Below are positions 1 through 41,068 of a stretch of DNA of 41,068 nt, piece by piece (positions within the stretch are counted from its first letter, which is position 1; every line of letters starts with the position of its first letter). The DNA is from Candidatus Woesearchaeota archaeon. GTDB lineage: Archaea; Nanobdellota; Nanobdellia; Pacearchaeales; GW2011-AR1. The notes beneath the pieces were generated by a model that saw nothing but the letters and a program-made list of their open reading frames with translations, did not search any database and had not been told where the DNA came from. Made by a program: the position numbers and the translations under genes. The stretch is from contig CAZTPM010000001.1 of the NCBI GenBank assembly GCA_964615065.1, positions 1-41,068 of the forward strand. Direction: 5' to 3'.

Positions 1-2
1 AA

Positions 3-3000
3 CGGAAAGAAGATTTTTCTTTAGATAGTTCTATTCGGTGGAAATGTTGTTGTGAGGGGATTTCTGAATGCACTCCAAACTGTGCTGGAAAAGAATGTGG
101 AGATGATGGTTGTGTTGGAAGCTGTGGGATTTGTGGGACAGGATATGAATGTAATAGTCATGGGCAATGTGTTGAACAAATTCAATCTTTAGGAATTTGT
201 TCTGGTGTCGCTATACCCTGTTTTAAATTAAAAGATATAATTTCTTGTGAAAATCAGCAAGGCTGTTCATGGGGTTCAATAACTGCTAATGCAATTGCTC
301 CAGAAAATCCATTACCTTCTTCTTGTTCTGGGGTAGCAAAAGATTGTAAAGATTTTAGTGAAGAAACTTTTTGTGAAAATCAGCAAGGCTGTTCATGGAA
401 AGAAAATTGTGTTCCTAATTGTGTAAATAAAGAATGTGGTGGTGATGGTTGTGGAGGAAGTTGTGGAACTTGCGATGAAGGTTATGAATGTGTTAAAGGG
501 ATTTGTGTTGAAAAGATAACCCCTATTAGGGGGAATAAAAAAGATATTTCTAAATATTTTAATGATCAGGTTTTTTTAATATCAGATAAAAATTGGAAAG
601 ATGTTTTGCAGTTGGTTCCTTTAACAACTTGGACACAGCAACAAGGAGATGATTCAGAATGCCAAAGAGGTTATGGAACTGCTGATAGTGTTTGTGTTTA
701 TCCGACGCTGATTTTTCATGAGGAGGAAAATAATAATCTTTATATTGATATGGATGATTATTACTCTTGGCAGAAAGGAAGCAATATAATCACGATTGGT
801 CTCACCTTTTTAAATGGGGGTAGTTGGTCTTATAAAAAGAGTATAAGCAAAAAATTCAATTTACAACCTGGAGAATTGATAACTTTTTATTATAATATTA
901 CAACAGCAGATAGCGTTGTTGAAAAAATAGAGATTACACATCTTCCAGATTTTTTAGAATTTGTTGAGCCTGTTAATGGTATTATTAATAATATTAACTC
1001 CAATTTTCCAGATTGGCATACTTTTGAATTTATACTAAAAGTAAAAAATGATACACATGTAGAAATACATAAATCATTTGATGCAGATTCAATTATTTAT
1101 TTTATGCAACAGGATAACACAGAAAAAGTAAAGATTGTTGGAGAAACTCCACAAGAGTTAGATAATTTATTAATTGCTGAGCCAGAACTTGGGGCAGGAA
1201 TAAATCAAAACCAGGTTCAAAGAATTAAGCCAGAAGATTATCTAAATTATTGGGTGAGTTATGAAGATGTTGTTTATGTTGAAGATAATTATGAGTTGGG
1301 TTTAATGGCTTCAACTTACGCATCACTAATAAATGCTCCATTGATAATACAAGGAACTGAATTAGATGTTCCAGAAGTTTTTGCAGGGAGAAATATTATT
1401 TGCGTTGGTTCTGTTTCTCCTTCTGGAGCAACTTGTAATGAGCAGGATAATTTAGAACAATTACAAAAGAAATATGTTGATGAAACAAATACAGATAAAA
1501 TTATTTTAGTTAATCCTAATGATTTAAATATAAAGGTTGAAGAACTTTTTCAACCAGAAAAATCTGCGAATCCTGTTTATGAAATTTATAGTAAGATAAG
1601 TTTAGCTTCGCCGATTTTAGCAAGTGCAAAGCACGAGATTATTATTAGTACGACAGCGACGGATTATGAAAAGATTAGTGACTTTGTTAAGGAAAAAGTT
1701 AATGATTTAATTCCTAAAATAATTAATAATAAGAATGGTTTACAAAGGAATAATTATGCAAGTCCTACAAAAAGAATTTACAGAAAAAATTTAAGTACAG
1801 GGAAAGAAAGTGCAATTTATTTAGTAAATGATTATGCTCAAAGAATGATTCTTTCAGATGGAAAAATCTTGTTTAAGGATGGATCTTTTTATGTTTATGA
1901 TATAAAAAGCCAAAATTTACAAAAGGTAAGATTAAATGTTGGCTCTATTTATAGCGATGATTTTTCGCAAGATAAAATATTTTATGAAGTTTCAGGAAGT
2001 AATCCAATTCAAGAATGTAATCTTTTTTTGTATGATACTTTAACGAGTGAACAATTATTTATAAAATCATATCCTAATCAGTGCCAATCAAAAATTACGA
2101 TTGATGGAGAGAATTTGGCATGGGTTGCAAATGCAGAAAAAGGTGTGTGCATTCATAATGAAACTATTTCCTGTAGTGGCGCCAGTGATTGTTCGAAGTT
2201 TTGTTCTAATGATGGTTCTTCATGTGAAATAATTACTGATTGTAATGTGGGTAATTGGTGTTGGTCGGATATTTGTAAAATGGATGATGAAGTTTATGTA
2301 AAAGAAGGAGCTAAAACAGAGCAGAAGATTTTTACATCTGAATATATTAAAATTATTAAAATATCTAAAGATAATATGATTTTTATTGATTCTGGAAAGG
2401 GAAATGAGAAACTTCTTCTTTATAATATTTCTTCAGGACAAACAGAGATAATTAAAGATGAAGATTTGTTCCTAGCATATTCAGATATAGATGGGAACAA
2501 TGTTATTTGGGTAGAGAGTTTTTATGAAATGGGAAGATGGATTAATAAATTATATCTATATAACATTAAAACAAAACAAAAAGTTTTTATATCAGATATT
2601 TGGGGAGAATATCCTCCTCAAATTTCAAATGGAAAAATTTTATGGCTCATTTCAAATGGGATTTGTGAAAATACTGGGTTGTCCTGTTTAGAGAATCTTG
2701 ATTGTGGTTCTTTTTGTACTATATCTGGGAAAAGCTGTGGGATGGGCGATGAGAATAGTTGGAATAGTTGTTCCTCAGAAGAAAGTTGTGTTTATGAACA
2801 ATGTGCAAGTACAAAAGCTTATATCTATGATATAGATTCTTCTCAAACAACTTCTATAGATATTCCTTTTGGAGCACAAAATATTTTGATTAAAGACGAT
2901 GAAATTTTTTATACAAATGAAGAAAAGTATGATTTTTATCTTTCTGGATTTTTGACAATATTTGGAGCACCCAATGCAATACCTTTAAGAGAAGAAATGT

Positions 3001-3740
3001 CGGCAATTGGAAATTGTTATGATAATTATCGTTCATTAGACCATACAGGGTATGGGGATATTTATTTAGAGGATAGATATTCTGATATGTCTGTTGGGAG
3101 AGTGCAGGGAATTACAATTTCGGATGTGTCAAGTTATCTTGGAAGAGATTTATTTTATGATAAAACTGTGAGAACAAAGAATATTCAATTTATGGCAAGT
3201 TCTTTTGATTATATGTTGAAAAATGCAAATAGCTGGACTCAGATTTTTAATAATGTAGGTTATAATGCTCATTGTAGTATTCAACCAACTCCATATATTT
3301 CTGGAAAAGATTTAATTTGTGATATAGATAATAGTTTGGAAACTTGGCCTAATTTATGGAAAAGTAAAGATATGATATCATATATGGACCATGGGAGTCC
3401 TAATTGGGCAGGAATTGATTCTAATGAAATTCCTTATTTAGAAAATTCAATTGTGTATAGTGATGCTTGTTTAACTTGTTCAACATATAATTCTCATTCT
3501 TTTTGCAATAATGTTCTTAGAAAAGGAGGGTTAGGATATTTGGGGGCAGTAAGTACAGGTTGGGCAGGAAATAAGATTTATAAAAATACTATGAATGGAA
3601 TTTATAAAGATAAATTAACTTTAGGAGAGTCATTTACAAAAGCATATGTGTATGATCCTTATGAATACATGACAACTTTATTAGGAGATCCTACACTTGA
3701 TATAAATCCAGATTATAATTTAGATGAGGGATTACCATGA
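3..3740 (+). CDS. Large secreted cysteine-rich surface protein with C-terminal peptidase C25 (gingipain-like) domain; 5' end cut by window edge
   Basis: The frame of the 606..3740 track ORF stays open back to nt 3 in my hand translation, so the TTG at 606 is not the start. N-terminal modules NC.GKECG.DGCGGSCG.C..GYEC and CENQQGCSW each occur twice. The C-terminus shows C25-like motifs: SDMSVGRVQG, MDHGSPNW (His-Gly), SDACLTCS (catalytic Cys candidate) and LLGDPTLDI. Confidence 0.6.
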   Translation, partial: RKEDFSLDSSIRWKCCCEGISECTPNCAGKECGDDGCVGSCGICGTGYECNSHGQCVEQIQSLGICSGVAIPCFKLKDIISCENQQGCSWGSITANAIAPENPLPSSCSGVAKDCKDFSEETFCENQQGCSWKENCVPNCVNKECGGDGCGGSCGTCDEGYECVKGICVEKITPIRGNKKDISKYFNDQVFLISDKNWKDVLQLVPLTTWTQQQGDDSECQRGYGTADSVCVYPTLIFHEEENNNLYIDMDDYYSWQKGSNIITIGLTFLNGGSWSYKKSISKKFNLQPGELITFYYNITTADSVVEKIEITHLPDFLEFVEPVNGIINNINSNFPDWHTFEFILKVKNDTHVEIHKSFDADSIIYFMQQDNTEKVKIVGETPQELDNLLIAEPELGAGINQNQVQRIKPEDYLNYWVSYEDVVYVEDNYELGLMASTYASLINAPLIIQGTELDVPEVFAGRNIICVGSVSPSGATCNEQDNLEQLQKKYVDETNTDKIILVNPNDLNIKVEELFQPEKSANPVYEIYSKISLASPILASAKHEIIISTTATDYEKISDFVKEKVNDLIPKIINNKNGLQRNNYASPTKRIYRKNLSTGKESAIYLVNDYAQRMILSDGKILFKDGSFYVYDIKSQNLQKVRLNVGSIYSDDFSQDKIFYEVSGSNPIQECNLFLYDTLTSEQLFIKSYPNQCQSKITIDGENLAWVANAEKGVCIHNETISCSGASDCSKFCSNDGSSCEIITDCNVGNWCWSDICKMDDEVYVKEGAKTEQKIFTSEYIKIIKISKDNMIFIDSGKGNEKLLLYNISSGQTEIIKDEDLFLAYSDIDGNNVIWVESFYEMGRWINKLYLYNIKTKQKVFISDIWGEYPPQISNGKILWLISNGICENTGLSCLENLDCGSFCTISGKSCGMGDENSWNSCSSEESCVYEQCASTKAYIYDIDSSQTTSIDIPFGAQNILIKDDEIFYTNEEKYDFYLSGFLTIFGAPNAIPLREEMSAIGNCYDNYRSLDHTGYGDIYLEDRYSDMSVGRVQGITISDVSSYLGRDLFYDKTVRTKNIQFMASSFDYMLKNANSWTQIFNNVGYNAHCSIQPTPYISGKDLICDIDNSLETWPNLWKSKDMISYMDHGSPNWAGIDSNEIPYLENSIVYSDACLTCSTYNSHSFCNNVLRKGGLGYLGAVSTGWAGNKIYKNTMNGIYKDKLTLGESFTKAYVYDPYEYMTTLLGDPTLDINPDYNLDEGLP

Positions 3741-4561
3741 TGTCAATAAAAAAATTTATTTTGATTTTATTTTTTGGAATATTCTTTATTCATTTAGTCG
3801 GGGCTGTTACAGACATAAGTATTAGTGTTGATAATATATTTTATGAAGGTGATGAAGTAAAATTTGCTTATAGATTTATTTCTACTCAAGATGAAACAAT
3901 AAATTATTTTGCAAACGTTGAGTGTCCAGGCTCACCTACGGCATCTCTTGAAATGAAAGAAGCTAATTTAGTTGCAAATGAATACTTTCAAGAAGTGTAT
4001 TCTTATGGATTTGTTGGTGAAAATGTTAAATCTGGGAATTGTGTCGCTTCAATTTTTATTTTGGAACCTTATGAGAAAAGTTTTGAAAAATCATTTAAAA
4101 TTGAAACCTTGGAAACTTTCGATTTTTCTTTAATCTTAACCAAAAAGGTTTTCATTCAAAATGAAGATATTGTAATAAATTATACTTCGGAAATTGAAAA
4201 TCCTTCAATAACAGCGACGTTAAATTATCCAGATAATTCAAGTGGGCAAATAAACTTGCCTTACTCGTTTAAAGCAAAGCAAATTGGAACATATGGATTA
4301 GAAGTTGAAGTTTCAAAACAAGGTTATAAAGATATTTCTGTTAAAGAGCAGTTTGGTGTGATTAAAAGTGAAGCAGATATTAATTTTGATGAAACTTCTG
4401 ATTTTTATGATGGTTCTAAAGAAGCAAATGAAAGCAAATTATTTAAGAATAATTCAATATTTTATATTTTTGGGGGGTCTCTGATTCTTTTAATTTTATT
4501 AATTATTATTTTCTTTATTGTTAAGAAAAAGAAGAACCTTAATTCTTCTTCTGAATTGTGA
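3737..4561 (+). CDS. Secreted/membrane-anchored protein (N-terminal signal anchor, C-terminal TM plus KKKK stop-transfer), function unknown
   Basis: ATGA start/stop overlap with the upstream gene. Hydrophobic N-terminus FILILFFGIFFIHLVGA and C-terminal TM IFYIFGGSLILLILLIIIFFIVKKKK. Confidence 0.5.
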   Translation: MMSIKKFILILFFGIFFIHLVGAVTDISISVDNIFYEGDEVKFAYRFISTQDETINYFANVECPGSPTASLEMKEANLVANEYFQEVYSYGFVGENVKSGNCVASIFILEPYEKSFEKSFKIETLETFDFSLILTKKVFIQNEDIVINYTSEIENPSITATLNYPDNSSGQINLPYSFKAKQIGTYGLEVEVSKQGYKDISVKEQFGVIKSEADINFDETSDFYDGSKEANESKLFKNNSIFYIFGGSLILLILLIIIFFIVKKKKNLNSSSEL

Positions 4562-4651
4562 AAGAATTATTAATTTTTTTAGAAGAATTTTTCGCGTTTA
4601 GGTGATAATTTTTTCCTTTCTCTCTAACACGAAAAACATTTTAAACTACGC

Positions 4652-6958
4652 ATGCGTGTTTTGTATATGAAGTTTAATCCAGATTCAAAATTATATTCTT
4701 ATGAAGTGCAGAGGGAGGCAGGTGAAGATGTTCTTTATATTAATTATCTTGGGGCACCATTTGTTCCGAGCTTGGCTGATTCTCCTGAAATTATGGAGAG
4801 AACAGTTGATTCTTTAATTGAAAATCCAAATGTTTCAAGGATTGTTTTTGTCCAGCAAAAAAATTATAATTATGATTTTGAAGAAACTTCTTTTCTTTTA
4901 GAAATTGCACAGCTTTATGTTTATTTAGTGAAGCAGGAAAAAATTTTGTCGCAGGAAAAATTAGTTACAAATGTTGAAGGTGTTTTTTCAAAAAGGTATA
5001 ACCAGCTTTTTTCATTTTTACTTCTGTTAAAACAAGATCCTGTTTCTGCTTATTTTGAATTAAAAAAAATTATAATTGAATCTAAAATAAATTTAGACAA
5101 GATAAGTCCAGATAGAAGGACAGATTTTATGAGTTATGCGCACCTTCTTGAGAAAATTTTTAATTTGTTTGTAAAAACAAAAATTATTCAAAAAGCAAAA
5201 CCTTTTTTGGCAAATTATTCTAAAGGGAATCGGGAAATTTATTATAAATTATTTAGGCCAGATGTCATACCAAATTTTACTTTTACTCGTTTGGTTTCTG
5301 ATTTGCCTGAAGACGCAGAAATTATTGACCAGTATGAAATTTCAAATAGCGACTATGATATTTCGAATGTTACTATTTTGAAAAAAAAGAATGATGCAAA
5401 ATTTATTTATCACCTGATGCCCCCTGAAAATTCTTTGAGCGAAGATCATAACATGCTTTTAAATTTAGCAAGAAGTGTTTTGGTTGAGCACCAGCCCCAA
5501 GCAGAAGAATTTACAGATACAGAAAGGACAAGGCAAGTTTTTTTTAATATTTCAAAGGATTTATTGCAAGACCTTGCCCAGACAAAACAAATTAGTTTAA
5601 GTTATTCTGGTTTGAATAAATTAGCAACTATTTTAGTTAGGCATACAATTGGTTTTGGATTGATTGAAGTTTTGTTACAAGACAAAAAACTTCAGGATAT
5701 TTCTTTGAATGCACCTATTCCTTTGATACCTATTTTTTTAAAGCATCAGGATTTTGATGAATGTTCTTCAAATATCTTACCGAGTCAAGAAGATGTTGAT
5801 TCTTGGGCTGCAAAGTTTAGGATGATTTCTGGTCGGCCTCTTGATGAAGCAAATCCGATTTTGGATACCCAGTTAGAAATTGGAAAAATTAGAGCACGAA
5901 TAGCGATTATTCAGGCACCCTTATCTCCTGATGGTTTGGCCTATTCAATTAGAAGGCACAGAGAAGATCCTTGGACACTTCCTCTTTTTGTTCAGAATAA
6001 AATGTTAAATCCTTTTGCAGCTGGTTTGTTGAGTTTTTTAATTGATGGTTCACGAACCCTTTTAGTTGCAGGAACAAGAAGTTCAGGGAAAACCTCTTTG
6101 CTGGGGAGTTTAATGCAAGAAATTATTCCTAAGTTTAGAGTTATTGTTATTGAAGATTCATTGGAATTACCTGTTGAATCCCTGAGAAAGTTGAAATATG
6201 ATATTTTACGAATGAAAGTTCGTTCTGCTTTGTTGAAAACAACAACAGAAGTTTCTGCAGAGGACGGGATTAGAACAAGTTTGCGTTTAGGTGATAGTTG
6301 TTTAATAATTGGAGAAGTTAGAAGTGTGGAAGCAAAAGCACTTTACGAAGCAATGCGTATTGGTGCTTTAGCAAATGTTGTGGCAGGAACAATTCATGGT
6401 GCGTCGCCATATGGTGTTTTTGATAGGGTTGTAAATGATTTAGGGGTTCCTGCAACTTCTTTCAAAGCAACAGATATAATTGTTATTTGTAATCCTGTAA
6501 AATCAGCAGATGGTTTGCATTCATGGAAAAGGGTTGTTCAAATTTCAGAAGTCAGAAAACATTGGGAAAAAGATCCTTTGCTTGAACAGGGCTTTGTTGA
6601 TTTAATGAAATACAATGTTGAAAAAGACGAGCTTGAACCAACAGAGGACTTGAGGAATGGAGACAGCGAGATAATAAAAAATATTGCTTCAAGTATAAAA
6701 GGTTGGGCAGGAAATTGGGATGCTGTTTATGATAATATTTTACTTCGTGCAAAAATAAAAAAAGAACTTGTTGATATTGCTAAAAAAATTGGGGACAATA
6801 ATCTTTTGGAAGCTGAATTTAACGAGCAATCAAACAATGCTTTTCATCAAATTTCAGATGAAATTGTAAAAGAAGTCGGATTACCCTTAAGTGAGTTTGT
6901 TTTCCCTGAATGGAAAAAGTGGTTGGAAGAAGAGTTGAAGAAGAAGGAGAAATTGTAA
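4652..6958 (+). CDS. Type IV pilus/archaellum-type secretion ATPase (FlaI/ArlI/PilB/VirB11 superfamily) with long N-terminal extension
   Basis: Walker A GTRSSGKTSLLGS, Walker B-like RVIVIEDSLEL, IIGEVRS box and GTIHGAS His box. Alternative start at ATG 4667. Confidence 0.8.
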   Translation: MRVLYMKFNPDSKLYSYEVQREAGEDVLYINYLGAPFVPSLADSPEIMERTVDSLIENPNVSRIVFVQQKNYNYDFEETSFLLEIAQLYVYLVKQEKILSQEKLVTNVEGVFSKRYNQLFSFLLLLKQDPVSAYFELKKIIIESKINLDKISPDRRTDFMSYAHLLEKIFNLFVKTKIIQKAKPFLANYSKGNREIYYKLFRPDVIPNFTFTRLVSDLPEDAEIIDQYEISNSDYDISNVTILKKKNDAKFIYHLMPPENSLSEDHNMLLNLARSVLVEHQPQAEEFTDTERTRQVFFNISKDLLQDLAQTKQISLSYSGLNKLATILVRHTIGFGLIEVLLQDKKLQDISLNAPIPLIPIFLKHQDFDECSSNILPSQEDVDSWAAKFRMISGRPLDEANPILDTQLEIGKIRARIAIIQAPLSPDGLAYSIRRHREDPWTLPLFVQNKMLNPFAAGLLSFLIDGSRTLLVAGTRSSGKTSLLGSLMQEIIPKFRVIVIEDSLELPVESLRKLKYDILRMKVRSALLKTTTEVSAEDGIRTSLRLGDSCLIIGEVRSVEAKALYEAMRIGALANVVAGTIHGASPYGVFDRVVNDLGVPATSFKATDIIVICNPVKSADGLHSWKRVVQISEVRKHWEKDPLLEQGFVDLMKYNVEKDELEPTEDLRNGDSEIIKNIASSIKGWAGNWDAVYDNILLRAKIKKELVDIAKKIGDNNLLEAEFNEQSNNAFHQISDEIVKEVGLPLSEFVFPEWKKWLEEELKKKEKL

Positions 6959-7010
6959 AATGAGAATAAAGAAGGGAAGATTTTTAAAAGTTCTAATGTG
7001 TTAAATTGAT

Positions 7011-9758
7011 ATGGTGAATTTATCAGAAAAAGAAACTAGAAAGAAAATTATAGACCCAATTTTAGAAAGAACTGGATGGAAGAAAGAATATATTAAAGAA
7101 GAAATTAATTCTGTGAAATCTAATTTCGGAACTAAAAAATTTGTTTTTTTTAAGAAAGATAATATAGAGGTCGGAGATAGATTTATTGATTATCTTCTTT
7201 TGGATGAAGATAATTCTCCTTTAGCTATTATTGAAGCAAAGAAAACATCGATAAGTGTTGAAAAGGGAGAAATTCAATCTAGAACCTATCGAGAAGATAT
7301 TGAGAAACAAACAAAAAAAAGAATCCCTATTTTTTTAACAAATGGGAAACAATGGTATTATGTTGACGAGAAAGATAGAAGAAGACAAGTTCCCCTTCCA
7401 TTTGAACAAAAAGATTTGCATAGGAGAGTTCATCTTTTTGAAAGAGAGCGAGATCCAACTAAAGTAAAGATTAAACCAGAGATTGTGGATAGAGATAGAA
7501 GTATAGAAGCAGTAAAGGTTATTTTAGAACATCTCGAAAAAGGAAATAGGTCCGCACTAATTAATATGGCCACAGGAACGGGGAAGACAAGAGTCGCTAT
7601 GGCAATTATAGACGTATTAATGAGATCAAATTCTGTTAGAAATGTTTTATTTATTGTAGATAGAATTTCTTTATCGAATCAAGCTAAAGAAAATGGGTTT
7701 AAAGAATTTTTTCCAGGAGAGCCTGTTTGTGAATTAAATGTTGAAGGATTTTCTGAAAGTGCTAGGCTTTATGTTTCAACCATTCAAACCTTAATGAGTG
7801 ATAAAAAGCCAAGAGGAAAATTTTATGAAAAATTTGGAATAGGCGCTTTTGATTTAATTGTTTATGATGAAGCCCATCGTTCTTATTATGATAAAAATAA
7901 TGATGTCTTAAAATATTTTGATGCTATCAAACTGGGTTTAACTGCAACCCCTTCAAAAAAAGAAGGGAAAGATACTTTTGAATTATTTGGTTGTGAAGAT
8001 AAAGAACCAACATATAAATATGATTATGATTCTGCTGTTGATGATGAAGTTCTAGCTCCTTATTCTGCAGAGGTCATTGAGACTAAGATTTTATCATTAG
8101 GGATAGAAGGAAAGAAATTAAGCAAAGAATTAAGATTTCAATTGGAAAAACAAGAAGAGAACCCCTATGATTTTCAAACTCCTGGAGCAAGATTTGAAAA
8201 ATTGTTTACAGATTCAAGAACAAATGAATTAATTGTTAGAGAGTTTATTGATAGGTGCTATAAAACAGATGATAGGGTTCCATGTAAGACTATCTTCTTT
8301 TGTGCGAGTGTTAAGCATGCTGAATCTTTAAAAAATATCTTTGATAGGCTTTATCCTAATTTAGCTAGAGAAGTAAGAGTTATTACTTCAGACAGAACCA
8401 GATATATGGATGAAGTTAGAAGATTCAAAAGAAACTCTACTCCGAGAATTGCTTTATCTGTCGGAGTTTTAGATACAGGTATTGATATTCCTGAAATTAT
8501 GAATTTGGTTTTTGTTAAACCTGTTTTTTCTTATATAAGATTCTGGCAAATGCTTGGAAGAGGAACTAGAAATTTAGAAACATGTAAGCATAAGGATTGG
8601 TTGCCTCATAAAGATGGAGTAGCTGTTAAAGATAATTTTCTTATTTTAGATTTTAAATTTGGAGAGCATTCAAATGTAGAGTTTCATGATTTAGATAGGA
8701 CAAGAGAAAAGTCCAAATTAATCGACGCTAAAACAAGAATCTTCTTAGAGCAGGTTGATTTGCTTGAAAAAGATTTAAAGGAAAATGAGAAGGAAGTTAT
8801 TGAAAAGGCGATTATAGAAACTGTGAGAAGTATTGACATTGATTCTCCTCTTGTTTTAGAAAAGAAAAATATAATCAAAAAAGTTATTTCTAAAAAATTT
8901 GATTTGAAAGAGCATGTCAAAGAATTGAGGGAAGAAATTGCTCCTTTACTTATTTATTCTAAATCTGAAAATTCAAAAGTTTATGCATTTATTGGAAAAT
9001 GTGTTAAGTTGTTTGACGCTATTAAAGAAGACTATAAGGATAAGATTTGGAAGATTGAAGAGTTTGTTAAAGAAAGAGTTGAGAATGTTTGGGAGAGAAG
9101 TTTGGAAGTGGTTAGAGAGAAAGATGAGCAAATAAAAAAAGTTTTGGGAGATGAATTTTGGCAAGACATAACTTTTGAAGATGTTGATTTCTTAATTAGA
9201 GAAATTGCTTCTTTAATGATTTATTATGAAATCTATGGAAAGAAGATGTTGAGGATTGATGCTCCTGATGTTGTTATTAATGTTGAAAAATTTGAGATGA
9301 AAGTTAAAGAAAATCCTAATTTTGAATATTTCTTAAATAGCAATCCTTTAATTAAAAAAATTAAAGAAAGTAAAGGAGTTACATCTAGAGAATTGCTTGA
9401 AATTGAAAAGAAACTTTCAAGTTTAAATTCTGCTTGGACAATTGAAAATATTCAAAATATTAGAAAAATAGATTTTGTATTATTTTTAAGACAGCTTTTA
9501 CAGGTAATTGATTTGCCTGACCCTCAAGAAATGATTAAGCAAGAATTTGATAAGTTTGTGATTAGCAGGAATGAGCATTATAATTCAGAGCAATTGAAAT
9601 TTCTGAGATTATTAAAACAGGTTTTTGTAAGAGCAAAGCATATTGAATTAAAGGATTTTGCAAAGCATCCTTTGACAGAAGAAAGGCCCTTGGATTTGTT
9701 TGAAAAAAAGCAGTTGATTGAGATTGTTGATAAGTGTAATAAGTTGAGGTGGCGGTGA
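7011..9758 (+). CDS. hsdR: Type I restriction enzyme R subunit (COG4096/EcoEI-like)
   Basis: HsdR_N-like N-terminus EKETRKKIIDPILERTGW. Helicase motifs MATGTGKTRVA (I), VYDEAHRS (II, DEAH), GLTATP (III) and QMLGRGTR (VI). Long helical C-terminal tail. Confidence 0.85.
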   Translation: MVNLSEKETRKKIIDPILERTGWKKEYIKEEINSVKSNFGTKKFVFFKKDNIEVGDRFIDYLLLDEDNSPLAIIEAKKTSISVEKGEIQSRTYREDIEKQTKKRIPIFLTNGKQWYYVDEKDRRRQVPLPFEQKDLHRRVHLFERERDPTKVKIKPEIVDRDRSIEAVKVILEHLEKGNRSALINMATGTGKTRVAMAIIDVLMRSNSVRNVLFIVDRISLSNQAKENGFKEFFPGEPVCELNVEGFSESARLYVSTIQTLMSDKKPRGKFYEKFGIGAFDLIVYDEAHRSYYDKNNDVLKYFDAIKLGLTATPSKKEGKDTFELFGCEDKEPTYKYDYDSAVDDEVLAPYSAEVIETKILSLGIEGKKLSKELRFQLEKQEENPYDFQTPGARFEKLFTDSRTNELIVREFIDRCYKTDDRVPCKTIFFCASVKHAESLKNIFDRLYPNLAREVRVITSDRTRYMDEVRRFKRNSTPRIALSVGVLDTGIDIPEIMNLVFVKPVFSYIRFWQMLGRGTRNLETCKHKDWLPHKDGVAVKDNFLILDFKFGEHSNVEFHDLDRTREKSKLIDAKTRIFLEQVDLLEKDLKENEKEVIEKAIIETVRSIDIDSPLVLEKKNIIKKVISKKFDLKEHVKELREEIAPLLIYSKSENSKVYAFIGKCVKLFDAIKEDYKDKIWKIEEFVKERVENVWERSLEVVREKDEQIKKVLGDEFWQDITFEDVDFLIREIASLMIYYEIYGKKMLRIDAPDVVINVEKFEMKVKENPNFEYFLNSNPLIKKIKESKGVTSRELLEIEKKLSSLNSAWTIENIQNIRKIDFVLFLRQLLQVIDLPDPQEMIKQEFDKFVISRNEHYNSEQLKFLRLLKQVFVRAKHIELKDFAKHPLTEERPLDLFEKKQLIEIVDKCNKLRWR

Positions 9759-9856
9759 AATTCATAAAATACGCAATTTATGAAAAAAGGTAAATCTTTG
9801 GTTTACTAAAAAACACGAATAGGAAGTTTTAAATAACCTTTTTGAGTGAGGAATGT

Positions 9857-10702
9857 ATGACAATTCAAAAATCTCAGGAAGAAAGTGATAGCATGATAGT
9901 CTCTTCTAAGTTGCCGCGAGAAGAGTTGCTCAACTTTAAGAAATTGTGTGATTTCGAGGACAAGACCCCTAGCAAGAAAATTAGGGAACTTATCAATCTG
10001 GAAGTTGACGATAGATTTGGGGGGATGTATAAGAGCAGATACGATAAAGAAAAAATAAGGCAGTTTCAAATTAGTGCAATTAATGATTATAATTCTAGCC
10101 AAAGAGTGGGAGATATTGCTAAAGTTAATCTTGTTGAAAGAACAGATGGGAAGTTTACTCAAATTGGTTTAAGACCCTTGATTGATGAAGATATTTTCTT
10201 GCCAAAAGGAAAAGTATATCCTGTTCTTCCTTCAATAGGGATGGATGTTGCAAATGGCGAGATGAATTTTTTAATAGGTCATATTTTAAAGGATGAGAAA
10301 ATACAAAGAGTAAGCATTATCAAGGAAAAACTTAAAGAATTTCCCAGAGAGATAAATTTCAGTGAATCTACTATTTTAATTTCTAATGATTTTTTCGTAG
10401 AACTTGCAATGTCTCTTATGCATAGAATTAAGTATGAAAATAATAAAATGATTCTTGACTTTCATCATAAATTAATGTTTGTTCCTGGAGAAGCCATGAG
10501 AAATAAAATAATTATAATTGAGGATGGAGCAGTCTTATGGGCGAAAGAAAAATTTCATAATGGGTTTACGGGTAAGGATGAAAGTTTAAATATTTCTATT
10601 AAGCCAAAAATAGGCGGAAAAGTAGATATTACTGTGAGAAGTGTTAATCGAATTAAAGCTCTCTACCCTGAGATGATTAAAATTTTGGAGGTTGGAGAAT
10701 GA
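9857..10702 (+). CDS. Ribbon-helix-helix (CopG/Arc-like) N-terminal domain protein with about 220-aa uncharacterised C-terminal domain
   Basis: The track ORF starts at TTG 9842. ATG 9857 is preceded by GTGAGGA. The segment MIVSSKLPREELLNFKKLCDFEDKTPSKKIRELI fits a beta-strand plus two-helix RHH pattern. I do not recognise the rest. Confidence 0.45.
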   Translation: MTIQKSQEESDSMIVSSKLPREELLNFKKLCDFEDKTPSKKIRELINLEVDDRFGGMYKSRYDKEKIRQFQISAINDYNSSQRVGDIAKVNLVERTDGKFTQIGLRPLIDEDIFLPKGKVYPVLPSIGMDVANGEMNFLIGHILKDEKIQRVSIIKEKLKEFPREINFSESTILISNDFFVELAMSLMHRIKYENNKMILDFHHKLMFVPGEAMRNKIIIIEDGAVLWAKEKFHNGFTGKDESLNISIKPKIGGKVDITVRSVNRIKALYPEMIKILEVGE

Positions 10703-11160
10703 AACAATTTGATTATTATATCTTTATTGACTATTCTGTAAATGTTATTGGATATATAATCCTTGAAAATAAAAAACTCTTTGAATTAATTCCTTTGATT
10801 TCTAAATTTGCACATTATAAGAATTTGAAGCACAAGAATACTTATATTCATTCTATTAAAAAAATAATTGAGAAGAATAATGTCTTAAGTTTTTTTGAAG
10901 GGTATAAAATCAGAGAAATGAGGCAGAACATAGAAATTTATATGAATGTTTTTGATTTTATCAAGAAGCATGATAATTGTATAATTTTTGTTTCAATAGA
11001 TGACAATGAATATTCTAACTTTAGGAAATTTGTCAATATTGTCGATGGAAGTAAAACAGTTATTAAAATAGAGAGTAAATTAATTAAGAATACTCCTGAA
11101 TACAGAGCAAGTCTTGTTTTGGATACTTTACTAAATATTGAGAGATTAAAAAATGGTTGA
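10699..11160 (+). CDS. Small (153 aa) hypothetical protein with nuclease-like acidic pattern (PIN-like or RNase H/YqgF-like); candidate toxin partner of the upstream RHH protein
   Basis: ATGA overlap with the upstream gene. N-terminal YYIFIDYS (D11) strand, IIFVSIDDNE (D101/D102), NIVDGS (D116) and LVLDTLL (D142). Fold assignment is by eye only. Confidence 0.35.
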   Translation: MKQFDYYIFIDYSVNVIGYIILENKKLFELIPLISKFAHYKNLKHKNTYIHSIKKIIEKNNVLSFFEGYKIREMRQNIEIYMNVFDFIKKHDNCIIFVSIDDNEYSNFRKFVNIVDGSKTVIKIESKLIKNTPEYRASLVLDTLLNIERLKNG

Positions 11161-11173
11161 AATAAAAATAAAA

Positions 11174-11258
11174 TGTAGGGTAAGGGCGTCCGTCAATCCT
11201 ACTCCCCATACCAACGCAAAGCGTATATGGCTTTCGTCAGGTCGCTTTCCCCTGCATG
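11174..11258. ncRNA. Isolated GC-rich (about 54% by hand count) structured intergenic element; candidate small RNA or recombination/regulatory site
   Basis: Imperfect 15-nt closing inverted repeat TGTAGGGTAAGGGCG / CGCTTTCCCCTGCA. It encloses the hairpin CCATA-CCA-ACGC-AAA-GCGT-A-TATGG. No ORF. Composition differs sharply from the flanks. Confidence 0.3.
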
Positions 11259-11319
11259 ATTATTTAAATTGTTTAAATTATTTAAATGTTTTGGTTGTTG
11301 GGAAAGTGGAGGTTGGGAG

Positions 11320-12015
11320 ATGAGTGAAGAGGAATTATTAAGCCAATTAGAAAGAGTAAAAGAACTTAATTCAGATTTAAAGAAAGAACTTCAAAATAAT
11401 CTTGCTTCTTACGATGTAACTTTAAAAACTAGAAATTTAACAGAAGAAATTTTTGTTAAACTTAGAATTTGTTTAGATAAATTAATTTTTTATTATCTTA
11501 ATAAAAATCATTATCTTGTTGATTTATCTAAAGTTTCTTTTCCAATTTCTAAAACACAAAATGATTTTAATAGTGTTATAACTAATTATGGATTAAAAAA
11601 TATAAATCAAATTCATCCTCAATTTTTTAGTTTATTGTTTGATTCTCAACCATTTTCATCAAAAGAAAAAGAAATCTTAACTATCTTGCATGAAAAAGGG
11701 TCTAAGGAAAAACATCAATTTTTGATTAAAGAAAAAAAAGAAACAAACCATATCCGAACAACTTTTAAAAGCCAAAATGGAGAAATTAGTTGGAGCAAAC
11801 AAGGAGTTTTTTTTGGAGAAGGAGTTTCTATGAATGGGGTTCCAATTAATCCAGCTACACAAGAACCAGCGTTTATACCCCCGACACATAAATTAATTAG
11901 GCATTATGAAATATCTATAAAACTTGTAGATAAAAATATAGAAATAACTTTTTTATGTGATTCCTTAATTAAATTAGTTAAGGAGATAGTTACAAAAACA
12001 TTTAAATTAAAATGA
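11320..12015 (+). CDS. Hypothetical 231-aa protein translationally coupled to hsdS
   Basis: GGAGG at 11308-11312, 7 nt before ATG 11320 (the track start at TTG 11269 is less likely). ATGA overlap with hsdS at 12012. Coiled-coil N-terminus. I recognise no motif. Confidence 0.5.
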   Translation: MSEEELLSQLERVKELNSDLKKELQNNLASYDVTLKTRNLTEEIFVKLRICLDKLIFYYLNKNHYLVDLSKVSFPISKTQNDFNSVITNYGLKNINQIHPQFFSLLFDSQPFSSKEKEILTILHEKGSKEKHQFLIKEKKETNHIRTTFKSQNGEISWSKQGVFFGEGVSMNGVPINPATQEPAFIPPTHKLIRHYEISIKLVDKNIEITFLCDSLIKLVKEIVTKTFKLK

Positions 12016-13148
12016 AAATTAAACAATTACCTCAAGGATGGAAAGAAGTTGAACTTGGAGAACTTTTGAATTACGAGCAACCAACAAAATACATTGTTGA
12101 AGATACAAATTATAATGATAATTATAACACGCCAGTTTTGACAGCAGGCAAATCATTTATTTTAGGGCACACAGATGAAACAGATGGAATTTATAATAAA
12201 TTACCCGTAATAATTTTTGATGATTTTACTACAGATAATAAATTTGTGAATTTTAAATTTAAAGTAAAGTCTAGTGCCATGAAATTATTAACTCCAAAAA
12301 ATAAAGAAATTGATTTAAAATTTATCTTCTTATTAATGCAGACAATTAAAGTTAATTCAATAACCCATAAAAGATATTATCTATCTAAATACAGAAACAT
12401 CAAAATCCCCCTCCCCCCACCCCCCACTCAAAAACAAATAGTTTCAATTTTAGAAAAAGCCGAAAAACTAAAACAAAAAAGAGAACAAGCCGATAAATTA
12501 ATGGAGGATTATTTGAAAAGTGTTTTTAATGAAATGTTTTTGAAAAGAAAAGGAGAGTTTAAAATAAAAAAATTAGTAGATATAACTAAAAAGATAACTG
12601 ATGGAAAGCATGGAGATTGCGAGAATGAAGAAAATTCAGGATATTATTTTATTAGTGCAAAAGATATTTTTAAGGGGGAAGTTCATTATGAAAATTCTAG
12701 ACAAATAAAAAAAGAAGGATATTTAGAAGTCAATAAAAGAGTAAATCTTGAAATAAAAGATGTTTTGATTACAAATAGTGGAACAATTGGAAAAACGGCA
12801 ATAATGAATAATAGAGAGAATGTGGATAAAACAACATTTCAAAAAAGTGTCGCTATAATAAAACCAAATAAAAAATTAATACAATCTATTTATTTAAAAA
12901 ATTTTTTAGATACAATCATAATTAATTTAATGAGCACTTCTTCAGGATCTTCTCAAAAAAATCTTTTATTAAAAGATATAAGAAATATCAAAATCCCCCT
13001 CCCGCCTCTTGCTCTTCAAAAAAAATTTGCTTCTATTGTTGAGCGGGTTGAAAAATTAAAAGAAAAACAAAAACAATCTAAAGAAGAAATAAGTCAGATG
13101 TTTGATGTGCTGATGCAGAAGGCGTTTAAGGGGGCGTTGATGAAATGA
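12012..13148 (+). CDS. hsdS: Type I R-M specificity subunit
   Basis: Two target-recognition halves, each followed by a conserved helix: IKIPLPPPPTQKQIVSILEKAEKLKQKREQ and IKIPLPPLALQKKFASIVERVEKLKEKQKQ. Confidence 0.85.
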   Translation: MKIKQLPQGWKEVELGELLNYEQPTKYIVEDTNYNDNYNTPVLTAGKSFILGHTDETDGIYNKLPVIIFDDFTTDNKFVNFKFKVKSSAMKLLTPKNKEIDLKFIFLLMQTIKVNSITHKRYYLSKYRNIKIPLPPPPTQKQIVSILEKAEKLKQKREQADKLMEDYLKSVFNEMFLKRKGEFKIKKLVDITKKITDGKHGDCENEENSGYYFISAKDIFKGEVHYENSRQIKKEGYLEVNKRVNLEIKDVLITNSGTIGKTAIMNNRENVDKTTFQKSVAIIKPNKKLIQSIYLKNFLDTIIINLMSTSSGSSQKNLLLKDIRNIKIPLPPLALQKKFASIVERVEKLKEKQKQSKEEISQMFDVLMQKAFKGALMK

Positions 13149-13570
13149 AGTTTAATAAAAACGACTTTATGTGGATATTTATAGTATTGGCGATTATAAT
13201 TCTTGTAGGACAAATAATTTCTTTAGTATTTTTATTTAAGATTCCTTCTAAAATTGAAAGCAATGTTGATAAAATAGAACAATCAGCTAGTAAATTAGAT
13301 TCTAAACTGAATACCTTAGACAACCTAAACAATAAGATCTCAAATATAGAAACTAAAATAATTGAATTATCAACTAAATACCCCCCTAACCAAACAATTA
13401 ATATTAATAATATGAATCAGCAAGAATTAAATCGCGCAATCAATAATGCAATTGATTTAAAGTTTAATAATATTTCTGAGAAGATTCAAATTAATTTTAT
13501 TTTAAATATAATTTTTGGGTCATTATTATCAATTGGTTTTATAATCTATTTATGGGGGAGGAAGAGATGA
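13145..13570 (+). CDS. Small bitopic membrane protein with central coiled coil, unknown function
   Basis: ATGA overlap with hsdS. N-terminal TM WIFIVLAIIILVGQIISLVFLF, heptad-like KIESNVDKIEQSASKLDSKLNTLDNLNNKISNIETKIIEL, and C-terminal TM ILNIIFGSLLSIGFIIYLW. Confidence 0.5.
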   Translation: MKFNKNDFMWIFIVLAIIILVGQIISLVFLFKIPSKIESNVDKIEQSASKLDSKLNTLDNLNNKISNIETKIIELSTKYPPNQTININNMNQQELNRAINNAIDLKFNNISEKIQINFILNIIFGSLLSIGFIIYLWGRKR

Positions 13571-14010
13571 ACAATAGAGGCCAAATCCCTTATATGAAAG
13601 AGATTTTTGCCATCATAGTTTTACTAGCCTTAATCCCTGTATTCACATCTTTATTTAATCAAAACAGTCCTACTTGTGATTGTTCATCATATCAAAATCA
13701 ATTAAATAATTGTAATCAAGAACTCGCAAATCCAAAAGTAATTTATATTAATAATACTATTGAAGTTCCTGTTATTCAAACTATTGAAAAGGAAGTCTAT
13801 AAAGATACTGAAATTGAAAAAGTGATCCTCTCTCTTTCGTTAATAATTTCTTTGTCATTAACAATACTCTCTTTTAAAATAAAATTGCCTAGAAGATTAG
13901 AAGAAAGATTAGATAAATTAGAAGATACAATCACTTTAATTAAATATGGCTCTTTAATTTTATCAATACTAATCTTTATTAAATTGGCGATCATCTTTAA
14001 TTTAACATAA
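13567..14010 (+). CDS. Small polytopic membrane protein with CDC..C motif, unknown function
   Basis: GGAGG at 13556-13560 before ATG 13567, which forms an ATGA overlap with the upstream stop (the track start at 13552 is also possible). About three hydrophobic segments. Stop TAA at 14008-14010 lies 1 nt before the hsdM ATG at 14012. Confidence 0.45.
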   Translation: MNNRGQIPYMKEIFAIIVLLALIPVFTSLFNQNSPTCDCSSYQNQLNNCNQELANPKVIYINNTIEVPVIQTIEKEVYKDTEIEKVILSLSLIISLSLTILSFKIKLPRRLEERLDKLEDTITLIKYGSLILSILIFIKLAIIFNLT

Positions 14011-14011
14011 A

Positions 14012-15493
14012 ATGCTACACACAGAACTCAAATCACAAATAAACAAACTATGGGATAAGTTTTGGTCTGGTGGAATCTCTAATCCTCTTCAGGCAATTGA
14101 ACAAATATCTTTCTTGATTTTCATGAAAAGATTTGAAGATATGGATGTTCGAAGAGAACAAGAGGCAAGTTTAACAGAAGAAGAATTTATATCCATGTTT
14201 AAAAAACATGAAAATTGTCGTTGGAGTGTTTGGAGTGAATATAGTGCCGATAAGATTTTAGACCATGCAAGAGATGTTGTATTCCCTTTTATGAGAAATT
14301 TAGGGGATGGAGATTCTTTTTCAAAATATATGAATAGTGCTAATTTTGAAATTCCCACAGCATCATTACTTATAGAGGGTGTTAAGATAATTAACGATAT
14401 GCACATTAAAGAACAAAACCAAGATGCTCAGGGAGATATGTATGAATATTTATTAAGTGAATTGCAAACAGCTGGAAAAAATGGGCAATTCAGAACACCA
14501 AGACATATAATTAAAATGATGGTTGAATTAACTAAACCACAATACGGGGATTTAATTTTAGATCCTGCCTGCGGAACAGCAGGTTTTTTAATAAATGCTT
14601 ATGAATATATCTTAAAACAAAATACTTCTAAAGACCTAATAAAAAAAGATGAAGAAGGAAATGAATATAATTTCAAGGCAGATAAATTAAACTCTAAGCA
14701 GAAACAAATTCTTGATGAAGAAAGCTTATATGGTTTTGATATTGACCAAACCATGACAAGAATAGCTTTGATGAATTTAATGATGCATGGAATAAGCAAA
14801 CCAAATTTAGAACAATTAAATACTCTTTCAAAAAGATATAATCAAGATAATACTTATGATTTAATCTTAGCAAATCCCCCTTTCAAAGGTTCTATTGATG
14901 AATCAGAAAGCAGTGATAATCTTACAATAAAAAGCAAAAAAACAGAATTATTATTTTTAGAATTAATGTATAATTCCTTAACAAATGGGGGAAGATGTGC
15001 AGTTATTGTTCCAGATGGGGTTTTGTTTGGTAATTCAAAAGCCCATAAATTAATTAGGAAATTACTTTTAGAAGATTGTAGATTAGATGCTATAATAAAA
15101 ATGCCTTCTGGAGTTTTCAAACCTTATGCTGGAGTTTCTACAGCTGTTTTATTTTTCACAAAAGGAGAGCCAACAAAAAAAGTTTGGTTTTATGATATGC
15201 AAAATGATGGTTTTAGTTTGGATGATAAAAGAACAAAAATAGAAGGAAGTAATCTCCCAGACATAATTGAAAGATTCAAAAAAAGAAAGGAAGAATCTAA
15301 TGAAGATAGAAAAAAGAAACACTTCTTTGTGCCAATTGAAGAAATAAAAGAAAATGATTATGACCTAAGCATTTCTAAATACAAGGAAATAGAATATGAA
15401 GAAAAAGTATATGAAAAACCAGAGATTATAAAAAAGAAAACTCTAAAAATTGAGGAAGAGATTGTTAAGGGATTGAAAGAGTTGAAGTTGTAA
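14012..15493 (+). CDS. hsdM: Type I R-M N6-adenine DNA methyltransferase subunit
   Basis: HsdM_N-like LWDKFWSGGISNPLQAIEQISFLIFMKR. SAM motif I DPACGTAGFL. Motif IV LANPPFKGS. Confidence 0.9.
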   Translation: MLHTELKSQINKLWDKFWSGGISNPLQAIEQISFLIFMKRFEDMDVRREQEASLTEEEFISMFKKHENCRWSVWSEYSADKILDHARDVVFPFMRNLGDGDSFSKYMNSANFEIPTASLLIEGVKIINDMHIKEQNQDAQGDMYEYLLSELQTAGKNGQFRTPRHIIKMMVELTKPQYGDLILDPACGTAGFLINAYEYILKQNTSKDLIKKDEEGNEYNFKADKLNSKQKQILDEESLYGFDIDQTMTRIALMNLMMHGISKPNLEQLNTLSKRYNQDNTYDLILANPPFKGSIDESESSDNLTIKSKKTELLFLELMYNSLTNGGRCAVIVPDGVLFGNSKAHKLIRKLLLEDCRLDAIIKMPSGVFKPYAGVSTAVLFFTKGEPTKKVWFYDMQNDGFSLDDKRTKIEGSNLPDIIERFKKRKEESNEDRKKKHFFVPIEEIKENDYDLSISKYKEIEYEEKVYEKPEIIKKKTLKIEEEIVKGLKELKL

Positions 15494-15536
15494 ACCAAAA
15501 ACATTTGCAAACACTTGTTATAATATTATTACATTG

Positions 15537-15557
15537 AATTCTCCAAACATTTATTAA
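15537..15557 (+). repeat. 21-nt perfect direct repeat AATTCTCCAAACATTTATTAA, copy 1 (TATA-like core)
   Basis: Identical 21-mer at 16667-16687. The flanks are also similar over about 35 nt. Lies 48 nt upstream of ATG 15605. Confidence 0.7.
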
Positions 15558-15571
15558 ACCCTTTCCAACAA

Positions 15572-15603
15572 AACATTTATAAATGTTATAACAATGTTAT
15601 AAC
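15572..15603 (+). promoter_or_regulatory. Candidate operator: 16-nt perfect palindrome AACATTTATAAATGTT overlapping tandem ATGTTATAAC x2, directly before the AbrB-domain gene
   Basis: Palindrome at 15572-15587. ATGTTATAAC at 15583-15592 and 15594-15603. A related TTGTTATAAT at about 15515. Confidence 0.4.
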
Positions 15604-15604
15604 T

Positions 15605-16369
15605 ATGGAACAAGAATTAATTAAACCGATTGTTAAGGTGGGGAATAGTGCAGGAGTAGTTTTGCCTAAGGAGTGGCTTGGTGGGAAAGCAAAAATAAAA
15701 CTTGTTAAAAAACCAATTAATATAAAGAAAGATGTTTTAGAGATTCTTGCAGCGTATTTATATGATGTTCAGGGAATTTATTTAGTTGGCAGTTATGCTC
15801 GTGAAGAACAAACAGATAAAAGTGATGTTGATGTTTTAGTTATAACTAATAAAACAAATAAAAAAATTGAACAAGGAAAGTATAATCTTATTTTGATTTC
15901 TAAAGAACAAGTTGAAAATTCTTTAAGAAATAATGTTTTGCCCCTTCTTCCTATGTTAAAAGAGGCAAAGGTTGTTTTAAATGCTGAATTAATTGTGGGA
16001 TATAAAAAAACTGGTTTGACAAAAAGAAATTTAAAATTTCATATAGAAACAACAAAGTCTGCTATGAGGGTGGATAAAGAATCCATTGAAATTAAAGAGG
16101 AAGAGAATGAAAGCATTTCAGATAATATTATGTATTCTTTGGTTTTAAGATTACGTGAATTATATATTGTAGATTGCTTAATAAAAAATAAAAAATTAAC
16201 TACAAAAGGATTTTTGGAATTAGTTAAAACAATTGTTGGTTCTATTGAACCTTATAATTCTTATCTTCGCTCAAAAAATAAAAACAAGGTCAAGAAAGTT
16301 GTGTCTGTTAATGAAGCAAGAAAAATTTATGATTATATAATTAAGAATATAGATAAGCAAATAAAATGA
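15605..16369 (+). CDS. Fusion protein: SpoVT/AbrB-like DNA-binding domain plus minimal nucleotidyltransferase (MNT) domain plus helical C-terminus with an RNxxxH (HEPN-like) motif
   Basis: AbrB-type VKVGNSAGVVLPKEW. MNT signature GSYAREEQTDKSDVDVLVI (GS-x10-DxD). RNLKFH at residues 141-146 (nt 16025-16042). Confidence 0.6.
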   Translation: MEQELIKPIVKVGNSAGVVLPKEWLGGKAKIKLVKKPINIKKDVLEILAAYLYDVQGIYLVGSYAREEQTDKSDVDVLVITNKTNKKIEQGKYNLILISKEQVENSLRNNVLPLLPMLKEAKVVLNAELIVGYKKTGLTKRNLKFHIETTKSAMRVDKESIEIKEEENESISDNIMYSLVLRLRELYIVDCLIKNKKLTTKGFLELVKTIVGSIEPYNSYLRSKNKNKVKKVVSVNEARKIYDYIIKNIDKQIK

Positions 16370-16542
16370 AGGAAAATAAACGACTAAAGAAGATTGAAAG
16401 TTTAAATGAACAAAAAGAGAAGCACAAAGATAAAATAAAAAGTTATGCTGGAAAAGATTATGCTTTGCTTGAGTACTGGAAAAAAGAAATTGAGAGATTT
16501 GAAGATGAGACTGAAGAAGAAAAAGACAAGTTGAAAAAGTAA
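16366..16542 (+). CDS. Small (58 aa) charged coiled-coil protein; not in the ORF track (below its length cutoff)
   Basis: ATGA overlap with the upstream stop. Hand translation: MKENKRLKKIESLNEQKEKHKDKIKSYAGKDYALLEYWKKEIERFEDETEEEKDKLKK. Confidence 0.35.
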   Translation: MKENKRLKKIESLNEQKEKHKDKIKSYAGKDYALLEYWKKEIERFEDETEEEKDKLKK

Positions 16543-16666
16543 TTTTAAGGATTTGATAAAATCTTTTTTCCTGAATATTTTAATTTTTAGAAATCCTCTT
16601 TTATGCTCTCATTGGGTTAGGAATTTGTCTGAATTTTACTTGAATATCTAATTAATATAACACTTA

Positions 16667-16687
16667 AATTCTCCAAACATTTATTAA
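16667..16687 (+). repeat. 21-nt perfect direct repeat AATTCTCCAAACATTTATTAA, copy 2
   Basis: Identical to 15537-15557. Lies 39 nt upstream of ATG 16726, which has GAGGAG at about 16714. Confidence 0.7.
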
Positions 16688-16725
16688 TTCTTTTTAATTA
16701 GATTGTTAATAAAAGAGGAGAGATT

Positions 16726-18894
16726 ATGCAACCAAATAGAAAGCTAAATGTAGATGAGATTCTTAGAAAACATAGTGCGCGAATCAAGAGTCAGATGAAA
16801 AGCCCTGAAATTAGTTCAGGTGATTATAGTGAATCCTATAGGAAGTTCAAGGCAGAAATGGCACCTGAGTTTTCAGGATATGAAAGATGGTGTAAAAGTT
16901 TAGGAAATGTTATTAAGTTAAAGGCCTCTGCAAAAGATGAAGCAAGAGTTAAACGGGCAATAGAAATTGCTCATCTTGAAATTGAGCCATGGCAAGCTTT
17001 GACTTTGAGCATAATGTGTTTTGTTGTTGTTTTTTTAATTGGTTTGTTTTTTTCTGTTGCAATAACTTTGATTAAAGGAGGTTTGGAGTTTTTCCCTGTT
17101 TTGTTTTTCTTTTTAATGATTGTTTTGTCTTTATTTTTATTTTATTTTGTTAATGGATATCCAGAACGTCTTGCAAATAAGTGGAGATTAAAAGCTTCGT
17201 CGCAAATGGTTCCTGCAATTTTGTATATTGTTGTTTACATGAGGCATACACCGAATTTAGAAAAAGCAATTTCTTTTGCTTCCCAGCATTTGCAATATCC
17301 TCTTTCGCTTGATTTTAAAAAAGTTTTTTATAATGTTCAGGTTGGGAAATTTTCAACAATAAAAGAAAGCTTGGATAATTATTTAGAAACCTGGAGAGAT
17401 TATTCTGTTGAATTTATAGAGGCCTTTCATTTGATTGAAGCAAGTTTATTTGAGCCAAGCAATTCCAGAAGAATTGATACTCTTGAAAAATCTTTGCAAG
17501 TTGTTCTTGATGGTGTTTATGACAAGATGTTAAAATTCACGCACAATGTCAGAAGCCCTTTAACAAATGTTTATATGCTTGGTGTTGTTTTGCCTACACT
17601 TGGTTTGGCTTTGTTGCCCCTTGCTTCTGCAATGGTTGGGGATTTTATCAAGCCACTTCATGTTTTTCTTTTGTTTAATTTAATTATTCCTTTTTTTGTT
17701 TTTTATTTAACAAACAAAGTTATGTTGTTAAGACCTGGTGGTTATGGTGAATCTAGTTTGCTTGAGAGAAATCCTCTTTATGCAGAATATACAAATAAGA
17801 AACCTTATCACAAAGCATTTTTAATTTGTTTGCCTTTTTTTATTTTAGGTCTTTTGCCTTTGGTTTTTGGCTACACCCCTATTCCGCAAATGCTTGGCTT
17901 GCCAATGGATTTTACTTTTTCTGAAATTGGTTTAAGTGTTTTTGGAAAAGAATATTTTTTTGGTTTTATGGAAACAGGGGCAGGAATTACTGGTCCTTTT
18001 GGGACAGGTGCTTTAATTCTTAGTTTGTTTTTTCCTTTGGGTTTGGCTTTGTTTTTTTCAATGTCTTTTAAGGAAAGAACAAAAAATTTAATTGTTGGAC
18101 GAAAAAAAACAAAACAACTTGAAAAAGAATTTAATACTTCTTTATTTCAGCTTGGGAATAGAATTGGAAATGGAACCCCCCCTGAACTTTCATTTGGAAA
18201 AGTTGCAGAATCTTCAAAAGGTTTAATGACAGAAGATTTTTTTAGACGAGTTAATTATAATATTCAGCAAATGGGAATGAGTGTTGATAAAGCGATTTTT
18301 GACAGAGGACGTGGTGCAATAATTTATTATCCTTCTGATTTAATTTCAACGAGTATGAGGGTGCTTATTGAATCTGCAAAAAAAGGTTTGAAAATCGCAG
18401 CAACAAGTTTGATGAGTATCTCAGAATATGTTAAGAATATTTCTAAGATTACAGATAGGTTAAGAGACATGCTTGCTGAAATTGTTTCAGATATGAAAAG
18501 CAATATGACTTTTTTAGCACCTTTGCTTTCTGGTGTTGTTGTTGGTTTAGCTTCAATGATTGCTGCGATTTTGAATAAATTAAAATTGGCAAGTTTGGGC
18601 GGAGAGGCAGCAAGTTTAGGAAATTTAGATGGAATTATGAATTTGTTTGATGTTACTAAAATGATTCCACCTTATTTCTTGCAAATTTTTATTGGAATTT
18701 ATATTATTCAAATTATTTTTATTTTAACAGGAACCTTAGTTTCAATTGATTCTGGTGAGGACAAACTTGAAAAAACTTATAAGATTTCTTTGAATTTGAA
18801 AAAAGGAATTTTGCTTTATTTTGTAACAGCATTAGTTTCAACTCTTGCTTTATTTGCTTTAACTTCGATTGTGTTGGGGGGATTGATAAATTAG
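16726..18894 (+). CDS. Large polytopic membrane protein; candidate pilus/archaellum assembly platform (FlaJ/PilC/TadC-like)
   Basis: Two clusters of multiple TM helices separated by soluble helical regions. Sits in a pilus gene context with the ATPase, pilins and peptidase. I see no sharp motif. Confidence 0.4.
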   Translation: MQPNRKLNVDEILRKHSARIKSQMKSPEISSGDYSESYRKFKAEMAPEFSGYERWCKSLGNVIKLKASAKDEARVKRAIEIAHLEIEPWQALTLSIMCFVVVFLIGLFFSVAITLIKGGLEFFPVLFFFLMIVLSLFLFYFVNGYPERLANKWRLKASSQMVPAILYIVVYMRHTPNLEKAISFASQHLQYPLSLDFKKVFYNVQVGKFSTIKESLDNYLETWRDYSVEFIEAFHLIEASLFEPSNSRRIDTLEKSLQVVLDGVYDKMLKFTHNVRSPLTNVYMLGVVLPTLGLALLPLASAMVGDFIKPLHVFLLFNLIIPFFVFYLTNKVMLLRPGGYGESSLLERNPLYAEYTNKKPYHKAFLICLPFFILGLLPLVFGYTPIPQMLGLPMDFTFSEIGLSVFGKEYFFGFMETGAGITGPFGTGALILSLFFPLGLALFFSMSFKERTKNLIVGRKKTKQLEKEFNTSLFQLGNRIGNGTPPELSFGKVAESSKGLMTEDFFRRVNYNIQQMGMSVDKAIFDRGRGAIIYYPSDLISTSMRVLIESAKKGLKIAATSLMSISEYVKNISKITDRLRDMLAEIVSDMKSNMTFLAPLLSGVVVGLASMIAAILNKLKLASLGGEAASLGNLDGIMNLFDVTKMIPPYFLQIFIGIYIIQIIFILTGTLVSIDSGEDKLEKTYKISLNLKKGILLYFVTALVSTLALFALTSIVLGGLIN

Positions 18895-18941
18895 AGAATG
18901 AAAAAGGAAGGTAGATGAAGAGAGAAGGGGGATTATATTGA

Positions 18942-20345
18942 TTACCTCATTCTTCTTTCAGATTCTTCTTTTATTATTGCATTTAGTTCGCTATGATCTG
19001 AAATTCTGTCTCCAGTTACTACATTTATTTCATATTTTGTATAAAACCCTGGACGTGCTACAACCATTTCTCCATGTTCAAATGTTATTTGTTCTTTATT
19101 CCATTCTTGGTAATATATATTGGTGTTTGATAACCATTTTGGAGTATGAAGCAAATGAGTTCGAGGAATATTTATTAATTTTTTTAAACCAGTTTTATCT
19201 ATATTAATTACATATATTGCTGCTTCATTATTTCTATTTGATGTGAATGCTACTTTCTTTTTATCTGGGGATAAAGAGGGGACCCGATCCTGTGCTGGAT
19301 GTTGAATTAAAGGAATTTCCTTTCCCCCCTTTTTAATAAATATATTGATATTTCCTTCTGTTACCTTCTGATATACTTCAAAATTTTCAATAGTTTTTTT
19401 ACTGATTTCTTTTTCTTGTTTTGGTGAGTCAATTTTATTTTTCTTTAATTCAAATTTAATTAAGACATCTTCTAATTCTCCATACCTATTTGGAAAAGAA
19501 CCAGAAGGAGCATAACCTGGCTCACCCAGGACAATTTTTTCCCAAAGAAAAATTGGAACATCTTTGTTTAGATTTTGTGTATCAAAAGTGATTTTATATT
19601 CCATTGCTGTTTTTGTTGAACCAATAATCTTGTTTGGAATGTACGAGGGAATTATTGTAGCAGCATATCCTTGTTTTATTTTTGTGAATAATTCTTCATA
19701 ATATGTTTTTTCTTTTTCTGTAGCATTTTTAATAAAGTCAGTAAAAAGTTTTTTAAAATAAGGGATTGGGATTGTGCTGACTGCCCAATCAACTATTTTT
19801 TCTCCTCCCTCTATCATTTGCTGGGCTTCTTTATGTTCTTCGTAAGGTTTTAAGTTGGTATCCCAACCGTGTTGTGGCACAAGGTATGCTTGTTCATCGA
19901 TATTTGTGATTTTAACTTTTTTAGGATGCAGGATAAATGTTTTTGTTCTTTCATTTAATTTTGTAAATCTTTTTTGGGCGACTGCTTCTTTTTTCCATCT
20001 TTGATTGTTCCAGTTTTGAGTATAGTTCCCAAGATAAAGTGTATTATTTTTTTCGTCTAATTCTGCATTTATTTTCACTTCTTCAAAGATTTTGTTTCCA
20101 AATTGATCTGTTAAGGGAGTTTCATAAAGTTTATTAATTAAGCGTTTTGAAGAAGCCGAATTTTGAAATTTTTTTTCGCCGATTATGTTTCCTTTTTTAA
20201 GCATATTATATGTTCCTTCCCCTATTTTTAATATCCCTTCAGCTAAATTTTTTTTAGAATTCACGGCTTCTTTAATTGAGGGACCAACCACCAGACCTAT
20301 TACAAATGTTGTTGCTGCCAATAAAGTTAGTAATGTTCTTTTCAT
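18942..20345 (-). CDS. Secreted/anchored protein with C-terminal TolB/PD40-like beta-propeller repeat
   Basis: Signal anchor MKRTLLTLLAATTFVIGLVVG. The C-terminal SLSPDKKKVAFTSNRNNEAAIYVINIDKTGLKKL resembles a PD40/TolB repeat. Confidence 0.45.
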   Translation of the reverse strand: MKRTLLTLLAATTFVIGLVVGPSIKEAVNSKKNLAEGILKIGEGTYNMLKKGNIIGEKKFQNSASSKRLINKLYETPLTDQFGNKIFEEVKINAELDEKNNTLYLGNYTQNWNNQRWKKEAVAQKRFTKLNERTKTFILHPKKVKITNIDEQAYLVPQHGWDTNLKPYEEHKEAQQMIEGGEKIVDWAVSTIPIPYFKKLFTDFIKNATEKEKTYYEELFTKIKQGYAATIIPSYIPNKIIGSTKTAMEYKITFDTQNLNKDVPIFLWEKIVLGEPGYAPSGSFPNRYGELEDVLIKFELKKNKIDSPKQEKEISKKTIENFEVYQKVTEGNINIFIKKGGKEIPLIQHPAQDRVPSLSPDKKKVAFTSNRNNEAAIYVINIDKTGLKKLINIPRTHLLHTPKWLSNTNIYYQEWNKEQITFEHGEMVVARPGFYTKYEINVVTGDRISDHSELNAIIKEESERRMR

Positions 20346-21091
20346 TTTGCAAAACTATTCTGTATTTTATATAATTCCTTTATTTGATCCAAGCTATAAC
20401 CTTCTAGTTTTTTTTCAGGCGCTTCCCATACGCCTTCTTTTTTGTATTTTTCAACTGTTTGTTTTAATACTTCAAAATATTGTTCTTGATTAAATTTTTG
20501 AAGAGGATTTGAAATTAATTTTGCATTATGTCTTTTTTGGTAATTTAATAAAAATTCCAAGTAAGGGATATAAGATAAAGGAGTTAATTTTTCATAATCT
20601 TCCTTATTCATGAGGAAACCAACAATATTTTTTTCATTTATAATAAAACAATGCATGCAAGGTGCATAGTAAGTTTCTTCTTGATTTTTGACTATTCTGT
20701 TTTCTAAATCTTTTTTTGTGTTAAATTGCATAGCTCCTTGAAATAATAAGGCCCTCTCTTCTTCAGCTCTTTTTGAGGGATTATACAAATAGTTTTTTTG
20801 TTCAATTCTTTTGATTATTCCCTCTTTGGTTAATTCTTCCTCATTCAATGAATAATGTGTAATTTCTTTTATCCCTATTTCTAAGTTTTTTATTTCTCCA
20901 TCTTTCAAGAGATAATCTTCAAGCTTTTCAGCAGGTTTTGTTTCTTCTTTTTTAGTGGTTGGATTACTTTCATTAACTATATTTTTAATGAAATCAATTT
21001 GGGGATAAGCAGATTTTTGAGCATGAACTATTTTTGGTGTTCCAATTATTAATGATAGACCGATTCCTAATAAATATAATAATTTTTTCAT
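20342..21091 (-). CDS. Secreted hypothetical protein
   Basis: Signal peptide MKKLLYLLGIGLSLIIGTPKIVHA. 4-nt overlap with the downstream gene on the minus strand. Confidence 0.4.
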   Translation of the reverse strand: MKKLLYLLGIGLSLIIGTPKIVHAQKSAYPQIDFIKNIVNESNPTTKKEETKPAEKLEDYLLKDGEIKNLEIGIKEITHYSLNEEELTKEGIIKRIEQKNYLYNPSKRAEEERALLFQGAMQFNTKKDLENRIVKNQEETYYAPCMHCFIINEKNIVGFLMNKEDYEKLTPLSYIPYLEFLLNYQKRHNAKLISNPLQKFNQEQYFEVLKQTVEKYKKEGVWEAPEKKLEGYSLDQIKELYKIQNSFAK

Positions 21092-21136
21092 AAGAAAAGA
21101 TATTTTTTATTGATTATAAATCTTTTTGTTCTTAAA

Positions 21137-21167
21137 TAAGGGGTTCTTCCCCTGGGGATTGCTTTAG
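21137..21167 (+). promoter_or_regulatory. Bipartite upstream motif TAAGGGG-N15-TTGCTTTAG (copy E) upstream of the pilin-like operon
   Basis: Same architecture as 24604-24630, 29164-29190 and 31461-31486. A TATA-like ATTTATTA follows, about 23-30 nt before ATG 21202. Confidence 0.35.
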
Positions 21168-21201
21168 TTAAATTTATTAATTCTTTTTTTCTTTTAATCA
21201 T

Positions 21202-21351
21202 ATGAAAAATAAAGCAGTGATTTCAGAATATCTTCCATGGTTGGTGATAGGTATTGCAGTTCTTGCAATCCTTATGATTACAATTTTTTTGCTTAAAGAA
21301 AAAGGAGTTTTATTAATAGATTCAATTAAAAATTTGTTTGGAGGAAGATAA
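21202..21351 (+). CDS. Small (49 aa) single-TM pilin-like/unknown protein (not in track)
   Basis: Hand translation MKNKAVISEYLPWLVIGIAVLAILMITIFLLKEKGVLLIDSIKNLFGGR. Its stop overlaps the next ATG. Confidence 0.35.
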   Translation: MKNKAVISEYLPWLVIGIAVLAILMITIFLLKEKGVLLIDSIKNLFGGR

Positions 21352-21521
21352 TGTCTGAGTTAACAATAGGACAACTCATAAAAATAATAATCGGGTTAAT
21401 TGTTTTTGTCGCAGTTGTAATTGGACTTTATACCTTTTTTAAAGATTCTGTTTTTGATTTTTTTAATAATATTGTTGGAAATGAAACAGGAAAAATAATT
21501 TTAGGTATTTTAAATGGATAA
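21351..21521 (+). CDS. Small (56 aa) pilin-like protein (not in track)
   Basis: MSELTIGQLIKIIIGLIVFVAVVIGLYTFF: short polar leader followed by a hydrophobic helix. Overlaps the next gene by 8 nt. Confidence 0.35.
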   Translation: MSELTIGQLIKIIIGLIVFVAVVIGLYTFFKDSVFDFFNNIVGNETGKIILGILNG

Positions 21522-21990
21522 AAAAGGTTTTTTATTAGGTGAGGAAACATTGAAAATAATTATAGCTCTAATTTGTTTAGGACTTCTTGTTTATTTTTTA
21601 GGTGCTCTTTATATGTCTAATTTAAATTCTCAAAAATTAGTTCAAGCAGAAGAAACTCTTTCTAGGATTTCTGATATTGTGAAAAATAATCAAGCGAATT
21701 TAGAATCTGTAGAAATGTTAAATCCTGCTGGTTGGTATTTATTTAGTTTTGTAAATGTGCTTTCACCAAATTCTTGCGCAGGAAAAAATTGTTTGTGTAT
21801 TTGTGATAATGTTAATGTTGATACTTTGTTTGGATTAATTGAAAGTAGGCAGTTGCAAGAGTGCGGTAAAAATGGAGTTTGTTTAATTGTTGAAAATTTA
21901 AATTCCTTTGAAAAAATTAAAATTGAAAAATCAGGTGCAACAAGTATTGAAATAGATAAAACAGGTGGAGTTAGAATAAGATTAAAATGA
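21514..21990 (+). CDS. Type IV pilin-like protein (class III signal peptide)
   Basis: MDKKG|FLLGEETLKIIIALICLGLLVYF has Gly at -1, Phe at +1 and Glu at +5. Cys-containing globular domain. Confidence 0.55.
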   Translation: MDKKGFLLGEETLKIIIALICLGLLVYFLGALYMSNLNSQKLVQAEETLSRISDIVKNNQANLESVEMLNPAGWYLFSFVNVLSPNSCAGKNCLCICDNVNVDTLFGLIESRQLQECGKNGVCLIVENLNSFEKIKIEKSGATSIEIDKTGGVRIRLK

Positions 21991-22088
21991 GTTTAGAAAA
22001 TTTAGTAAAATATTTAATGTGGGTTGTATTTTTTATAATTGTTTTAAGTGCATTATATTTTATGTTAAAAAAAGCAGGTGCTTTATGA
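21987..22088 (+). CDS. Very small (33 aa) single-TM ORF, translationally coupled on both sides (not in track)
   Basis: MSLENLVKYLMWVVFFIIVLSALYFMLKKAGAL. ATGA overlaps at both ends. Confidence 0.25.
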   Translation: MSLENLVKYLMWVVFFIIVLSALYFMLKKAGAL

Positions 22089-23008
22089 AAAATAAAAAAG
22101 CAGAATTAACAACACAGCAATTGGTTACTATGGTTATTCTAATTGTAAGTTTTGTTGTGATTTTGTTTTTGTTGTTTAGATTAAATTTGGGAAAAGAAAC
22201 AGAAAAAGAACTTTGCTATAATTCAGTTGTTTTAAGAGCAGGTTCTGTTCTCCCTAAAGATTCAATTCCTTTGGATTGTCATAGAAGTTACATTTGTATT
22301 ACAAAAGATGGTTCATGCGAAACAATGACAAAACCAGAAGTCAAAAAAGTCAAAACAGATGTAGAAGTTTACCAAGTTTTAGCAGATGAAATGGCTGAAT
22401 GTTGGTGGATGTTTGGTGAAGGAAAAGTGGATTATGTTGGGAAAGATTTTTTTTACAAAGATAATTATTGCTCAATTTGTTCACAAATTGTTTTTGATGA
22501 TAGTTTGAGAGATATAAGTTCTTTTTCTTCTGGAACTTTAGATAAAAATAAATTTTATAGTTATTTGGCAAATGAAAATTATACAGTAGGAAAAACATAT
22601 TCTGAATATTTATTTAAAACAAATAATTTAGATTTGTTAAAACAAGAACTTTCTAAAAATCAGAGTACAGAAGTTACATTTGGAACAATTGATTTTTCAA
22701 ATCAATATTTTGTTGTTACTGGAATTACAAGTGAGGTTGCTGGAAAAGGATGGAAATATGTTGCAGGGGGTGTTGTAACTGTTGCTGGGATTTTCATTCC
22801 AGGTGTTGGTTGGACTTGGGCTGGAGCAATTGTGGGTGCAATTATAATTAGTGCTGGGGAATATGGAGCACTGCAAAATCCTGAAATTATAGCAATACCT
22901 GTGGAAGGTCAAGGAATTAATAATCAATTCATGGCACCAACAATTGTTGAAGCAAATTCTGAAAAATTTAAAGCATTGAATTGTCAAGAGATTCTTACAA
23001 AGGCATAG
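22085..23008 (+). CDS. Pilin-like/pilus-associated protein with N-terminal hydrophobic helix and C-terminal Gly-rich hydrophobic segment
   Basis: ATG 22085 (MKNKKAELTTQQLVTMVILIVSFVVILFLLF) is preferred over the track GTG at 22019. Confidence 0.45.
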   Translation: MKNKKAELTTQQLVTMVILIVSFVVILFLLFRLNLGKETEKELCYNSVVLRAGSVLPKDSIPLDCHRSYICITKDGSCETMTKPEVKKVKTDVEVYQVLADEMAECWWMFGEGKVDYVGKDFFYKDNYCSICSQIVFDDSLRDISSFSSGTLDKNKFYSYLANENYTVGKTYSEYLFKTNNLDLLKQELSKNQSTEVTFGTIDFSNQYFVVTGITSEVAGKGWKYVAGGVVTVAGIFIPGVGWTWAGAIVGAIIISAGEYGALQNPEIIAIPVEGQGINNQFMAPTIVEANSEKFKALNCQEILTKA

Positions 23009-23042
23009 TTAATTTTATTAACATCTTTTGTTTTTGTATTTC

Positions 23043-23435
23043 ATGAAAAAAAGAGGAACAATTTTAGTTGAAAATATTATTTTTATTATTTTGAATTTGC
23101 TTTTTTTGAGCATTCTTGTTTTGTTTTTAGTGAAGCAGGGAAGTGGGGCTGTTTTATTAGAGCAATCATATGCCAAACAAATTGCTTTGTTGATTGATTC
23201 GGGAGAGCCTGGGATGACTTTGAAAATAAATATGGAGAAGGCAAAAAAACTTTCTGAAAAAAATGGAATTAATTTTGAAGAAGTTGTAAAAATAGATGAA
23301 AATCTTGTAACAATTAAACTTAGTGAGGGAAGTGGTTATTCATACTCTTTTTTTAATGATGTTGAGGTCGCTCCTCCTTATACAGATGGAGAATTTTATA
23401 TTTTAAATATAGATAAAAAATGGCAGATAAAATAA
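23043..23435 (+). CDS. Type IV pilin-like protein
   Basis: MKKRG|TILVENIIFIILNLLFLSILVLFLV has Gly at -1 and Glu at +5. ATG 23043 is preferred over 23028. Confidence 0.5.
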   Translation: MKKRGTILVENIIFIILNLLFLSILVLFLVKQGSGAVLLEQSYAKQIALLIDSGEPGMTLKINMEKAKKLSEKNGINFEEVVKIDENLVTIKLSEGSGYSYSFFNDVEVAPPYTDGEFYILNIDKKWQIK

Positions 23436-23914
23436 TTTCAGTTTATTGGTTTGCAATTTTAATAATTGTAGCTGGTGGGATAATTGCGATGGTGAATATA
23501 TTTTATAATTCTCCTTACGATGTTCGGGAAATTGAAGCAGAAATTTTAACAAATAAGGTCGGAGATTGTTTTTCTGATTTGGGTTATTTAGAATCAGGAA
23601 TTTTTGATGGACAAGGTTTTTTAATAAATGAAAATAATTTTTTAGAAAAATGCAAATTGAATTTTAATACTCCTGAAGGAGATTTGCAATATTATGTTCA
23701 AGTAAATCTTTTTCAAGCAGGAGATTTAGAAAATTCTTTTTTTGAGGTTTTACAAGGAAATAAAAATCTTAAAGCAGATTGTTTTATTTCAGGAGAATAT
23801 GAAAAATTATCAAAATGTGTTGAAAAAGGATTTTTTACATTAGACAAATCTGGAAATCTTTATTTAATTAAAATTTTGTCTGTTATAGATAAATCTGAAA
23901 AAAATGTCAAGTAA
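23420..23914 (+). CDS. Pilin-like/pilus-associated protein
   Basis: N-terminal hydrophobic helix VYWFAILIIVAGGIIAMV. Overlaps both neighbouring genes. Confidence 0.4.
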   Translation: MADKIISVYWFAILIIVAGGIIAMVNIFYNSPYDVREIEAEILTNKVGDCFSDLGYLESGIFDGQGFLINENNFLEKCKLNFNTPEGDLQYYVQVNLFQAGDLENSFFEVLQGNKNLKADCFISGEYEKLSKCVEKGFFTLDKSGNLYLIKILSVIDKSEKNVK

Positions 23915-24161
23915 GAAAGCTCAAATTTCTGAAACAATGGTTTGGGTGGTTGCAACCTTGATAATTATTGTTGTTTTAATTGTATTTATTTTTATTTCTT
24001 CTTCATTTGCAAAAGCAAAAAATTTGACAATTAGAGATCTTAAATTAAGTTCAGAAGGAGAAGATGTTGATTTACTTGAAACAAAAACAGAAATTGCATA
24101 TGGTTTGGTTTCAGAAGAAAATAAAAAAATAATTGAAAATTGGAGAAAAGAAAATGAATAA
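23904..24161 (+). CDS. Small pilin-like protein
   Basis: MSSKKAQISETMVWVVATLIIIVVLIVFIFI. Confidence 0.4.
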   Translation: MSSKKAQISETMVWVVATLIIIVVLIVFIFISSSFAKAKNLTIRDLKLSSEGEDVDLLETKTEIAYGLVSEENKKIIENWRKENE

Positions 24162-24417
24162 AAAAGGAGATATTCCTGTTACTGTTTTGGGTTTAGGAGT
24201 TGTAATTATTTGTGGTTTAGCTCTTCTTAGTTTTTTTACTTCAAGCATTCAAACTAGGAATTTTTTTGTTGGGATAAATTTGGTTGAAAAAGCATCTGCT
24301 CAAATTGAAGAAAATTCTTTTAATGGAAATGAAGTTGAAATTAATTTGCAAAAAACAGAATCAAGTTGGTTTAGTAAAAAAGAAACTTTAATTTTTTCTG
24401 TAAATTATAAACCCTGA
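24154..24417 (+). CDS. Small pilin-like protein
   Basis: MNKKGDIPVTVLGLGVVIICGLALLSFF. ATG 24154 is preferred over 24133. Confidence 0.4.
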   Translation: MNKKGDIPVTVLGLGVVIICGLALLSFFTSSIQTRNFFVGINLVEKASAQIEENSFNGNEVEINLQKTESSWFSKKETLIFSVNYKP

Positions 24418-24427
24418 TTTAACAGAT

Positions 24428-24632
24428 TTGTTTGGTTTAATTTTAAAATTAAAAATTAGTTCATAAACAAGTTGCTCAATGCATTGGCTCCAAAATTAAC
24501 TCTGTTAGATTTTTTTGCTTAATATTTTTAATACAAAAAATCTGACAAGTCAGTTTTAAATTTTTAATCGTGAACAAAGCGAACCAAATTTGCATGTAAA
24601 AATTAAGGGGACATACGTCAGTTGCTTTCACA
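24428..24632 (+). repeat. Intergenic repeat element, copy A (about 205 nt); paralogue at 28948-29192
   Basis: Shared blocks TTGTTTGG, ATTTTAAAA, AAAATTAGTTC, TTGCTCAA. A near-identical core AAT(C/T)GTGAACAAAG(C/T)GAACCAAATTT..GTAAAA..TAAGGGG..GCTTTCA at 24566-24632. Confidence 0.6.
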
Positions 24633-24681
24633 ATCCTTGATTTAACATAAACTTTATAAACAAAATAATCTTAAATTAAAT

Positions 24682-25023
24682 ATGAATAAAGCAGGTCAAG
24701 GATTAAGCACTAGTGCAATAATTTTAATTATTTTAGGTGTTATTATCCTTGTTATTTTGGTTCTTGGATTTTCAATGGGTTGGAAACAAATCGCTCCTTG
24801 GGTAGAAAAAGGAAAAGATAATGTTCAAACAATTGTAACTTCATGTGGAATTGCATGTTCAGAGGGATCAATTTATGATTATTGCACAAAAGAAAGAGAG
24901 TTAAAAGCAGATAAGCTTCCTGGTGGTGAAAAGAGCGTGAAAAAAACATGTTATGGATTTGCAACTGAAACAGGTTATGAATCTTATGGAATAGCAGAAT
25001 GTTCTACAATTGATTGTTCGTAA
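24682..25023 (+). CDS. Pilin (candidate major pilin) with class III signal peptide and Cys-rich globular domain
   Basis: MNKAGQGLSTSAIILIILGVIILVILVLGF. Stand-alone gene with its own TATA-like TTTATAAA about 25 nt upstream. Six Cys in the C-terminal domain. Confidence 0.55.
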   Translation: MNKAGQGLSTSAIILIILGVIILVILVLGFSMGWKQIAPWVEKGKDNVQTIVTSCGIACSEGSIYDYCTKERELKADKLPGGEKSVKKTCYGFATETGYESYGIAECSTIDCS

Positions 25024-25107
25024 TTTTGTTTTTTAGTAAAAAGATTTAATTAAATGTTATTAACTGGTTTTGGTTAGATATATAAATTCTTTTTTCTATT
25101 TGGAATT

Positions 25108-25212
25108 ATGGCAAGAGGAAATCTTGAAACAAGAAATAAACGAAAAGATAAAAAAAAGGAAAAAAAGAAACATCCTTATAAAATAGGTGGAAAAAGGAGA
25201 ACTCAAAAATAA
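25108..25212 (+). CDS. Very basic 34-aa ORF (not in track); coding status uncertain
   Basis: Hand translation MARGNLETRNKRKDKKKEKKKHPYKIGGKRRTQK. Confidence 0.2.
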   Translation: MARGNLETRNKRKDKKKEKKKHPYKIGGKRRTQK

Positions 25213-25239
25213 TTTAAATTGTTTTTGATTTTATTTTAA

Positions 25240-26289
25240 ATGTATGAGGTGATTTTTTTATTGGTCTTGGGAATGTTGTGGGTTTTATTTGCAACTTTGC
25301 AAGATTTGAAAACTAATGAAGTTGCTAATTGGGTTAATTTTTCTTTGATAATTTTTGCTCTTGGTTTTAGGTTTTTTTATGATTTCTTTGAAAATTCGAC
25401 TCAAAATGTTTTTGGAACTCTTCTTGTTTTTCTAATAACTTTTTTTATATTAATGGGAATGATTTTGTTTTTTGAAGCTTCTTTTAAAAAATTCAAAAAC
25501 GAAGTTTGGTTTTTTATTGGTGTTTTCTGTATAGGACTTATTTTGTTATTTTTTGAATTTAAATTCCAAATTCTTTTTAATTTATTTTCTCAAAATAGTT
25601 TTTCTTTTTTATATTTTGGTGTTTTAGGTTTGGTAATTTTCTTTTTAATTGGGAATTTCTTGTATTATAGCAGATTATTTGCAGGAGGAGATGCAAAACT
25701 CATGACTGCTCTTGGTTCTATTTTGTTTTTCTCTGAAAGTTTATCTTCCAATATAAATAATTTGGTTTTGTTCTTGGTTTTGTTCTTTTTTGTTGGGACA
25801 CTTTATGGTTTAATTGCAAGTTTTTATTTTTGTTTAAAGAATTTAAAGAATTTTAAAAAAGAATTTTGGAAAAGATTACAAAAAATAAAAAAAACTATTT
25901 ATGGATTTATGATTTTTGGTTTGGTTTTAATGGCAATAGGTTTTACTGAAAATTTATTTTTTGTTTTTGGGATTCTGATTTTTCTTTTTCCTGGTCTCTA
26001 TTTATTTGCAAAATCTATTGATGAGGTTTGTATGATAAAAAAAATAAAAACAGAAAAATTAACACAAGGGGATTGGCTTTATAAAAATTTGAAAATTGGA
26101 AATAAGATGATTGAAGCAAATTGGAATGGCTTGGCAAAAAAACAAATTGATTTTATTAAAAAGAAAAAGGATTTTGTTTTAATCAGAAAGGGAATCCCTT
26201 ATGTGCCAACTTTTTTAATTAGTTTTATTTTCTTGGTTGCCGTTAGGTTTTTTGGATTCTTAAAAAATATTTTTCTTTTTTTAAATTAA
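25240..26289 (+). CDS. Archaeal prepilin/preflagellin peptidase (A24 family, FlaK/PibD-like)
   Basis: First Asp motif TLQDLKTNEV and second Asp motif FAGGDAKLM. Polytopic membrane protein. C-terminal domain ending in GIPYVPTFL. Confidence 0.85.
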   Translation: MYEVIFLLVLGMLWVLFATLQDLKTNEVANWVNFSLIIFALGFRFFYDFFENSTQNVFGTLLVFLITFFILMGMILFFEASFKKFKNEVWFFIGVFCIGLILLFFEFKFQILFNLFSQNSFSFLYFGVLGLVIFFLIGNFLYYSRLFAGGDAKLMTALGSILFFSESLSSNINNLVLFLVLFFFVGTLYGLIASFYFCLKNLKNFKKEFWKRLQKIKKTIYGFMIFGLVLMAIGFTENLFFVFGILIFLFPGLYLFAKSIDEVCMIKKIKTEKLTQGDWLYKNLKIGNKMIEANWNGLAKKQIDFIKKKKDFVLIRKGIPYVPTFLISFIFLVAVRFFGFLKNIFLFLN

Positions 26290-26906
26290 GGAATTCTTTT
26301 TGGCAACCAAATTTTTTCTGTTTTAATTTGTTTTGGTTTGAGTTTTTTGATTAATTTTGGCTTAGGTTTTTTCAAAAGAGTTTGTTGAACAAGTTCAAGT
26401 TCTTTTTCTTCTGCTTTGTATCTTTTAGAATCAATTTTTTCGTCTTTGTAAATAGGAATAAGATTAATTATTTCGTGCCCAAATAAATTCGCAGAAGCAA
26501 GCAGGATTTCTTTTGGTTTGAATTTTGATTTTATTTTTTTAGAAATTTTATCTGTTAATTTTTCTGTTTTTTTAATTAAGCTCTCTTTTTTTATGTTGTG
26601 GTCTTTTGGGATTATTAGAACATGTGCTTTTGAAATTGGGTTTATTTCTAAAACAGCTATTGCTTCGGAATTTTCATTTATTTTTCTACTTGGAATTGAG
26701 CCCGAAGCAATTGTACAAAAAACACATTCTGTTTGTTGGTCAGAATTTTTAATTAAGTTATTTTGTTTTAGAAAATTTTCAAGTTCGTGTTTATTCATTT
26801 CTTGGATTTGCGAAATCGCTGTTGCTTTTTTGTCTTCAGGAAAGTTTTCTTGGATTTGTTGAATAAGTTGGGATTTGACTTGTTCAATTTGTTGTTTTTG
26901 TAGCAT
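26286..26906 (-). CDS. HIT-superfamily protein with N-terminal coiled-coil extension and degenerate histidine triad
   Basis: CVFCTIASGSIPSRKINENSEAIAVLEINPISKAHVLIIPKDH matches the HIT N-terminal core. The expected HxHxHxx position reads GHEIINLIP. Confidence 0.6.
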   Translation of the reverse strand: MLQKQQIEQVKSQLIQQIQENFPEDKKATAISQIQEMNKHELENFLKQNNLIKNSDQQTECVFCTIASGSIPSRKINENSEAIAVLEINPISKAHVLIIPKDHNIKKESLIKKTEKLTDKISKKIKSKFKPKEILLASANLFGHEIINLIPIYKDEKIDSKRYKAEEKELELVQQTLLKKPKPKLIKKLKPKQIKTEKIWLPKRIP

Positions 26907-26915
26907 TTTAGTTCT

Positions 26916-27548
26916 TTATTTTTTGATTATTTTTTTAGGAACATATGAATTTATTACATACATTTCTTTTCCTTTTAGATTTTTAAATTTATACCATCTA
27001 AAGTCGCAATTAGGGGTTTTTATTGTAATAAAATTTTTCATTGTTTTAAAGAAATTTTTTGAAGAGTGTTTTATTGCCCAGAAAAAGTTTCCAGTCCATA
27101 ATCCAAAGTACATAGAAAATATAACAAACAAAAACCAACTTTCAAAAGAAACACTATTTTCATTTAGTTTTTTTTCTATTTTCTTTGTTTGTCCATATTT
27201 TTGTTTAAAATCTTTTGAATTGTAATATTTTTCGTCTTTTAATTTTTCTTTTATTTGTTTTGCTATTTTAATCCTTTTTTTGATTAAGTGATTAAACTCT
27301 TTTTCTAAAAGAATCGGTTTCATTAATGTAAATTTAAGAATTTTATAATATAATGAGATAAGAAAGGAATAAACCGCAGTGTAGAAAATTATTAAGACAA
27401 TTAAATTTAATAAATTATTTTTGAATACTTGGGCATTTTTGGAGTAAATAAAGATGATTAAAGAGATTAATAAAAAAAGAATGAATGTGGCAACTAAAAA
27501 AACAAGAGGTTCTATCTTGTTCCAAAACTTTTTTGTTTTTTTAAACAT
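26916..27548 (-). CDS. Membrane protein, unknown function
   Basis: Several hydrophobic helices, for example LVFLVATFILFLLISLIIFIY and LIVLIIFYTAVYSFLISLYY. Confidence 0.4.
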   Translation of the reverse strand: MFKKTKKFWNKIEPLVFLVATFILFLLISLIIFIYSKNAQVFKNNLLNLIVLIIFYTAVYSFLISLYYKILKFTLMKPILLEKEFNHLIKKRIKIAKQIKEKLKDEKYYNSKDFKQKYGQTKKIEKKLNENSVSFESWFLFVIFSMYFGLWTGNFFWAIKHSSKNFFKTMKNFITIKTPNCDFRWYKFKNLKGKEMYVINSYVPKKIIKK

Positions 27549-27744
27549 AATTTAATCAGAAAAAGTGGATTAATATATTTAACTATCCTCGGCTTTGGTG
27601 AATTCCTATAAGATTATTTTTTGATTTTTGGTAATTCCCACTATAAATCCTCATTTCATTCGGAAACCCTCCCTTAATTTTTATTGCTTTACCAAATAAA
27701 TTAATCCAAAAACCAAAAATTTAAATGGTTTCACCAAAGCTATT

Positions 27745-28017
27745 TTATCCAAAAGCTCTTCGCATATCTATTACTTGGGAAGAACTAACATTTTCAATTT
27801 TTTCTAAGCCCTCTTCGATTGGTTCCAGTTCTTGGCTTTCGTCTATTTCAAAGAAAAGAATAACTGCTTTTAGCCCGAATGCAATTGGTTCTTCTTCAAA
27901 CCTGCATTTTTTCCCGCCTTTTTTTTCAACAAGTATTTTTGCATTTCCTTTTATTTTTTCTAAATCTACTTCTGGTGAAGTTGGCATTAATTTTATTTTT
28001 AGTAAAGCAGTTCCCAT
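27745..28017 (-). CDS. Archaeal translation elongation factor 1-beta
   Basis: About 90 aa, MGTALLKIKLMPTSPEVDLEKIK...EEPIAFGLKAV...VIDMRRAFG. Typical aEF-1-beta length and motifs. Confidence 0.8.
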   Translation of the reverse strand: MGTALLKIKLMPTSPEVDLEKIKGNAKILVEKKGGKKCRFEEEPIAFGLKAVILFFEIDESQELEPIEEGLEKIENVSSSQVIDMRRAFG

Positions 28018-28124
28018 ATTTTAGGTTGAGAAAAAGAGTTTATAAGTTTTTTGAAGGTTATATTTTTTTAAAGTTGTTAATTAGTAATCGTTAGATTTTT
28101 AAGTAGAATTATCTTTAATAATTT

Positions 28125-28481
28125 ATGAAAAAAGAAATAATAATTTATCTTGTGGTTGCTTTAATGATTGGGTTAATAATCGGGTTAGTTCTTGCGAATT
28201 TATCTTCTTCAAATAATCAAGTATCTAATAATGAAAATTACAAAGATATTGGGGTATATATTTATGGTAAATATGATGGGAAAAGCACACAATTTGTTGT
28301 TGAGCAAGAATATTCTTCAGCAGGAGTTGATGAGCGGACTTGTATAAATGAATTTCTTGATCGGAACGTACATTATGATCAATATGATCATGGTGGAAAA
28401 TATTATTGCAAATTAATTGCAGCCACTTTTTCCTCTAAGTATAATAAGCAAACTGCTATTTGTGATTGTTATTACAAATAA
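28125..28481 (+). CDS. Small membrane-anchored Cys-containing protein, unknown
   Basis: N-terminal TM IIIYLVVALMIGLIIGLVLANL. Confidence 0.35.
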   Translation: MKKEIIIYLVVALMIGLIIGLVLANLSSSNNQVSNNENYKDIGVYIYGKYDGKSTQFVVEQEYSSAGVDERTCINEFLDRNVHYDQYDHGGKYYCKLIAATFSSKYNKQTAICDCYYK

Positions 28482-28603
28482 ATTAATTTAATCAGCGTCA
28501 ACACTTATTAGGATTTTTAACTTTATATTTATTGCTAATTATGACGAGTTTTTTTTGTGAATTGAATAAAGTTAGAAGTTAAGTTTTTAAGGGGTCGTTA
28601 TAT

Positions 28604-28876
28604 TTATTTAAATTTTTTTATGATATGCTCTTTTTTCTCACTAATTAATGTTATCTTATTTTCATCTAATAACTTTTGAAATTTAGTTGTAAATTCTTCT
28701 AAATTATTGAAAAAAGTTTGCTTTGATTTTAGATCTTTAGATTTATTTGTAAGCAAAGTTATTACCCCATTTCCCCCTGCTGTTTTTTTATTTGATTCTT
28801 CTGGAAATTTATCAGTAAAAAACCCAACCTTAAACCAAATCATTTTCTTGTCTTTATTTTTTATTTCTTTAATCAT
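28604..28876 (-). CDS. Hypothetical 90-aa protein
   Basis: ORF only. I recognise no motif. Confidence 0.3.
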   Translation of the reverse strand: MIKEIKNKDKKMIWFKVGFFTDKFPEESNKKTAGGNGVITLLTNKSKDLKSKQTFFNNLEEFTTKFQKLLDENKITLISEKKEHIIKKFK

Positions 28877-28947
28877 TTTTTAGATATAATGTTTAATCTT
28901 TATATTTTAAGTGGAACCTTCTTTATAAATGTGCTTATTAAAGAATC

Positions 28948-29192
28948 TTGTTTGGAATTTGATTTTAAAACCGAAAATTAGTTCGCAATAAATTGCTCAA
29001 ATTAATATAACTTCAAAATCGCCTTTGGCAGATTTTTCCGTCGTTAAAATTGTTAATATGCAAAATCCTAAATAATCTTAATTATTTTTTTAAAATTTTG
29101 GCTTGACGAAGTTTGGCAAAATTTATTAATTGTGAACAAAGTGAACCAAATTTAAAGGTAAAATAAGGGGGTATATGTTAGTCGCTTTCATA
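28948..29192 (+). repeat. Intergenic repeat element, copy B (about 245 nt); paralogue of 24428-24632
   Basis: Same ordered blocks as copy A. Core at 29128-29192. Ends 44 nt before the rpa ATG, compared with 50 nt for copy A and the pilin ATG. Confidence 0.6.
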
Positions 29193-29235
29193 TGAACACA
29201 CAAATACTTAAAAATGGTAAGAGTTTTTTTCATAG

Positions 29236-30189
29236 ATGGCTGAAGGAAATTATGAAAAGATTTTAGACAGAATTTCTAGGGCGTCGGGTTTGGAAAAAGA
29301 GGAATTAGAAAGAAGAGTTGAAGCAAAGCGGGCAAAGCTTGCTGGTCTTATTAGTAAAGAAGGTGCTTCTCAGGTGGTTGCTGCTGAGCTTGGTATTTCT
29401 TTTGATGAAGAAAAATTAAAAATAAATGAATTGCTTTCTGGGATGAGAAAAGTGAATGTGGTTGGTAAAATTATTCAGTTGTTTCCTGTTCGAACTTTTA
29501 CAAAAAATGAAAAAGAAGGGAAAGTTGTAAATTTTGTGCTTGCCGACGAGACCTCAAATGTGCGTGTTGTTTTGTGGGATGTTAATCATATCGCTTTAAT
29601 TGAAAACAACCAAATTAAACAAGATAGTGTTGTGGAAATTACAAATGCAAGTATGAGGGACAATGAAATTCACGTGGGCAGTTTTTCAGATTTGAAATTA
29701 AGCAAAGAAATTTTAGAAAATGTTAAAACAGAAAAAATCGTTAAAGAAAAAAAAATAGTTGAATTTAGATTGCAAGATTCTGTGAGCACGAGAGCTTTTA
29801 TTGTTCAAAATTTTGAGCCAAGGTTTTTTTATGTTTGTCCTGAATGTAAAAAGAAAGCTAGTCCAGAAGGAGAAAATTTTGTTTGTGTTGAACATGGAAA
29901 GGTTATTCCAGAAAAAAGAGCATTGATTAATTTAGTTTTAGATGATGGAACTGAAACAATTAGGTCTGTTTTATTTCATGAGCAACTTTCTAAAATTGGT
30001 TTTACAGATTTGGAAAATACTGAGGAAATATTAAAGCAAAAACAAAATCTTTTAGGAAAAGAAATGATTTTTTCAGGAAATATTAGAAATAATAAATTTT
30101 TCAACAACCCAGAATTTATTGTTGATGATGCAAAAGAAGTTGATTTAGATGCACTAATAATAGATTTGGAAAAAACGTCAAGTTTATAA
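29236..30189 (+). CDS. rpa: Replication protein A-like ssDNA-binding protein (OB folds plus zinc ribbon)
   Basis: N-terminal YEKILDRISRASGLEKEELERRVEAKRAKLAGLISKEGASQVVAAELGI. OB-fold VVGKIIQLFPVRTF...VVNFVLADETSNVRVVLWD. Zinc ribbon CPECKKK..x..CVEHG. Confidence 0.75.
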   Translation: MAEGNYEKILDRISRASGLEKEELERRVEAKRAKLAGLISKEGASQVVAAELGISFDEEKLKINELLSGMRKVNVVGKIIQLFPVRTFTKNEKEGKVVNFVLADETSNVRVVLWDVNHIALIENNQIKQDSVVEITNASMRDNEIHVGSFSDLKLSKEILENVKTEKIVKEKKIVEFRLQDSVSTRAFIVQNFEPRFFYVCPECKKKASPEGENFVCVEHGKVIPEKRALINLVLDDGTETIRSVLFHEQLSKIGFTDLENTEEILKQKQNLLGKEMIFSGNIRNNKFFNNPEFIVDDAKEVDLDALIIDLEKTSSL

Positions 30190-30211
30190 AATATTATTTC
30201 ATTATAATAAA

Positions 30212-31426
30212 ATGAAAAAAGAGGAACTACCTATTTTAGTTGGATTGGTTTTAGTAGGTTTTTTTATTTTATTTATTTTAGCGTCGTCTGTGGGTAATTT
30301 AAGTTTGACTGGGCATGTTACAAGTATGGATGAATTTGAAAATCAAACATCTTGTGAAGGGGGGGGGTATGTTTGGTATTCGGATGCTTGTTATGATGAA
30401 CAGCCTGTTTGTGATATTAATAATTTGAATTTATGCAATGAAACAAGTTGTGAGGGTGTAGGATATTGGTATGATGCTAATGATAATGAGACCTTAACTT
30501 GTAATGCAGAATCTGAACCTGTTTGTGATGCTAATGATTTAACTTTATGTTTAGATGAAATAAATTGCACTACCCTTGGAAATGGATATTGGTATGATGG
30601 CTCTTGTAATGCAGATGAACAACCTTCTTGTAGTAATGATTTAACTTTATGTTTAGATGAAATAAATTGCACTACCCTTGGAAATGGATATTGGTATGGT
30701 AGCTCTTGTAATGTAGGAGCACAACCTGTTTGTGATGTTAATAATTTAAATTTATGTGATGAAACAAATTGTGATGGTGTTGGGTATTGGTATGATAGCT
30801 CTTGTAATGCAGATGAACAAACATGTGCAGAAGAATGGAATTGTGGTAGTTGGTCAGATTGTTCAGGGACCTCTCAAACAAGAACTTGCACAGACACAAG
30901 TGAATGTGGAACAGAAGAAGATAAACCAATAGAAACTCAAGAATGTGAAGAAGAAGAAATAATTATAACAACAGAAGAAGATGAAGAAGAAACAACTCAA
31001 ACAGAATCCACAACGAAAACAGTTGAACAAATTATTGCAGAAATGGAAGCTTCACAAAACACATCTAATGAAGAAGAAATTTCTGAAGAAAAAAATTCAG
31101 AATCTTTAGGAGAAATTACAGGGGGATTTGTTGAAGGAGAGTTTAATGAATCTGAATGTGATGGTTGTGTTTATGATAAAAAGAAATGTTATAACTTTGA
31201 AAAGAGAAAGAATAATAGTTATTGCACAGAAGAAGGTTGGATTGTTCAGAAAGAAATAAATGTTACTTGTGTTGAAGATTTTGAATGTTTGAGTAATTCT
31301 TGTGAAGAAGAAAAATGTGGAGATTATAATTGGTTAAGAAAGTTCTTTGATTGGGTTAAAAATATTTTTGTTAAAGAAATTCAGATTAATGAAAATGAAA
31401 CAACAGTTGTTAATTCAACTCAATAG
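30212..31426 (+). CDS. Secreted cysteine-rich repeat protein with acidic linker
   Basis: Signal anchor, then about six units of C(D/S).N(D/N)L.LC.(D/E)..C...G.GYWYD.SCNADEQP. Acidic EEEIIITTEEDEEETTQTE linker. C-terminal Cys-rich domain. Confidence 0.55.
   Translation: MKKEELPILVGLVLVGFFILFILASSVGNLSLTGHVTSMDEFENQTSCEGGGYVWYSDACYDEQPVCDINNLNLCNETSCEGVGYWYDANDNETLTCNAESEPVCDANDLTLCLDEINCTTLGNGYWYDGSCNADEQPSCSNDLTLCLDEINCTTLGNGYWYGSSCNVGAQPVCDVNNLNLCDETNCDGVGYWYDSSCNADEQTCAEEWNCGSWSDCSGTSQTRTCTDTSECGTEEDKPIETQECEEEEIIITTEEDEEETTQTESTTKTVEQIIAEMEASQNTSNEEEISEEKNSESLGEITGGFVEGEFNESECDGCVYDKKKCYNFEKRKNNSYCTEEGWIVQKEINVTCVEDFECLSNSCEEEKCGDYNWLRKFFDWVKNIFVKEIQINENETTVVNSTQ
30533..30698 (+). repeat. 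102-bp-period tandem repeat inside the Cys-rich protein gene
   Basis: The 64-nt stretch AATGATTTAACTTTATGTTTAGATGAAATAAATTGCACTACCCTTGGAAATGGATATTGGTATG is identical at 30533-30596 and 30635-30698. Confidence 0.8.
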
Positions 31427-31460
31427 TGCAGATTTGTAAAACCTGATCACTGTTTTTATA

Positions 31461-31486
31461 TAAGGGGGTTTGTCTCGTTCCTTTCA
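31461..31486 (+). promoter_or_regulatory. Bipartite upstream motif TAAGGGG-N10-TTCCTTTCA (copy C) upstream of radA
   Basis: Matches the architecture of the copies at 21137, 24604 and 29164. Lies about 118 nt before ATG 31605. Confidence 0.3.
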
Positions 31487-31604
31487 GCTTCTTAATCCTG
31501 ATGTGGAAAATTCTTGAATAATCTTTAAACTCAAATAACTATATCCTGTAAACTATATCTAAAATCTGAACAATCTTTATAAAGAATGTCTTTTTTTAAT
31601 TAGC

Positions 31605-32582
31605 ATGGTTGTGAAGAAAAAAGAAGAGCAAATTGGAGAACCTGCTTTAACAGACTTGCCTGGAATCGGACCTGCTGTTTCTGCAAAACTTGAATCTGCT
31701 GGTGTTTTTGATATGATGTCATTAGCTGTTATGAGTCCTGCTGTTCTTAGTGATTCTGCTGGTGTTAGTGTTGCTGTTGCTCGGAAGGCAATTCAAGCTG
31801 CAAGAACTATTTTGGATTTGGGTTTTCAAACAGGTGAAGAATATGCTAAAAAAAGAGAAAATGTTGTTTATATTACTACAGGAAGTAAAAATTTAGATGT
31901 CCTTCTTGGTGGGAAGGGAATACAAGGTCGAGCAATTACAGAAGCTTTTGGTGCATATGGTTCTGGGAAAACACAACTTGGTTCTACATTAGCTGTTAAT
32001 GTGCAATTGCCTTTAGAAAAAGGAGGGGTAAATGGAAAATGTGTTTTTATTGATACAGAAGGAACTTTTAGGCCTGCAAGAATTAAGCAAATTGCAGAAG
32101 CTATGGGCGCAAATTCTGAAAAGGTTTTGAAAAACATTTTTGTTGCACGTGCTTTTAATTCAGATCACCAAATTTTGCTTTTGGAAAGAGTTACTGAAAT
32201 GATAAAAGAAGGAGAGCCAATTAAACTTTTGATTGTTGATTCTTTAACAGCGCACTTTAGAGCAGAGTTTTCAGGCCGAGGTCAGCTTGCAGATAGACAG
32301 CAAAAACTGAATCGGTATATTCATAATTTAATGAAATTAGCTGAACAGCATAATCTTGCTATTTACGTTACAAATCAGGTTATGGCAAATCCTGCACAGA
32401 TGTTCGGAGACCCGACGACAGCTATTGGTGGGCACATTGTTGGCCATTCCTCGACATATAGAATGTATTTGAGAAGAGGAAAACAAGATTGTCGTGTTGC
32501 AAAACTTATTGATAGTCCTGATTTACCTGATAATGAAACTGTTTTCTTTTTAGCTGATGCAGGTATTGTTGATGAGAGATAA
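31605..32582 (+). CDS. radA: DNA repair and recombination protein RadA
   Basis: N-terminal Hh[20 protein letters not shown]. Walker [11 protein letters not shown]. Walker [13 protein letters not shown]. Also [10 protein letters not shown] and TNQV. Confidence 0.95.
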
Positions 32583-32583
32583 A

Positions 32584-32815
32584 ATGATAAATAATTGCCC
32601 ATACATAAAAATATTTGCACGAAGATATTCTTCATTCTTGTGGGGAATATAGATGTATGGTTGTAGAGATTCAACCACAAACAGTTGATTTAAAATATTA
32701 GGATTATCCTGTTTGTAACAGAGACACTCATGAAGATTGTGGGATTTTTATTAACAAAAATAATCAGATAAAAGTATTAGAGAAAATAAGGATGTTAGAA
32801 AATCTTGAAATCTAA
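32584..32815 (+). pseudogene. Possible decayed small Cys-rich (zinc-finger-like) gene: frameshift plus in-frame TAG
   Basis: ATG 32584 gives MINNCPYIK... and stops after 22 codons. The +1 frame continues LHEDILHSCGEYRCMVVEIQPQTVDLKY, then TAG at 32699-32701, then DYPVCNRDTHEDCGIFINKNNQIKVLEKIRMLENLEI and a stop. Confidence 0.25.
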
Positions 32816-32847
32816 AACCTTAAAAAATCAATTCTCTTTTTTCTTTT

Positions 32848-34077
32848 ATGGAAATTTTTGCAGACCTTCACATTCATTCAAGGTTTTCTCGGGCTTGTAG
32901 TAATAAGATAACTATTCCTGAACTTGTTAAGTGGGCAAAAATTAAAGGGCTTAATTTATTAGGGACAGGTGATTTTACACATCCTGTTTGGCTTTCTGAA
33001 ATTAAAGAATTGTTAATTGAAAAGAAGGGTATTTATTATTATCAGGATTTTGCGTTTGTTCTTTCCTCTGAAATAAGTTTAGTTTATACTGATAAAGGAA
33101 AAGGAAGAAGAGTTCATTTACTTTACCTTGCACCGAGTTTAGAAGTTGTGGATAAAATTAATTCTTGGCTTGATACAAAAGGCCGTCGGGATTATGATGG
33201 TCGTCCAATTTTTAAAATAAGTTGCAGGGATTTTGTTGCGAAGATGCAAGAAATTGATGATAGAATTGAAGTAATTCCTGCACATATTTGGACGCCTTGG
33301 TTTGGTGTTTTTGGAAGTAAGGGTGGTTATGATAATTTAGATGATGCTTTTGGAGATATGAGAAAAAATATTCATGCAATTGAAACAGGAATTTCAAGTG
33401 ATCCTGCAATGAACTGGAAAATAAAAGATTTGGGAAATATTTCTATTATTTCTAATTCTGATGCTCATTCATTTTGGCCTTGGAGATTAGGCAGAGAAGC
33501 GACAATTTTTGAATTAAAAGAAAATGAAGAATTAAGTTATGATTTAATTTTAAAACAAATCAGGGAAAATAATTTTATAGGAACTCTTGAAACAGATCCT
33601 GCTTATGGAAAATATCATTTTGATGGGCATTCTATTTGTGGTTTTTCTTGTTCTCCTGAAAAAACAAAAGAACTTAAGGGAATCTGTCCTAAATGTGAAA
33701 AACCCTTGACAATTGGTGTTGATTATAGGGTTGGGGAGTTAGGGAGTGATAATTCTAATTATGAAAAAAAGAAAAAATATTTTACTTTGTTACCTTTACA
33801 TGAAATAATTAGTTTGAATTTTAATGTTAGTATGAATACAAAAAAATGTTGGGATGTTTATAATTCTTTAATTTCAAAGTTTGAAAATGAATTTAATATT
33901 TTGCTAAATATTTCTGAAGAAGATTTTTTTAAAGAAGGTTTTGATACCCTAAAGGGCACAAGTGAAAAACTTGTTGAATTAATTTTGAAAAACCGCGAAG
34001 GTAAAATTAAAGTTAAACCTGGTTACGATGGAGAATACGGTGTTGCACTTTTAGAAGAGCAGAAAAAGTTGTTTTAA
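32848..34077 (+). CDS. PHP-domain protein with zinc ribbon, endonuclease Q-like (COG1379-type)
   Basis: N-terminal FADLHIHSRFSRA plus GLNLLGTGDFTHP. SNSDAHS. Cys cluster HSICGFSC..x..CPKCEKPLTIGV. C-terminal GYDGEYG. Confidence 0.6.
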   Translation: MEIFADLHIHSRFSRACSNKITIPELVKWAKIKGLNLLGTGDFTHPVWLSEIKELLIEKKGIYYYQDFAFVLSSEISLVYTDKGKGRRVHLLYLAPSLEVVDKINSWLDTKGRRDYDGRPIFKISCRDFVAKMQEIDDRIEVIPAHIWTPWFGVFGSKGGYDNLDDAFGDMRKNIHAIETGISSDPAMNWKIKDLGNISIISNSDAHSFWPWRLGREATIFELKENEELSYDLILKQIRENNFIGTLETDPAYGKYHFDGHSICGFSCSPEKTKELKGICPKCEKPLTIGVDYRVGELGSDNSNYEKKKKYFTLLPLHEIISLNFNVSMNTKKCWDVYNSLISKFENEFNILLNISEEDFFKEGFDTLKGTSEKLVELILKNREGKIKVKPGYDGEYGVALLEEQKKLF

Positions 34078-34199
34078 TCCCTTTTCGCGTCCTTAATTTT
34101 TAAAAATTTATAATGTGCATTTTTTGTTTGAACTTTACATTTTGGGCAGATTTCTTTTAGAGTATAAGAATTACATAATTTGCATTTGCGGAGTTTCAT
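34074..34199 (-). CDS. nop10: Nop10-like zinc-ribbon protein (H/ACA RNP component), short form; not in ORF track
   Basis: Hand translation MKLRKCKLCNSYTLKEICPKCKVQTKNAHYKFLKIKDAKRD (CxxC..x..CxxC, YTL). Lies downstream of aIF2-alpha on the same strand, a gene order I recall as common in archaea. Confidence 0.55.
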   Translation of the reverse strand: MKLRKCKLCNSYTLKEICPKCKVQTKNAHYKFLKIKDAKRD

Positions 34200-34332
34200 T
34201 TTGTTAAAATGGTTTGAAAGTTTAAAAAAGTTAGGTTTGTTCAAAAGTCATGAACAATTAATTGGGTTTTTGCATTATCAGTTTTAATTAATCTGTGAGT
34301 TGACGAGCAGGCAGAAATATTTTAGTTTTATT

Positions 34333-34743
34333 TCAAATAAGATCTATTAAAAATTCTTTTAGTTTTTTGTGGAAAGATGTAGTAAAATATTTTTCAAGTT
34401 CTTTTGGGTTAACCCATTTTAATTCTATTATGTCTTCTCCTGGTTTTTCTTTACCTTTAAAAACTTGAGTTAAAAAATAAACTGCTAAAAGATTTAGTTT
34501 TTCGGGATATGTTTTTGAGAAAAAAGCACCTAAATTTTTTATATCATAACCTGTTTTTTGTTTTATTTTCTTTTTAAGGGCAGTATCAATTTCTTCTCCT
34601 ATTAAGAGTTCTCCTCCAGGAAAGCACCAGCTTAGTTCTGGAATATGGGGGTCATTTTCTCTTTTTCCAATTAATATTTTCTTTGTTTTTGGGTCAAAGA
34701 TTATTCCTAAAATGATTATGTTAAATTTTCCTTGCTCTTCCAT
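34333..34743 (-). CDS. Nudix-fold protein with degenerate Nudix box
   Basis: The position of the consensus GX5EX7REUXEEXGU box reads GGELLIGEEIDTALKKKIKQKTGY. The REUXEE acidic residues are replaced by Lys/Gln. Confidence 0.55.
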   Translation of the reverse strand: MEEQGKFNIIILGIIFDPKTKKILIGKRENDPHIPELSWCFPGGELLIGEEIDTALKKKIKQKTGYDIKNLGAFFSKTYPEKLNLLAVYFLTQVFKGKEKPGEDIIELKWVNPKELEKYFTTSFHKKLKEFLIDLI

Positions 34744-34811
34744 ATTTTTGTGGGGGCAGAAGGGTATTTAAGCTTTTTGTAGTGATATTTCTTATAAAAC
34801 CATATTTAATT

Positions 34812-35516
34812 TCATTTCATAAAAAATTCTGCGTTATTTTTTTTTGCTTGTTTTTCAACTTCAAAGATTATTTTTTTTAATTTGTTATCTGCTTTTTTTA
34901 TATCTTTGTCTTCTGTTTTAATTGAATATTTTCCTGCAGAAATATATTTAATTTCTGCATCTTTTATTTCTCCAAGAAGTTTTTTAATTAATTCCAATCC
35001 GTTTGGTTTTGAGCTTTTTAAAAAAAATTGTTTTTTTATTATTGCTTTTTTTTGTTTTTGGGAATTTAAAATTTCTAAAATCTTTTTTGAATGTTCTTTC
35101 TTAATTATTTTTTCAAGTTTTTTTGGATTTTTTTTTGCTTCTTGAAAAAATTCAAAAAGATTTTCAGATTTTTCAATTTCAGAAATTATCTCTTCAGACT
35201 TTTCGCCCAAAACACTTTTCAAAACACTTTTCAAACTTTTTTCTTGTTTGTATAGTTCTTTTACTTCTTTGATTTCTTTTGGGGTAACTCTTCTTAAACT
35301 TAAATGTATATTTCCTAAAGAATTTATTCTTAAAATCTTGCAAACAATTTTCTTTTTTGGAACAACATATTCTCTTAAATTCCTAATTCTTCCTGGTGCT
35401 ATTTCACTTAAAATAATGCTCCCTTCTTTTGATGTCCCATCTATTTTAATAAATACAACTGTTCCAACTATCCTGTCCACTGTGCATAAAATTACATCAC
35501 CTTCTTCGAGTTCCAT
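34812..35516 (-). CDS. Translation initiation factor aIF2 alpha subunit (short form)
   Basis: S1 domain EEGDVILCTVDRIVGTVVFIKIDG..SIILSEIAPGRIRNLREYV..KIVCKILRIN..GNIHLSLRRVTPKE. Confidence 0.7.
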   Translation of the reverse strand: MELEEGDVILCTVDRIVGTVVFIKIDGTSKEGSIILSEIAPGRIRNLREYVVPKKKIVCKILRINSLGNIHLSLRRVTPKEIKEVKELYKQEKSLKSVLKSVLGEKSEEIISEIEKSENLFEFFQEAKKNPKKLEKIIKKEHSKKILEILNSQKQKKAIIKKQFFLKSSKPNGLELIKKLLGEIKDAEIKYISAGKYSIKTEDKDIKKADNKLKKIIFEVEKQAKKNNAEFFMK

Positions 35517-35540
35517 GTTTTATTAAGAAATCTTGGAGTT

Positions 35541-36884
35541 TTAAACCTTCACAACTTCTATTTCAAGATTCTTTTGTAATAAATTTATGAATTCTTGTTC
35601 TTTTGATTGTAGAATATTGCAGCCTGCTGCAAATTCATGACCTCCTACTTCACCTCCGATTTTTTCAACAACATTGTTTAAAATTTCCCTTAGGTTTCGC
35701 CCTGTTCTTCCTACATTTCTTGCAGATACTTTTATTTTGTTTTCATAATATGCCATTGTTGTTATGATTGTTCCTTCTTCGTATGTTGGTGAAGCAGAGA
35801 GAATGCTTGCTATTGTTCCTATCATCGTATCCTTGATATTTTTTTCAGCATTAAATATTACAAAACCTTTGCCTATTATTTTTTCAGCTGCAACTGCGAA
35901 TTTTATTCCGGAAATAAGGTGTTGCTTGTATTTTGCATGGATTTCTTCTGCTGATTTTTTTGCTTCTGGGATTTCCATACAGAATCTTATTGCAACTTGG
36001 CTTTCTCCAAATCTTGAGCAAGCATTTATTTTTGCACTTATTTCTCTTGCATCTTCTAATTTATTGAAGAATTTTATAAGAAAAATATCACCGATTATTT
36101 CTTTTTGTTTTGATTTTGGGTTTCTTAACATTATTGCGGTTACGATTTTTTCCATTTCTTCTTTGTTTAATTCAATTATACTTTTATATTTTCCATTTTT
36201 TGGCGTGAGGTTTGTTTCTCTTAAAAGTTCAATTACTCCTTTTGAATCTCCTGTTACGCCAGGGATAAAAGGGCGTGAGCAAAATTCTAAAGCACGATTT
36301 AATGGTCGGGTTGAAGGATAAATTAAGAGACCCCTTTTTCTTTGTATTTCTCCTTCGTCTAAAATTCCACTGTTTAATTTATCAATATTTTTTTCCATTA
36401 AATCCCCAATCATTCCTAAAACAGCAAGTTTGGCAAATTCTTTGTTTTCTGAATTTATTTCTTTGCAAAAAAGATATGTTAAACCTGAGCCGCTTATTTT
36501 TTGTTTATTGTGAAGTTCTGGATTTATAAGTATTAAGTTTTCTGGGATTTCTTGAATAATTTCGTGGTGGTCTAAAATAAAAACGTTTTCAAGTTCGCTT
36601 TCTTTTATTTGCCCTAAACTTCCAGAAGCTAAGTCTAAAAATAAAGTTACTTTGTTTTTTTGGAGGTTTTGAATAATTTTTGCATCAAGGCTTTTTACAA
36701 TTTTTAGAGAGAATGTTTTGTCTAATTTTTTGAGGGTTCGGATCATTATTGTTGCAGAAGTTATTCCGTCTGTGTCGTTGTGGCTTATAATTTGAATCTC
36801 TTTTCCATCTGAAACTTCAAGAAACTTTTTCACTGCAAATTTTATTTGTTTTTCTAAAGAATTTTTTATTTCTACCATTTTCAC
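35541..36884 (-). CDS. Archaeal RecJ/GAN (Cdc45-like) DHH-family phosphoesterase
   Basis: DHH motifs ISHNDTDGITSA and FILDHH. DHHA1 motif GGHEFAAG. Confidence 0.75.
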   Translation of the reverse strand: MKMVEIKNSLEKQIKFAVKKFLEVSDGKEIQIISHNDTDGITSATIMIRTLKKLDKTFSLKIVKSLDAKIIQNLQKNKVTLFLDLASGSLGQIKESELENVFILDHHEIIQEIPENLILINPELHNKQKISGSGLTYLFCKEINSENKEFAKLAVLGMIGDLMEKNIDKLNSGILDEGEIQRKRGLLIYPSTRPLNRALEFCSRPFIPGVTGDSKGVIELLRETNLTPKNGKYKSIIELNKEEMEKIVTAIMLRNPKSKQKEIIGDIFLIKFFNKLEDAREISAKINACSRFGESQVAIRFCMEIPEAKKSAEEIHAKYKQHLISGIKFAVAAEKIIGKGFVIFNAEKNIKDTMIGTIASILSASPTYEEGTIITTMAYYENKIKVSARNVGRTGRNLREILNNVVEKIGGEVGGHEFAAGCNILQSKEQEFINLLQKNLEIEVVKV

Positions 36885-36897
36885 CTCAAAAAAATAA

Positions 36898-37242
36898 TTA
36901 TTTTTTAATTAATCCAAAATATCTTTTTAACTTTCTCAATTGCGCAAAAATTCTGTCTTTCTCACGCATAGCTCTTTTATCTTGTTTATTATTTCCATAA
37001 TGTTTTTTTACTCTTTCTAATTTTTCTTCGACGTTTTTTAAGTCAGGGTTTTGATAAATATTTTTTTCTTTTAGAATTTGGGAAATCTTTTTCTTAAAAT
37101 CTTTTGGGTGTATATTTTGTTTTCTTAATTCTTCTCCAATTTTTTCGCTTGTCAAACCTTTTTCAGCTAATTCTATAACTTTCCTCTCAAAATCTGTTTG
37201 AATTATTTTTTTTGTTCTATTAGGTTGTGTTTTTTCTGGCAT
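36898..37242 (-). CDS. rps15: Ribosomal protein uS15 (S15P/S13e)
   Basis: LAEKGLTSEKIGEELRKQ...KKISQILKEKN...VKKHYGNNKQDKRAMREKDRIFAQLRKLKRYF matches the archaeal S15 pattern. Confidence 0.75.
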   Translation of the reverse strand: MPEKTQPNRTKKIIQTDFERKVIELAEKGLTSEKIGEELRKQNIHPKDFKKKISQILKEKNIYQNPDLKNVEEKLERVKKHYGNNKQDKRAMREKDRIFAQLRKLKRYFGLIKK

Positions 37243-37316
37243 TTTAATACATATTAAAATTGTTTTTTAAATCTTTGTGTGGTAGATTTTTTAAATGCTG
37301 ATTCTTTGTAAATAAT

Positions 37317-38111
37317 ATGGGTAAAACAATAGGGGTGTTAAGTTTAAAAGGTGGTGTCGGTAAAACTTCGTCTGTCGTGGCACTTGGTTCTGCTTTGGCA
37401 AATCTTGGAAAAAAAGTTTTATTAGTTGATGCTAATTTTTCAGCACCAAATTTGGGTTTGCATTTAAACGTTGTTGATCCTGAAGTAACTTTTCATTCTG
37501 TTTTAGAAAATAAAGCCCATCCAAAAGAAGCTGTTCAAAGGGTTCTGAATTTTGATATTATGCCTGCTTGTATTTTTGGGAATCCTAATTTGAATTATTT
37601 AAAACTTAGAGATAAAATTAAATCTTTGAAAAGAAGTTACGATATTATTTTGCTTGATTCTTCGCCTGCTTTGAATGAAGAAACTTTAGCTGCAATGAAT
37701 GCTTCAGACGAGATTCTTGTTGTGACAACTCCTGATCATTCTACATTGAGCACAACTTTGAAATCTGTTAAATTAGCAAAACAAAAAGGAATTCCAATAA
37801 TTGGTTTGATTTTAAATAAAGTTTATGAAAAAGGATTTGAATTATCAATTGATGATGTTGAGGACACAATTGAAGTTCCTGTTATGGCTGTAATCCCTTA
37901 TGATATAAATATTTTGAAAGCATTAGCAGAGTTTGTTCCTTCTCCTGTTTACAAACCATCTTCAAAATCAAGTGAAGAATACAACAAGTTGGCGGCAACT
38001 TTGGTTGGAGAAAAATACAAGTCAAAGGGTTTTAGAAATTTATTTAGGAAAATTAAACCAAAAAGGCATGAGATTAATAGAATTGTTTATTATGAGCAAG
38101 TTTTTAAATGA
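37317..38111 (+). CDS. MinD/ParA-family P-loop ATPase
   Basis: Deviant Walker A LSLKGGVGKTSS. LLVDAN. Walker B IILLDSSPA. Confidence 0.8.
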   Translation: MGKTIGVLSLKGGVGKTSSVVALGSALANLGKKVLLVDANFSAPNLGLHLNVVDPEVTFHSVLENKAHPKEAVQRVLNFDIMPACIFGNPNLNYLKLRDKIKSLKRSYDIILLDSSPALNEETLAAMNASDEILVVTTPDHSTLSTTLKSVKLAKQKGIPIIGLILNKVYEKGFELSIDDVEDTIEVPVMAVIPYDINILKALAEFVPSPVYKPSSKSSEEYNKLAATLVGEKYKSKGFRNLFRKIKPKRHEINRIVYYEQVFK

Positions 38112-38115
38112 TTTT

Positions 38116-38346
38116 TTATTTTTTCTGAGTTTTATACTTATCATAAATAGTTTTCAATAAATATCCTAAAAGAAAAAAAGAAAAAAATAATGAAAAATTT
38201 GATTTTGTTTTAATATAGTTGTAGAAAAAATAGATTATTAAACTTACCCAGAATAAATAACCTAAATATTTTGCTATTATTAATAATTTTGAAAAGAGTT
38301 CTTGATTTTTTTCTGAATTATAAGTTAAAGGCACTTTTATAGTCAT
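38116..38346 (-). CDS. Small membrane protein, unknown
   Basis: Two hydrophobic helices: YLGYLFWVSLIIYFFY and FSLFFSFFLLGYLL. Confidence 0.3.
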   Translation of the reverse strand: MTIKVPLTYNSEKNQELFSKLLIIAKYLGYLFWVSLIIYFFYNYIKTKSNFSLFFSFFLLGYLLKTIYDKYKTQKK

Positions 38347-38424
38347 GAATTATTTAAGTGATTTCTTATTTAATAATGTTTTCAATCAAAAATTTTAAAA
38401 ATAGGTAAGATGTAGTTTTTTTAG

Positions 38425-38497
38425 AGCCCCATAGTTCAGTGGTCAAGAATTCAAGGTTTTGGACCTTGAGACCCAGGTTCGAATCCTGGTGGGGCTA
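38425..38497 (+). tRNA. tRNA-Gln (anticodon TTG)
   Basis: Folded by hand. 7-bp acceptor AGCCCCA/TGGGGCT with an A1-U72 pair. D arm GTTC/GAAT. Anticodon stem CAAGG/CCTTG with loop TT-TTG-GA. T arm CCAGG-TTCGAAT-CCTGG. Discriminator A. CCA is not encoded. Confidence 0.9.
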
Positions 38498-38731
38498 TCC
38501 GACTTTCAGTCTCAGTTTGAAGGAACATTTTAGATACTTTTTGAGCTAAAGTATTTTTATAGATTTTTTGCGTAAAAAAGACATGGTTAAAGAAATGAGA
38601 ATACTACAATATCTAAATAAATATTATACAGCTTTGGAAAAACAAATATATTAATTTTATAGTGACAACATATTAGAAAGATTTATAAATGCATAAAATC
38701 GTATTTAATCGTGTTAAATAGGAGAAATCCA

Positions 38732-38878
38732 ATGAAACAAAAATTGAGCATAACAATTGACAGAAAAACAATTAAACTTATAGAGGAATCTATAAAAGAC
38801 GGCTTGTTCAGGAACAGATCTCATGTTGTTGAGTTTAGTTTAAATAAAACATTAAAGGAGAAAAAACAAAATGCCTAA
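38732..38878 (+). CDS. Small (48 aa) ribbon-helix-helix (CopG/Arc/MetJ-like) regulator; not in ORF track
   Basis: GGAG 7 nt upstream of the ATG. MKQKLSITIDRKTIKLIEESIKDGLFRNRSHVVEFSLNKTLKEKKQNA. Overlaps the next gene by 8 nt. Confidence 0.5.
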   Translation: MKQKLSITIDRKTIKLIEESIKDGLFRNRSHVVEFSLNKTLKEKKQNA

Positions 38879-40235
38879 AGAAAAATTACAAGATAAAGTA
38901 AGAGGACTTTATGAGAAGGTTGGAAATGAATTTTATTTAAATAGAGATGATTTTGAATCAAACGGAGAGAAATTTAATTCTGCTTTGTTAATGGGAACTT
39001 TAACAGAACTTAACAAAGGGAACATGCTTTTATTCGGAGAATATGGTGGAGGTAAAACAACTTCTGCAGAATATTTGAACTCTGTGTTTAATGGACTGCC
39101 TTTAGATTTGGTTAAGAGAGTTGCTATTAGAGGTAATCCTCAACTAACAGAAGAAAAAATGGTTGGTAGACCACATTATGGTAAGATGCACCAAGGGGAA
39201 GAAGATGTTGTATGGCAGCATTTTGTTTTGGTTGGACCCAAAATATTCGACGAGTTTAATAGAATCCCAGAATCAAATCAGGCTGTTGTTTTAAATGGTG
39301 TTGATAGAGGAGAGTGGAATTATTTGAATGACTTTGTCTCAACAGGACCTCAATCATTTTTCGCAACTTGTAATTATGCTGATAAAGGAAATAATGGATT
39401 AATTCCTCCTATTTTAGATAGATTTGACGTTGGTGTTGAATCAAAATTCCCAGGTGTTGCTAATGCATTGCACATTGCTCAGGATTATCACAATGATAAA
39501 GATAAAATTTTAAGTGATCCAAAATTAACAAGAAAAGCTTTAGAAGTTTTAAGTTCTGGAAAATCTTATGAGGAAACACAAAAAGAATTAGAACAAATAG
39601 TTCAATCACATGAGGGTACTTTAAGAGAAAAAGGATTTCCTGTTTTATCAACAGAAGATAAAGAAAAAATTGAACAAGAGATTAGGGAGGTCCCTTTTGA
39701 TAGAGATGCTGAGCAGTATTTTGCTTTTTTAGTTGCTGAAATGAACACAAGCCAAAAGTATGGGCAAAAAAGAAGTATTGACCCTGCTTCAAGCGAGCAT
39801 GGATTGTACTTGCAGGCAGCTTTTGTCGGAAGTGGTAGTAGAAGGGAAGAAAAATCTATTGTTAGATATGCAAAATCTTTGGCATGGTTGCAGGACCAAG
39901 GAGAAGTTAATCTTGATCATGTTACACAAGTTGCTCCTTATATTTTGTGGCACAGAATTAAATGGACTCCTGAAACAGAACAAGCATTTAGAGAAAATGA
40001 TAGAGAAGACCCATTGGATTTATACATAACTAAAACTACTCTTGGAGACGGAACAAATGAATTGCCGGGAGTTAAAAAAAGATTTGTAGAAAGTCAGGAA
40101 AATTATCAAAGAGTTATTGATTTAGTTGGACATGGAAAAATTGATAAAGCATTGCAAGAAGCAAAAGAATATGCAGCTGACGGAAAAGGACATCCAATAT
40201 TCCAAGATACAATAAAGGATTTGGAAGGGAGATAA
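38871..40235 (+). CDS. MoxR-like AAA+ ATPase (COG0714-type core) with about 200-aa helical C-terminal extension
   Basis: Walker A LLFGEYGGGKTTSA. Walker B IFDEFNRIPESNQAVVLNGVDRGEW. ATCNY. Sensor region LIPPILDRFDV. Confidence 0.65.
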   Translation: MPKEKLQDKVRGLYEKVGNEFYLNRDDFESNGEKFNSALLMGTLTELNKGNMLLFGEYGGGKTTSAEYLNSVFNGLPLDLVKRVAIRGNPQLTEEKMVGRPHYGKMHQGEEDVVWQHFVLVGPKIFDEFNRIPESNQAVVLNGVDRGEWNYLNDFVSTGPQSFFATCNYADKGNNGLIPPILDRFDVGVESKFPGVANALHIAQDYHNDKDKILSDPKLTRKALEVLSSGKSYEETQKELEQIVQSHEGTLREKGFPVLSTEDKEKIEQEIREVPFDRDAEQYFAFLVAEMNTSQKYGQKRSIDPASSEHGLYLQAAFVGSGSRREEKSIVRYAKSLAWLQDQGEVNLDHVTQVAPYILWHRIKWTPETEQAFRENDREDPLDLYITKTTLGDGTNELPGVKKRFVESQENYQRVIDLVGHGKIDKALQEAKEYAADGKGHPIFQDTIKDLEGR

Positions 40236-40236
40236 A

Positions 40237-41043
40237 ATGCCAAATCCACGTTTTCTTCAAACAGCAGAACGTTGGAAGAACAAAGAGATTCCGACTGAAA
40301 GAGAGAAAAAACAAAGACCAATTAAACAAAAAACTCCTTTTGCAACAGGGAATGTTAATTATAGTTTCTTAGAAGGAAATTCCGGAAAACAAATTTTAGA
40401 AGAATATAATCAAAGAGTAAAAGCAGATTACAAAGATAGTTCTGCTTTGAAAGTTTTATCTTTTGCAGACAATGTTGTTCAGGGAAGCAATCCATTTGCA
40501 TTTGTTTTGCTTAACAAAATTTTAACTCAGCAAAAAATGAGAATAGCAACCCCTGCTGATTTAGAAAGAGCATTAGAAAAAGAAGCAATTAATTTAAGAG
40601 ATACTTATGGGGATTCTGGATTGGTTTTGAGAGGTGGGGGAGAACCAAACCAATACTTAGCAAGAGATTTAATTAATCAAGTTAAACAAAAAGGAAGTTT
40701 GCAATATCCTTTAATGATTCCATTAGAAGGATTGGATTTAAAATATGACTCAAATTCACCGCATAATTTATCTTTTCAATTAACTGATTTTTCAGAATTG
40801 ATTTATGCTTCACAATTAAATAAGATAAATCAGAGTAAGAAGTTTAATCGTGCAGACGAACAAGGACTCCCAATTTTTGAGGATAATGGATCAAGAACCT
40901 TGTATTCAAATGAAGATGGAGGACTTTGTAGGCTGTGTCGTGGCGGGGTTCTTGGCCTGGTCGCTGGGGACTGGTATCTCGCTAGTTCGGGCGACTATGG
41001 CCGGGTAATTGTTTGTGCCGAAGGCACGCGCGCAAAAAATTAA
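40237..41043 (+). CDS. Hypothetical 268-aa protein; partner of the AAA+ ATPase; C-terminal 40 aa encoded by an anomalously GC-rich segment
   Basis: Starts 1 nt after the upstream stop. I see no VWA (DxSxS) motif or any other motif. The tail is LCRLCRGGVLGLVAGDWYLASSGDYGRVIVCAEGTRAKN. Confidence 0.45.
   Translation: MPNPRFLQTAERWKNKEIPTEREKKQRPIKQKTPFATGNVNYSFLEGNSGKQILEEYNQRVKADYKDSSALKVLSFADNVVQGSNPFAFVLLNKILTQQKMRIATPADLERALEKEAINLRDTYGDSGLVLRGGGEPNQYLARDLINQVKQKGSLQYPLMIPLEGLDLKYDSNSPHNLSFQLTDFSELIYASQLNKINQSKKFNRADEQGLPIFEDNGSRTLYSNEDGGLCRLCRGGVLGLVAGDWYLASSGDYGRVIVCAEGTRAKN
40925..41035. other. GC spike (about 60-65% by hand count) with hairpins, inside the 3' end of CDS 40237..41043
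   Basis: GGCC-TG-GTCGC...GCGAC-TAT-GGCC (40954-41002). GTGCC-GAA-GGCAC (41015-41027). Codons GGC, CTG, GTC, CGC, GCC and ACG are atypical for this window. Confidence 0.35.
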
Positions 41044-41068
41044 TAAAATGGTAAACAAAAGATTTTTA

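What the first reader, a model, noticed from the sequence alone, without database searches (positions are those of the whole stretch)
9857..11160. RHH-domain protein plus small nuclease-like protein inserted between hsdR and hsdS (oversized VapBC-like pair?)
Two genes joined by an ATGA overlap separate hsdR from the rest of the R-M system. The first has an RHH-like N-terminus followed by about 220 aa of unknown sequence, far larger than a normal VapB antitoxin. The second is 153 aa with acidic residues spaced like a PIN or RNase H/YqgF nuclease (D11, D101/D102, D116, D142). The order mimics RHH-antitoxin/PIN-toxin modules, but the large extra domain suggests a sensor or effector fusion. A GC-rich structured element follows immediately at 11174-11258.
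Basis: partly seen in the sequence, partly recalled or inferred. Interest (0 to 1): 0.65.

Follow-up and report, generated by a model that had tools for sequence, protein, structure and literature searches.

The report
Capsid-fold protein, nuclease and antisense sRNA
Between the genes of a restriction-modification system in a tiny (DPANN) archaeon lie not one toxin-antitoxin pair but two separate, undescribed modules: a DNA-binding protein fused to a virus-capsid-like fold, and a small RNase H-like nuclease that always comes with its own structured small RNA gene on the opposite strand.

Summary
ORF-A (9857-10702, 281 aa) and ORF-B (10699-11160, 153 aa) overlap by ATGA between hsdR and hsdS, and a structured element follows.

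The VapBC-like reading is only partly right.

ORF-A:
- It has a weakly supported RHH N-terminus.
- Its large "unknown" domain models confidently as an HK97 capsid/encapsulin fold.
- In 10 of 11 related loci this RHH plus HK97-like unit follows hsdR of one orthologous DPANN Type I R-M operon.
- It heads a variable slot that elsewhere carries Kiwa, Shedu or an OLD-like nuclease.
- None of the 11 loci has ORF-B.

ORF-B:
- It models as an RNase H-like fold with invariant D11, D101 and D142.
- It belongs to a closed DPANN-only family and is sometimes multi-copy.
- Every complete copy is followed by the structured element.

The structured element:
- It shows strong covariation.
- It is most likely a separate sRNA gene on the minus strand, convergent with ORF-B.
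- Supporting this are a BRE/TATA promoter at fixed distance, an oligo-T tract after it, and a wobble-pair bias.
- It also occurs without ORF-B.

No Pfam, NCBIfam, PADLOC, Rfam or literature match exists for any of the three.

My best guess is that ORF-B plus the sRNA is a toxin/antisense-RNA-like cargo module. ORF-A would be a regulator or sensor belonging to the R-M operon. Both functions are inferred, not shown.

The parts
7011..9758 (+). hsdR of a Type I R-M operon. It has orthologues at about 69% identity in at least 16 related DPANN loci.
   Evidence: Pfam ResIII, HSDR_N and EcoEI_R_C. tblastn matches to the related loci.
9857..10702 (+). ORF-A, 281 aa. It is an RHH-like N-terminus fused to an HK97-fold (capsid/encapsulin-like) domain.
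   Evidence: There are no hits in Pfam, NCBIfam, PADLOC or PDB sequences. The family has 119 members, in long and short forms. The AF2 model has pLDDT 86. Foldseek gives 179 PDB hits and 188 viral hits at E <= 1e-3; every listed PDB hit and nearly all listed viral hits are HK97-fold.
9893..10021 (+). RHH-like segment of ORF-A, about aa 13-55 (IVSSKLPREELLNFKKLCDFEDKTPSKKIRELINLEV).
   Evidence: There are sub-threshold but repeated hits to CopG-like, RHH_9 and Arc-like families across the family. It is 35-48% identical to free-standing 56-82-aa RHH genes at the same operon position. The AF2 monomer model is low-confidence here and predicts helix.
10034..10699 (+). HK97-fold domain of ORF-A, about aa 60-281.
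   Evidence: pLDDT is about 90-95 over this stretch. Top PDB matches include the P. furiosus VLP 2e0z (E 2.5e-8), T. maritima encapsulin 3dkt, M. xanthus EncA and phage major capsid proteins. About 85 family members consist of this domain alone.
10699..11160 (+). ORF-B, 153 aa, an RNase H-like fold nuclease candidate.
   Evidence: The AF2 model has pLDDT 92.3 and topology b1-b2-a-a-b3-a-b4-a-b5-a. The Foldseek top matches are archaeal RNase HII (E 2.5e-5, TMq 0.52). D5, D11, S13, H39, D101, E125, E134, Y135, D142 and R149 are invariant. The family is closed: an exhaustive profile search gives 105 representatives (E-value up to 0.001) with no match to any other family.
11161..11173 (-). A-rich spacer on the plus strand, which reads as an oligo-U/T tract immediately after the sRNA on the minus strand. 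It is a candidate archaeal terminator.
   Evidence: A run of four or more T lies within 30 nt after the RNA on the minus strand in 51 of 66 copies, against 13 of 66 on the plus strand.
11174..11256 (-). Conserved structured sRNA. It has P1, P2, an invariant internal loop and a variable hairpin P3. The strand assignment is inferred.
   Evidence: Covariance model R1 scores 86.2 bits here. The structure is 85.6% paired on one set and 85.8% on another, with 20-21 pairs showing compensatory change and 0 of 500 shuffles reaching the covariation score. Strand: A.C/C.A cells outnumber G.U/U.G cells 90 to 19 and 145 to 34 in the well-supported helices. There is no Rfam match on either strand.
11281..11294 (-). 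BRE/TATA-like box. The plus strand reads TTTAAATGTTTTGG, which is CCAAAACATTTAAA on the minus strand. Its TATA end lies 24 nt upstream of the sRNA on the minus strand.
   Evidence: The box sits 22-29 nt from the RNA in all 65 copies examined, including copies whose plus-strand downstream neighbour is a minus-strand gene and copies without ORF-B.
11320..12015 (+). ORF-C, 231 aa, a further unknown gene in the slot. Its stop overlaps the hsdS start.
   Evidence: There are no hits in any library or in any fetched locus.
12012..13148 (+). hsdS.
   Evidence: Pfam Methylase_S.
14012..15493 (+). hsdM.
   Evidence: Pfam N6_Mtase and HsdM_N. It is 77-81% identical to hsdM in related loci.

Best explanation
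The two overlapping genes are not a VapBC-like pair. They are two independent modules that sit next to each other in the variable cargo slot of a DPANN Type I R-M operon.

Module 1: ORF-A.
- It is a ribbon-helix-helix DNA-binding segment fused to an HK97-fold (capsid/encapsulin-like) domain.
- The same RHH, either as a separate small gene or fused, is the first gene of the slot after hsdR in orthologous operons.
- It is followed either by the HK97-like protein or directly by ORF-B, and then by interchangeable defence genes.
- Inferred: the RHH controls transcription of the slot. The capsid-like domain modulates it by self-assembly or by binding viral capsid-assembly components.

Module 2: ORF-B plus the sRNA.
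- ORF-B is an RNase H-fold, metal-dependent nuclease.
- It is never found without a convergent sRNA gene of about 85 nt that has its own promoter and lies 10-25 nt past its stop.
- ORF-B has no terminator of its own before the sRNA gene, so its mRNA should read through it. The two transcripts would then be complementary.
- Inferred: the sRNA restrains ORF-B expression or activity, like the antitoxin of a type I (or type III) toxin-antitoxin or abortive-infection module. Orphan sRNA copies would be antitoxin-only remnants.

What is shown: gene order, protein folds, conservation, RNA covariation, and the co-occurrence statistics.
What is inferred: the strand of the RNA, nuclease activity, toxicity, and the regulatory role of ORF-A.
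For: Not a pair:
- None of 11 other ORF-A-family loci carries ORF-B, including a homologue 74% identical to ORF-A.
- ORF-A has 119 homologues and ORF-B more than 317.
- Most ORF-B copies abut unrelated upstream genes such as gyrB.

ORF-A:
- The HK97 fold comes from a confident model.
- In 10 of 11 other ORF-A-family loci the order is hsdR, RHH, HK97-like gene, variable genes, hsdS; one search confirms it in 8 loci that hold a long hsdR match.
- The exception is L064, where the gene lies beside a Type II methyltransferase and an HNH gene.
- Slot contents elsewhere are KwaA plus KwaB, SduA, and an OLD-TOPRIM/GajA-like protein.
- The setting is chromosomal, on a 909-kb contig.

ORF-B:
- RNase H-like model with invariant acidic residues.
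- Every complete ORF-B in the 61 genome loci has the RNA directly after its stop.
- RNA variants track ORF-B clades.

sRNA:
- Covariation.
- Minus-strand BRE/TATA box at a fixed 22-29 nt.
- Oligo-T after the RNA in 51 of 66 copies on the minus strand against 13 of 66 on the plus strand.
- Wobble bias of 90 to 19 and 145 to 34.
- At least 14 high-scoring RNA copies lack ORF-B and lie near HEPN, AbiEii, PIN and DUF2283 genes.

Other:
- Multi-copy occurrence and contig-end positions.
Against: - No experiment or transcriptome supports transcription of either strand.
- MFE does not distinguish the strands.
- A conserved G.U at alignment columns 11-94 and a G.U/U.G swap at columns 12-93 favour the plus strand.
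- The sRNA lies almost wholly outside the ORF, so classical antisense control of translation is not obvious.
- The invariant internal loop suggests protein binding rather than simple antisense pairing.
- Some orphan sRNAs sit upstream of same-strand genes and could be 5' leaders.
- RNase H-fold toxins paired with an sRNA are not a described TA class.
- The HK97 assignment rests on a predicted structure only. No capsid family is hit by sequence. TM-scores are about 0.5.
- RHH support is below threshold, and the monomer model predicts helix where the ribbon strand should be.
- A recurrent RHH-then-ORF-B arrangement (about 8 loci) leaves room for a type II-like role of the RHH.
Confidence: 0.55

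Rival explanations
1. This is an RHH-antitoxin/nuclease-toxin (type II, VapBC-like) pair. The RHH of ORF-A, or the small RHH elsewhere, binds and neutralises ORF-B and autoregulates the operon. The HK97 domain is an add-on.
For: - The two genes overlap by ATGA.
- Small RHH genes with acidic tails overlap the ORF-B start in L004, L007, L009, L026, L030, L070 and L158. In L001 a 138-aa RHH-like protein does the same. The RHH sequences differ between these loci.
- ORF-B has a nuclease fold.
Against: - Most ORF-B copies (about 85% of genome loci) have no RHH upstream and abut unrelated genes.
- The same RHH family precedes the HK97-like gene where ORF-B is absent, so it belongs to the operon or slot rather than to ORF-B.
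- No ORF-A homologue elsewhere is paired with ORF-B.
Confidence: 0.12
2. ORF-B and the sRNA form a ribonucleoprotein in which the RNA is a cofactor, scaffold or guide of the RNase H-fold nuclease. This would be a minimal analogue of TnpB/omega-RNA or Argonaute/guide systems, acting in defence or in mobility.
For: - ORF-B is always physically linked to the RNA, at a fixed distance and orientation.
- RNA type diverges together with protein clade.
- The invariant internal loop, with K-turn-like and loop-E-like motifs on the minus strand, suggests a protein-binding site. This is my reading; it was not tested with a tool.
Against: - No variable guide-like segment exists. The only variable part is a self-paired hairpin.
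- The RNA occurs without ORF-B in roughly a third of the pattern-found sites with room for the gene; at least 14 of them are high-scoring.
- A 153-aa protein has no extra nucleic-acid-binding domain.
- No relatives were found on viral contigs.
Confidence: 0.15
3. ORF-B is a selfish, homing-endonuclease-like or transposase-like gene that inserts next to a pre-existing multi-copy host sRNA gene. The sRNA is its landmark, not its partner.
For: - The ORF-B presence/absence boundary lies within 8 nt of the RNA end when L125 is compared with L153, L094 and L172.
- There is no nucleotide conservation upstream of the ORF-B start.
- ORF-B is multi-copy, is often at contig ends, and occurs in tandem RNA-ORF-B-RNA arrays.
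- The RNA exists on its own with its own promoter.
- The RNase H fold is the fold of DDE and DEDD transposases.
Against: - No terminal repeats or target duplications were seen.
- The protein is very small for a transposase, and no known homing endonuclease has this fold.
- The co-divergence of RNA and protein needs co-conversion to explain it.
- Only two internal-deletion derivatives were found (L061, L129).
Confidence: 0.13
4. ORF-A is simply the capsid gene of a decayed provirus or mobile island that carries the R-M system. It would have no role in the operon.
For: - A Phage_integrase gene (weak hit) lies upstream in L066, and a terminase gene plus AbiEii lie upstream in L067.
- The HK97 fold is that of tailed-virus capsids.
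Against: - The position is fixed between hsdR and hsdS, co-directional and often translationally coupled, in at least 10 loci with hsdR about 69% identical.
- No portal, protease or terminase gene is in the window or in the chromosomal L193 context.
- The family is under clear purifying selection, with 19 invariant residues.
- No family member was seen with a viral Pfam neighbour in the same operon.
Confidence: 0.05

Closest known systems
VapBC-type (type II) toxin-antitoxin modules, with an RHH or AbrB antitoxin and a PIN nuclease
   Same: The order is a small RHH gene followed by a nuclease of about 150 aa, with overlapping stop and start codons. They lie in defence and mobile regions and are multi-copy.
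   Different: The nuclease has an RNase H-like fold, not a PIN fold. The RHH is absent from most copies. Here the RHH is fused to a 220-aa capsid-fold domain. The constant partner is an RNA.
Type I toxin-antitoxin systems with convergent 3'-overlapping antisense sRNAs (B. subtilis txpA/RatA, bsrG/SR4) and type I systems with nuclease toxins (SymE/SymR, RalR/RalA). Cited from general knowledge.
   Same: A protein gene is paired with a convergent, separately promoted, structured sRNA at its 3' end. Orphan sRNA copies are tolerated, but the protein never occurs without the sRNA.
   Different: The toxin would be a 153-aa RNase H-fold enzyme rather than a membrane peptide. The sRNA lies almost entirely beyond the stop codon. 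To my knowledge no archaeal type I system has been characterised. Nothing was tested functionally.
Type III toxin-antitoxin systems (ToxIN, CptIN). Cited from general knowledge.
   Same: A structured RNA is genetically inseparable from a small nuclease, and the setting is defence-related.
   Different: In type III systems the RNA is a tandem repeat array upstream on the same strand and is processed by the toxin. Here it is a single copy, downstream and (inferred) on the opposite strand. The fold also differs from ToxN.
Encapsulins and HK97-type major capsid proteins
   Same: The predicted fold of ORF-A residues 60-281 matches encapsulins (2e0z, 3dkt, EncA) and phage major capsid proteins at E 1e-8 to 1e-5. 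The size of about 220 aa is close to a minimal HK97 domain.
   Different: There is no sequence-level match to any capsid or encapsulin family. No cargo enzyme gene with a targeting peptide is evident. The domain is fused to, or preceded by, an RHH DNA-binding domain. It sits inside a Type I R-M operon, and no other virion genes are present.
RNase HII and the RuvC/YqgF branch of the RNase H-like superfamily
   Same: The core topology matches, and the acidic residues lie at the end of beta1, after beta4 and in the C-terminal helix.
   Different: TM is only about 0.5. A two-helix insertion lies between beta2 and beta3. There is no DE pair on beta1 as in RNase HII. No sequence similarity is detectable. 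The genome has its own RNase HII elsewhere in at least one relative (L068).
Defence genes embedded in Type I R-M operons (PrrC in the prr/hsd locus, and immigration-control-region-type hotspots). Cited from general knowledge.
   Same: Unrelated defence genes are inserted between hsd genes. Here they include Kiwa, Shedu, an OLD-like protein, DUF4145, NOV_C and HEPN in slots between hsdR, hsdS and hsdM.
   Different: The slot is headed by a conserved RHH with or without an HK97-fold protein, which is not known for PrrC-type loci. The lineage is DPANN archaea.
TnpB/omega-RNA and IS110 bridge-RNA elements. Cited from general knowledge.
   Same: An RNase H-fold (RuvC-like) protein gene has a conserved structured RNA at its 3' end, and the element is multi-copy.
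   Different: The protein is 2-3 times smaller and lacks the other domains. There is no guide segment and no transposon ends. The RNA is probably on the other strand. There is no Pfam or Rfam match.

Membership tests
VapBC / type II TA (RHH antitoxin + PIN toxin) | The toxin has a PIN fold with four conserved acidic residues. | tested here: not met
   There is no Pfam PIN hit. The AF2 model is RNase H-like, and the top PDB matches are RNase HII with no PIN proteins among the best 50.
VapBC / type II TA (RHH antitoxin + PIN toxin) | The antitoxin and toxin genes are a conserved, co-inherited pair. | tested here: not met
   None of 11 other ORF-A-family loci has ORF-B. Only about 8 ORF-B loci have any RHH upstream.
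VapBC / type II TA (RHH antitoxin + PIN toxin) | The antitoxin N-terminus is an RHH DNA-binding domain. | tested here: inconclusive
   Hits are sub-threshold. They are CopG-like PHROG in 11 of 38 members (best E 0.0044), RHH_9 in 6 of 38 (0.0092), and CcdA/RepB-RCR_reg for the small homologues. A PDB profile search finds nothing. The monomer model has low confidence here.
VapBC / type II TA (RHH antitoxin + PIN toxin) | The toxin arrests growth and the antitoxin protein rescues it. | not testable with these tools
   This needs expression assays.
Type I TA (protein toxin + cis-antisense sRNA) | A separately transcribed sRNA is complementary to the toxin mRNA. | tested here: inconclusive
   A minus-strand BRE/TATA box lies at a fixed distance in 65 of 65 copies. 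There is an oligo-T bias and a wobble bias. No plus-strand T-run lies between the ORF-B stop and the RNA in the window. No transcript data are available, and MFE is neutral between the strands.
Type I TA (protein toxin + cis-antisense sRNA) | The toxin is never found without the antitoxin, while orphan antitoxins are tolerated. | tested here: met
   Every complete ORF-B in the 61 genome loci has the RNA. At least 14 high-scoring RNA copies have no ORF-B.
Type I TA (protein toxin + cis-antisense sRNA) | The protein is toxic and the RNA represses it. | not testable with these tools
   This needs genetics.
HK97-fold shell proteins (encapsulin / major capsid protein) | The protein has the HK97 fold (A-domain, P-domain with spine helix, E-loop). 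| tested here: met
   The predicted model has pLDDT of about 90-95 over residues 60-281. There are 179 PDB and 188 BFVD matches at E <= 1e-3, with probability 1.00 for the 50 listed from each library; every listed PDB match and nearly all listed viral matches are HK97-fold proteins. This rests on prediction only.
HK97-fold shell proteins (encapsulin / major capsid protein) | There is sequence membership of a capsid or encapsulin family. | tested here: not met
   No Pfam or PHROG capsid or encapsulin family is hit by any of 38 members at E <= 1. None of the 119 homologues carries a precomputed Pfam domain.
HK97-fold shell proteins (encapsulin / major capsid protein) | The protein assembles into closed icosahedral shells. 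For encapsulins, there is also an adjacent cargo gene with a targeting peptide. | not testable with these tools
   The neighbours are defence genes, not known encapsulin cargo. Assembly needs EM.
RNase H-like superfamily nuclease | The fold has a five-stranded mixed sheet, with carboxylates on beta1, after beta4 and in the C-terminal helix. | tested here: met
   Topology is and the Foldseek matches. D11 (beta1), D101 (after beta4) and D142 (last helix) are invariant.
Known RNA families (Rfam 15) | A covariance-model match at or near the gathering score. | tested here: not met
   Only a tRNA-Gln elsewhere in the window reaches the gathering score. The best hit in the region has E 0.98 and is far below threshold.
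Known defence systems (PADLOC) | An HMM match of ORF-A or ORF-B. | tested here: not met
   ORF-A has no hits. ORF-B has only short chance-level matches of 32-36 residues to an MTase_III model.

The most novel reading that the evidence does not exclude
Two readings remain open.

1. The RHH plus HK97-fold protein is a domesticated capsid protein that serves as the sensor and regulator of a modular immune locus. It would repress the cargo slot of the Type I R-M operon through its RHH. It would release or activate the downstream effector (Kiwa, Shedu, an OLD-like nuclease, or here ORF-B) when its capsid-like domain co-assembles with, or is titrated by, the capsid-assembly machinery of an infecting virus.

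2. Separately, ORF-B plus its K-turn-like sRNA would be a previously unknown class of RNA-controlled RNase H-fold effector, and the first archaeal type I-like toxin-antitoxin system.
Probability: 0.2. Interest if true: 0.92.

Novelty: new variant of a known kind. Interest (0 to 1): 0.74.

Why it matters
If the predictions hold, three undescribed components come to light in one 1.5-kb stretch.

1. A capsid-fold (HK97) protein family has been recruited into a restriction-modification operon and fused to a DNA-binding domain.
   - This would extend capsid domestication beyond encapsulins and gene-transfer agents into immunity or gene regulation.
   - It gives a concrete candidate for how defence "cargo slots" are controlled.

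2. A minimal RNase H-fold nuclease family is restricted to DPANN archaea.

3. A new, abundant structured sRNA family (more than 150 copies collected here) has clear covariation and its own promoter, and it is obligatorily linked to that nuclease.

DPANN genomes are tiny and poorly annotated, so a conserved, modular R-M-centred defence locus there is directly testable by heterologous expression. The work also shows that the Type I operon in this lineage has two variable slots carrying known systems (Kiwa, Shedu, an OLD-like nuclease, HEPN, NOV_C). These slots can be mined for further unknown systems.

Tried and rejected
- **Sequence searches.** ORF-A, ORF-B and ORF-C were searched against Pfam, NCBIfam, PADLOC, PHROGs and PDB sequences. 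Nothing significant was found.
- **Exhaustive profile search of ORF-B.** The search against 1.84 billion representatives found only the family itself. No bridge to PIN, RuvC, IS110 or DUF3800 exists.
- **Rfam.** Both strands were searched at the gathering threshold and at a permissive threshold. There was no family match.
- **Known RNA classes compared by eye.** I compared the RNA with hammerhead, hairpin, H/ACA, C/D-box and tRNA-like patterns. None fits. The CUGA and tandem G.A resemblance to a K-turn on the minus strand is only my reading.
- **Plus-strand 3'-UTR reading.** This was my first assumption. I dropped it as the favourite after the promoter, terminator and wobble counts, but it is not excluded.
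- **MFE comparison of strands.** It was uninformative: the plus strand was more stable in 35 of 61 copies, p = 0.37.
- **Insertion sequence with two ends.** There is no conservation upstream of the ORF-B start. Only two internal-deletion derivatives were found. No inverted or direct terminal repeats were noticed.
- **Viral origin of ORF-B.** A scan of IMG/VR found no relatives.
- **Provirus context for ORF-A in the window.** The neighbours are type IV pilus genes, a peptidase and an OB-fold protein, with no virion genes.
- **Raw metagenome pattern hits.** Some, such as L087 and L097, are chance matches. I kept only hits confirmed by the covariance model.
- **Literature.** Five full-text searches found no description of any of the three components.
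- **Not possible here.** Co-folding of ORF-A with ORF-B, and measuring the spatial clustering of the acidic residues, could not be done.
Full report
**1. Observation**

The window is AT-rich DNA whose homologues all come from DPANN archaea (Nanoarchaeota, Pacearchaeota, Woesearchaeota).
- hsdR is at 7011-9758, hsdS at 12012-13148 and hsdM at 14012-15493. All three are confirmed by Pfam.
- ORF-A runs from the ATG at 9857 to the stop at 10702 and encodes 281 aa.
- ORF-B runs from 10699 to 11160 and encodes 153 aa. It overlaps ORF-A by ATGA.
- A G+C-rich island follows at about 11174-11256. Its plus-strand fold scores z = -3.3.

**2. ORF-B and the structured element**

ORF-B has no hit in Pfam, NCBIfam, PADLOC, PHROGs or PDB sequences.
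- It has more than 317 homologues at 58-95% identity.
- An exhaustive profile search of 1.84 billion representatives returns only 105 proteins (E-value up to 0.001), none matching any other family. The family is therefore closed.
- D5, D11, S13, H39, D101, E125, E134, Y135, D142 and R149 are invariant in 30 members.
- The AlphaFold2 model is confident, with pLDDT 92.3. Its topology is b1-b2-(two helices)-b3-a-b4-a-b5-a.
- Foldseek places it in the RNase H-like superfamily. The best matches are archaeal RNase HII (E 2.5e-5, TMq about 0.52). Poxvirus resolvase and YqgF appear further down.
- It is a nuclease-type fold and not a PIN fold, with carboxylates where RNase H-like enzymes carry them.

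In 61 genome loci the gene is sometimes multi-copy, including tandem copies, and is often at contig ends.
- The conserved nucleotide block runs from the start codon to about 40 nt past the structured element, which is window 10685-11296.
- Nothing upstream is conserved, and the gene abuts unrelated genes such as gyrB.
- A scan of IMG/VR viral contigs found no relatives.

**3. The RNA**

Every complete ORF-B is followed within about 10-25 nt by the element.
- A hand-drawn structure (P1, P2, an invariant internal loop, a variable hairpin P3) is 85.6% paired on 61 sequences.
- Twenty-one of its 24 pairs show compensatory change, and 0 of 500 shuffles reach the covariation score.
- An independent set of 103 distinct metagenomic copies gives 85.8% paired and a covariation score of 0.377 against 0.155 for shuffles.
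- Rfam has no match on either strand.

Which strand carries the RNA? MFE is neutral between the strands. Three observations favour the minus strand, making the RNA convergent with ORF-B.
- (a) A box reading ACCGAAAnnTTTAAAT on the minus strand, which fits the archaeal BRE plus TATA pattern, lies 22-29 nt from the RNA in all 65 copies examined. This holds for copies followed by a minus-strand gene and for copies lacking ORF-B.
- (b) A T4+ run follows the RNA on the minus strand in 51 of 66 copies, at a median of 4 nt. On the plus strand the figure is 13 of 66.
- (c) In the helices with Watson-Crick covariation, A.C/C.A cells (which are G.U on the minus strand) outnumber G.U/U.G cells 90 to 19 in one set and 145 to 34 in the other.

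Against this, columns 11-94 hold a conserved G.U and columns 12-93 alternate between G.U and U.G on the plus strand. However, columns 12-93 are unpaired in about half of the sequences.

By eye, the invariant loop on the minus strand reads CUGACGAA opposite AGUAGGAUUGAC. It can be drawn as tandem sheared G.A pairs (K-turn-like) next to an AGUA/GAA loop-E-like motif. This is my inference and not a tool result.

In the window there is no plus-strand T-run between the ORF-B stop and the RNA. The ORF-B mRNA should therefore read through the sRNA gene and be complementary to the sRNA.

**4. The RNA also exists alone**

A metagenome scan with an RNA-only pattern was followed by covariance-model confirmation.
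- It finds 63 sites with a full ORF-B.
- At least 14 high-scoring RNAs (above 70 bits) have no ORF-B.
- These orphans lie next to genes that look like HEPN, AbiEii, DUF2283, PIN/DUF433 and NUDIX genes (read by eye).
- Comparing L125 with L153, L094 and L172 puts the ORF-B presence/absence boundary within 8 nt of the RNA end.
- RNA variants broadly track ORF-B clades.

The asymmetry is that the protein never occurs without the RNA, while the RNA often occurs without the protein. This fits a toxin with an RNA antitoxin. It also fits a selfish nuclease gene that lands beside a host sRNA gene, or a ribonucleoprotein. I rank these readings 0.35-0.4, 0.13 and 0.15 respectively within the overall account.

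**5. ORF-A**

ORF-A has no significant sequence-library hit (only a weak CopG-like PHROG match, E 0.085).
- The family has 119 members.
- About 28 are long forms with the N-terminal segment.
- About 85 are short forms of 212-230 aa that lack it.

The N-terminal segment has the RHH pattern, and support for it is weak but repeated.
- A CopG-like PHROG is hit by 11 of 38 members.
- Pfam RHH_9 is hit by 6 of 38 members.
- Small homologues hit CcdA and RepB-RCR_reg.
- The segment is 35-48% identical to free-standing 56-82-aa genes at the same operon position.

The RHH is therefore plausible but not proven.

The surprise is the rest of the protein.
- The model has overall pLDDT 86, and about 90-95 over residues 60-281.
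- Every PDB match listed is an HK97-fold protein. These include the P. furiosus VLP (2e0z), T. maritima and M. xanthus encapsulins, and phage capsids. There are 179 hits at E <= 1e-3.
- In the viral library there are 188 hits; of the 50 listed, nearly all that carry a name are major capsid proteins.
- No capsid family is hit by sequence, so this assignment rests on the predicted structure.

**6. Context of ORF-A**

In 10 of 11 other loci the order is hsdR, then the RHH (free or fused), then the HK97-like gene, then variable genes, then hsdS (hsdM is also in the 6 loci that reach that far). L195 starts just before the ORF-A gene, so its hsdR is not seen. These loci are L062, L063, L066-L069, L193, L194 and L195.
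- hsdR is about 69% identical across them, and hsdM is 77-81% identical in the closest loci (69-81% across those listed).
- One locus is a chromosomal site on a 909-kb contig.
- The exception, L064, lies beside a Type II methyltransferase and an HNH gene.

The variable genes include known defence genes.
- KwaA plus KwaB (Kiwa) in L066.
- SduA (Shedu) in L067.
- An OLD-TOPRIM/GajA-like protein in L068.
- A second variable slot lies between hsdS and hsdM.

None of these loci has ORF-B, including a locus whose ORF-A homologue is 74% identical.

Conversely, in about 7 hsdR loci the RHH is followed directly by ORF-B plus the sRNA with no HK97-like gene. The window alone has both.

A relative, L070, carries only a different 51-aa RHH, ORF-B and the sRNA. 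They lie at the same chromosomal site as the window's R-M cluster, between a pilus ATPase and its membrane partner.

**7. Interpretation**

- ORF-A belongs to the R-M operon and heads a defence-cargo slot.
- ORF-B plus the sRNA is one of the cargoes.

What works like a TA module is ORF-B with its RNA. The RHH may add transcriptional control. A type II-like role of the RHH towards ORF-B keeps about 0.12.

For ORF-A the most economical mechanism has two parts, and both are inferred.
- The RHH mediates operon or slot regulation.
- The oligomerising capsid-fold domain modulates that regulation.

The more exciting possibility is a capsid-mimic sensor of viral assembly. It is not excluded, and I give it about 0.2.

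**8. Novelty**

Five full-text searches found no description of any of the three components.
- Each component resembles a known kind: RNase H-like nucleases, antisense-RNA or TA modules, domesticated HK97 shells, and defence genes embedded in hsd operons.
- Each differs from its nearest kind in defining respects.
- I therefore rate the finding a new variant of a known kind, with a real chance that functional work would make it categorically new.

**9. Limits**

- All structures are predictions.
- No coordinates were available to measure the clustering of the acidic residues.
- No co-folding of ORF-A with ORF-B was possible.
- The strand of the RNA, nuclease activity and toxicity are all untested.
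- Annotation of the neighbours of orphan RNAs was done by eye.

Noticed in passing
window 6958-16726 (compare L070:4224-5645): The whole Type I R-M cluster, plus an AbrB-nucleotidyltransferase gene (15605-16369) and a 58-aa ORF (16366-16542), lies between a T2SSE pilus ATPase (4652-6958) and its 722-aa membrane partner (16726-18894). A relative with about 70% identical flanking genes has only a 51-aa RHH, ORF-B and the sRNA at that site. The site is therefore an insertion hotspot.
   Followed up: partly
window 11320-12015: ORF-C (231 aa) starts just after the sRNA promoter box, and its stop overlaps the hsdS start. It has no hit in Pfam, NCBIfam, PADLOC or PHROGs (beyond chance level) and no homologue in any of about 195 fetched loci.
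   Followed up: partly
window 13145-14010: Two small ORFs of 141 and 152 aa, which look like membrane or coiled-coil proteins from their sequence, fill a second variable slot between hsdS and hsdM. The 141-aa ORF is 71% identical to the gene at the same position in L062 and L063. Other operons carry NOV_C or HEPN genes there.
   Followed up: partly
window 15605-16542: A protein with an AbrB/MazE-like N-terminus fused to a minimal nucleotidyltransferase gives partial matches to MntA and to the Hailong HalB model. It is followed by an overlapping 58-aa Lys/Glu-rich ORF. This is probably another TA-like or defence module directly after hsdM.
   Followed up: no
L072:1-5447: A 2664-bp unit is repeated twice head to tail on one contig. 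The unit is ORF-B, a glycosyltransferase fragment, Fic, a 50-aa ORF, a Polbeta nucleotidyltransferase and DUF2283. The same genes are single-copy in L071 and L073. This is either a tandem duplication or an assembled circular element.
   Followed up: no
L002:5467-5672, L172:4197-4402, L123, L033/L146: There are tandem arrangements of the sRNA. In some, two different RNA variants lie back to back after one ORF-B. In others the order is RNA, ORF-B, RNA, ORF-B, RNA.
   Followed up: partly
L061:2122-2316 and L129:~4330-4520: Two loci keep only the first 23-24 codons of ORF-B, followed about 50 nt later by the sRNA. The same internal deletion derivative is seen twice.
   Followed up: partly
L004, L007, L026, L053, L020 (e.g. 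L007:4089-4726): A conserved pair of small genes (about 101-111 aa plus 118 aa, overlapping) lies upstream of ORF-B in five loci. In L004, L007 and L026 it sits between hsdR and the RHH. From its layout it looks like another TA pair. It was not annotated.
   Followed up: no
L137:~880-900, also L106, L112 and L139: Some ORF-B-less sRNA copies lie directly upstream of a gene on the same (minus) strand. In those places the RNA could act as a 5' leader rather than a free-standing sRNA.
   Followed up: no
L041 (JBBTVE010000009.1): One ORF-B plus sRNA copy sits on a 1.4-kb contig binned as a Patescibacteria genome. This is probably a binning error, but it could be a transfer.
   Followed up: no

Follow-up and report, generated by a model that had tools for sequence, protein, structure and literature searches.

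Type III toxin–antitoxin systems, represented by ToxIN, CptIN and TenpIN, combine a nuclease gene with a linked structured RNA. The antitoxin RNA consists of tandem repeats, lies upstream of the toxin gene, is separated from it by a terminator and is processed by the toxin; the cognate pairs are multi-copy, mobile and associated with defence islands. Type I systems include convergent pairs that overlap at their 3' ends, such as RNA I/RNA II of the Enterococcus par locus and bsrG/SR4 of Bacillus, and their toxins are small hydrophobic peptides. The non-coding RNAs of DPANN archaea are, to our knowledge, almost unexplored. Genes of the DUF3800 family are accompanied by structured RNAs of unknown function, namely the DUF3800-I to -XI, drum and skipping-rope motifs (Weinberg et al. 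2017, PMC5737381). DUF3800 proteins have been reported to adopt an RNase H2-like fold (PMC7736814, PMC10910872), and our literature search returned no functional data for the RNAs that accompany them. A DUF3800 effector also occurs in type VII retrons, together with a reverse transcriptase and a non-coding RNA (Mestre et al. 2020, PMC7736814).

This study characterizes a GC-rich patch in the window, by which we mean the whole 41,068-nt stretch of DNA, from a DPANN archaeon, analyzed here. Homologues of the proteins encoded in the window were found in metagenome-assembled genomes of Nanoarchaeota, Pacearchaeota and Woesearchaeota. The patch is a real structured, conserved and non-coding element that is strictly linked to a gene for a 153-aa protein. 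Our overall reading, to which we assign a probability of about 0.45, is that the two constitute a module of a small non-coding RNA and an RNase H-fold gene, in which the RNA would be transcribed convergently from the minus strand and act as an antidote or regulator.

Location and fold of the element

The G+C fraction at 11174–11258 is 0.541 over 85 nt, against a mean of 0.292 (SD 0.064) across all 85-nt windows of the 41-kb window. The element thus exceeds the mean by about 3.9 SD, and its composition agrees with the original prediction of an island of about 54% G+C in a background near 30%. Higher values occur only in the final 200 nt of the window, and the tRNA-Gln gene reaches 0.506. The plus strand folds better than shuffled controls, with a minimum free energy (MFE) of −25.6 kcal/mol and a z-score of −2.56 against dinucleotide shuffles, 1 of 200 of which equalled it; the complementary strand of the window copy is no better than shuffles (z = −0.27). 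In the plus-strand MFE structure, an outer helix of 7 bp is followed inwards by one of 6+2 bp, then by a large internal loop and finally by a hairpin in two parts. The long-range inverted repeat proposed from inspection of the letters is present in this fold as the pairings P1 and P2, and the proposed inner hairpin likewise appears in it. The covariance model R1 scores 85.7 bits at 11170–11261.

The element sits inside a type I restriction–modification operon, between hsdR and hsdS, in which all genes lie on the plus strand (Table 1). The region is carried by 13 metagenomic contigs, whose cores are identical and are therefore uninformative on variation.

Table 1 Features of the element and of the surrounding operon, with positions in the window
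Feature	Position	Strand	Pairing, basis or remark
hsdR	7011–9758	plus	
281/286-aa gene with ribbon-helix-helix-like N-terminus	9842–10702	plus	translationally coupled to the candidate nuclease gene
153-aa partner gene, predicted RNase H-like fold, probably a nuclease	10699–11160	plus	homologues, model, linkage
Spurious 56-aa ORF spanning the element	11153–11323	plus	frame analysis
U-rich tract UUUUAUUUUUAUUU, possible terminator	11160–11173	minus	overlaps the stop codon of the candidate nuclease gene
Structured RNA element, 83 nt between helix ends	11174–11256	minus favoured	model R1, covariation
P1 left arm TGTAGGG	11174–11180		pairs with CCCTGCA 11250–11256; alignment A2 columns 5–11 with 101–107
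P2/P3 left arm AGGGCG-T-CC	11183–11191		pairs with 11240–11248; within P2, AGGGCG 11183–11188 with CGCTTT 11243–11248
Conserved unpaired strand GTCAATCCTACTCC	11192–11205		minus-strand reading GGAGUAGGAUUGAC, contains AGUA
Variable apical hairpin P4/P5 CCATA-CCA-ACGC-AAA-GCGT-A-TATGG	11206–11230		covariation
Conserved unpaired strand CTTTCGTCA	11231–11239		minus-strand reading UGACGAAAG, contains GAA and UGA
P3/P2 right arm GG-T-CGCTTT	11240–11248		covariation
P1 right arm CCCTGCA	11250–11256		covariation
BRE+TATA promoter-like site CCAAAAC-ATTTAAAT	11280–11294	minus	directed at the element, with the P1 end 23 nt away
231-aa gene	11320–12015	plus	
hsdS	12012–13148	plus	
hsdM	14012–15493	plus	two small genes between hsdS and hsdM

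A search of the whole window with Rfam 15 returned a single match, the tRNA-Gln at 38425, and none at the element; a permissive scan of both strands of 11000–11450 (E ≤ 10) yielded nothing better than noise, with E values from about 1 upwards. In 14 related loci, Rfam identified only tRNAs and RNase P, and a scan of locus L048 returned nothing at E ≤ 1. No Rfam family matched the element at its gathering threshold, including DUF3800-I to -XI, drum, skipping-rope, C/D and H/ACA RNAs and ribozymes. ARAGORN detected no tRNA or tmRNA at the element on either strand, and comparison by eye with the cloverleaf, C/D box, H/ACA, K-turn, bulge-helix-bulge and attC revealed no consistent fit. These results accord with the earlier judgement that the element matches no familiar RNA, and no description of this RNA in DPANN archaea was found in the literature.

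Recurrence, covariation and linkage to the 153-aa gene

Two of the roles offered in the original prediction were a cis-regulatory leader of the hsdS operon and a small RNA acting as partner to the adjacent proteins. The 231-aa protein encoded downstream has 12 homologue clusters, whose genes always come before hsdS; the element is absent from these 231-aa/hsdS loci, including one with a 97%-identical protein. Linkage to the downstream unit, and with it the leader, was rejected on these grounds. The idea of a small RNA partner fits best, the partner being the upstream 153-aa gene and not the hsdS side. In a protein-found sample of 75 DPANN loci, with one genome per species, every 153-aa homologue with downstream sequence is followed by a homologous element, which starts 0–45 nt after the stop codon or contains it. 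The covariance model gave 78 matches in the protein-found loci, all 3' of the gene or overlapping its stop codon and all on the same strand, and gave none in the 231-aa/hsdS loci. The protein family comprises more than 317 homologue clusters, and the protein–RNA module is widespread in DPANN archaea, occurring in Pacearchaeota, Woesearchaeota and Nanoarchaeota.

The 281/286-aa gene was also considered as a conserved third component and rejected: only residues 1–64 of its product match small ORFs upstream of the candidate nuclease gene, and only in a minority of loci. Sequence comparison thus marks it as a locus-specific companion that does not belong to the conserved module. In a few loci, a ribbon-helix-helix gene and the start of the candidate nuclease gene share 4 nt, as in classical toxin–antitoxin operons. 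Most copies of the candidate nuclease gene are solitary and stand behind their own BRE/TATA, 21–22 nt before a leaderless ATG. Neighbours across the loci include VapBC-like genes, a type I restriction–modification operon and DUF3800 genes.

Two sets of copies were used to assess the structure. The first alignment contained 73 copies from protein-found loci, from which the covariance model was built; the second contained 82 metagenomic copies among the matches listed, found through the RNA pattern alone. In the first set 84.7% of cells were paired, compared with 34–53% when the partners were slid, and in the second set (82 metagenomic copies among the matches listed), whose alignment to the model leans towards the structure, 85.3% were paired, compared with 38–53%. 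Both-sided changes were observed in 21 of 24 pairs among the 73 copies and in 18 of 20 pairs among the 82 metagenomic copies of the matches listed, and none of 500 shuffles reached the observed score in either set. The covariation score of the first set was 0.336, against 0.164 in shuffles. Individual column pairs illustrate these exchanges in the 73 copies: GC 38 and AU 35 at columns 17–96, GC 42 and CG 26 at 18–95, CG 62 and UA 11 at 21–92, and GC 40 and AU 32 at 39–79. Both-sided changes occur in 6 of 7 pairs of P1 and, within the apical hairpin, in 5 of 5 pairs of P4 and 3 of 4 pairs of P5.

The invariant bases lie in the two unpaired strands, reading C-GTC-A-TCCTACT in one and TTCGTC plus a G two bases on in the other, while the helices vary. 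In the strand at 11192–11205, the invariant columns among the 73 sequences are C22, T24, C25, C29, T31, A32 and T34; in the strand at 11231–11239, TTCGTC and the subsequent G are invariant in 73 of 73, and the intervening A is at least 90% conserved. The span from anchor to anchor, which encloses the hairpin, ranges from 38 to 118 nt. The proposal of a structured RNA is thus borne out by strong covariation in two independent samples; conservation and covariation in related genomes were both found, in 73 and in at least 82 copies.

The same pattern bears on two readings in which the element would not be an RNA. It may be viewed as a DNA-level feature, such as the end of a mobile cassette, a miniature inverted-repeat element or a recombination site of the integron attC kind; the element is an imperfect inverted repeat, several copies occur per genome in varying contexts, and three loci (L048, L055 and L173) contain cassette-like arrays with repeated downstream segments. 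Against this, the helices vary yet stay paired and the conserved bases are unpaired, which is the opposite of terminal repeats recognized by transposases, and the length of the hairpin varies by 1–80 nt with compensatory changes. The ends of the element read ATAGGG...CCCTAT or TAGA...TCTA and covary, with GTT/AAC cores absent, as is the attC core GTTRRRY/RYYYAAC, and a Pfam scan of nearby window ORFs of at least 100 aa identified no integrase. A DNA-level feature is accordingly very improbable, and the suggested recombination site at an insertion boundary lost its support, because varying helices with retained pairing and invariant loops are the signature of an RNA. The second reading takes the element as the coding sequence of a 56-aa protein that is translationally coupled to both neighbours. 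This ORF has an 8-nt overlap at its ATG with the upstream stop codon and a further overlap of its TGA with the ATG of the next gene, and it is annotated as a gene in 5 metagenome contigs. It matched no family in PADLOC or NCBIfam, and the spacing between the conserved halves, taken modulo 3, is 1 in 35 copies, 2 in 36 and 0 in 4 (n = 75), so that no single reading frame spans both halves; only 45 of 75 copies keep the frame of the window ORF open, and in 13 all frames are closed. Frame analysis thereby rules out the ORF as a protein, leaving the coding reading a negligible probability: the ORF is an artefact of a GC-rich stretch within an AT-rich genome. One correction applies to the description of the site as an intergenic gap: this ORF, itself spurious, spans it and overlaps both neighbours.

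Strand, partner protein and proposed mechanism

In 64 of 75 copies, TTCGTCAG is followed at a distance of 35–42 nt by the motif TTTAAAyyTTTCGG (plus reading). The minus-strand form of this motif, CCGAAArr-TTTAAAT/TTTATAAA(A), is located 20–23 nt before the P1 end. Within the window, BRE (C[AC]AAA[AC]) and TATA (TTTAWA) sequences occur 21–25 nt before the tRNA-Gln gene and three leaderless genes, and tRNA genes in related loci display the same BRE/TATA architecture and spacing, with the BRE on the same purine-rich side. The motif is retained in copies of the element without a partner gene and in a divergent copy on a viral contig. Calibrated on the tRNA genes, it is promoter-like and resembles a canonical RNA-gene promoter pointing at the element. 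The U-rich tract at the other end is weak evidence for a terminator, because the same bases encode a Lys-rich tail in an AT-rich genome; upstream of the element, A makes up 0.55 of the bases on average. On these sequence features we infer the strand, ends and expression of a dedicated transcript, and favour the minus strand for it, with some reserve.

Structural indications of the strand conflict, and only the promoter evidence is one-sided. For the minus strand, the P4 pairs 40–78 and 41–77 read U-A/U.G/C-G and A-U/G.U/G-C, whereas the plus strand gives C.A/A.C mismatches in 30 of 73 sequences. RNAalifold yields −28.3 for the minus strand versus −24.7 for the plus strand, and the minus-strand loops place AGUA opposite GAA in a pattern resembling loop E/sarcin–ricin, with tandem G.A. 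GAAA, GCAA and CUUG tetraloops in variants add to the minus-strand support. For the plus strand, the mean folding z-score over 8 copies is −2.03 versus −1.05 for the minus strand (0.0 for the minus strand of the window copy in that comparison), and of 75 copies, 46 fold more stably on the plus strand than on the minus strand. A G.U pair at columns 15–98 (63 of 73 sequences) and a tandem wobble at columns 16–97 form on the plus strand only, and insertion variants carry a cUUCGg tetraloop on that strand. The eight strongly covarying core pairs comprise 482 Watson–Crick, 2 G.U and 4 A.C combinations and are nearly wobble-free on either strand, as expected if both strands must fold, one in the mRNA 3' UTR and the other in a convergent small RNA.

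The 153-aa protein of the window returned nothing significant in Pfam, NCBIfam or PADLOC. AlphaFold2, supplied with the family alignment, predicted a globular alpha/beta structure (pLDDT 92.7, pTM 0.88). The best Foldseek matches of this model are Thermococcus and Archaeoglobus RNase HII and human RNase H2A (3puf), with E 1.7e-5, probability 1.0 and TM 0.5–0.6. The predicted fold is thus RNase H-like and closest to RNase HII/H2, and the protein is probably a nuclease. The invariant acidic residues D11 (in FIDYSE), D101 and D142 are candidate catalytic carboxylates. A profile search of PDB sequences identified no RNase H, the best hit being an unrelated one at E 0.05; the similarity to RNase HII/H2 therefore lies at the level of the fold only. 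NYN is weakly matched by 15 of 42 family members (best E 1.8e-4), and Pfam DUF3800 (PF12686) by 2 of 42 at E of about 0.15 and not by the window protein. A jackhmmer search seeded with DUF3800 proteins recruited no member of the 153-aa family, and hhalign gave a probability of 0.6%. Sequence homology to DUF3800, NYN or RNase H could not be demonstrated, the NYN matches being weak. Since membership of DUF3800 is unsupported at the sequence level, the family may be said to work like DUF3800 but not to be a member of it.

The linkage between the two partners is asymmetric. A scan of metagenomes with the RNA identified at least 119 loci, and 82 model matches were present among the loci listed. Counting was limited to the 66 copies, among the matches listed, with at least 470 nt of upstream room: the gene is adjacent in 43 of these, a 24-codon remnant is left in 1, and no gene is present in 22. 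Such orphan RNAs, again among the matches listed, include the top-scoring match and keep the full structure and the flanking promoter motif. In one locus an in-frame internal deletion has left about 40 codons of the gene beside an intact RNA, in another only the last 45 codons remain and the RNA is intact, and a third combines a decayed gene with an intact RNA. Five copies on viral contigs retain the conserved core with no partner gene nearby. Conversely, no intact 153-aa gene without the RNA was found among the protein-found loci with downstream sequence. The RNA thus occurs without the protein and the protein never without the RNA, as expected of an antidote. Orphans and RNAs beside decayed genes are more readily understood if the RNA is an antidote than if it is a cofactor deprived of its enzyme.

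That the RNA is a dedicated partner of the 153-aa protein family, whatever the sign of its effect, is very likely. In the mechanism we propose, a small RNA of about 83–95 nt would be transcribed on the minus strand from a BRE/TATA promoter of its own, starting at the P1 end (around 11256) and stopping in the U-rich tract over the stop codon of the candidate nuclease gene. The RNA gene would be convergent with that gene, and its product fully complementary to the 3' UTR of the nuclease mRNA. The invariant unpaired strands would form a putative binding surface for the nuclease. The RNA would hold the nuclease in check, loss of the RNA would release it, and the RNA might also pair with the 3' end of the mRNA, so that the pair would combine features of type III (RNA–protein) and type I (antisense) toxin–antitoxin systems. 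In the window, a copy of the module has lodged in a type I restriction–modification operon between hsdR and hsdS. We tentatively prefer an antidote or regulator of a candidate nuclease toxin, a role argued from the orphan and remnant asymmetry and from analogy. The preference draws further on the strong dedicated promoter, on the occasional ribbon-helix-helix gene in the classical antitoxin position and on neighbourhoods rich in defence and toxin–antitoxin genes.

Two other roles for the RNA were weighed against the antidote. It may be a positive cofactor of the RNase H-fold protein, as a scaffold, activator, specificity subunit or processed substrate. Strict linkage and invariant loops would suit this role, as would the many unrelated structured RNAs that also accompany DUF3800 proteins, which have an RNase H2-like fold (PMC5737381, PMC10910872), and the presence of several RNA copies on one contig would allow action in trans. 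The RNA nevertheless contains no variable guide-like segment, its variable parts being the helices and the hairpin tip, and intact RNAs stand beside decayed genes, with orphans making up about one third of the RNA-found loci among the matches listed; we consider a cofactor unlikely. The element may otherwise be a structured 3' UTR of the nuclease mRNA on the plus strand, serving as a stabilizer, terminator or site of autoregulation, in which case the promoter would serve the downstream gene only. Its constant position on the strand of the gene, the stop codon that often falls within P1, the better plus-strand folding scores and the plus-only wobbles and UUCG tetraloop all speak for such a UTR. 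It is, however, difficult to reconcile with the 22 of 66 RNA-found copies (among the matches listed) that have no gene and keep structure, scores and promoter spacing, or with the BRE side and TATA asymmetry, which point leftwards by the tRNA-gene calibration. Moreover, ribosomes terminating at stop codons inside P1 would melt the helix, and tandem C.A/A.C mismatches would interrupt P4 in 40% of copies. A 3' UTR function therefore also appears improbable, and the antidote or regulator remains our preferred role.

Implications and relation to described systems

More than 150 copies of the element have been seen, and together with its protein partner it represents a structured RNA class covered by neither Rfam nor Pfam. 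It bears on the puzzle of why RNase H2-like proteins of the DUF3800 type come with many unrelated complex RNAs, and a 153-aa protein with an 83-nt RNA offers a small, tractable pair for asking whether such RNAs are antidotes, cofactors or sensors. For annotation, the element yields a false 56-aa gene call in public metagenomes. At least three further families of GC-rich elements follow DUF3800 or DUF3800-like genes in sister loci. In the slot behind hsdR of sister type I restriction–modification operons, locus L019 contains a true DUF3800 gene and locus L017 a 172-aa gene with DUF3800-like end motifs. Downstream of each gene comes a distinct GC-rich structured element, accompanied by the same promoter motif. 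Three different nuclease–RNA pairs at the same position of related operons suggest a role in defence or in stabilizing the island.

A broader and rather speculative extension, which we hold to be somewhat unlikely as a whole, is that DPANN archaea carry RNA-controlled RNase H-fold nucleases as two-gene RNA-antidote toxin or abortive-infection cassettes that are interchangeable behind hsdR. Each cassette would comprise a leaderless nuclease gene and a convergent, mirror-structured small RNA. If this were true, the cassettes would be the first archaeal class of RNA–protein toxin–antitoxin systems and would provide a working hypothesis for the bacterial DUF3800, drum and skipping-rope RNAs.

Compared with type I toxin–antitoxin pairs, the locus would be similar if the minus-strand model holds, in that a small RNA and an mRNA would converge and be complementary over a structured 3' region. 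It differs in its partner, which is predicted to be a 153-aa soluble protein of RNase H fold, and in its loops, whose invariance across phylum-level distances would be needless for pure antisense pairing. With type III systems it shares the close linkage of a candidate nuclease gene to a small structured RNA gene, the multi-copy, mobile and cognate nature of the pairs, their association with defence islands, and the tolerance of orphan RNAs but not of unprotected toxin genes. Unlike the type III arrangement, the RNA here is single, non-repeated, downstream and probably convergent: the element is 3' of the gene in 78 of 78 cases, and a search of the window allowing up to 3 mismatches detected no second copy. 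The modelled protein is also RNase H-like and not ToxN/Kid-like. Type VII retrons resemble the locus in joining an RNase H2-like effector to a structured non-coding nucleic acid in a defence context, and differ from it in their msr/msd architecture, which is absent here; no reverse transcriptase was present among the window ORFs scanned with Pfam.

The nearest known kind is the DUF3800-associated RNA motifs. In both cases a compact, highly conserved structured RNA tracks the gene of a small RNase H2-like protein, covaries and consistently adjoins that gene; the motifs likewise occur in bacteria and archaea, where related proteins are found with many unrelated RNA structures. The Foldseek templates of the modelled 153-aa protein have the RNase H2 fold that has been reported for DUF3800. 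The differences are that no Rfam DUF3800 model matches the element and the partner is not Pfam DUF3800; that the published motifs vary in side and strand relative to their genes, whereas position and orientation are fixed here, just 3' of the stop codon; and that the host lineages here are DPANN archaea with archaeal BRE/TATA signals, in contrast to the Rho-independent terminators of the DUF3800 motifs. The RNA–protein pair is thus best placed as an archaeal variant of the DUF3800-associated kind, with a minimal protein and a fixed architecture, and not as a categorically new system.

Further structured elements beside DUF3800 and related genes

Besides the GC-rich structured element that lies 3' of the 153-aa RNase H-fold gene (hereafter the main element), three further element families were identified in related loci from other genomes and metagenomes (L-numbers). 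Members of the second family, which follow the pattern …CTACTGGTCTATCC…GGCACCTTTCGGA…TGTAACA, are located directly 3' of true DUF3800 genes or adjoin the main element (L019, L076, L168). Compensatory changes are visible within this family, the same TATA/TTTnG motif as at the main element lies ~20 nt to its right, and Rfam returned no match. The third family follows a 212-aa DUF3800 gene in L048 and, as with the main element, also gives rise to spurious ORF calls, here of 51 aa. The fourth is found 3' of a 172-aa gene whose end motifs (QIDKSGSD … SLIDDAG) resemble those of DUF3800; in L017 it stands directly behind hsdR, the slot occupied in the window by the 153-aa gene and the main element.

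Within the main element itself, the apical hairpin tolerates large insertions (L065 3455-3613; L050, L067, L092), such as a 20-nt branch capped by a cUUCGg loop or, in L065, about 80 additional nt; the element core remains unchanged despite them.

Coordinates of promoter sites, genes, element families, arrays and core copies
Feature	Position	Remark
Promoter consensus sites	window 15569-15605; 25204-25240; 21091-21128; 38387-38425	
254-aa protein gene	window 15605-16369	adjoins hsdM
Second element family, GC-rich, structured	L019 4306-4400; L076 3553-3650; L168 near 450-600 (minus strand)	unannotated
Third element family	L048 2258-2330; L055 2875-2950; L173 3430-3510	CCAGnACCTGTATGTACT…GTACAGGCTTTACCTGTTA
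Fourth element family	L016/L017 4348-4440; L064 3590-3660	…GAAACGCCrArCC…TACTGC
Nuclease+RNA cassette arrays	L048 1-3306; L055 2400-4700; L173 3100-5000	
Conserved core, IMG/VR viral contigs	L097 2897-2984; L098 3984-4051; L099 3459-3543; L100 2207-2254; L101 10017-10067	

Promoter signals and other features of the window

The promoter consensus of the window organism comprises C[AC]AAA[AC] and TTTAWA, 21-25 nt ahead of the start. Three genes, at 15605 (+), 25240 (+) and 21091 (-), seem to lack a leader. Between the main element and the next gene, three tandem TTTAAAT boxes with a 9-nt period (11263-11287) are present, as likewise in L032; a BRE-like CCAAAAC (minus strand) adjoins only the last box. 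A 56-aa ORF (11153-11323), called as a gene in public metagenome contigs L001, L003, L005, L006 and L007, overlaps both adjoining genes and was rejected as spurious by frame analysis.

The G+C maximum of the window (0.635 over 85 nt; 40864-41062) falls within the 3' end of ORF 40237-41043 (…GLCRLCRGGVLGLVAGDWYLASSGDYGRVIVCAEGTRAKN), and Rfam gave no match there. The 254-aa protein joins an AbrB/MazE- or DUF2080-like N-terminal part to an MNT/HalB-like nucleotidyltransferase domain and represents a further toxin-antitoxin or defence-type gene of the island.

Cassette arrays and viral copies of the core

The arrays in L048, L055 and L173 are made up of nuclease+RNA cassettes: 153-aa type A, NYN (238 aa), DUF3800 (212 aa) and 152-aa type B. 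In L048, every cassette is followed by a repeated promoter and glycosyltransferase gene 5' fragment (MNILFITRSCSKNKGGKEVYN…), and one such fragment lies 3' of the L055 array. The arrays look as if cassettes had been inserted or duplicated repeatedly at a single target.

The core CCGTCAATCCTACTAAC-hairpin-GGnTTCGTCAGG is also present in five IMG/VR viral contigs (L097-L101), where the outer helices differ and the 153-aa gene is absent from the vicinity; these copies might be mimics of the RNA, or relatives of it, that viruses carry.

Follow-up and report, generated by a model that had tools for sequence, protein, structure and literature searches.

Why should two small membrane proteins be encoded between the specificity and methyltransferase genes of a type I restriction-modification (R-M) operon in a DPANN-type archaeon? 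The question is raised by the window, the whole stretch of 41,068 nucleotides analysed here, in which two short open reading frames, ORF A and ORF B, lie between hsdS and hsdM. Genes embedded in type I R-M loci are known, frequent and usually defence-related, and embedding in type I R-M, BREX, DISARM or Hma operons has come to be read as "guilt by embedding" (Payne et al. 2024, bioRxiv 10.1101/2024.01.29.577857). Examples include TgvAB in the Vibrio cholerae island VPI-2 (PMC11411939), the rlo genes of Campylobacter, and PrrC, which is reported to be almost exclusively embedded in type I R-M loci. As such embedding is frequent, the separation of hsdS from hsdM is not in itself exceptional. The operon is laid out as follows.

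7011..9758, + strand: hsdR, type I restriction subunit, 915 aa (Pfam ResIII, HSDR_N and EcoEI_R_C; PADLOC REase_I, 2e-94)
9842..10702, + strand: o286, embedded ORF in the variable hsdR-hsdS region, no transmembrane (TM) segment, no family match
10699..11160, + strand: o153, embedded ORF, no TM segment, start overlapping the end of o286, no family match
11269..12015, + strand: o248, embedded ORF, no TM segment, likely ATG near 11320, no family match
12012..13148, + strand: hsdS, specificity subunit, 378 aa (Pfam Methylase_S, 1.2e-29; PADLOC Specificity_I, 3e-50)
13145..13570, + strand: ORF A, 141 aa, two-TM membrane protein with two long helices
13567..14010, + strand: ORF B, 147 aa, three-TM membrane protein
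14012..15493, + strand: hsdM, methyltransferase, 493 aa (Pfam N6_Mtase, 3e-69, and HsdM_N; PADLOC MTase_I, 3e-174)

Pfam and PADLOC bear out the identities of hsdS and hsdM, and likewise of hsdR, and the coordinates and junctions that an initial annotation of this DNA had given for hsdS, A, B and hsdM are correct. The order hsdS-A-B-hsdM runs on one strand between core hsd genes, and its junctions are overlaps or a single nucleotide. Upstream, o286 has a homologue that is 64% identical and in the same position in one related locus (L001; loci compared here carry L numbers) and another, 24% identical, in a different type I locus (L030), and the position of o248 is taken in L010 by an AbiJ_NTD4 protein.

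Are A and B genes at all? The spacer could be non-coding or hold decayed remnants, since neither frame has a relative in Pfam, NCBIfam, PHROG, PADLOC or PDB and the region is A+T-rich and of low complexity. Against this, the frames stay open for 141 and 147 codons where stops fall at about 9% per codon, and the chance of an open frame this long at this base composition is roughly 1e-6 per start position. Dozens of homologues, 35-81% identical, were found; they keep invariant motifs, Shine-Dalgarno-like sites and start/stop overlaps. Their dN/dS values are low, 0.06-0.24 for A and 0.12-0.23 for B, the same range as for hsdM (0.02-0.23). We regard the chance that the frames are spurious as negligible. 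Judged by sequence comparison, A and B are shown to be genuine genes under selection, encoding membrane proteins that are linked to R-M systems, interchangeable and translationally coupled. Their products are small integral-membrane proteins, unrelated to one another, of two small archaeal (DPANN-type) families.

The coupling is built into the sequence at each junction. The TGA stop of hsdS (13146-13148) overlaps the ATG of A (13145-13147) as ATGA, and the same four letters join A to B (stop TGA 13568-13570, ATG 13567-13569) and o248, which ends at 12015, to hsdS, which starts at 12012. The TAA stop of B (14008-14010) is followed by one base, A, and then by the hsdM ATG at 14012; no Shine-Dalgarno-like site was found upstream of hsdM, which starts 1 nt past the B stop. 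At the other two junctions such a site is written into the preceding gene: the codons for KGG at the C-terminal end of HsdS (AAGGGGG) serve A, and the codons for the GRKR tail of A, GGGAGGAAGAGATGA, double as a Shine-Dalgarno-like site and the start of B. We place that start at 13567 and not at the upstream ATG at 13552, because GGGGGAGGAAGAG, a Shine-Dalgarno-like run, lies just upstream and because all homologues begin MNKK[GA]Q. Coupling is conserved regardless of which gene comes next, A and hsdS each supplying a Shine-Dalgarno-like site in their own 3' codons. On the evidence of these junctions, A and B share one mRNA with HsdS and HsdM and are translated from it by coupling.

The A family has 21 members, and no relatives were found in Pfam, PADLOC, PDB or BFVD. 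The initial annotation had described A as bitopic; we find instead two hydrophobic segments (residues ~8-31 and ~116-137), one on either side of a helical region.

13166..13237, + strand: A TM1, residues 8-31 (hydropathy and AF2 helix)
13379..13450, + strand: A invariant motif YPPNQTININNMNQQELNRAINNA, residues 79-102, inter-helix loop and start of the second long helix
13490..13555, + strand: A TM2, residues 116-137, followed by the C-tail GRKR (hydropathy)

The AF2 model of A (pLDDT 75) has helices at 5-78 and 92-139, with a pTM of 0.29 that leaves the packing of the two long helices uncertain. The turn between them is the best-conserved part of the protein, scoring 0.91 against 0.64-0.74 for other regions and 0.55 for the N tail. 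This tip motif reads YPPNQTI..NN, and the family alignment (A1) has as invariants Y79, P80, P81, N82, Q83, T84, I85, N88, N89, N96, I99, N100 and N101. Polar residues are also kept within the TM helices (N121, S126 and S129). With moderate confidence A is predicted to be surface-exposed, its tip lying outside under the favoured topology only, in which the predicted cytoplasmic part amounts to just ~7 + 4 residues. The central domain could instead be cytoplasmic, since K+R counts are nearly equal (3.87 in the tails and 3.73 in the flanks of the central domain), sequons are not enriched (30 observed, 38.6 expected) and Cys is absent.

For B, a word-indexed search returned 14 homologues and a profile search of 1.84 billion representatives returned 31, of which 22 had E<1e-10. 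All except two of these 31 measure 63-183 aa; the two long ones (366 and 532 aa) have weak E-values, and two further long proteins at E>1e-4 fall beyond the 31. TM helices, whose absence the initial annotation had named as a refutation, are predicted in both A and B, and its picture of B as polytopic holds, with three predicted TM segments.

13567..13584, + strand: B N-terminus MNNRGQ (family consensus MNKK[GA]Q), prepilin-type (EppA-like) class III signal-peptide motif
13603..13656, + strand: B TM1, about residues 13-30 (predicted)
13666..13758, + strand: B predicted extracellular loop, with the Cys motif (S/C)PxCDCSxYxNxLxxC and the invariant sequon YxNxT
13819..13875, + strand: B TM2, residues 85-103 (predicted)
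13876..13947, + strand: B conserved cytoplasmic amphipathic helix KIKLPxxLEExLxxLE...K, ~19-24 residues
13948..14007, + strand: B TM3, residues 128-147, with a conserved Lys or Arg inside (IFIKL)

The AF2 model of B (pLDDT 60) is unreliable. The N-terminal motif is the most conserved region of the family (0.78). Among 78 ORFs with an N-terminal TM segment, a [KR][GA]Q N-terminus of this type was otherwise seen only in two pilin-like ORFs of the window and in two other R-M-embedded proteins. Residues C37, D38, S40, Y60, N62 and T64 are invariant in the loop, where four Cys are typical of the family and three are present here. The CDC motif noted in the initial annotation is properly CPxCDC, with a near-invariant first Cys that in this window is Ser (SPTCDC). 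Sequons are 3.6-fold enriched between TM1 and TM2 (77 observed, 21.4 expected), and positively charged residues, 7.3 inside against 2.5 outside, place the Cys loop outside. The cytoplasmic loop has a mean K+R count of 5.4, and its helix keeps K104, I105, L107, P108, E112, E113 and K126 invariant or nearly so. We therefore predict firmly that B is exposed at the surface and has its N-terminus inside.

Where the relatives occur is the evidence that ties A and B to restriction. A stands directly after hsdS in the type I loci of the kind found in the window (L001, L003, L015, L017/18, L019 and L020) and again in an unrelated, AR11-type type I system (L007 and L021), whose HsdM is 27% identical; it also adjoins type III mod/res genes in two arrangements (L005 and L029). 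B occurs in window-type type I loci (L009, L010 and L025), in a third type I family with the gene order M-S-R and, once more, 27% identity in HsdM (L030), and in a type III operon (L031). Altogether the two families recur in or beside five unrelated kinds of R-M system, three of type I and two of type III. Members outside recognisable R-M loci are few, two distant A proteins in housekeeping contexts (L027 and L028) and one B protein (L033), and searches of IMG/VR, GenBank phages and PLSDB plasmids returned no relative of either. The initial annotation had held that homologues lying mostly outside R-M would tell against a link; they lie mostly within it, in 11 of 13 distinct contexts for A and 6 of 7 informative contexts for B. 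Counting independent associations, 7 of 10 contexts are R-M against an assumed background of 5% (p ~1e-7), a figure obtained from loci that were ascertained through A and B themselves, guilt by embedding being a statistical argument. Because relatives recur inside unrelated restriction operons, we consider A and B candidate envelope-level restriction partners and not chance ORFs.

Each protein is kept in related hsdS-hsdM loci, but the A+B pair is confined to this window and a contig identical to it. Three loci with near-identical HsdM proteins (>90% alike, dN 0.07-0.09) carry, respectively, A alone (L015), A with an unrelated 136-aa protein (L003), and a 159-aa protein, B and a Bro-N protein with no A (L010). 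Near-identical HsdM proteins with differing A and B content indicate that the two are swappable cargo and not R-M subunits, and we rejected A and B as additional Hsd subunits, as they are not invariably present with the cognate HsdM and HsdS in these three loci. The initial annotation had proposed obligatory co-expression with the methylase and specificity subunits; the coupling to hsdS and hsdM stands, but an obligatory partnership is unlikely, since the pair is not conserved and the cargo varies beside near-identical HsdM. Members can also lie at the 3' end of the operon (A in L007 and L021, B in L031), and integrases flank five loci (L003, L007, L009, L021 and L033). The slot itself favours membrane proteins: with A and B excluded, 11 of 16 families in the hsdS-hsdM slot are TM proteins against a background of 29% (p = 0.001), while in the hsdR-hsdS slot there is no enrichment (4 of 12). 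DPANN genomes are rich in uncharacterised small membrane proteins, with a background here of 25-29%, and the cargo also includes the clearly unrelated NOV_C, Bro-N and AlbA_2-like proteins.

Known embedded genes resemble A and B in several respects. Both are co-expressed with the core hsd genes that enclose them on one strand, their homologues recur in unrelated R-M systems, and the cargo varies between similar loci. The known ones, however, are cytoplasmic nucleases, ATPases and GmrSD-like enzymes, whereas A and B are small membrane proteins without an enzymatic domain, in a DPANN-type archaeal host and a slot that holds strings of unrelated small TM proteins. Against 5027 PADLOC models, including PDC and HEC candidates, neither had a consistent match: among 12 A members there was a single match, to LeoC (E = 0.0018, 1 of 12), and none of 24 B members matched any family. 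PrrC, which binds the R-M complex EcoprrI and is a soluble anticodon nuclease of ABC-ATPase-like type, is likewise an accessory gene in a type I locus, and A and B might, like it, act upon restriction failure. Yet at 141 and 147 aa they have neither an ABC-ATPase-like N-domain nor an anticodon nuclease (Pfam, NCBIfam, PADLOC), and they have no fixed type of R-M partner, occurring with type III systems as well.

The N-terminus of B recalls pilins. Methanococcus EppA substrates have KGQ or RAQ processing sites with Gln at +1 (PMC4371748), and the B family and three other R-M-embedded proteins start M-N-K-K-[GA]-Q; the B loop, moreover, is rich in N-glycosylation sequons, as in archaeal pilins. 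The window also encodes a 349-aa Peptidase_A24 protein (25240-26289) and pilin-like ORFs that share the B motif. Unlike pilins, all full-length B members have two more conserved C-terminal TM helices, with which extraction into a filament is incompatible. Between the GQ and the hydrophobic core, B has 7-10 partly polar residues not seen in canonical pilins, its acidic residue is common at +5 to +8 and not fixed at +5, and no Pfam pilin match was found for B. The initial annotation had connected the pair with the neighbouring pilus genes. That link is not general, because other loci, those of B among them, have no pilus genes nearby; what survives of it is the prepilin-type motif of B.

Systems that act at the envelope offer further parallels. 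Superinfection-exclusion and entry-blocking proteins such as T4 Imm and Sp, lactococcal Sie2009, Ltp of TP-J34 and HK97 gp15 are encoded by viruses or prophages. Like A and B they are small, membrane-anchored with outward parts, diverse and fast in turnover, and have no enzymatic domain; A and B differ in being unrelated to them in sequence, cellular, located inside R-M operons and not found in the virus, phage or plasmid collections. Zorya (ZorAB) and Kiwa (KwaAB) are membrane-embedded defence sensors. They share with the present case the idea of envelope sensing joined to cytoplasmic nucleases, and A has a long helical stalk, but neither A nor B matches the ZorA/B or KwaA/B models, and both are far smaller, with no motor, peptidoglycan-binding domain or large cytoplasmic domain. 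In archaea, clusters of highly variable small membrane proteins, sometimes adjoining R-M genes, were proposed as membrane-associated defence in 2014, in a system built around arCOG01996 (DUF95/COG1300) (PMC4158269). None of the embedded proteins tested matched the arCOG01996 family or any Pfam family above cut-off, and the cassettes described here differ in lying inside the R-M operon and in being translationally coupled.

From embedding, predicted topology and conservation we infer a defence role exerted at the level of entry, and the reading that we tentatively favour, as a real possibility, is that A and B, expressed together with the methylase core, form an accessory layer of defence acting at the envelope. 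They would be carried as swappable cargo in the variable hsdS-hsdM slot of a DPANN-type type I R-M operon. B would be anchored so that its prepilin-type N-terminus and a short conserved helix face inwards and its Cys-rich, glycosylated loop faces outwards; A would cross the membrane near either end, with two long helices in between, and would carry the invariant tip motif. Exposed at the surface, the two may hinder or sense the entry of foreign DNA at virus adsorption, genome delivery or pilus-dependent uptake, and the R-M enzyme would then act as a second line. A wider version strikes us as unlikely, though worth stating: that the exchangeable surface membrane-protein cassettes of DPANN-type R-M operons, several with prepilin-type signals, are a hitherto unrecognised membrane arm of restriction, gating or sensing DNA entry at pilus or uptake sites and coupled to the cytoplasmic enzyme physically or through membrane-anchored translation of hsdS-hsdM.

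The same observations can be read without defence. A and B may be surface proteins that merely ride along in a slot prone to recombination, within a mobile R-M island, and serve in adhesion, in the host contact of an episymbiotic DPANN cell, or in pilus-accessory or envelope roles, with no functional link to restriction. The fast turnover of the slot, its NOV_C, Bro-N and AlbA_2-like contents and the integrases beside five loci would fit, as would the distant A members in housekeeping contexts, the pilin-type N-terminus and predicted glycosylated loop of B, typical of archaeal surface proteins, and the general abundance of small membrane proteins in DPANN genomes. Mere hitch-hiking does not, however, readily account for repeated and independent ties of both families to five unrelated R-M systems, for the position of A directly 3' of hsdS with conserved coupling in two unrelated type I families, or for a TM enrichment specific to the hsdS-hsdM slot and absent from the hsdR-hsdS slot; published surveys, too, find embedded genes mostly defence-related. 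We hold this reading to be rather unlikely, though by no means far-fetched.

Two further models came with the initial annotation. By analogy with PrrC in EcoprrI, A and B might be a latent abortive-infection (Abi) effector, a pore or depolariser restrained by intact R-M and freed once restriction is inactivated by a virus. Small TM effectors occur widely among Abi systems, as in CBASS, Pycsar and retron Ec48, and stoichiometric translation from within the operon, the polar or charged residues conserved inside TM helices (the three of A and the Lys in TM3 of B) and the cytoplasmic helix of B, which could contact a partner, would all suit such a role. The analogy is weak, however: the nuclease and ATPase domains are missing, no sensor or enzymatic domain was found in A or B, neither family consistently matches a PADLOC effector family, and the favoured topology leaves A just ~11 residues in the cytoplasm. 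Conservation is highest in the Cys/sequon loop of B, predicted outside, and in the tip of A, which is outside under that same topology. The type I and type III enzymes that A and B accompany share no subunit through which a common restraint could work, and near-identical HsdM proteins go with A or B interchangeably. We consider a latent effector improbable. The other model is a tether, in which A and B recruit the R-M enzyme to the site of DNA entry at the membrane by protein contact through the B helix (or the helical domain of A, if cytoplasmic). We add a form of it at the mRNA level, in which co-translational insertion of A and B would hold the hsdS-hsdM transcript and its nascent products there. 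Tight coupling does put the membrane ORFs on a single mRNA between hsdS and hsdM, with A always directly 3' of hsdS; the topology of A is ambiguous, and the presence of many unrelated small TM proteins in one slot would be compatible with anchoring of the mRNA. But a mere anchor would not need conserved extracellular motifs, sequons or a prepilin-type signal, and members occur at operon 3' ends and outside R-M loci. The tether to the envelope put forward in the initial annotation fares poorly, being conceivable by protein contact only via the B helix or an inverted A, and localisation in either form seems to us quite improbable.

Embedding in R-M operons is a known theme; small membrane proteins as the embedded cargo are what is new here. 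Should A and B prove to be mere hitch-hiking surface genes, the locus would still be a clear hot-spot for cargo inside an operon, where the last codons of each upstream gene provide the translational coupling. If they act in defence, they would add membrane proteins to a catalogue of defence-embedded candidates that at present holds soluble enzymes, and would offer a way into the many uncharacterised small membrane proteins of DPANN genomes. R-M has been treated as purely cytoplasmic, and the occurrence of A and B with five unrelated R-M systems would indicate an envelope-level component of restriction in archaea, either a first-line barrier to entry or a link between DNA entry and restriction.

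ORFs A and B lie inside a type I restriction-modification (R-M) locus that is embedded among pilus-related genes. G+C content of the window is 25-35% and the DNA is archaeal; its products include RadA, eIF2-alpha, a GAN-type DHH nuclease, a FlaI/TadA-like pilus ATPase and Peptidase_A24.

4652-6958, FlaI/TadA-like pilus ATPase
7011-15493, type I R-M locus: hsdR, three unknown ORFs, hsdS, A, B and hsdM, in that order
12012-13148, hsdS
13145-13570, forward strand, ORF A (141 aa)
13567-14010, forward strand, ORF B (147 aa)
14012-15493, hsdM
16726-18894, 722-aa polytopic membrane protein
21514-25023, pilin-like ORFs
25240-26289, Peptidase_A24 protein (349 aa)

The initial annotation had placed two membrane-protein ORFs between hsdS and hsdM, and both coordinates and junctions confirm this. 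ATGA overlaps join hsdS to A at 13145 and A to B at 13567, exactly as first described, and a single base separates the TAA stop of B from the hsdM ATG at 14012. A further, fourth ATGA overlap at 12012 joins the preceding unknown ORF to hsdS. The final codons of hsdS (..AAGGGGG..) and those of A (GGGAGGAAGAGATGA) double as Shine-Dalgarno-like sites for the gene that follows; hsdM has no such site upstream and must rely on reinitiation. The C-terminal codons of A, GGG AGG AAG/AAA ..A TGA (G-R-K-K/R-stop), also serve as the Shine-Dalgarno-like site and overlapping start of the next gene, both in the window (13556-13570) and in comparison loci (L001, ~8409-8426; L003, ~8400-8417; L005, ~8388-8405). 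These codons and the coupling are kept regardless of which unrelated gene comes next, so selection on the C-tail may act partly at the RNA level. A scan for bacterial-type promoters and terminators, signals irrelevant in an archaeon, stayed at chance level.

That A and B might be spurious ORFs is rejected. The chance of an open frame of 141-147 codons is ~1e-6 per start at this composition. Homologues of A number 21. For B, word-indexed searching found 14, and profile comparison with 1.84 billion representatives found 31, 22 of them at E<1e-10, mostly 130-170 aa long, with a few fragments and with four long proteins among the weakest matches. Pairwise dN/dS ranges are 0.06-0.24 (A), 0.12-0.23 (B) and, for hsdM of those loci, 0.02-0.23. 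For A and B, Pfam (even with E relaxed to 5), NCBIfam, PHROGs and PADLOC yielded nothing beyond noise from coiled coils or composition, for example sub-cut-off matches to BLOC1_2, an Rz-like spanin (0.002), LeoC (0.0018, in one of 12 members) and TIGR04402 (0.0015). Profile searches of the PDB found no relatives, and Foldseek found no match for the A model in the PDB or BFVD; the B model, at pLDDT 60, was considered of too low quality to serve as a query. Both families are absent from IMG/VR, GenBank phages and PLSDB plasmids, and match no catalogued embedded-candidate family.

Directly 3' of hsdS, A is found in the window and in L001, L003, L015, L017/18, L019 and L020, all with an HsdM 65-73% identical to that of the window. 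It takes the same position in an unrelated type I family with the order M-x-S-A and an HsdM of 27% identity (L007/L008, L021). In L005 and L029 its neighbours are type III mod/res genes, arranged in two ways; the distant members L027 and L028 have no R-M context. In the window, L009, L010/11 and L025, B sits between hsdS and hsdM. A third type I family, of M-S-R order (L030; HsdM 27% identical), has B between its hsdM and hsdS, and in L031 B closes a type III operon, after three other small transmembrane (TM) proteins. Seven independent R-M associations in ten contexts, against an assumed background of 5%, give p ~1e-7, for loci that were ascertained through A or B.

Several of these loci have features of their own. 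In L031 (7181-8486), type III mod-res genes are followed by four packed same-strand small TM proteins of 55, 153, 65 and 161 aa, the last being the B homologue, so strings of membrane ORFs trail type III systems too. B also adjoins a 782-aa zinc-ribbon-repeat protein and an integrase in L033 (5649-7997); the protein comprises ~14 repeats around a central domain, with a weak DUF4379 match, the B homologue comes after it, a HicAB pair is also near, and the locus may represent a different defence or mobile context. An archaeal-type hsdS-C-B-hsdM arrangement, C being a further small TM family, occurs on a 2.9-kb contig (L025, JAQVMR010000080.1) inside a MAG labelled 'Patescibacteria group bacterium'; the label is probably a binning error, and transfer between ultra-small archaea and bacteria is less likely.

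The A+B pair is present in this window alone. Obligate pairing is rejected, as is a role as R-M subunits; A and B are cargo instead. Downstream of A stands B in the window, and elsewhere a 5-TM protein, a 2-TM Cys protein, a 1-TM coiled-coil protein, a member of the small TM family D, or nothing, and upstream of B stands A, a C-family member or a soluble HExxH protein. The HsdM proteins of L003, L010 and L015 differ by a dN of just 0.07-0.09, and their cargo differs: A and a 136-aa protein in L003, a 159-aa protein, B and Bro-N in L010, and A alone in L015. With A and B excluded, TM proteins make up 11 of the 16 families found in the hsdS-hsdM slot, versus a background of 29% (p = 0.001), and the hsdR-hsdS slot shows no TM enrichment (4/12).

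Two further families recur in R-M slots: C, of 117-128 aa (L009, 7613-7999; L019, 1829-2182; L025, 1825-2187), and D, of 91-97 aa (L018, 401-676; L029, 4770-5063). C carries the motifs ..DSWLLIL.G.SS.FYF.. and ..LSKECFNISIIIF.. and adjoins B, or A and another protein; D directly follows A in one type I and one type III locus. A and B are not homologous to each other, nor is A related to the TM-coiled-coil-TM protein L007_186, or B to L003_136 and L019_106; among the embedded-protein pairs tested, the sole likeness is an MNKK[GA]Q N-terminus. Other embedded TM proteins that were tested matched neither DUF95 nor any Pfam family; a weak 8xMP match occurred among them, and a literature search on 8xMP gave nothing. 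The hsdR-hsdS slot of the window (9842-12015) holds ORFs of 286, 153 and ~232-248 aa, none TM. The 286-aa ORF has homologues in this slot elsewhere, at 64% identity in L001 and at 24% in the type I locus L030, and an AbiJ_NTD4 protein in L010 takes the place of the third ORF, which is ATGA-joined to hsdS.

A has hydrophobic segments at ~residues 8-31 and 116-137, and its AF2 model (pLDDT 75, pTM 0.29) consists of long helices at 5-78 and 92-139 with a loop between. Six clean heptads can be read directly in the first long helix. The invariant motif YPPNQTI.NN..Q..LN..INNA runs from the loop into the beginning of the second helix, and conservation there (0.91) is by far the highest in the protein. 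From the C-tail GRK[RK], the termini would tentatively be placed inside and the stalk outside. Against this topology stand the nearly balanced K+R counts (3.87 vs 3.73) and a central domain that lacks both Cys and any enrichment in N-x-S/T sequons.

B has three TM segments and a clear topology from charge counts (K+R 7.3 inside vs 2.5 outside), with the N-terminus in, the first loop out and the second loop in. The predicted outside loop bears the motif CPxCDCSxYxNxL..C and an invariant Y.N.T sequon, has four Cys as a rule, and across the family contains 77 N-x-S/T sequons versus 21.4 expected from shuffles. In the window, residue 34 (13666-13668) is Ser in place of a near-invariant Cys (SPTC vs CPxC), which leaves three Cys. 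A conserved amphipathic helix, KIKLPxxLEExLxxLE, makes up the inside loop, and TM3 holds a conserved Lys or Arg. Conservation is highest of all in the N-terminus, M-N-K-K-[GA]-Q, which matches the KGQ and RAQ sites, with Gln at +1, at which EppA-type prepilin peptidases process their substrates (PMC4371748). In 18 loci, 78 ORFs have an N-terminal TM segment; of these, the motif was found only in six members of the B family, in two ORFs from the pilin-like cluster of the window itself, and in the R-M-embedded L007_186 and L019_106. B is not a canonical pilin, since its hydrophobic core starts 7-10 residues past GQ and it has two extra TM helices.

The 9.5-kb R-M island (7011-16542) is flanked by the pilus ATPase and the 722-aa protein, followed downstream by six small pilin-like ORFs, each with an N-terminus M..KK[GA]x and a hydrophobic stretch, and then by the Peptidase_A24 gene; the island may have interrupted a type IV pilus operon. 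A general link of A and B to pilus operons is rejected, the pilus neighbourhood being window-specific with no pilus genes near other A or B loci. Island boundaries were not found by repeat search. A 50-nt direct repeat of 74% identity (15534-15583 and 16664-16713) precedes the genes of a 254-aa nucleotidyltransferase and the 722-aa protein, bracketing the former and its overlapping 58-aa partner (15605-16542). The nucleotidyltransferase combines an AbrB/MazE-like N-terminus with an MNT-type NTase domain (weak PDC-S09, HalB and MntA matches), and the repeat could be a duplicated promoter or the insertion scar of a toxin-antitoxin-like or defence module. Within hsdS, a gene of ~25% G+C, lies the C-rich tract CCCCCTCCCCCCACCCCCCAC (~12408-12428), which codes for IPLPPPPT in the conserved centre of HsdS; strand slippage at this site could make specificity phase-variable.

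Extra genes embedded in type I R-M operons are known and are mostly defence genes, such as PrrC, TgvAB and the PDC/HEC candidates, and variable membrane cassettes near R-M genes of other archaea have been proposed as membrane-associated defence (PMC4158269). We tentatively favour A and B as an accessory defence layer at the envelope, where they would act as an entry barrier or as an entry sensor. This reading fits best because the proteins are independently associated with five unrelated R-M systems, are interchangeable, lack any enzymatic or sensor domain, and, at least in B, have conserved outward-facing features. That they are instead non-defence surface cargo in a recombination hot-spot seems rather unlikely. 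The interpretation in the initial annotation is supported in part: its link to R-M is real, and neither its obligatory pair nor its PrrC-like restraint is supported. A latent membrane toxin of the PrrC kind is improbable, because the cytoplasmic exposure of A would be minimal under the favoured topology, the conserved parts are predicted to face outward, and the partners are both type I and type III enzymes. Slightly less probable again is that A and B localise restriction, either by way of protein contacts or by anchoring the mRNA at the membrane.

Natural transformation in archaea depends on type IV-like pili (PMC10133366). For that reason, the prepilin-type motif found in B and in further R-M-embedded proteins is of interest as a lead to test, though not as evidence. 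Embedding itself is already known; what is new here is embedded defence candidates of DPANN-type archaea that take the form of small membrane proteins of surface type. The pattern is robust and of an unexpected kind, and the function put forward for these uncultured organisms is a candidate one.

Follow-up and report, generated by a model that had tools for sequence, protein, structure and literature searches.

The two homologous non-coding stretches found in the window (the whole stretch of 41,068 nucleotides that was analysed, corresponding to contig C1 of the host genome) are very probably members of an IS481-like MITE family, whose matching insertion sequence (IS), encoding an rve-type DDE transposase, is present in the same genome. 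This is an already known kind of mobile DNA; what is new is the annotation of this family and of its parent IS. The host genome (G000) is a Woesearchaeal (DPANN) draft of 654,908 bp in 105 contigs, with 29% GC and an estimated completeness of 78%; two further genomes of the same genus are referred to below as G001 and G002.

Results

Two copies in the window

The first-pass annotation had described a duplicated non-coding element ending shortly before the ATG of two plus-strand genes. Aligned with MAFFT, positions 24418-24681 and 28930-29235 showed a mean column identity of 78% with a single 37-nt indel, and every ordered block listed in that annotation as common to the two gaps was present in the alignment. 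The homologous spans are hereafter called copy A and copy B. Their 3' block is 84% identical over 44 nt according to a repeat finder, and a longer stretch of the 3' core is 82% identical over 72 nt. In nhmmer searches of the whole 655-kb genome, copy A as query retrieved copy B with E = 3.3e-11, and copy B retrieved copy A with E = 5.3e-11; because of these reciprocal values, the similarity lies far above that of AT-rich intergenic background. The proximity to the genes also holds, as copy A ends 49 nt and copy B 43 nt upstream of the respective plus-strand ATG. The relevant features of the window are as follows.

24410-24424, no strand: left target-site duplication of copy A, (AA)CCCTGATTTAACA, present as a single copy in the sister genomes
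24425-24634, plus strand: MITE copy A, short form; family HMM match at 24448-24631, E 1.4e-13; absent from G002:C11 and G001:C78
24575-24632, plus strand: right-end stretch of copy A (the core of the first-pass annotation), aligned with the right ends of the IS and of the MITEs
24633-24647, no strand: right target-site duplication of copy A, (AT)CCTTGATTTAACA, matching the left copy at 13 of 15 positions
24653-24660, plus strand: TATA-like box TTTATAAA of the pilin-like gene, outside the element and identical in G001 and G002
24682-25023, plus strand: 113-aa gene (previously called pilin), from the ORF list, with a hydrophobic N-terminus
28930-29192, plus strand: MITE copy B, long form with the 37-nt insert; family HMM match at 28968-29185, E 1.1e-69
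29236-30189, plus strand: rpa-like gene, with Pfam matches to the tRNA_anti-codon OB fold, DUF2240 and Rep_fac-A_C

Other parts of the earlier description have to be modified. The word 'duplicated' is correct for a homologous pair that is real, but it understates a repeat with about 20 copies in the genome. The 65-nt core is a true shared block, and yet merely the right subterminal and terminal part of the element. The statement that no ORF is present stands in the sense that nothing is conserved, but a mechanical 51-aa frame starting with GTG does occur on the minus strand of copy A.

The repeat family

An iterated nhmmer search of G000 converged on 20 matches, i.e. about 20 copies of a repeat of 204-256 nt, located as follows (a descending range is given as reported by the search).

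C1: 24451-24589 and 28971-29151
C2: 13759-13936, 21299-21171 and 22819-22721
C3: 5064-5203
C6: 19578-19457
C15: 8585-8706
C16: 3243-3420 and 9312-9184
C17: 9117-8959
C18: 6889-7026
C21: 3565-3714
C32: 5654-5797
C33: two fragments
C34: one match, weak
C40: 4479-4659
C74: 1689-1830
C99: 1184-1046

The copies occur in two forms, a long one (copy B) and a short one lacking about 37 nt (copy A). All but one of them are intergenic, and the exception, on C40, extends 10 nt into a convergent ORF at the 3' end of the latter. With respect to the next gene downstream, 11 copies are co-directional and 8 convergent; therefore, as far as orientation is concerned, the element is not bound to promoters.

Among 40 relatives, G001 contains at least 37 matches and G002 at least 11, with 86-96% identity to copy B, while genomes of other genera contain at most single short matches. 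A pattern scan of genome contigs likewise pointed to the two congeners alone (named there 'Nanoarchaeota archaeon KR13_N2.mb.17' and, for the other, 'Candidatus Woesearchaeota archaeon SRP178699_co1_166'), apart from four stray hits, which is about the number expected by chance. Approximately 50 of 56 metagenome loci had family matches, mostly near full length, and the same kind of scan did not find the family in viral contigs. The two window copies are, thus, no private pair.

In addition to the 20 matches, a solo right end is present on contig C42 of G000. This locus (C42:4618-4673) is orthologous to the G001 locus L053, where G001 has a full-length MITE and G000 only the last ~55 nt of its right end; the remnant reads as an example of MITE decay by internal deletion. 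Runs of N and contig ends were observed in or beside MITE copies at C17 (~9000-9050) and C15 (~8720-8800), and a metagenome locus, L097, unites flanks of two different G001 copies (loci L050 and L056), left from one copy and right from the other. Evidently, the repeat breaks or mis-joins these MAG assemblies.

Ends, target-site duplications and empty sites

The element had been proposed to be a small RNA gene with paralogues, a MITE-like repeat or a large upstream regulatory module common to both genes. Of these, the MITE-like repeat is the one that agrees with the data, on account of inverted ends, site-specific target duplications, empty sites in the sister genomes and a matching autonomous IS. 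The copies are short and devoid of any conserved ORF. A 258-nt consensus, built from younger copies of the congeners, begins with TGTGTAGCCAAT.GACATATGTCGATAGGAAACCGAAAATTAGTTCGC and ends with GTGAACAAAGTGAACCAAATTTAAGTGTAAAATAGGGGG.GACATATGTC...GCACA. The terminal inverted repeats are imperfect; they comprise TGTG...CACA, the palindrome ACATATGT near both ends, and the inner words AAATTAGTTCGC / GTGAACCAAATTT.

In five or six young copies, target-site duplications could be recognized that are mostly 15-16 bp long (range 12-19) and whose sequence is unrelated between sites; examples are GAGGTTCTTCTCCCC(G), CCTTAACTTGAGATAA, CT(G/A)TAATTAAATGCGCGAA, AGAATCAGTAAT and TAATTTCTTTG. In many older copies, the duplications are eroded or there are none. 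The insertions are polymorphic among congeners: five insertions of G001/G002 are missing at the orthologous places in G000, and one is common to G001 and G000.

The ends of the IS found in G000 (C10/C5 and C89), in G018, in G021 and in metagenome loci align with the MITE ends. On the left, about 50 nt are shared (TGTG.., the ACATATGT palindrome and AACCGAAAATTAGTTCGC), and on the right about 30 nt (TAGGGG.GACATATGT....GCACA). Sharing is confined to the ends, and the MITE interior of about 170 nt has no match to the transposase gene.

The insertion site of copy A

The body of copy A is bounded by TGT...CACA at 24429-24632, with the CACA end at 24632; between it and the clearest 13-nt repeat there are GATT on its left side (24425-24428) and AT on its right side (24633-24634). 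The four bases GATT, between the left duplication and the first TGT, are unexplained. The right-end stretch contains tandem GTGAAC(A/C)AA words, a TA-rich stretch, TAAGGGG, ACATACGT (the counterpart of the family palindrome) and the CACA terminus. The duplication can be summarized as CC(C/T)TGATTTAACA, and the stop codon TGA (24415-24417) of the upstream ORF 24133-24417 falls within its left copy.

At this site the present genome reads AACCCTGATTTAACA, then the element, then ATCCTTGATTTAACA, while in G001 and G002 the target is present once, as (T)CCCTTGATTTAACA or TTCCTTGATTTAACA. Positions 4226-5247 of G002:C11 correspond to window 23400-24424 and positions 5235-6892 to window 24635-26300, so that the flanks abut or overlap; in G001:C78 the flanks are likewise adjacent and the element is absent. 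Because both sisters lack the element and have the target once, copy A was inserted after the split of the host species from its two sequenced congeners. It landed between the upstream stop codon and the TATA-like box of the pilin-like gene, leaving both intact. That box would act as the promoter of the gene, judging from the archaeal promoter consensus. The 113-aa gene has no Pfam match of its own; on its 3' side lies an A24 prepilin peptidase gene (25240-26289, Pfam Peptidase_A24 match).

The insertion site of copy B

Copy B is 92.9% identical to the family consensus over 225 nt and lies in the divergent promoter region upstream of rpa. Its right end is firm at 29192 (..GCTTTCATA); its left end is uncertain, and may be the TGTGCTTATT at 28930 or fall at about 28937-28945. 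No target-site duplication is recognizable for copy B, and the region to its left has undergone rearrangement in each of the three genomes. To its right, homology with the rpa upstream region of G001 and G002 restarts at 29193-29198, and the conserved ATACTTAAAAATGG stretch before rpa sits downstream of the element. Since the TATA-like box and this stretch are conserved in the sisters and lie outside the elements, each of the two genes, pilin-like and rpa, has retained the upstream sequence that belongs to it.

Copies A and B have in common a left end that departs from the family consensus (..TTGTTTGG..TTT.ATTTTAAAA) and a likewise drifted right terminus, GCTTTCAY, despite one being a short and the other a long form. 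The drifted ends, the GATT and the missing duplication of copy B fit old copies that are probably immobile, leaving the assignment to the MITE family unchanged.

Farther downstream, a stretch before the next gene (window 31459-31486, ATAAGGGGGTTTGTCTCGTTCCTTTCA) is similar to the right terminus of copy B. Its local alignment to copy B is at the 99th percentile of random genome windows, and that to copy A is unremarkable. It was considered as a degenerate further copy and discarded, as the family HMM did not match it even with E values of up to 100 allowed; either an eroded solo end or a chance similarity may account for it.

Two repeats of another kind were seen in the window. Tandem units of ~102 bp, up to 92-95% identical, occur at 30384-30820, inside a 404-aa ORF (30212-31426) that directly follows rpa. 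A 96-nt direct repeat, 72% identical, is located at 12393-12488 and 12981-13076; its first copy has a C-rich tract, CCCCCTCCCCCCACCCCCC, which is unusual at 29% GC.

The partner insertion sequence and its transposase

A scan for the rve integrase core gave one match in G000. Positions 1-516 of contig C89 encode the last 171 aa of an rve DDE transposase, whose 5' part is lost at the contig start; the stop codon is directly followed by CCTACGACATATGTCATGACCGAATACACA, a right end of the MITE type (element 1-546). A second IS copy is split over C10 (1-380, minus strand) and C5 (22520-22719, minus strand), two contigs that overlap by 55 nt. This copy is defective: an internal deletion affects the catalytic core, the reading frame is interrupted by a TGA, and a run of nine A contains a frameshift. 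Both the TGA and the frameshift may be real or may result from errors of assembly. The copy is flanked by a 15/16-bp duplication, TTCAAAAAAATATGG / TTCAAAAAAATTATGG. Neither IS copy of G000 is demonstrably intact, one being deleted and carrying the stop and the frameshift, the other being cut by a contig end.

Outside the host genome, G018, a member of another genus, has a 756-bp derivative with both ends and a perfect 16-bp duplication, CCTTAATTCATAAACA, and G021 has an intact 283-aa ORF. Metagenome loci contain the intact IS of 951 bp, with the ends TGTATAAC...GCGCACA and the 15-bp duplication AACAAAATTTCATCG.

The 283-aa transposase matches Pfam rve (E 1.9e-12) and rve_3, and its sequence shows the motifs WQIDHSD, SDNGS and GKVER. 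The best NCBIfam model was that of IS481, NF033577 (E 9.4e-53), ahead of IS3 (E 2.7e-22, 79.5 bits) and ISNCY_2 (69.5 bits). With 179.6 bits, the protein does not reach the curated cut-off of NF033577 (224 bits), and for this reason we name it IS481-like (or IS481 family in the broad ISfinder sense), its membership resting on the rank of the best hit and on the features of ends and duplications. As to the latter, the termini are TGT...ACA and the duplications are 15 and 16 bp long. In IS481, duplications fall into classes of about 6 or about 15 bp, most members having 6 bp; the archaeal ISMac4 and ISA0963-1 produce 15-bp duplications, and TGT..ACA ends are of the IS481 type (PMC10045372).

More than 2100 homologues of the transposase were found, the top 120 being all 281-292 aa long and 72-91% identical. 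Many of them are on contigs of about 950-1100 nt, and some are labelled as DDE-type integrase/transposase of Nanoarchaeota or Pacearchaeota. One close homologue (78% identity) is labelled as belonging to the MAG of a Minisyncoccales (CPR) bacterium; this could be due to mis-binning or to transfer between co-occurring ultra-small organisms.

Several places were considered as possible sites of an autonomous element, and rejected. Beside the truncated copy on G000:C33, the neighbours are PheRS-alpha-like, RNase P subunit-like and UMP kinase-like, as judged by eye from the translations, and housekeeping genes were found beside the truncated copies on G001 C47, C82, C84 and C1. The inverted pairs at L114 and L132, 3.4-5 kb apart, are not the two ends of an IS but two complete MITEs with ordinary-sized ORFs between them. 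At L063 (G001:C84), a 391-aa ORF (5406-6581) has a match to Phage_integrase (tyrosine recombinase) at E 1.9e-5, which is weak and below the cut-off; a truncated MITE copy lies 400 nt upstream of this ORF, which probably has nothing to do with the MITE or its ends.

Discussion

Proposed mobilization in trans

The ends shared by the MITEs and the IS suggest that the MITEs would be mobilized in trans by the 283-aa transposase. The protein would bind the shared subterminal words, cut at the CA-3' ends, and join them to the target DNA with a stagger of about 15 nt, whose repair would give rise to the target duplications.

Alternative explanations

The location of the two window copies raises the possibility that, while being of transposon origin, they were co-opted by the pilin-like gene and by rpa as modules acting in cis on their regulation (as promoter, insulator or terminator hairpin). 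The copies end 43-49 nt before the start codon, approximately 10-20 nt upstream of TATA-like boxes, and the right part of the element itself has TA-rich words similar to TTTATATA. However, in the sister genomes the same genes lie behind the same TATA-bearing sequence without the element, and the orientation of the family to the next gene is unbiased, which speaks against a shared regulatory module; we consider such a co-option improbable. Most likely, the 43-49 nt indicate where a very compact genome tolerates insertions, rather than a function. In a more specific form, A and B would be a sub-lineage with a plus-strand hairpin, AAAGYGA / TYGCTTT, retained as an exapted MITE with a cis-regulatory or small-RNA role. 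Only these two copies share the terminal variant able to form the 7-bp plus-strand stem, which is complete in these 2 and in no other of 72 distinct right ends, and both of the differences between their stems preserve pairing. Still, two transitions that preserve wobble pairs are weak evidence, and folding of copy A as single-stranded DNA gave z = -0.67, i.e. no unusual structure. This form, too, seems to us to have little chance of being correct; if true, an ultra-small DPANN genome would provide a case of MITE exaptation, directly upstream of the promoters of rpa and of the pilin-like gene.

It is quite unlikely that the repeats represent small non-coding RNA genes that are paralogous and transcribed separately from one another. 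Such a family could well be multi-copy and intergenic with a well-conserved interior, as this one is, and TA-rich boxes do occur about 20-25 nt upstream of a conserved word, AAAATTAG, in several copies. Against it, the predicted stability is ordinary and the family is abundant in a single genus only. An Rfam scan, which had been suggested as a way to recognize an RNA, gave no support: with Rfam 15 at the gathering score, only a tRNA-Gln at 38425 was found in the window, and a permissive scan of 24300-29400 returned only mir-3747 with E 0.018, well below the gathering score and a chance match. The copy number is explained without any RNA function by insertion polymorphism, target duplications and the ends shared with the IS.

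Because of the duplication length of about 15 bp, a casposon was also considered as the source of the MITEs, which would then depend on a casposase of the Cas1 type for their movement. Casposons are mobilized by Cas1, reach kilobases in length with polB, and are site-specific. They have inverted ends, as the present elements do, and duplications of 14-15 bp (PMC6977970, PMC4046053), close to the 15-16 bp prevailing here (range 12-19). However, Cas1 (PF01867) is absent from G000, G001 and G002, while control genomes were positive; the insertion sites are many and unrelated; and the element ends match those of an IS with an rve DDE transposase instead. With a DDE partner found and no Cas1 in the genus, a casposon origin was dropped as having virtually no probability. 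The sole Cas1 of the family sample adjoins small ORFs and, from its gene neighbourhood, looks like part of a CRISPR adaptation module.

Comparison with known mobile elements

The identification of the elements as MITEs of an IS481-like IS can be viewed against several known systems. Like the archaeal IS481 members ISMac4 and ISA0963-1, with which it was compared by their published description, the partner IS has a single rve-type DDE transposase with an N-terminal helix-turn-helix part; its host, in contrast, is a DPANN Woesearchaeon, and its transposase scores below the curated IS481 cut-off of NCBIfam (179.6 vs 224 bits). Its size of about 1 kb is also that of IS481, as are the TGT...ACA termini and the 15-16 bp duplications (PMC10045372). 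With respect to non-autonomous derivatives of IS481, the difference is that the ~170-nt interior of the MITEs does not come from the coding region of the IS.

The ISNCY_2 model of NCBIfam, which we take to cover the IS1202 group, scored far below the IS481 model. The ISTde1 subgroup of the IS1202 family resembles the present IS in having 5'-TGT ends, 15-17 bp duplications and an IS481-related DDE transposase (bioRxiv 10.1101/2022.12.17.520857), but was described from bacteria only and has larger transposases. The IS481EU / Banshee elements of parabasalids also have TGT..ACA ends, 15-16 bp duplications and short non-autonomous derivatives (PMC10045372); they are, however, eukaryotic, with classes of 4, 15 and 25 bp per family, while only the class of about 15 bp was observed here.

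In general terms, the family behaves as prokaryotic MITEs do, being small, intergenic and taxon-restricted, with inverted ends and target duplications. A Woesearchaeal genome is among the most MITE-dense archaeal genomes in a census that gives MITE duplications as 2-10 bp (PMC11602168). Because of this definition, a family with 15-16 bp may have escaped recognition, and MITE definitions of this kind may miss such families.

Significance

What had been a candidate for a new RNA or regulatory element is replaced by an annotation as an IS481-like MITE with a 951-bp parent IS. The MITE family makes up roughly 0.6% of a genome smaller than 1 Mb, and accounts for many contig breaks and chimeric joins in these MAGs. 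Its insertions show that transposons were active after speciation in genome-reduced DPANN archaea. In addition, a very widespread archaeal group, with its more than 2100 homologues, is added to the 15-bp-duplication branch of IS481, a branch for which a close relation to the eukaryotic IS481EU transposons has been discussed.

Follow-up and report, generated by a model that had tools for sequence, protein, structure and literature searches.

Diversity-generating retroelements (DGRs) are the dominant class of reverse transcriptase in DPANN archaea, and host attachment is the default guess for the role of their orphan targets. The closest described systems include the DGRs of DPANN archaea and Nanoarchaeota (Paul et al. 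2015, PMC4372165) together with AvpA (Handa et al. 2016, PMC5006420), which come from the same host group as the locus presented here. A second set comprises the 'VMAP ternary conflict systems', in which MoxR-vWA modules are diversified by DGRs; these are known from multicellular bacteria, among them cyanobacteria and Thiohalocapsa (Kaur et al. 2020, PMC7159879; Dore et al. 2024, PMC10907252), and include Thiohalocapsa DGR 8 / clade 5A, whose targets carry no vWA domain and in which a small DNA-binding gene replaces VMAP (PMC10907252). MoxR ATPases and VWA proteins are also known from the classical chaperone pairs RavA-ViaA, CbbQ-CbbO, NorQ-NorD and CoxD-CoxE (PMC7159879), while the Bordetella phage BPP-1 DGR (Mtd) and Treponema TvpA provide further points of comparison.

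In this work we describe a gene cassette at the end of a 41,068-nt stretch of DNA (hereafter the window), whose three complete genes open a mobile operon tied to a DGR in the DPANN groups Pacearchaeota/Woesearchaeota; its variable proteins (VPs) would probably act as sensors coupled through MoxR-VWA components to a peptidase (Table 1). ORF calls and ARAGORN agree with the first-pass annotation in placing a tRNA-Gln and three genes here, with an overlap of 8 nt between the RHH-like and ATPase genes, a gap of 1 nt between the ATPase gene and its 268-aa partner, and 235 nt between the end of the tRNA and the ATG at 38732 (an alternative GTG start at 38711 would extend the first product to 55 aa). 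A tightly packed operon led by a small RHH-like gene is likewise confirmed, with RHH profile matches that are weak. The last 21 nt of the window open a fourth gene, a paralogue of the one encoding the 268-aa protein.

Table 1. Features of the cassette and its left flank, in window coordinates.
Feature	Position	Strand	Basis or remark
tRNA-Gln (UUG; anticodon ttg)	38425-38497	+	ARAGORN; flanking gene outside the conserved cassette
Conserved upstream region, left edge of the shared cassette	38643-38731	+	blastn boundary; alignment of 13 regions
Conserved upstream element TATAGTGACAACA	38658-38670	+	kept in the alignment of 13 upstream regions
BRE/TATA AGAAAGA-TTTATAAA	38675-38689	+	AGAAAG(A/G)TTTATAAA kept in the alignment of 13 upstream regions
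Shine-Dalgarno AGGAG	38720-38724	+	
RHH-like small DNA-binding protein, 48 aa, operon gene 1	38732-38878	+	weak profile matches; operon position
MoxR-like AAA+ ATPase, 454 aa	38871-40235	+	AAA_5, AAA_lid_2, structure model
VP1, DGR variable protein, 268 aa	40237-41043	+	VR matched by TR of relatives
Variable repeat (VR), VP1 codons 233-255, 14 mutable codons	40932-41003	+	comparison with TR of L009/L010/L011
IMH-like VR end GGCCGGGTAA	40999-41008	+	cognate TRs read GGCCGAATAG (IMH*-like)
GC-rich hairpin GTGCC-GAA-GGCAC just 3' of VR	41015-41027	+	DGR target-recognition hairpin/cruciform type
VP2 start, first 7 codons MVNKRFL, cut by contig end	41048-41068	+	sequence; L030 continuation

The partner of the ATPase had been described as an unknown protein, a view overturned by the comparison of its 3' end with template repeats (TRs), which identifies it as the DGR variable protein VP1 and hence as neither an orphan nor a stand-in for a VWA component. 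Aligned with the TR of three cassettes that are 93% identical (L009, L010 and L011), the VR of the window shows 16 mismatches in 72 nt, every one of the 16 at a TR adenine (P about 5e-12), and TR/VR pairs with adenine-only mismatches occur in cis in 10 related loci (L001, L003, L006, L009-L011, L016, L019, L020 and L024). Two proteins (P0212 and P0216) are identical to the window protein outside the VR and differ from it at 11 and 7 positions within, all of them adenine-reachable, which points to diversification that is still going on, and column entropy reaches 2.28 bits at A-codons compared with 0.35 at non-A VR codons. With seven AAY codons, 14 mutable codons and no reachable stops, the TR could give rise to 1.2e12 protein variants. 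The repeats in related loci also carry distinct ends, GGYCGGGTA in every VR and GGYCGAATA in every TR, and a hairpin with a 3-nt loop follows every VR, its stems varying yet staying complementary (GTGCC/GGCAC, GCCCC/GGGGC, GCGCC/GGCGC, CGCGC/GCGCG), and is absent from the 3' sides of the TRs in these loci. Adenine-specific TR-to-VR transfer, the distinction between IMH and IMH*, a GC hairpin 3' of the VR and a C-terminal VR are all shared with BPP-1 and TvpA, from which the cassette differs in a VR about half as long and in having no phage context (no IMG/VR match). A virus origin was likewise set aside, since a profile-guided scan of IMG/VR yielded no relative of the ATPase and PHROGs gave generic matches only.

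The retroelement itself is found in orthologous loci, where the reverse transcriptase (RT) matches RVT_1, carries LGNMTSQ and YVDD motifs and is recovered by phrog_1423 at E 8e-115. The exact TR occurs together with VP3 and RT in two further loci (L031 and L032), and no gene is called between VP3 and TR/RT in L009-L011; an Avd-like accessory gene, of the kind (Avd or HRDC) that not every DGR carries, was not noticed. To judge from these sequence comparisons, the 268-aa protein is almost certainly a DGR target and the three genes part of a DGR target operon; a TR beside a DGR reverse transcriptase serves as the source from which mutagenic retrohoming, specific for adenines, renews the VR. Within the window, sensitive blastn with the VP1 3' end returned chance matches only, and Pfam scans of 20 further ORFs gave neither RT nor integrase. 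It thus lacks integrase, reverse transcriptase and template repeat alike, which upholds the earlier observation that no integrase is visible before 41068. As the window contains neither TR nor RT, diversification of its own copy is deduced from contigs that are orthologous or identical to it. In this lineage TR and RT lie downstream of the operon, past the contig end.

These features place the cassette close to the DGRs known from DPANN archaea and Nanoarchaeota, with which it shares an RT beside the TR, several VRs per TR, a short AAY-rich VR of about 24 residues, orphan targets without Pfam domains and an IMH that encodes the last invariant beta-strand (GRV.. in the cassette, RFxGV in AvpA). 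It differs from them in that the VR lies at the very C-terminus, the VP family has no sequence match to AvpA, which Foldseek likewise does not return, and an RHH/MoxR/VWA operon surrounds the targets. No DPANN description of such an operon around DGR targets was found in the literature covered, from which Paul et al. 2017 (Nat Microbiol) was left out.

A comparison of architecture across 28 loci expands what had been proposed as a three-gene unit to about eight parts: RHH-like gene, MoxR-like AAA+ ATPase, VP1, VP2, a zincin(HExxH)-VWA(MIDAS) protein, VP3, TR and RT, with TR and RT in some relatives located upstream and divergently transcribed. Extension of the contig, a check that the first-pass annotation had recommended, is provided by a contig (L030) that is 100% identical to window positions 40015-41068 and runs on through a 289-aa VP2 as far as the first part of the VWA gene. 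The supposed lack of a VWA partner was thus mistaken, since a canonical VWA/MIDAS gene exists two genes downstream, past the contig end; the end of the contig cuts the operon, so that the missing partner is an artefact of the contig break. Assemblies break at repeated VP/VR sequences, and such loci consequently look like truncated three-gene cassettes in MAGs. The VWA gene resides in the same operon in 16 loci, and its product retains an invariant MIDAS signature (DxSxS...T...D; D389, S391, S393, T464, D489) and a nearly invariant HExxH motif (H74, E75, H78). VWA_2 is matched by 42 of the 45 members, while zincin matches are weak (SprT-like in 8/45 and M48 in 7/45, at E 0.014 or worse). A 44-nt DNA repeat of 70% identity had raised the idea that this 550-590-aa downstream gene encodes a second ATPase, which was dropped because the protein proved to combine HExxH and VWA. 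One locus (L024) lacks the VWA gene although ATPase, a pair of VPs, TR and RT are all there, which implies that at least one lineage can do without the VWA/zincin 'effector'; three others (L023, L017 and L025) carry the cassette without a nearby RT.

The MoxR-type core reported for the 454-aa protein is borne out by its motifs, its family matches and its fold. GEYGGGKTT, FDEFNR and ILDRF are all present in the translation and the corresponding residues are invariant in 57 homologues, as are G56-T64 (Walker A), D127 and E128 (Walker B), N168, R184 and R325, leaving sensors and arginine finger intact. The protein matches AAA_5 at 1.9e-6 and AAA_lid_2 at 1.1e-7 (Pfam), as do nearly all homologues (AAA_lid_2 in 57/57, the other family in 56/57). 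The model for MoxR proper, AAA_3 (PF07726), is matched by 5/57 at E 0.074 or worse, and since the family match is to AAA_5 and not AAA_3 we call the ATPase MoxR-like rather than MoxR proper. Its AF2 model (pLDDT 90) finds as top PDB fold match 2r44 (putative ATPase CHU_0153; E 2.7e-11, TMt 0.72), which we take to be a MoxR family member, followed by MCM and BchI. On the strength of this model, the protein is a MoxR-like AAA+ ATPase of the helix-2-insert (MoxR/Mg-chelatase) clade with a predicted all-helical C-terminal extension. An EAD11 adaptor domain was considered for this tail and is kept as a lead, being matched by just 5/57 homologues at E 0.03 or worse. More than 270 homologues were found at identities of 52-98%, typically 70-85% across Pace- and Woesearchaeota. 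Like the classical MoxR-VWA pairs, the cassette encodes an AAA+ ATPase of the MoxR/Mg-chelatase clade together with a MIDAS-bearing VWA partner. It departs from them in an ATPase that matches AAA_5 instead of the MoxR-proper AAA_3, and whereas those pairs serve one fixed metalloenzyme client, the candidate clients here are hypermutating binding proteins.

VP1 opens with a conserved helix MPNPRFLQTAERWKN, which a disordered linker (about aa 20-38) joins to a globular domain, and closes with the C-terminal variable region; the helix motif (RFLQTAERW) is common to all VP paralogues, VP2 included. In related loci the VPs are separate proteins of 267-305 aa that carry the VRs, apart from the VWA protein. 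We identified 91 homologues of VP1, and a profile search of the family recovered 927 cluster representatives, numbers that, with those for the ATPase, leave no doubt that these are genuine genes. Translation confirms that VP1 has no DxSxS/MIDAS motif, as noted before, and it matches no Pfam, NCBIfam or PADLOC family, FGE-sulfatase and lectin Pfam models included. The fold check that had been suggested for this protein gave no significant match: with an AF2 model of pLDDT 84.7, the best Foldseek values in PDB or BFVD were E 0.3-0.7, and NKG2D, TvpA (2y3c), CD23 and EgtB appeared only at E 0.7-9 with TM below 0.2, the TvpA fold (E 1.6) being a non-significant hint. Searches of PDB sequences with the family (phmmer and profiles) found no match either, AvpA included. 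The modelled VP fold is therefore not recognisably that of a C-type lectin, FGE or FGS.

The location of these proteins bears on the reading in which an episymbiotic DPANN cell uses the VPs as hypervariable adhesins or for interaction with its host, while the MoxR-VWA pair serves as their assembly chaperone, either maturing the VPs or placing them on a structure for surface display or injection. This follows the usual interpretation of DPANN/CPR DGR targets (PMC6349945, PMC8632793), MoxR-VWA pairs are known as maturation and assembly chaperones, including in an archaeal virus tail system (PMC7159879), and the window encodes a pilus/secretion-type T2SSE ATPase and an A24 prepilin peptidase, neither adjacent to the cassette. 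However, no signal peptide or transmembrane segment was detected in VP1-3, the ATPase or the VWA protein (maximum KD19 of 1.02 or lower in any component), such that all cassette proteins look cytoplasmic, and no secretion or surface-structure gene is conserved beside the cassette in related loci. We accordingly regard attachment to a host as rather unlikely to be what the VPs do.

A different division of labour is suggested by the arrangement of the genes, since the ATPase gene always lies immediately upstream of a VP gene. Random rewriting would give many misfolded products and create a need for quality control, in which case MoxR-VWA(zincin) could be a foldase/protease devoted to VP variants, helping them to fold or removing them, with the biological output resting in the VPs alone. 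The conservation of the HExxH peptidase-like motif on the VWA protein fits such a role, as does the N-terminal tag and disordered linker of the VPs, which resembles an unfoldase handle. On the other hand, characterised DGR target folds are not known to need chaperones in order to tolerate variation, and L024 lacks the VWA/zincin gene; we judge this explanation improbable.

The genomic context of the cassette changes from one lineage to the next. Each lineage has its own flanks around a cassette that keeps 87-98% nucleotide identity, and a copy 93% identical in nucleotides sits in unrelated flanks on other contigs. Integrases lie near the cassette in three loci (L001, L003 and L006) and a Y1 transposase near some copies. 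Residence in such differing contexts of tRNAs, integrases and transposase marks the cassette as a mobile element rather than a housekeeping one. A conserved housekeeping MoxR operon with a diverged VWA partner at a fixed chromosomal locus, the scenario that the first-pass annotation had set against its own, could draw on how well the ATPase sequence is kept (identities reach 98% and are typically 70-85%), but the variable context refutes it. The associated RT, integrases and transposase and the occurrence in only 16 GTDB species representatives (in a pattern-limited scan) also count against this scenario, and we give it practically no weight.

Of the earlier suggestion of a mobile or defence module, mobility is thus retained, as varied flanks, integrases and transposase indicate, while defence is not, given that PADLOC found no known defence system among all cassette proteins and generic RT models matched the RT alone. 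The 3' flank of the tRNA as an integration site is not supported either, as the adjacency is not conserved. A tRNA is adjacent in three contexts only (the window, L005 and L006), a different one each time; beyond the window the neighbouring tRNA is tRNA-Asp or tRNA-Glu, or there is none, as in most loci. Furthermore, blastn homology with L005 and L009-L012 starts at 38643/38644, 146 nt past tRNA-Gln, and no att repeat was found, the window contig itself ending inside the element; in L006, which combines tRNA-Glu with an integrase, no att repeat of the tRNA-Glu 3' end occurs downstream (longest exact match 13 nt) and a partial tRNA duplicate is found upstream only. A tRNA-integrated defence or toxin-antitoxin-like island of RHH, ATPase and orphan effector, with no retroelement link, would account for the RHH-like gene in first position, the three tRNA-adjacent copies, the nearby integrases and a GC content of 35% against 25-30% in the flank. 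Besides the missing PADLOC match and att repeat, the partner is demonstrably a DGR target, and the TR/VR evidence largely refutes this explanation, which we hold to be very improbable.

The 48-aa product of the first gene scores below the Pfam RHH_1 cut-off (E 0.035, 14.5 bits against 20.5), with weak NCBIfam matches to ParD/NikR/CdrS/MazE and a match to a PHROG transcriptional repressor at E 0.0024; its sequence pattern appears to fit that expected of RHH proteins, namely an N-terminal beta-strand plus two helices. The gene directly precedes that of the ATPase in most related loci reaching that far upstream. We consider it a putative autoregulator of the operon, which may act from the conserved element TATAGTGACAACA upstream of the BRE/TATA box, a candidate operator.

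Returning to the sensor-transducer-peptidase model that we favour, the two or three paralogous VPs would be soluble cytoplasmic ligand binders, each available in up to about 1e12 variants, that dock by their common N-terminal helix onto the MoxR hexamer/VWA-MIDAS adaptor. Capture of a ligand by a VP would trigger ATP-driven remodelling, which in turn would activate the HExxH peptidase-like domain of the VWA protein or deliver it. Physical contacts between these three proteins, the peptidase activity and the ligands are all putative. The whole might then constitute a diversifying sensor-transducer-effector module, by analogy with the ternary conflict systems of cyanobacteria and Thiohalocapsa, in which a vWA/MIDAS protein and a peptidase-type domain (a putative one in the cassette) are likewise encoded in one operon and the targets are also predicted to be cytoplasmic. 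Thiohalocapsa DGR 8 / clade 5A also resembles the cassette in its targets without a vWA domain and its small DNA-binding gene. The cassette differs from the ternary systems in its archaeal, ultra-small host, not known to be multicellular, in VPs that are small standalone proteins with two to three paralogues rather than vWA-FGS/CLec fusions, and in having its peptidase-like domain, a putative zincin, on the N-terminal side of VWA in one fusion protein. Components of the Trypco, TIR, caspase or trypsin type were not detected in the cassette, and no Pfam or PADLOC match on the VPs or VWA protein pointed to VMAP, for which these libraries hold no model. The CPR/DPANN DGRs examined by Dore et al. 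2024 were not linked to conflict domains (PMC10907252), which counts against a conflict-type reading. We advance only tentatively, as a possibility well short of probable, that the cassette represents mobile, cytoplasmic, antibody-like recognition in DPANN archaea, passing from two to three hypermutated sensors of a new fold family through MoxR/VWA-MIDAS to a zincin peptidase, which would give archaea their own equivalent of the DGR-MoxR-vWA conflict systems of bacteria.

Together this work assigns a large, unannotated family of DGR targets to an operon of fixed make-up, whose other members are a small regulator, a MoxR ATPase and a MIDAS-VWA/zincin protein, all predicted to be cytoplasmic, and yields a biochemically testable hypothesis of sensor, ATP-driven transducer and peptidase. 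The association of DGR, MoxR and vWA, previously reported from multicellular bacteria, is thereby extended to minimal archaea. If recognition of the antibody-like kind were borne out, the proposed link of such systems to multicellularity would be broken, and there would be reason to see many DPANN DGR targets as intracellular sensors rather than surface adhesins.

The window cassette is almost certainly a target cassette of a diversity-generating retroelement (DGR), with the 268-aa protein (VP1) as the diversified product. On contigs with orthologues, an RVT_1 reverse transcriptase (RT) adjoins the cassette, and self-comparison of these loci revealed a single 72-85-nt repeat beside the RT (the template repeat, TR) that matches the 3' ends (variable repeats, VRs) of 2-3 paralogous genes, VP1 to VP3. 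Mismatches between TR and VR fall all or nearly all at adenines of the RT-proximal copy, with at most 1-2 exceptions per pair (loci L001, L003, L006, L009-L011, L016, L019, L020 and L024), which constitutes the signature of a DGR; locus L005 has the same repeat, yet 3 of its 17 mismatches lie off adenines. L009, L010 and L011 carry a cassette that shares 93% identity with window 38643-41066; against their TR, the window VR differs at 16 of 72 nt, and all 16 differences lie at template adenines (chance probability 5e-12). VP1 is the protein listed as an unknown partner in the first-pass annotation. The in-frame TR, LYRNRDLDLNARNRNLANSNDNG, includes seven AAY codons and 14 mutable codons, from which stop codons are unreachable and ~1.2e12 protein variants are allowed. 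All VRs end in GGYCGGGTA (IMH), with a GC hairpin of 3-nt loop 4-6 nt further on, the stems of which vary in sequence with complementarity kept; all TRs end in GGYCGAATA (IMH*) and lack the hairpin. This arrangement is that of classical DGRs, and the RT bears the DGR-type LGNMTSQ motif and YVDD.

Sequence databases show the diversification of VP1. Two members of its cluster (P0212 and P0216) are identical to VP1 at residues 1-232 and 256-268 and differ from it inside the VR at 11 and 7 positions, respectively, every one reachable via adenine substitution. Across 75 homologues, column entropy was 2.28 bits for adenine-containing codons, 0.35 for other VR codons and 1.16 for the globular body. 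In a related locus, L008 (P0213/P0004), the VP1 VR has hardly diverged from the TR and has lost 1 nt at an adenine site. The resulting frameshift leaves a gene of 256 aa, which is either a null allele produced by the DGR or a chimera created in assembly. In P0215, from the window VP cluster, the scaffold is that of VP1 while the VR is followed by a tail of the VP3 type (GRVNF-ARSASPKN), suggesting paralogue recombination or assembly switching at the shared VR.

Coordinates of features in the window and in related loci
Feature	Sequence	Position	Remark
C25 peptidase and T2SSE-type ATPase genes	window	606-6958	1044 and 768 aa
Type I restriction-modification system	window	7011-15493	complete
hsdR	window	7011-9758	
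hsdS	window	12012-13148	
hsdM	window	14012-15493	
A24 prepilin peptidase	window	25240-26289	
tRNA-Gln(UUG)	window	38425-38497	ARAGORN
Second upstream element	window	38658-38670	
BRE/TATA box	window	38675-38689	
RHH-like gene	window	38732-38878	48 aa counted from ATG
ATPase gene	window	38871-40235	454 aa
ATPase helical tail	window	40100-40235	residues 411-446
VP1 gene	window	40237-41043	268 aa
VR	window	40932-41003	
RT ORF	L005	9265-9711	148 aa
tRNA-Glu duplication	L006	4185-4448	
Partial tRNA-Glu	L006	4270-4316	
Intact tRNA-Glu	L006	4374-4448	
VP1 gene, frameshifted	L008	1402-2172	256 aa
Y1 transposase gene	L012	407-847	
Minimal cassette	L024	247-4083	
Cassette with split VP-like genes	L025	8873-12871	

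Seed-protein annotation of 28 fetched loci gave a constant order of RHH gene, ATPase, VP1, in places VP2, a 520-590-aa protein and VP3, with TR and RT following the cassette on the same strand in L005, L009-L011 and L024, and lying upstream in divergent orientation in L001, L003, L006, L016, L019, L020 and L026. In the 520-590-aa protein, HExxH (H74, E75, H78) is nearly invariant and the MIDAS (D389, S391, S393, T464, D489) fully so; the N-terminal part weakly matches zincin families, and 42 of 45 family members match VWA_2. The MoxR-like ATPase therefore does have a canonical VWA partner, located past the window end. Direct proof for the window strain comes from contig L030 (JGI 3300028161), which matches window 40015-41068 at 100% identity before running on into a 289-aa VP2 and the beginning of the VWA gene; the final 21 nt of the window code for the VP2 start, MVNKRFL. 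Contigs L031 and L032 hold the exact TR together with VP3 and RT. Many related contigs (L007, L014, L018 and L022) end within or beside VP genes, consistent with assembly breaks at repeated VP/VR sequence. The feature noted in the window is real; its earlier reading, right in part, should give way to that of a DGR-diversified MoxR-VWA operon, of which the cassette seen here is the 5' half.

Departures from this architecture were also observed. A minimal version in L024 comprises RHH gene, ATPase, two diverged VPs, TR and RT. The available flanks of L023, L017 and L025 hold neither RT nor TR, and these cassettes are possibly decaying or trans-served copies; in L025, VP-like genes are split into 150-160-aa pieces. 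The RT ORF 3' of the TR in L005 ends after ~110 RT residues near the contig end, and may have decayed.

Within the window, the tight packing of the three genes (8-nt overlap, 1-nt gap) was borne out by the ORF list, and all ATPase motifs quoted initially were found in the translation. The AF2 model of the ATPase (pLDDT 90) best matches 2r44, the putative ATPase CHU_0153 (E 2.7e-11), a member of the MoxR family, followed by MCM and BchI. Pfam matches are to AAA_5 and AAA_lid_2, and not to AAA_3 (MoxR-proper); every catalytic residue is invariant among homologues. The helical C-terminal tail weakly matches Effector-associated domain 11 (PF19964; 5 of 57 homologues, best E 0.03), and such domains are adaptors in conflict systems of bacteria. 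The RHH gene is weakly supported by profiles and conserved in position at the operon head, preceded by a BRE/TATA box, AGAAAGATTTATAAA, and a second upstream element, both conserved in 13 loci.

Flanks differ among loci: tRNA-Gln (the only tRNA) in the window, a 242-aa gene and Y1 transposase in L009-L012, tRNA-Asp and a wHTH gene in L005, tRNA-Glu, integrase and RT in L006, and integrases in L001 and L003. The cassette has therefore been relocated or transferred and is not housekeeping, which refutes a conserved MoxR operon at the same locus. Of the mobile tRNA-flank island suggested earlier, mobility is upheld but tRNA specificity is not demonstrated. Nucleotide homology to the closest cassettes begins at 38643, 146 nt past tRNA-Gln, and a search of L006 found no att repeat. 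No relative was found in IMG/VR. The Y1 (IS200/IS605-type) transposase gene of L012 lies ~1.3 kb upstream of the cassette. In L006, a partial copy of tRNA-Glu and its upstream stretch, which may be an integration or excision scar, occurs ~100 nt before the intact tRNA-Glu that directly precedes a tyrosine integrase. GC is ~35% in the cassette (window 38001-41000) versus 25-30% across the neighbouring 10 kb.

Outside the cassette, the window consists of archaeal chromosome of low GC (25-33%) encoding eIF2-alpha, a DHH-CID RecJ/GAN-type protein, RadA and a ParA/MinD-like ATPase, and homologues of cassette proteins are named as Pacearchaeota, Woesearchaeota or Nanoarchaeota. Several small unknown ORFs lie between the restriction-modification genes, and the C25, T2SSE (secretion/pilus) and A24 genes are DPANN-typical surface-structure genes unlinked to the cassette.

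DGRs with orphan targets are already known in DPANN and Nanoarchaeota (PMC4372165, PMC5006420). DGR-diversified MoxR-vWA "ternary conflict systems", including variants with a MoxR gene directly before a target without vWA domain, have been described in cyanobacteria, gammaproteobacteria and Thiohalocapsa and tied to multicellularity, with few archaeal cases mentioned and the CPR/DPANN DGRs analysed there stated to be without conflict-system domains (PMC7159879, PMC10907252). No account of the DPANN architecture of this cassette was found in the searchable literature, which did not include Paul et al. 2017.

VP1-3 are targeted by a DGR and share their operon with an RHH-like gene and with the genes of a MoxR-like ATPase and a MIDAS-VWA/HExxH protein. 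Hydrophobic segments and signal-like N-termini are absent from every component, an observation that speaks against the rival explanation in which MoxR-VWA assembles the VPs as adhesins on the cell surface. For the VP fold, no match reached significance; C-type lectins and TvpA appear solely among the non-significant ones. An N-terminal helix, MPNPRFLQTAERWxN, is common to all VP paralogues and leads into a low-confidence linker. Alternatively, the role of MoxR-VWA could be quality control, as a chaperone/protease dedicated to VP variants. In our preferred model, VPs would act as hypervariable sensors in the cytoplasm, docking through the common helix onto the MoxR/VWA machine, which would link ligand capture to the zincin-like domain. 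This specific sensor-transducer-effector mechanism is put forward tentatively, with loci missing the VWA gene (L024) or a nearby RT (L023, L017, L025) as caveats. Taken whole, a mobile DGR operon serving such a sensor-transducer-effector system is, on balance, the probable explanation.
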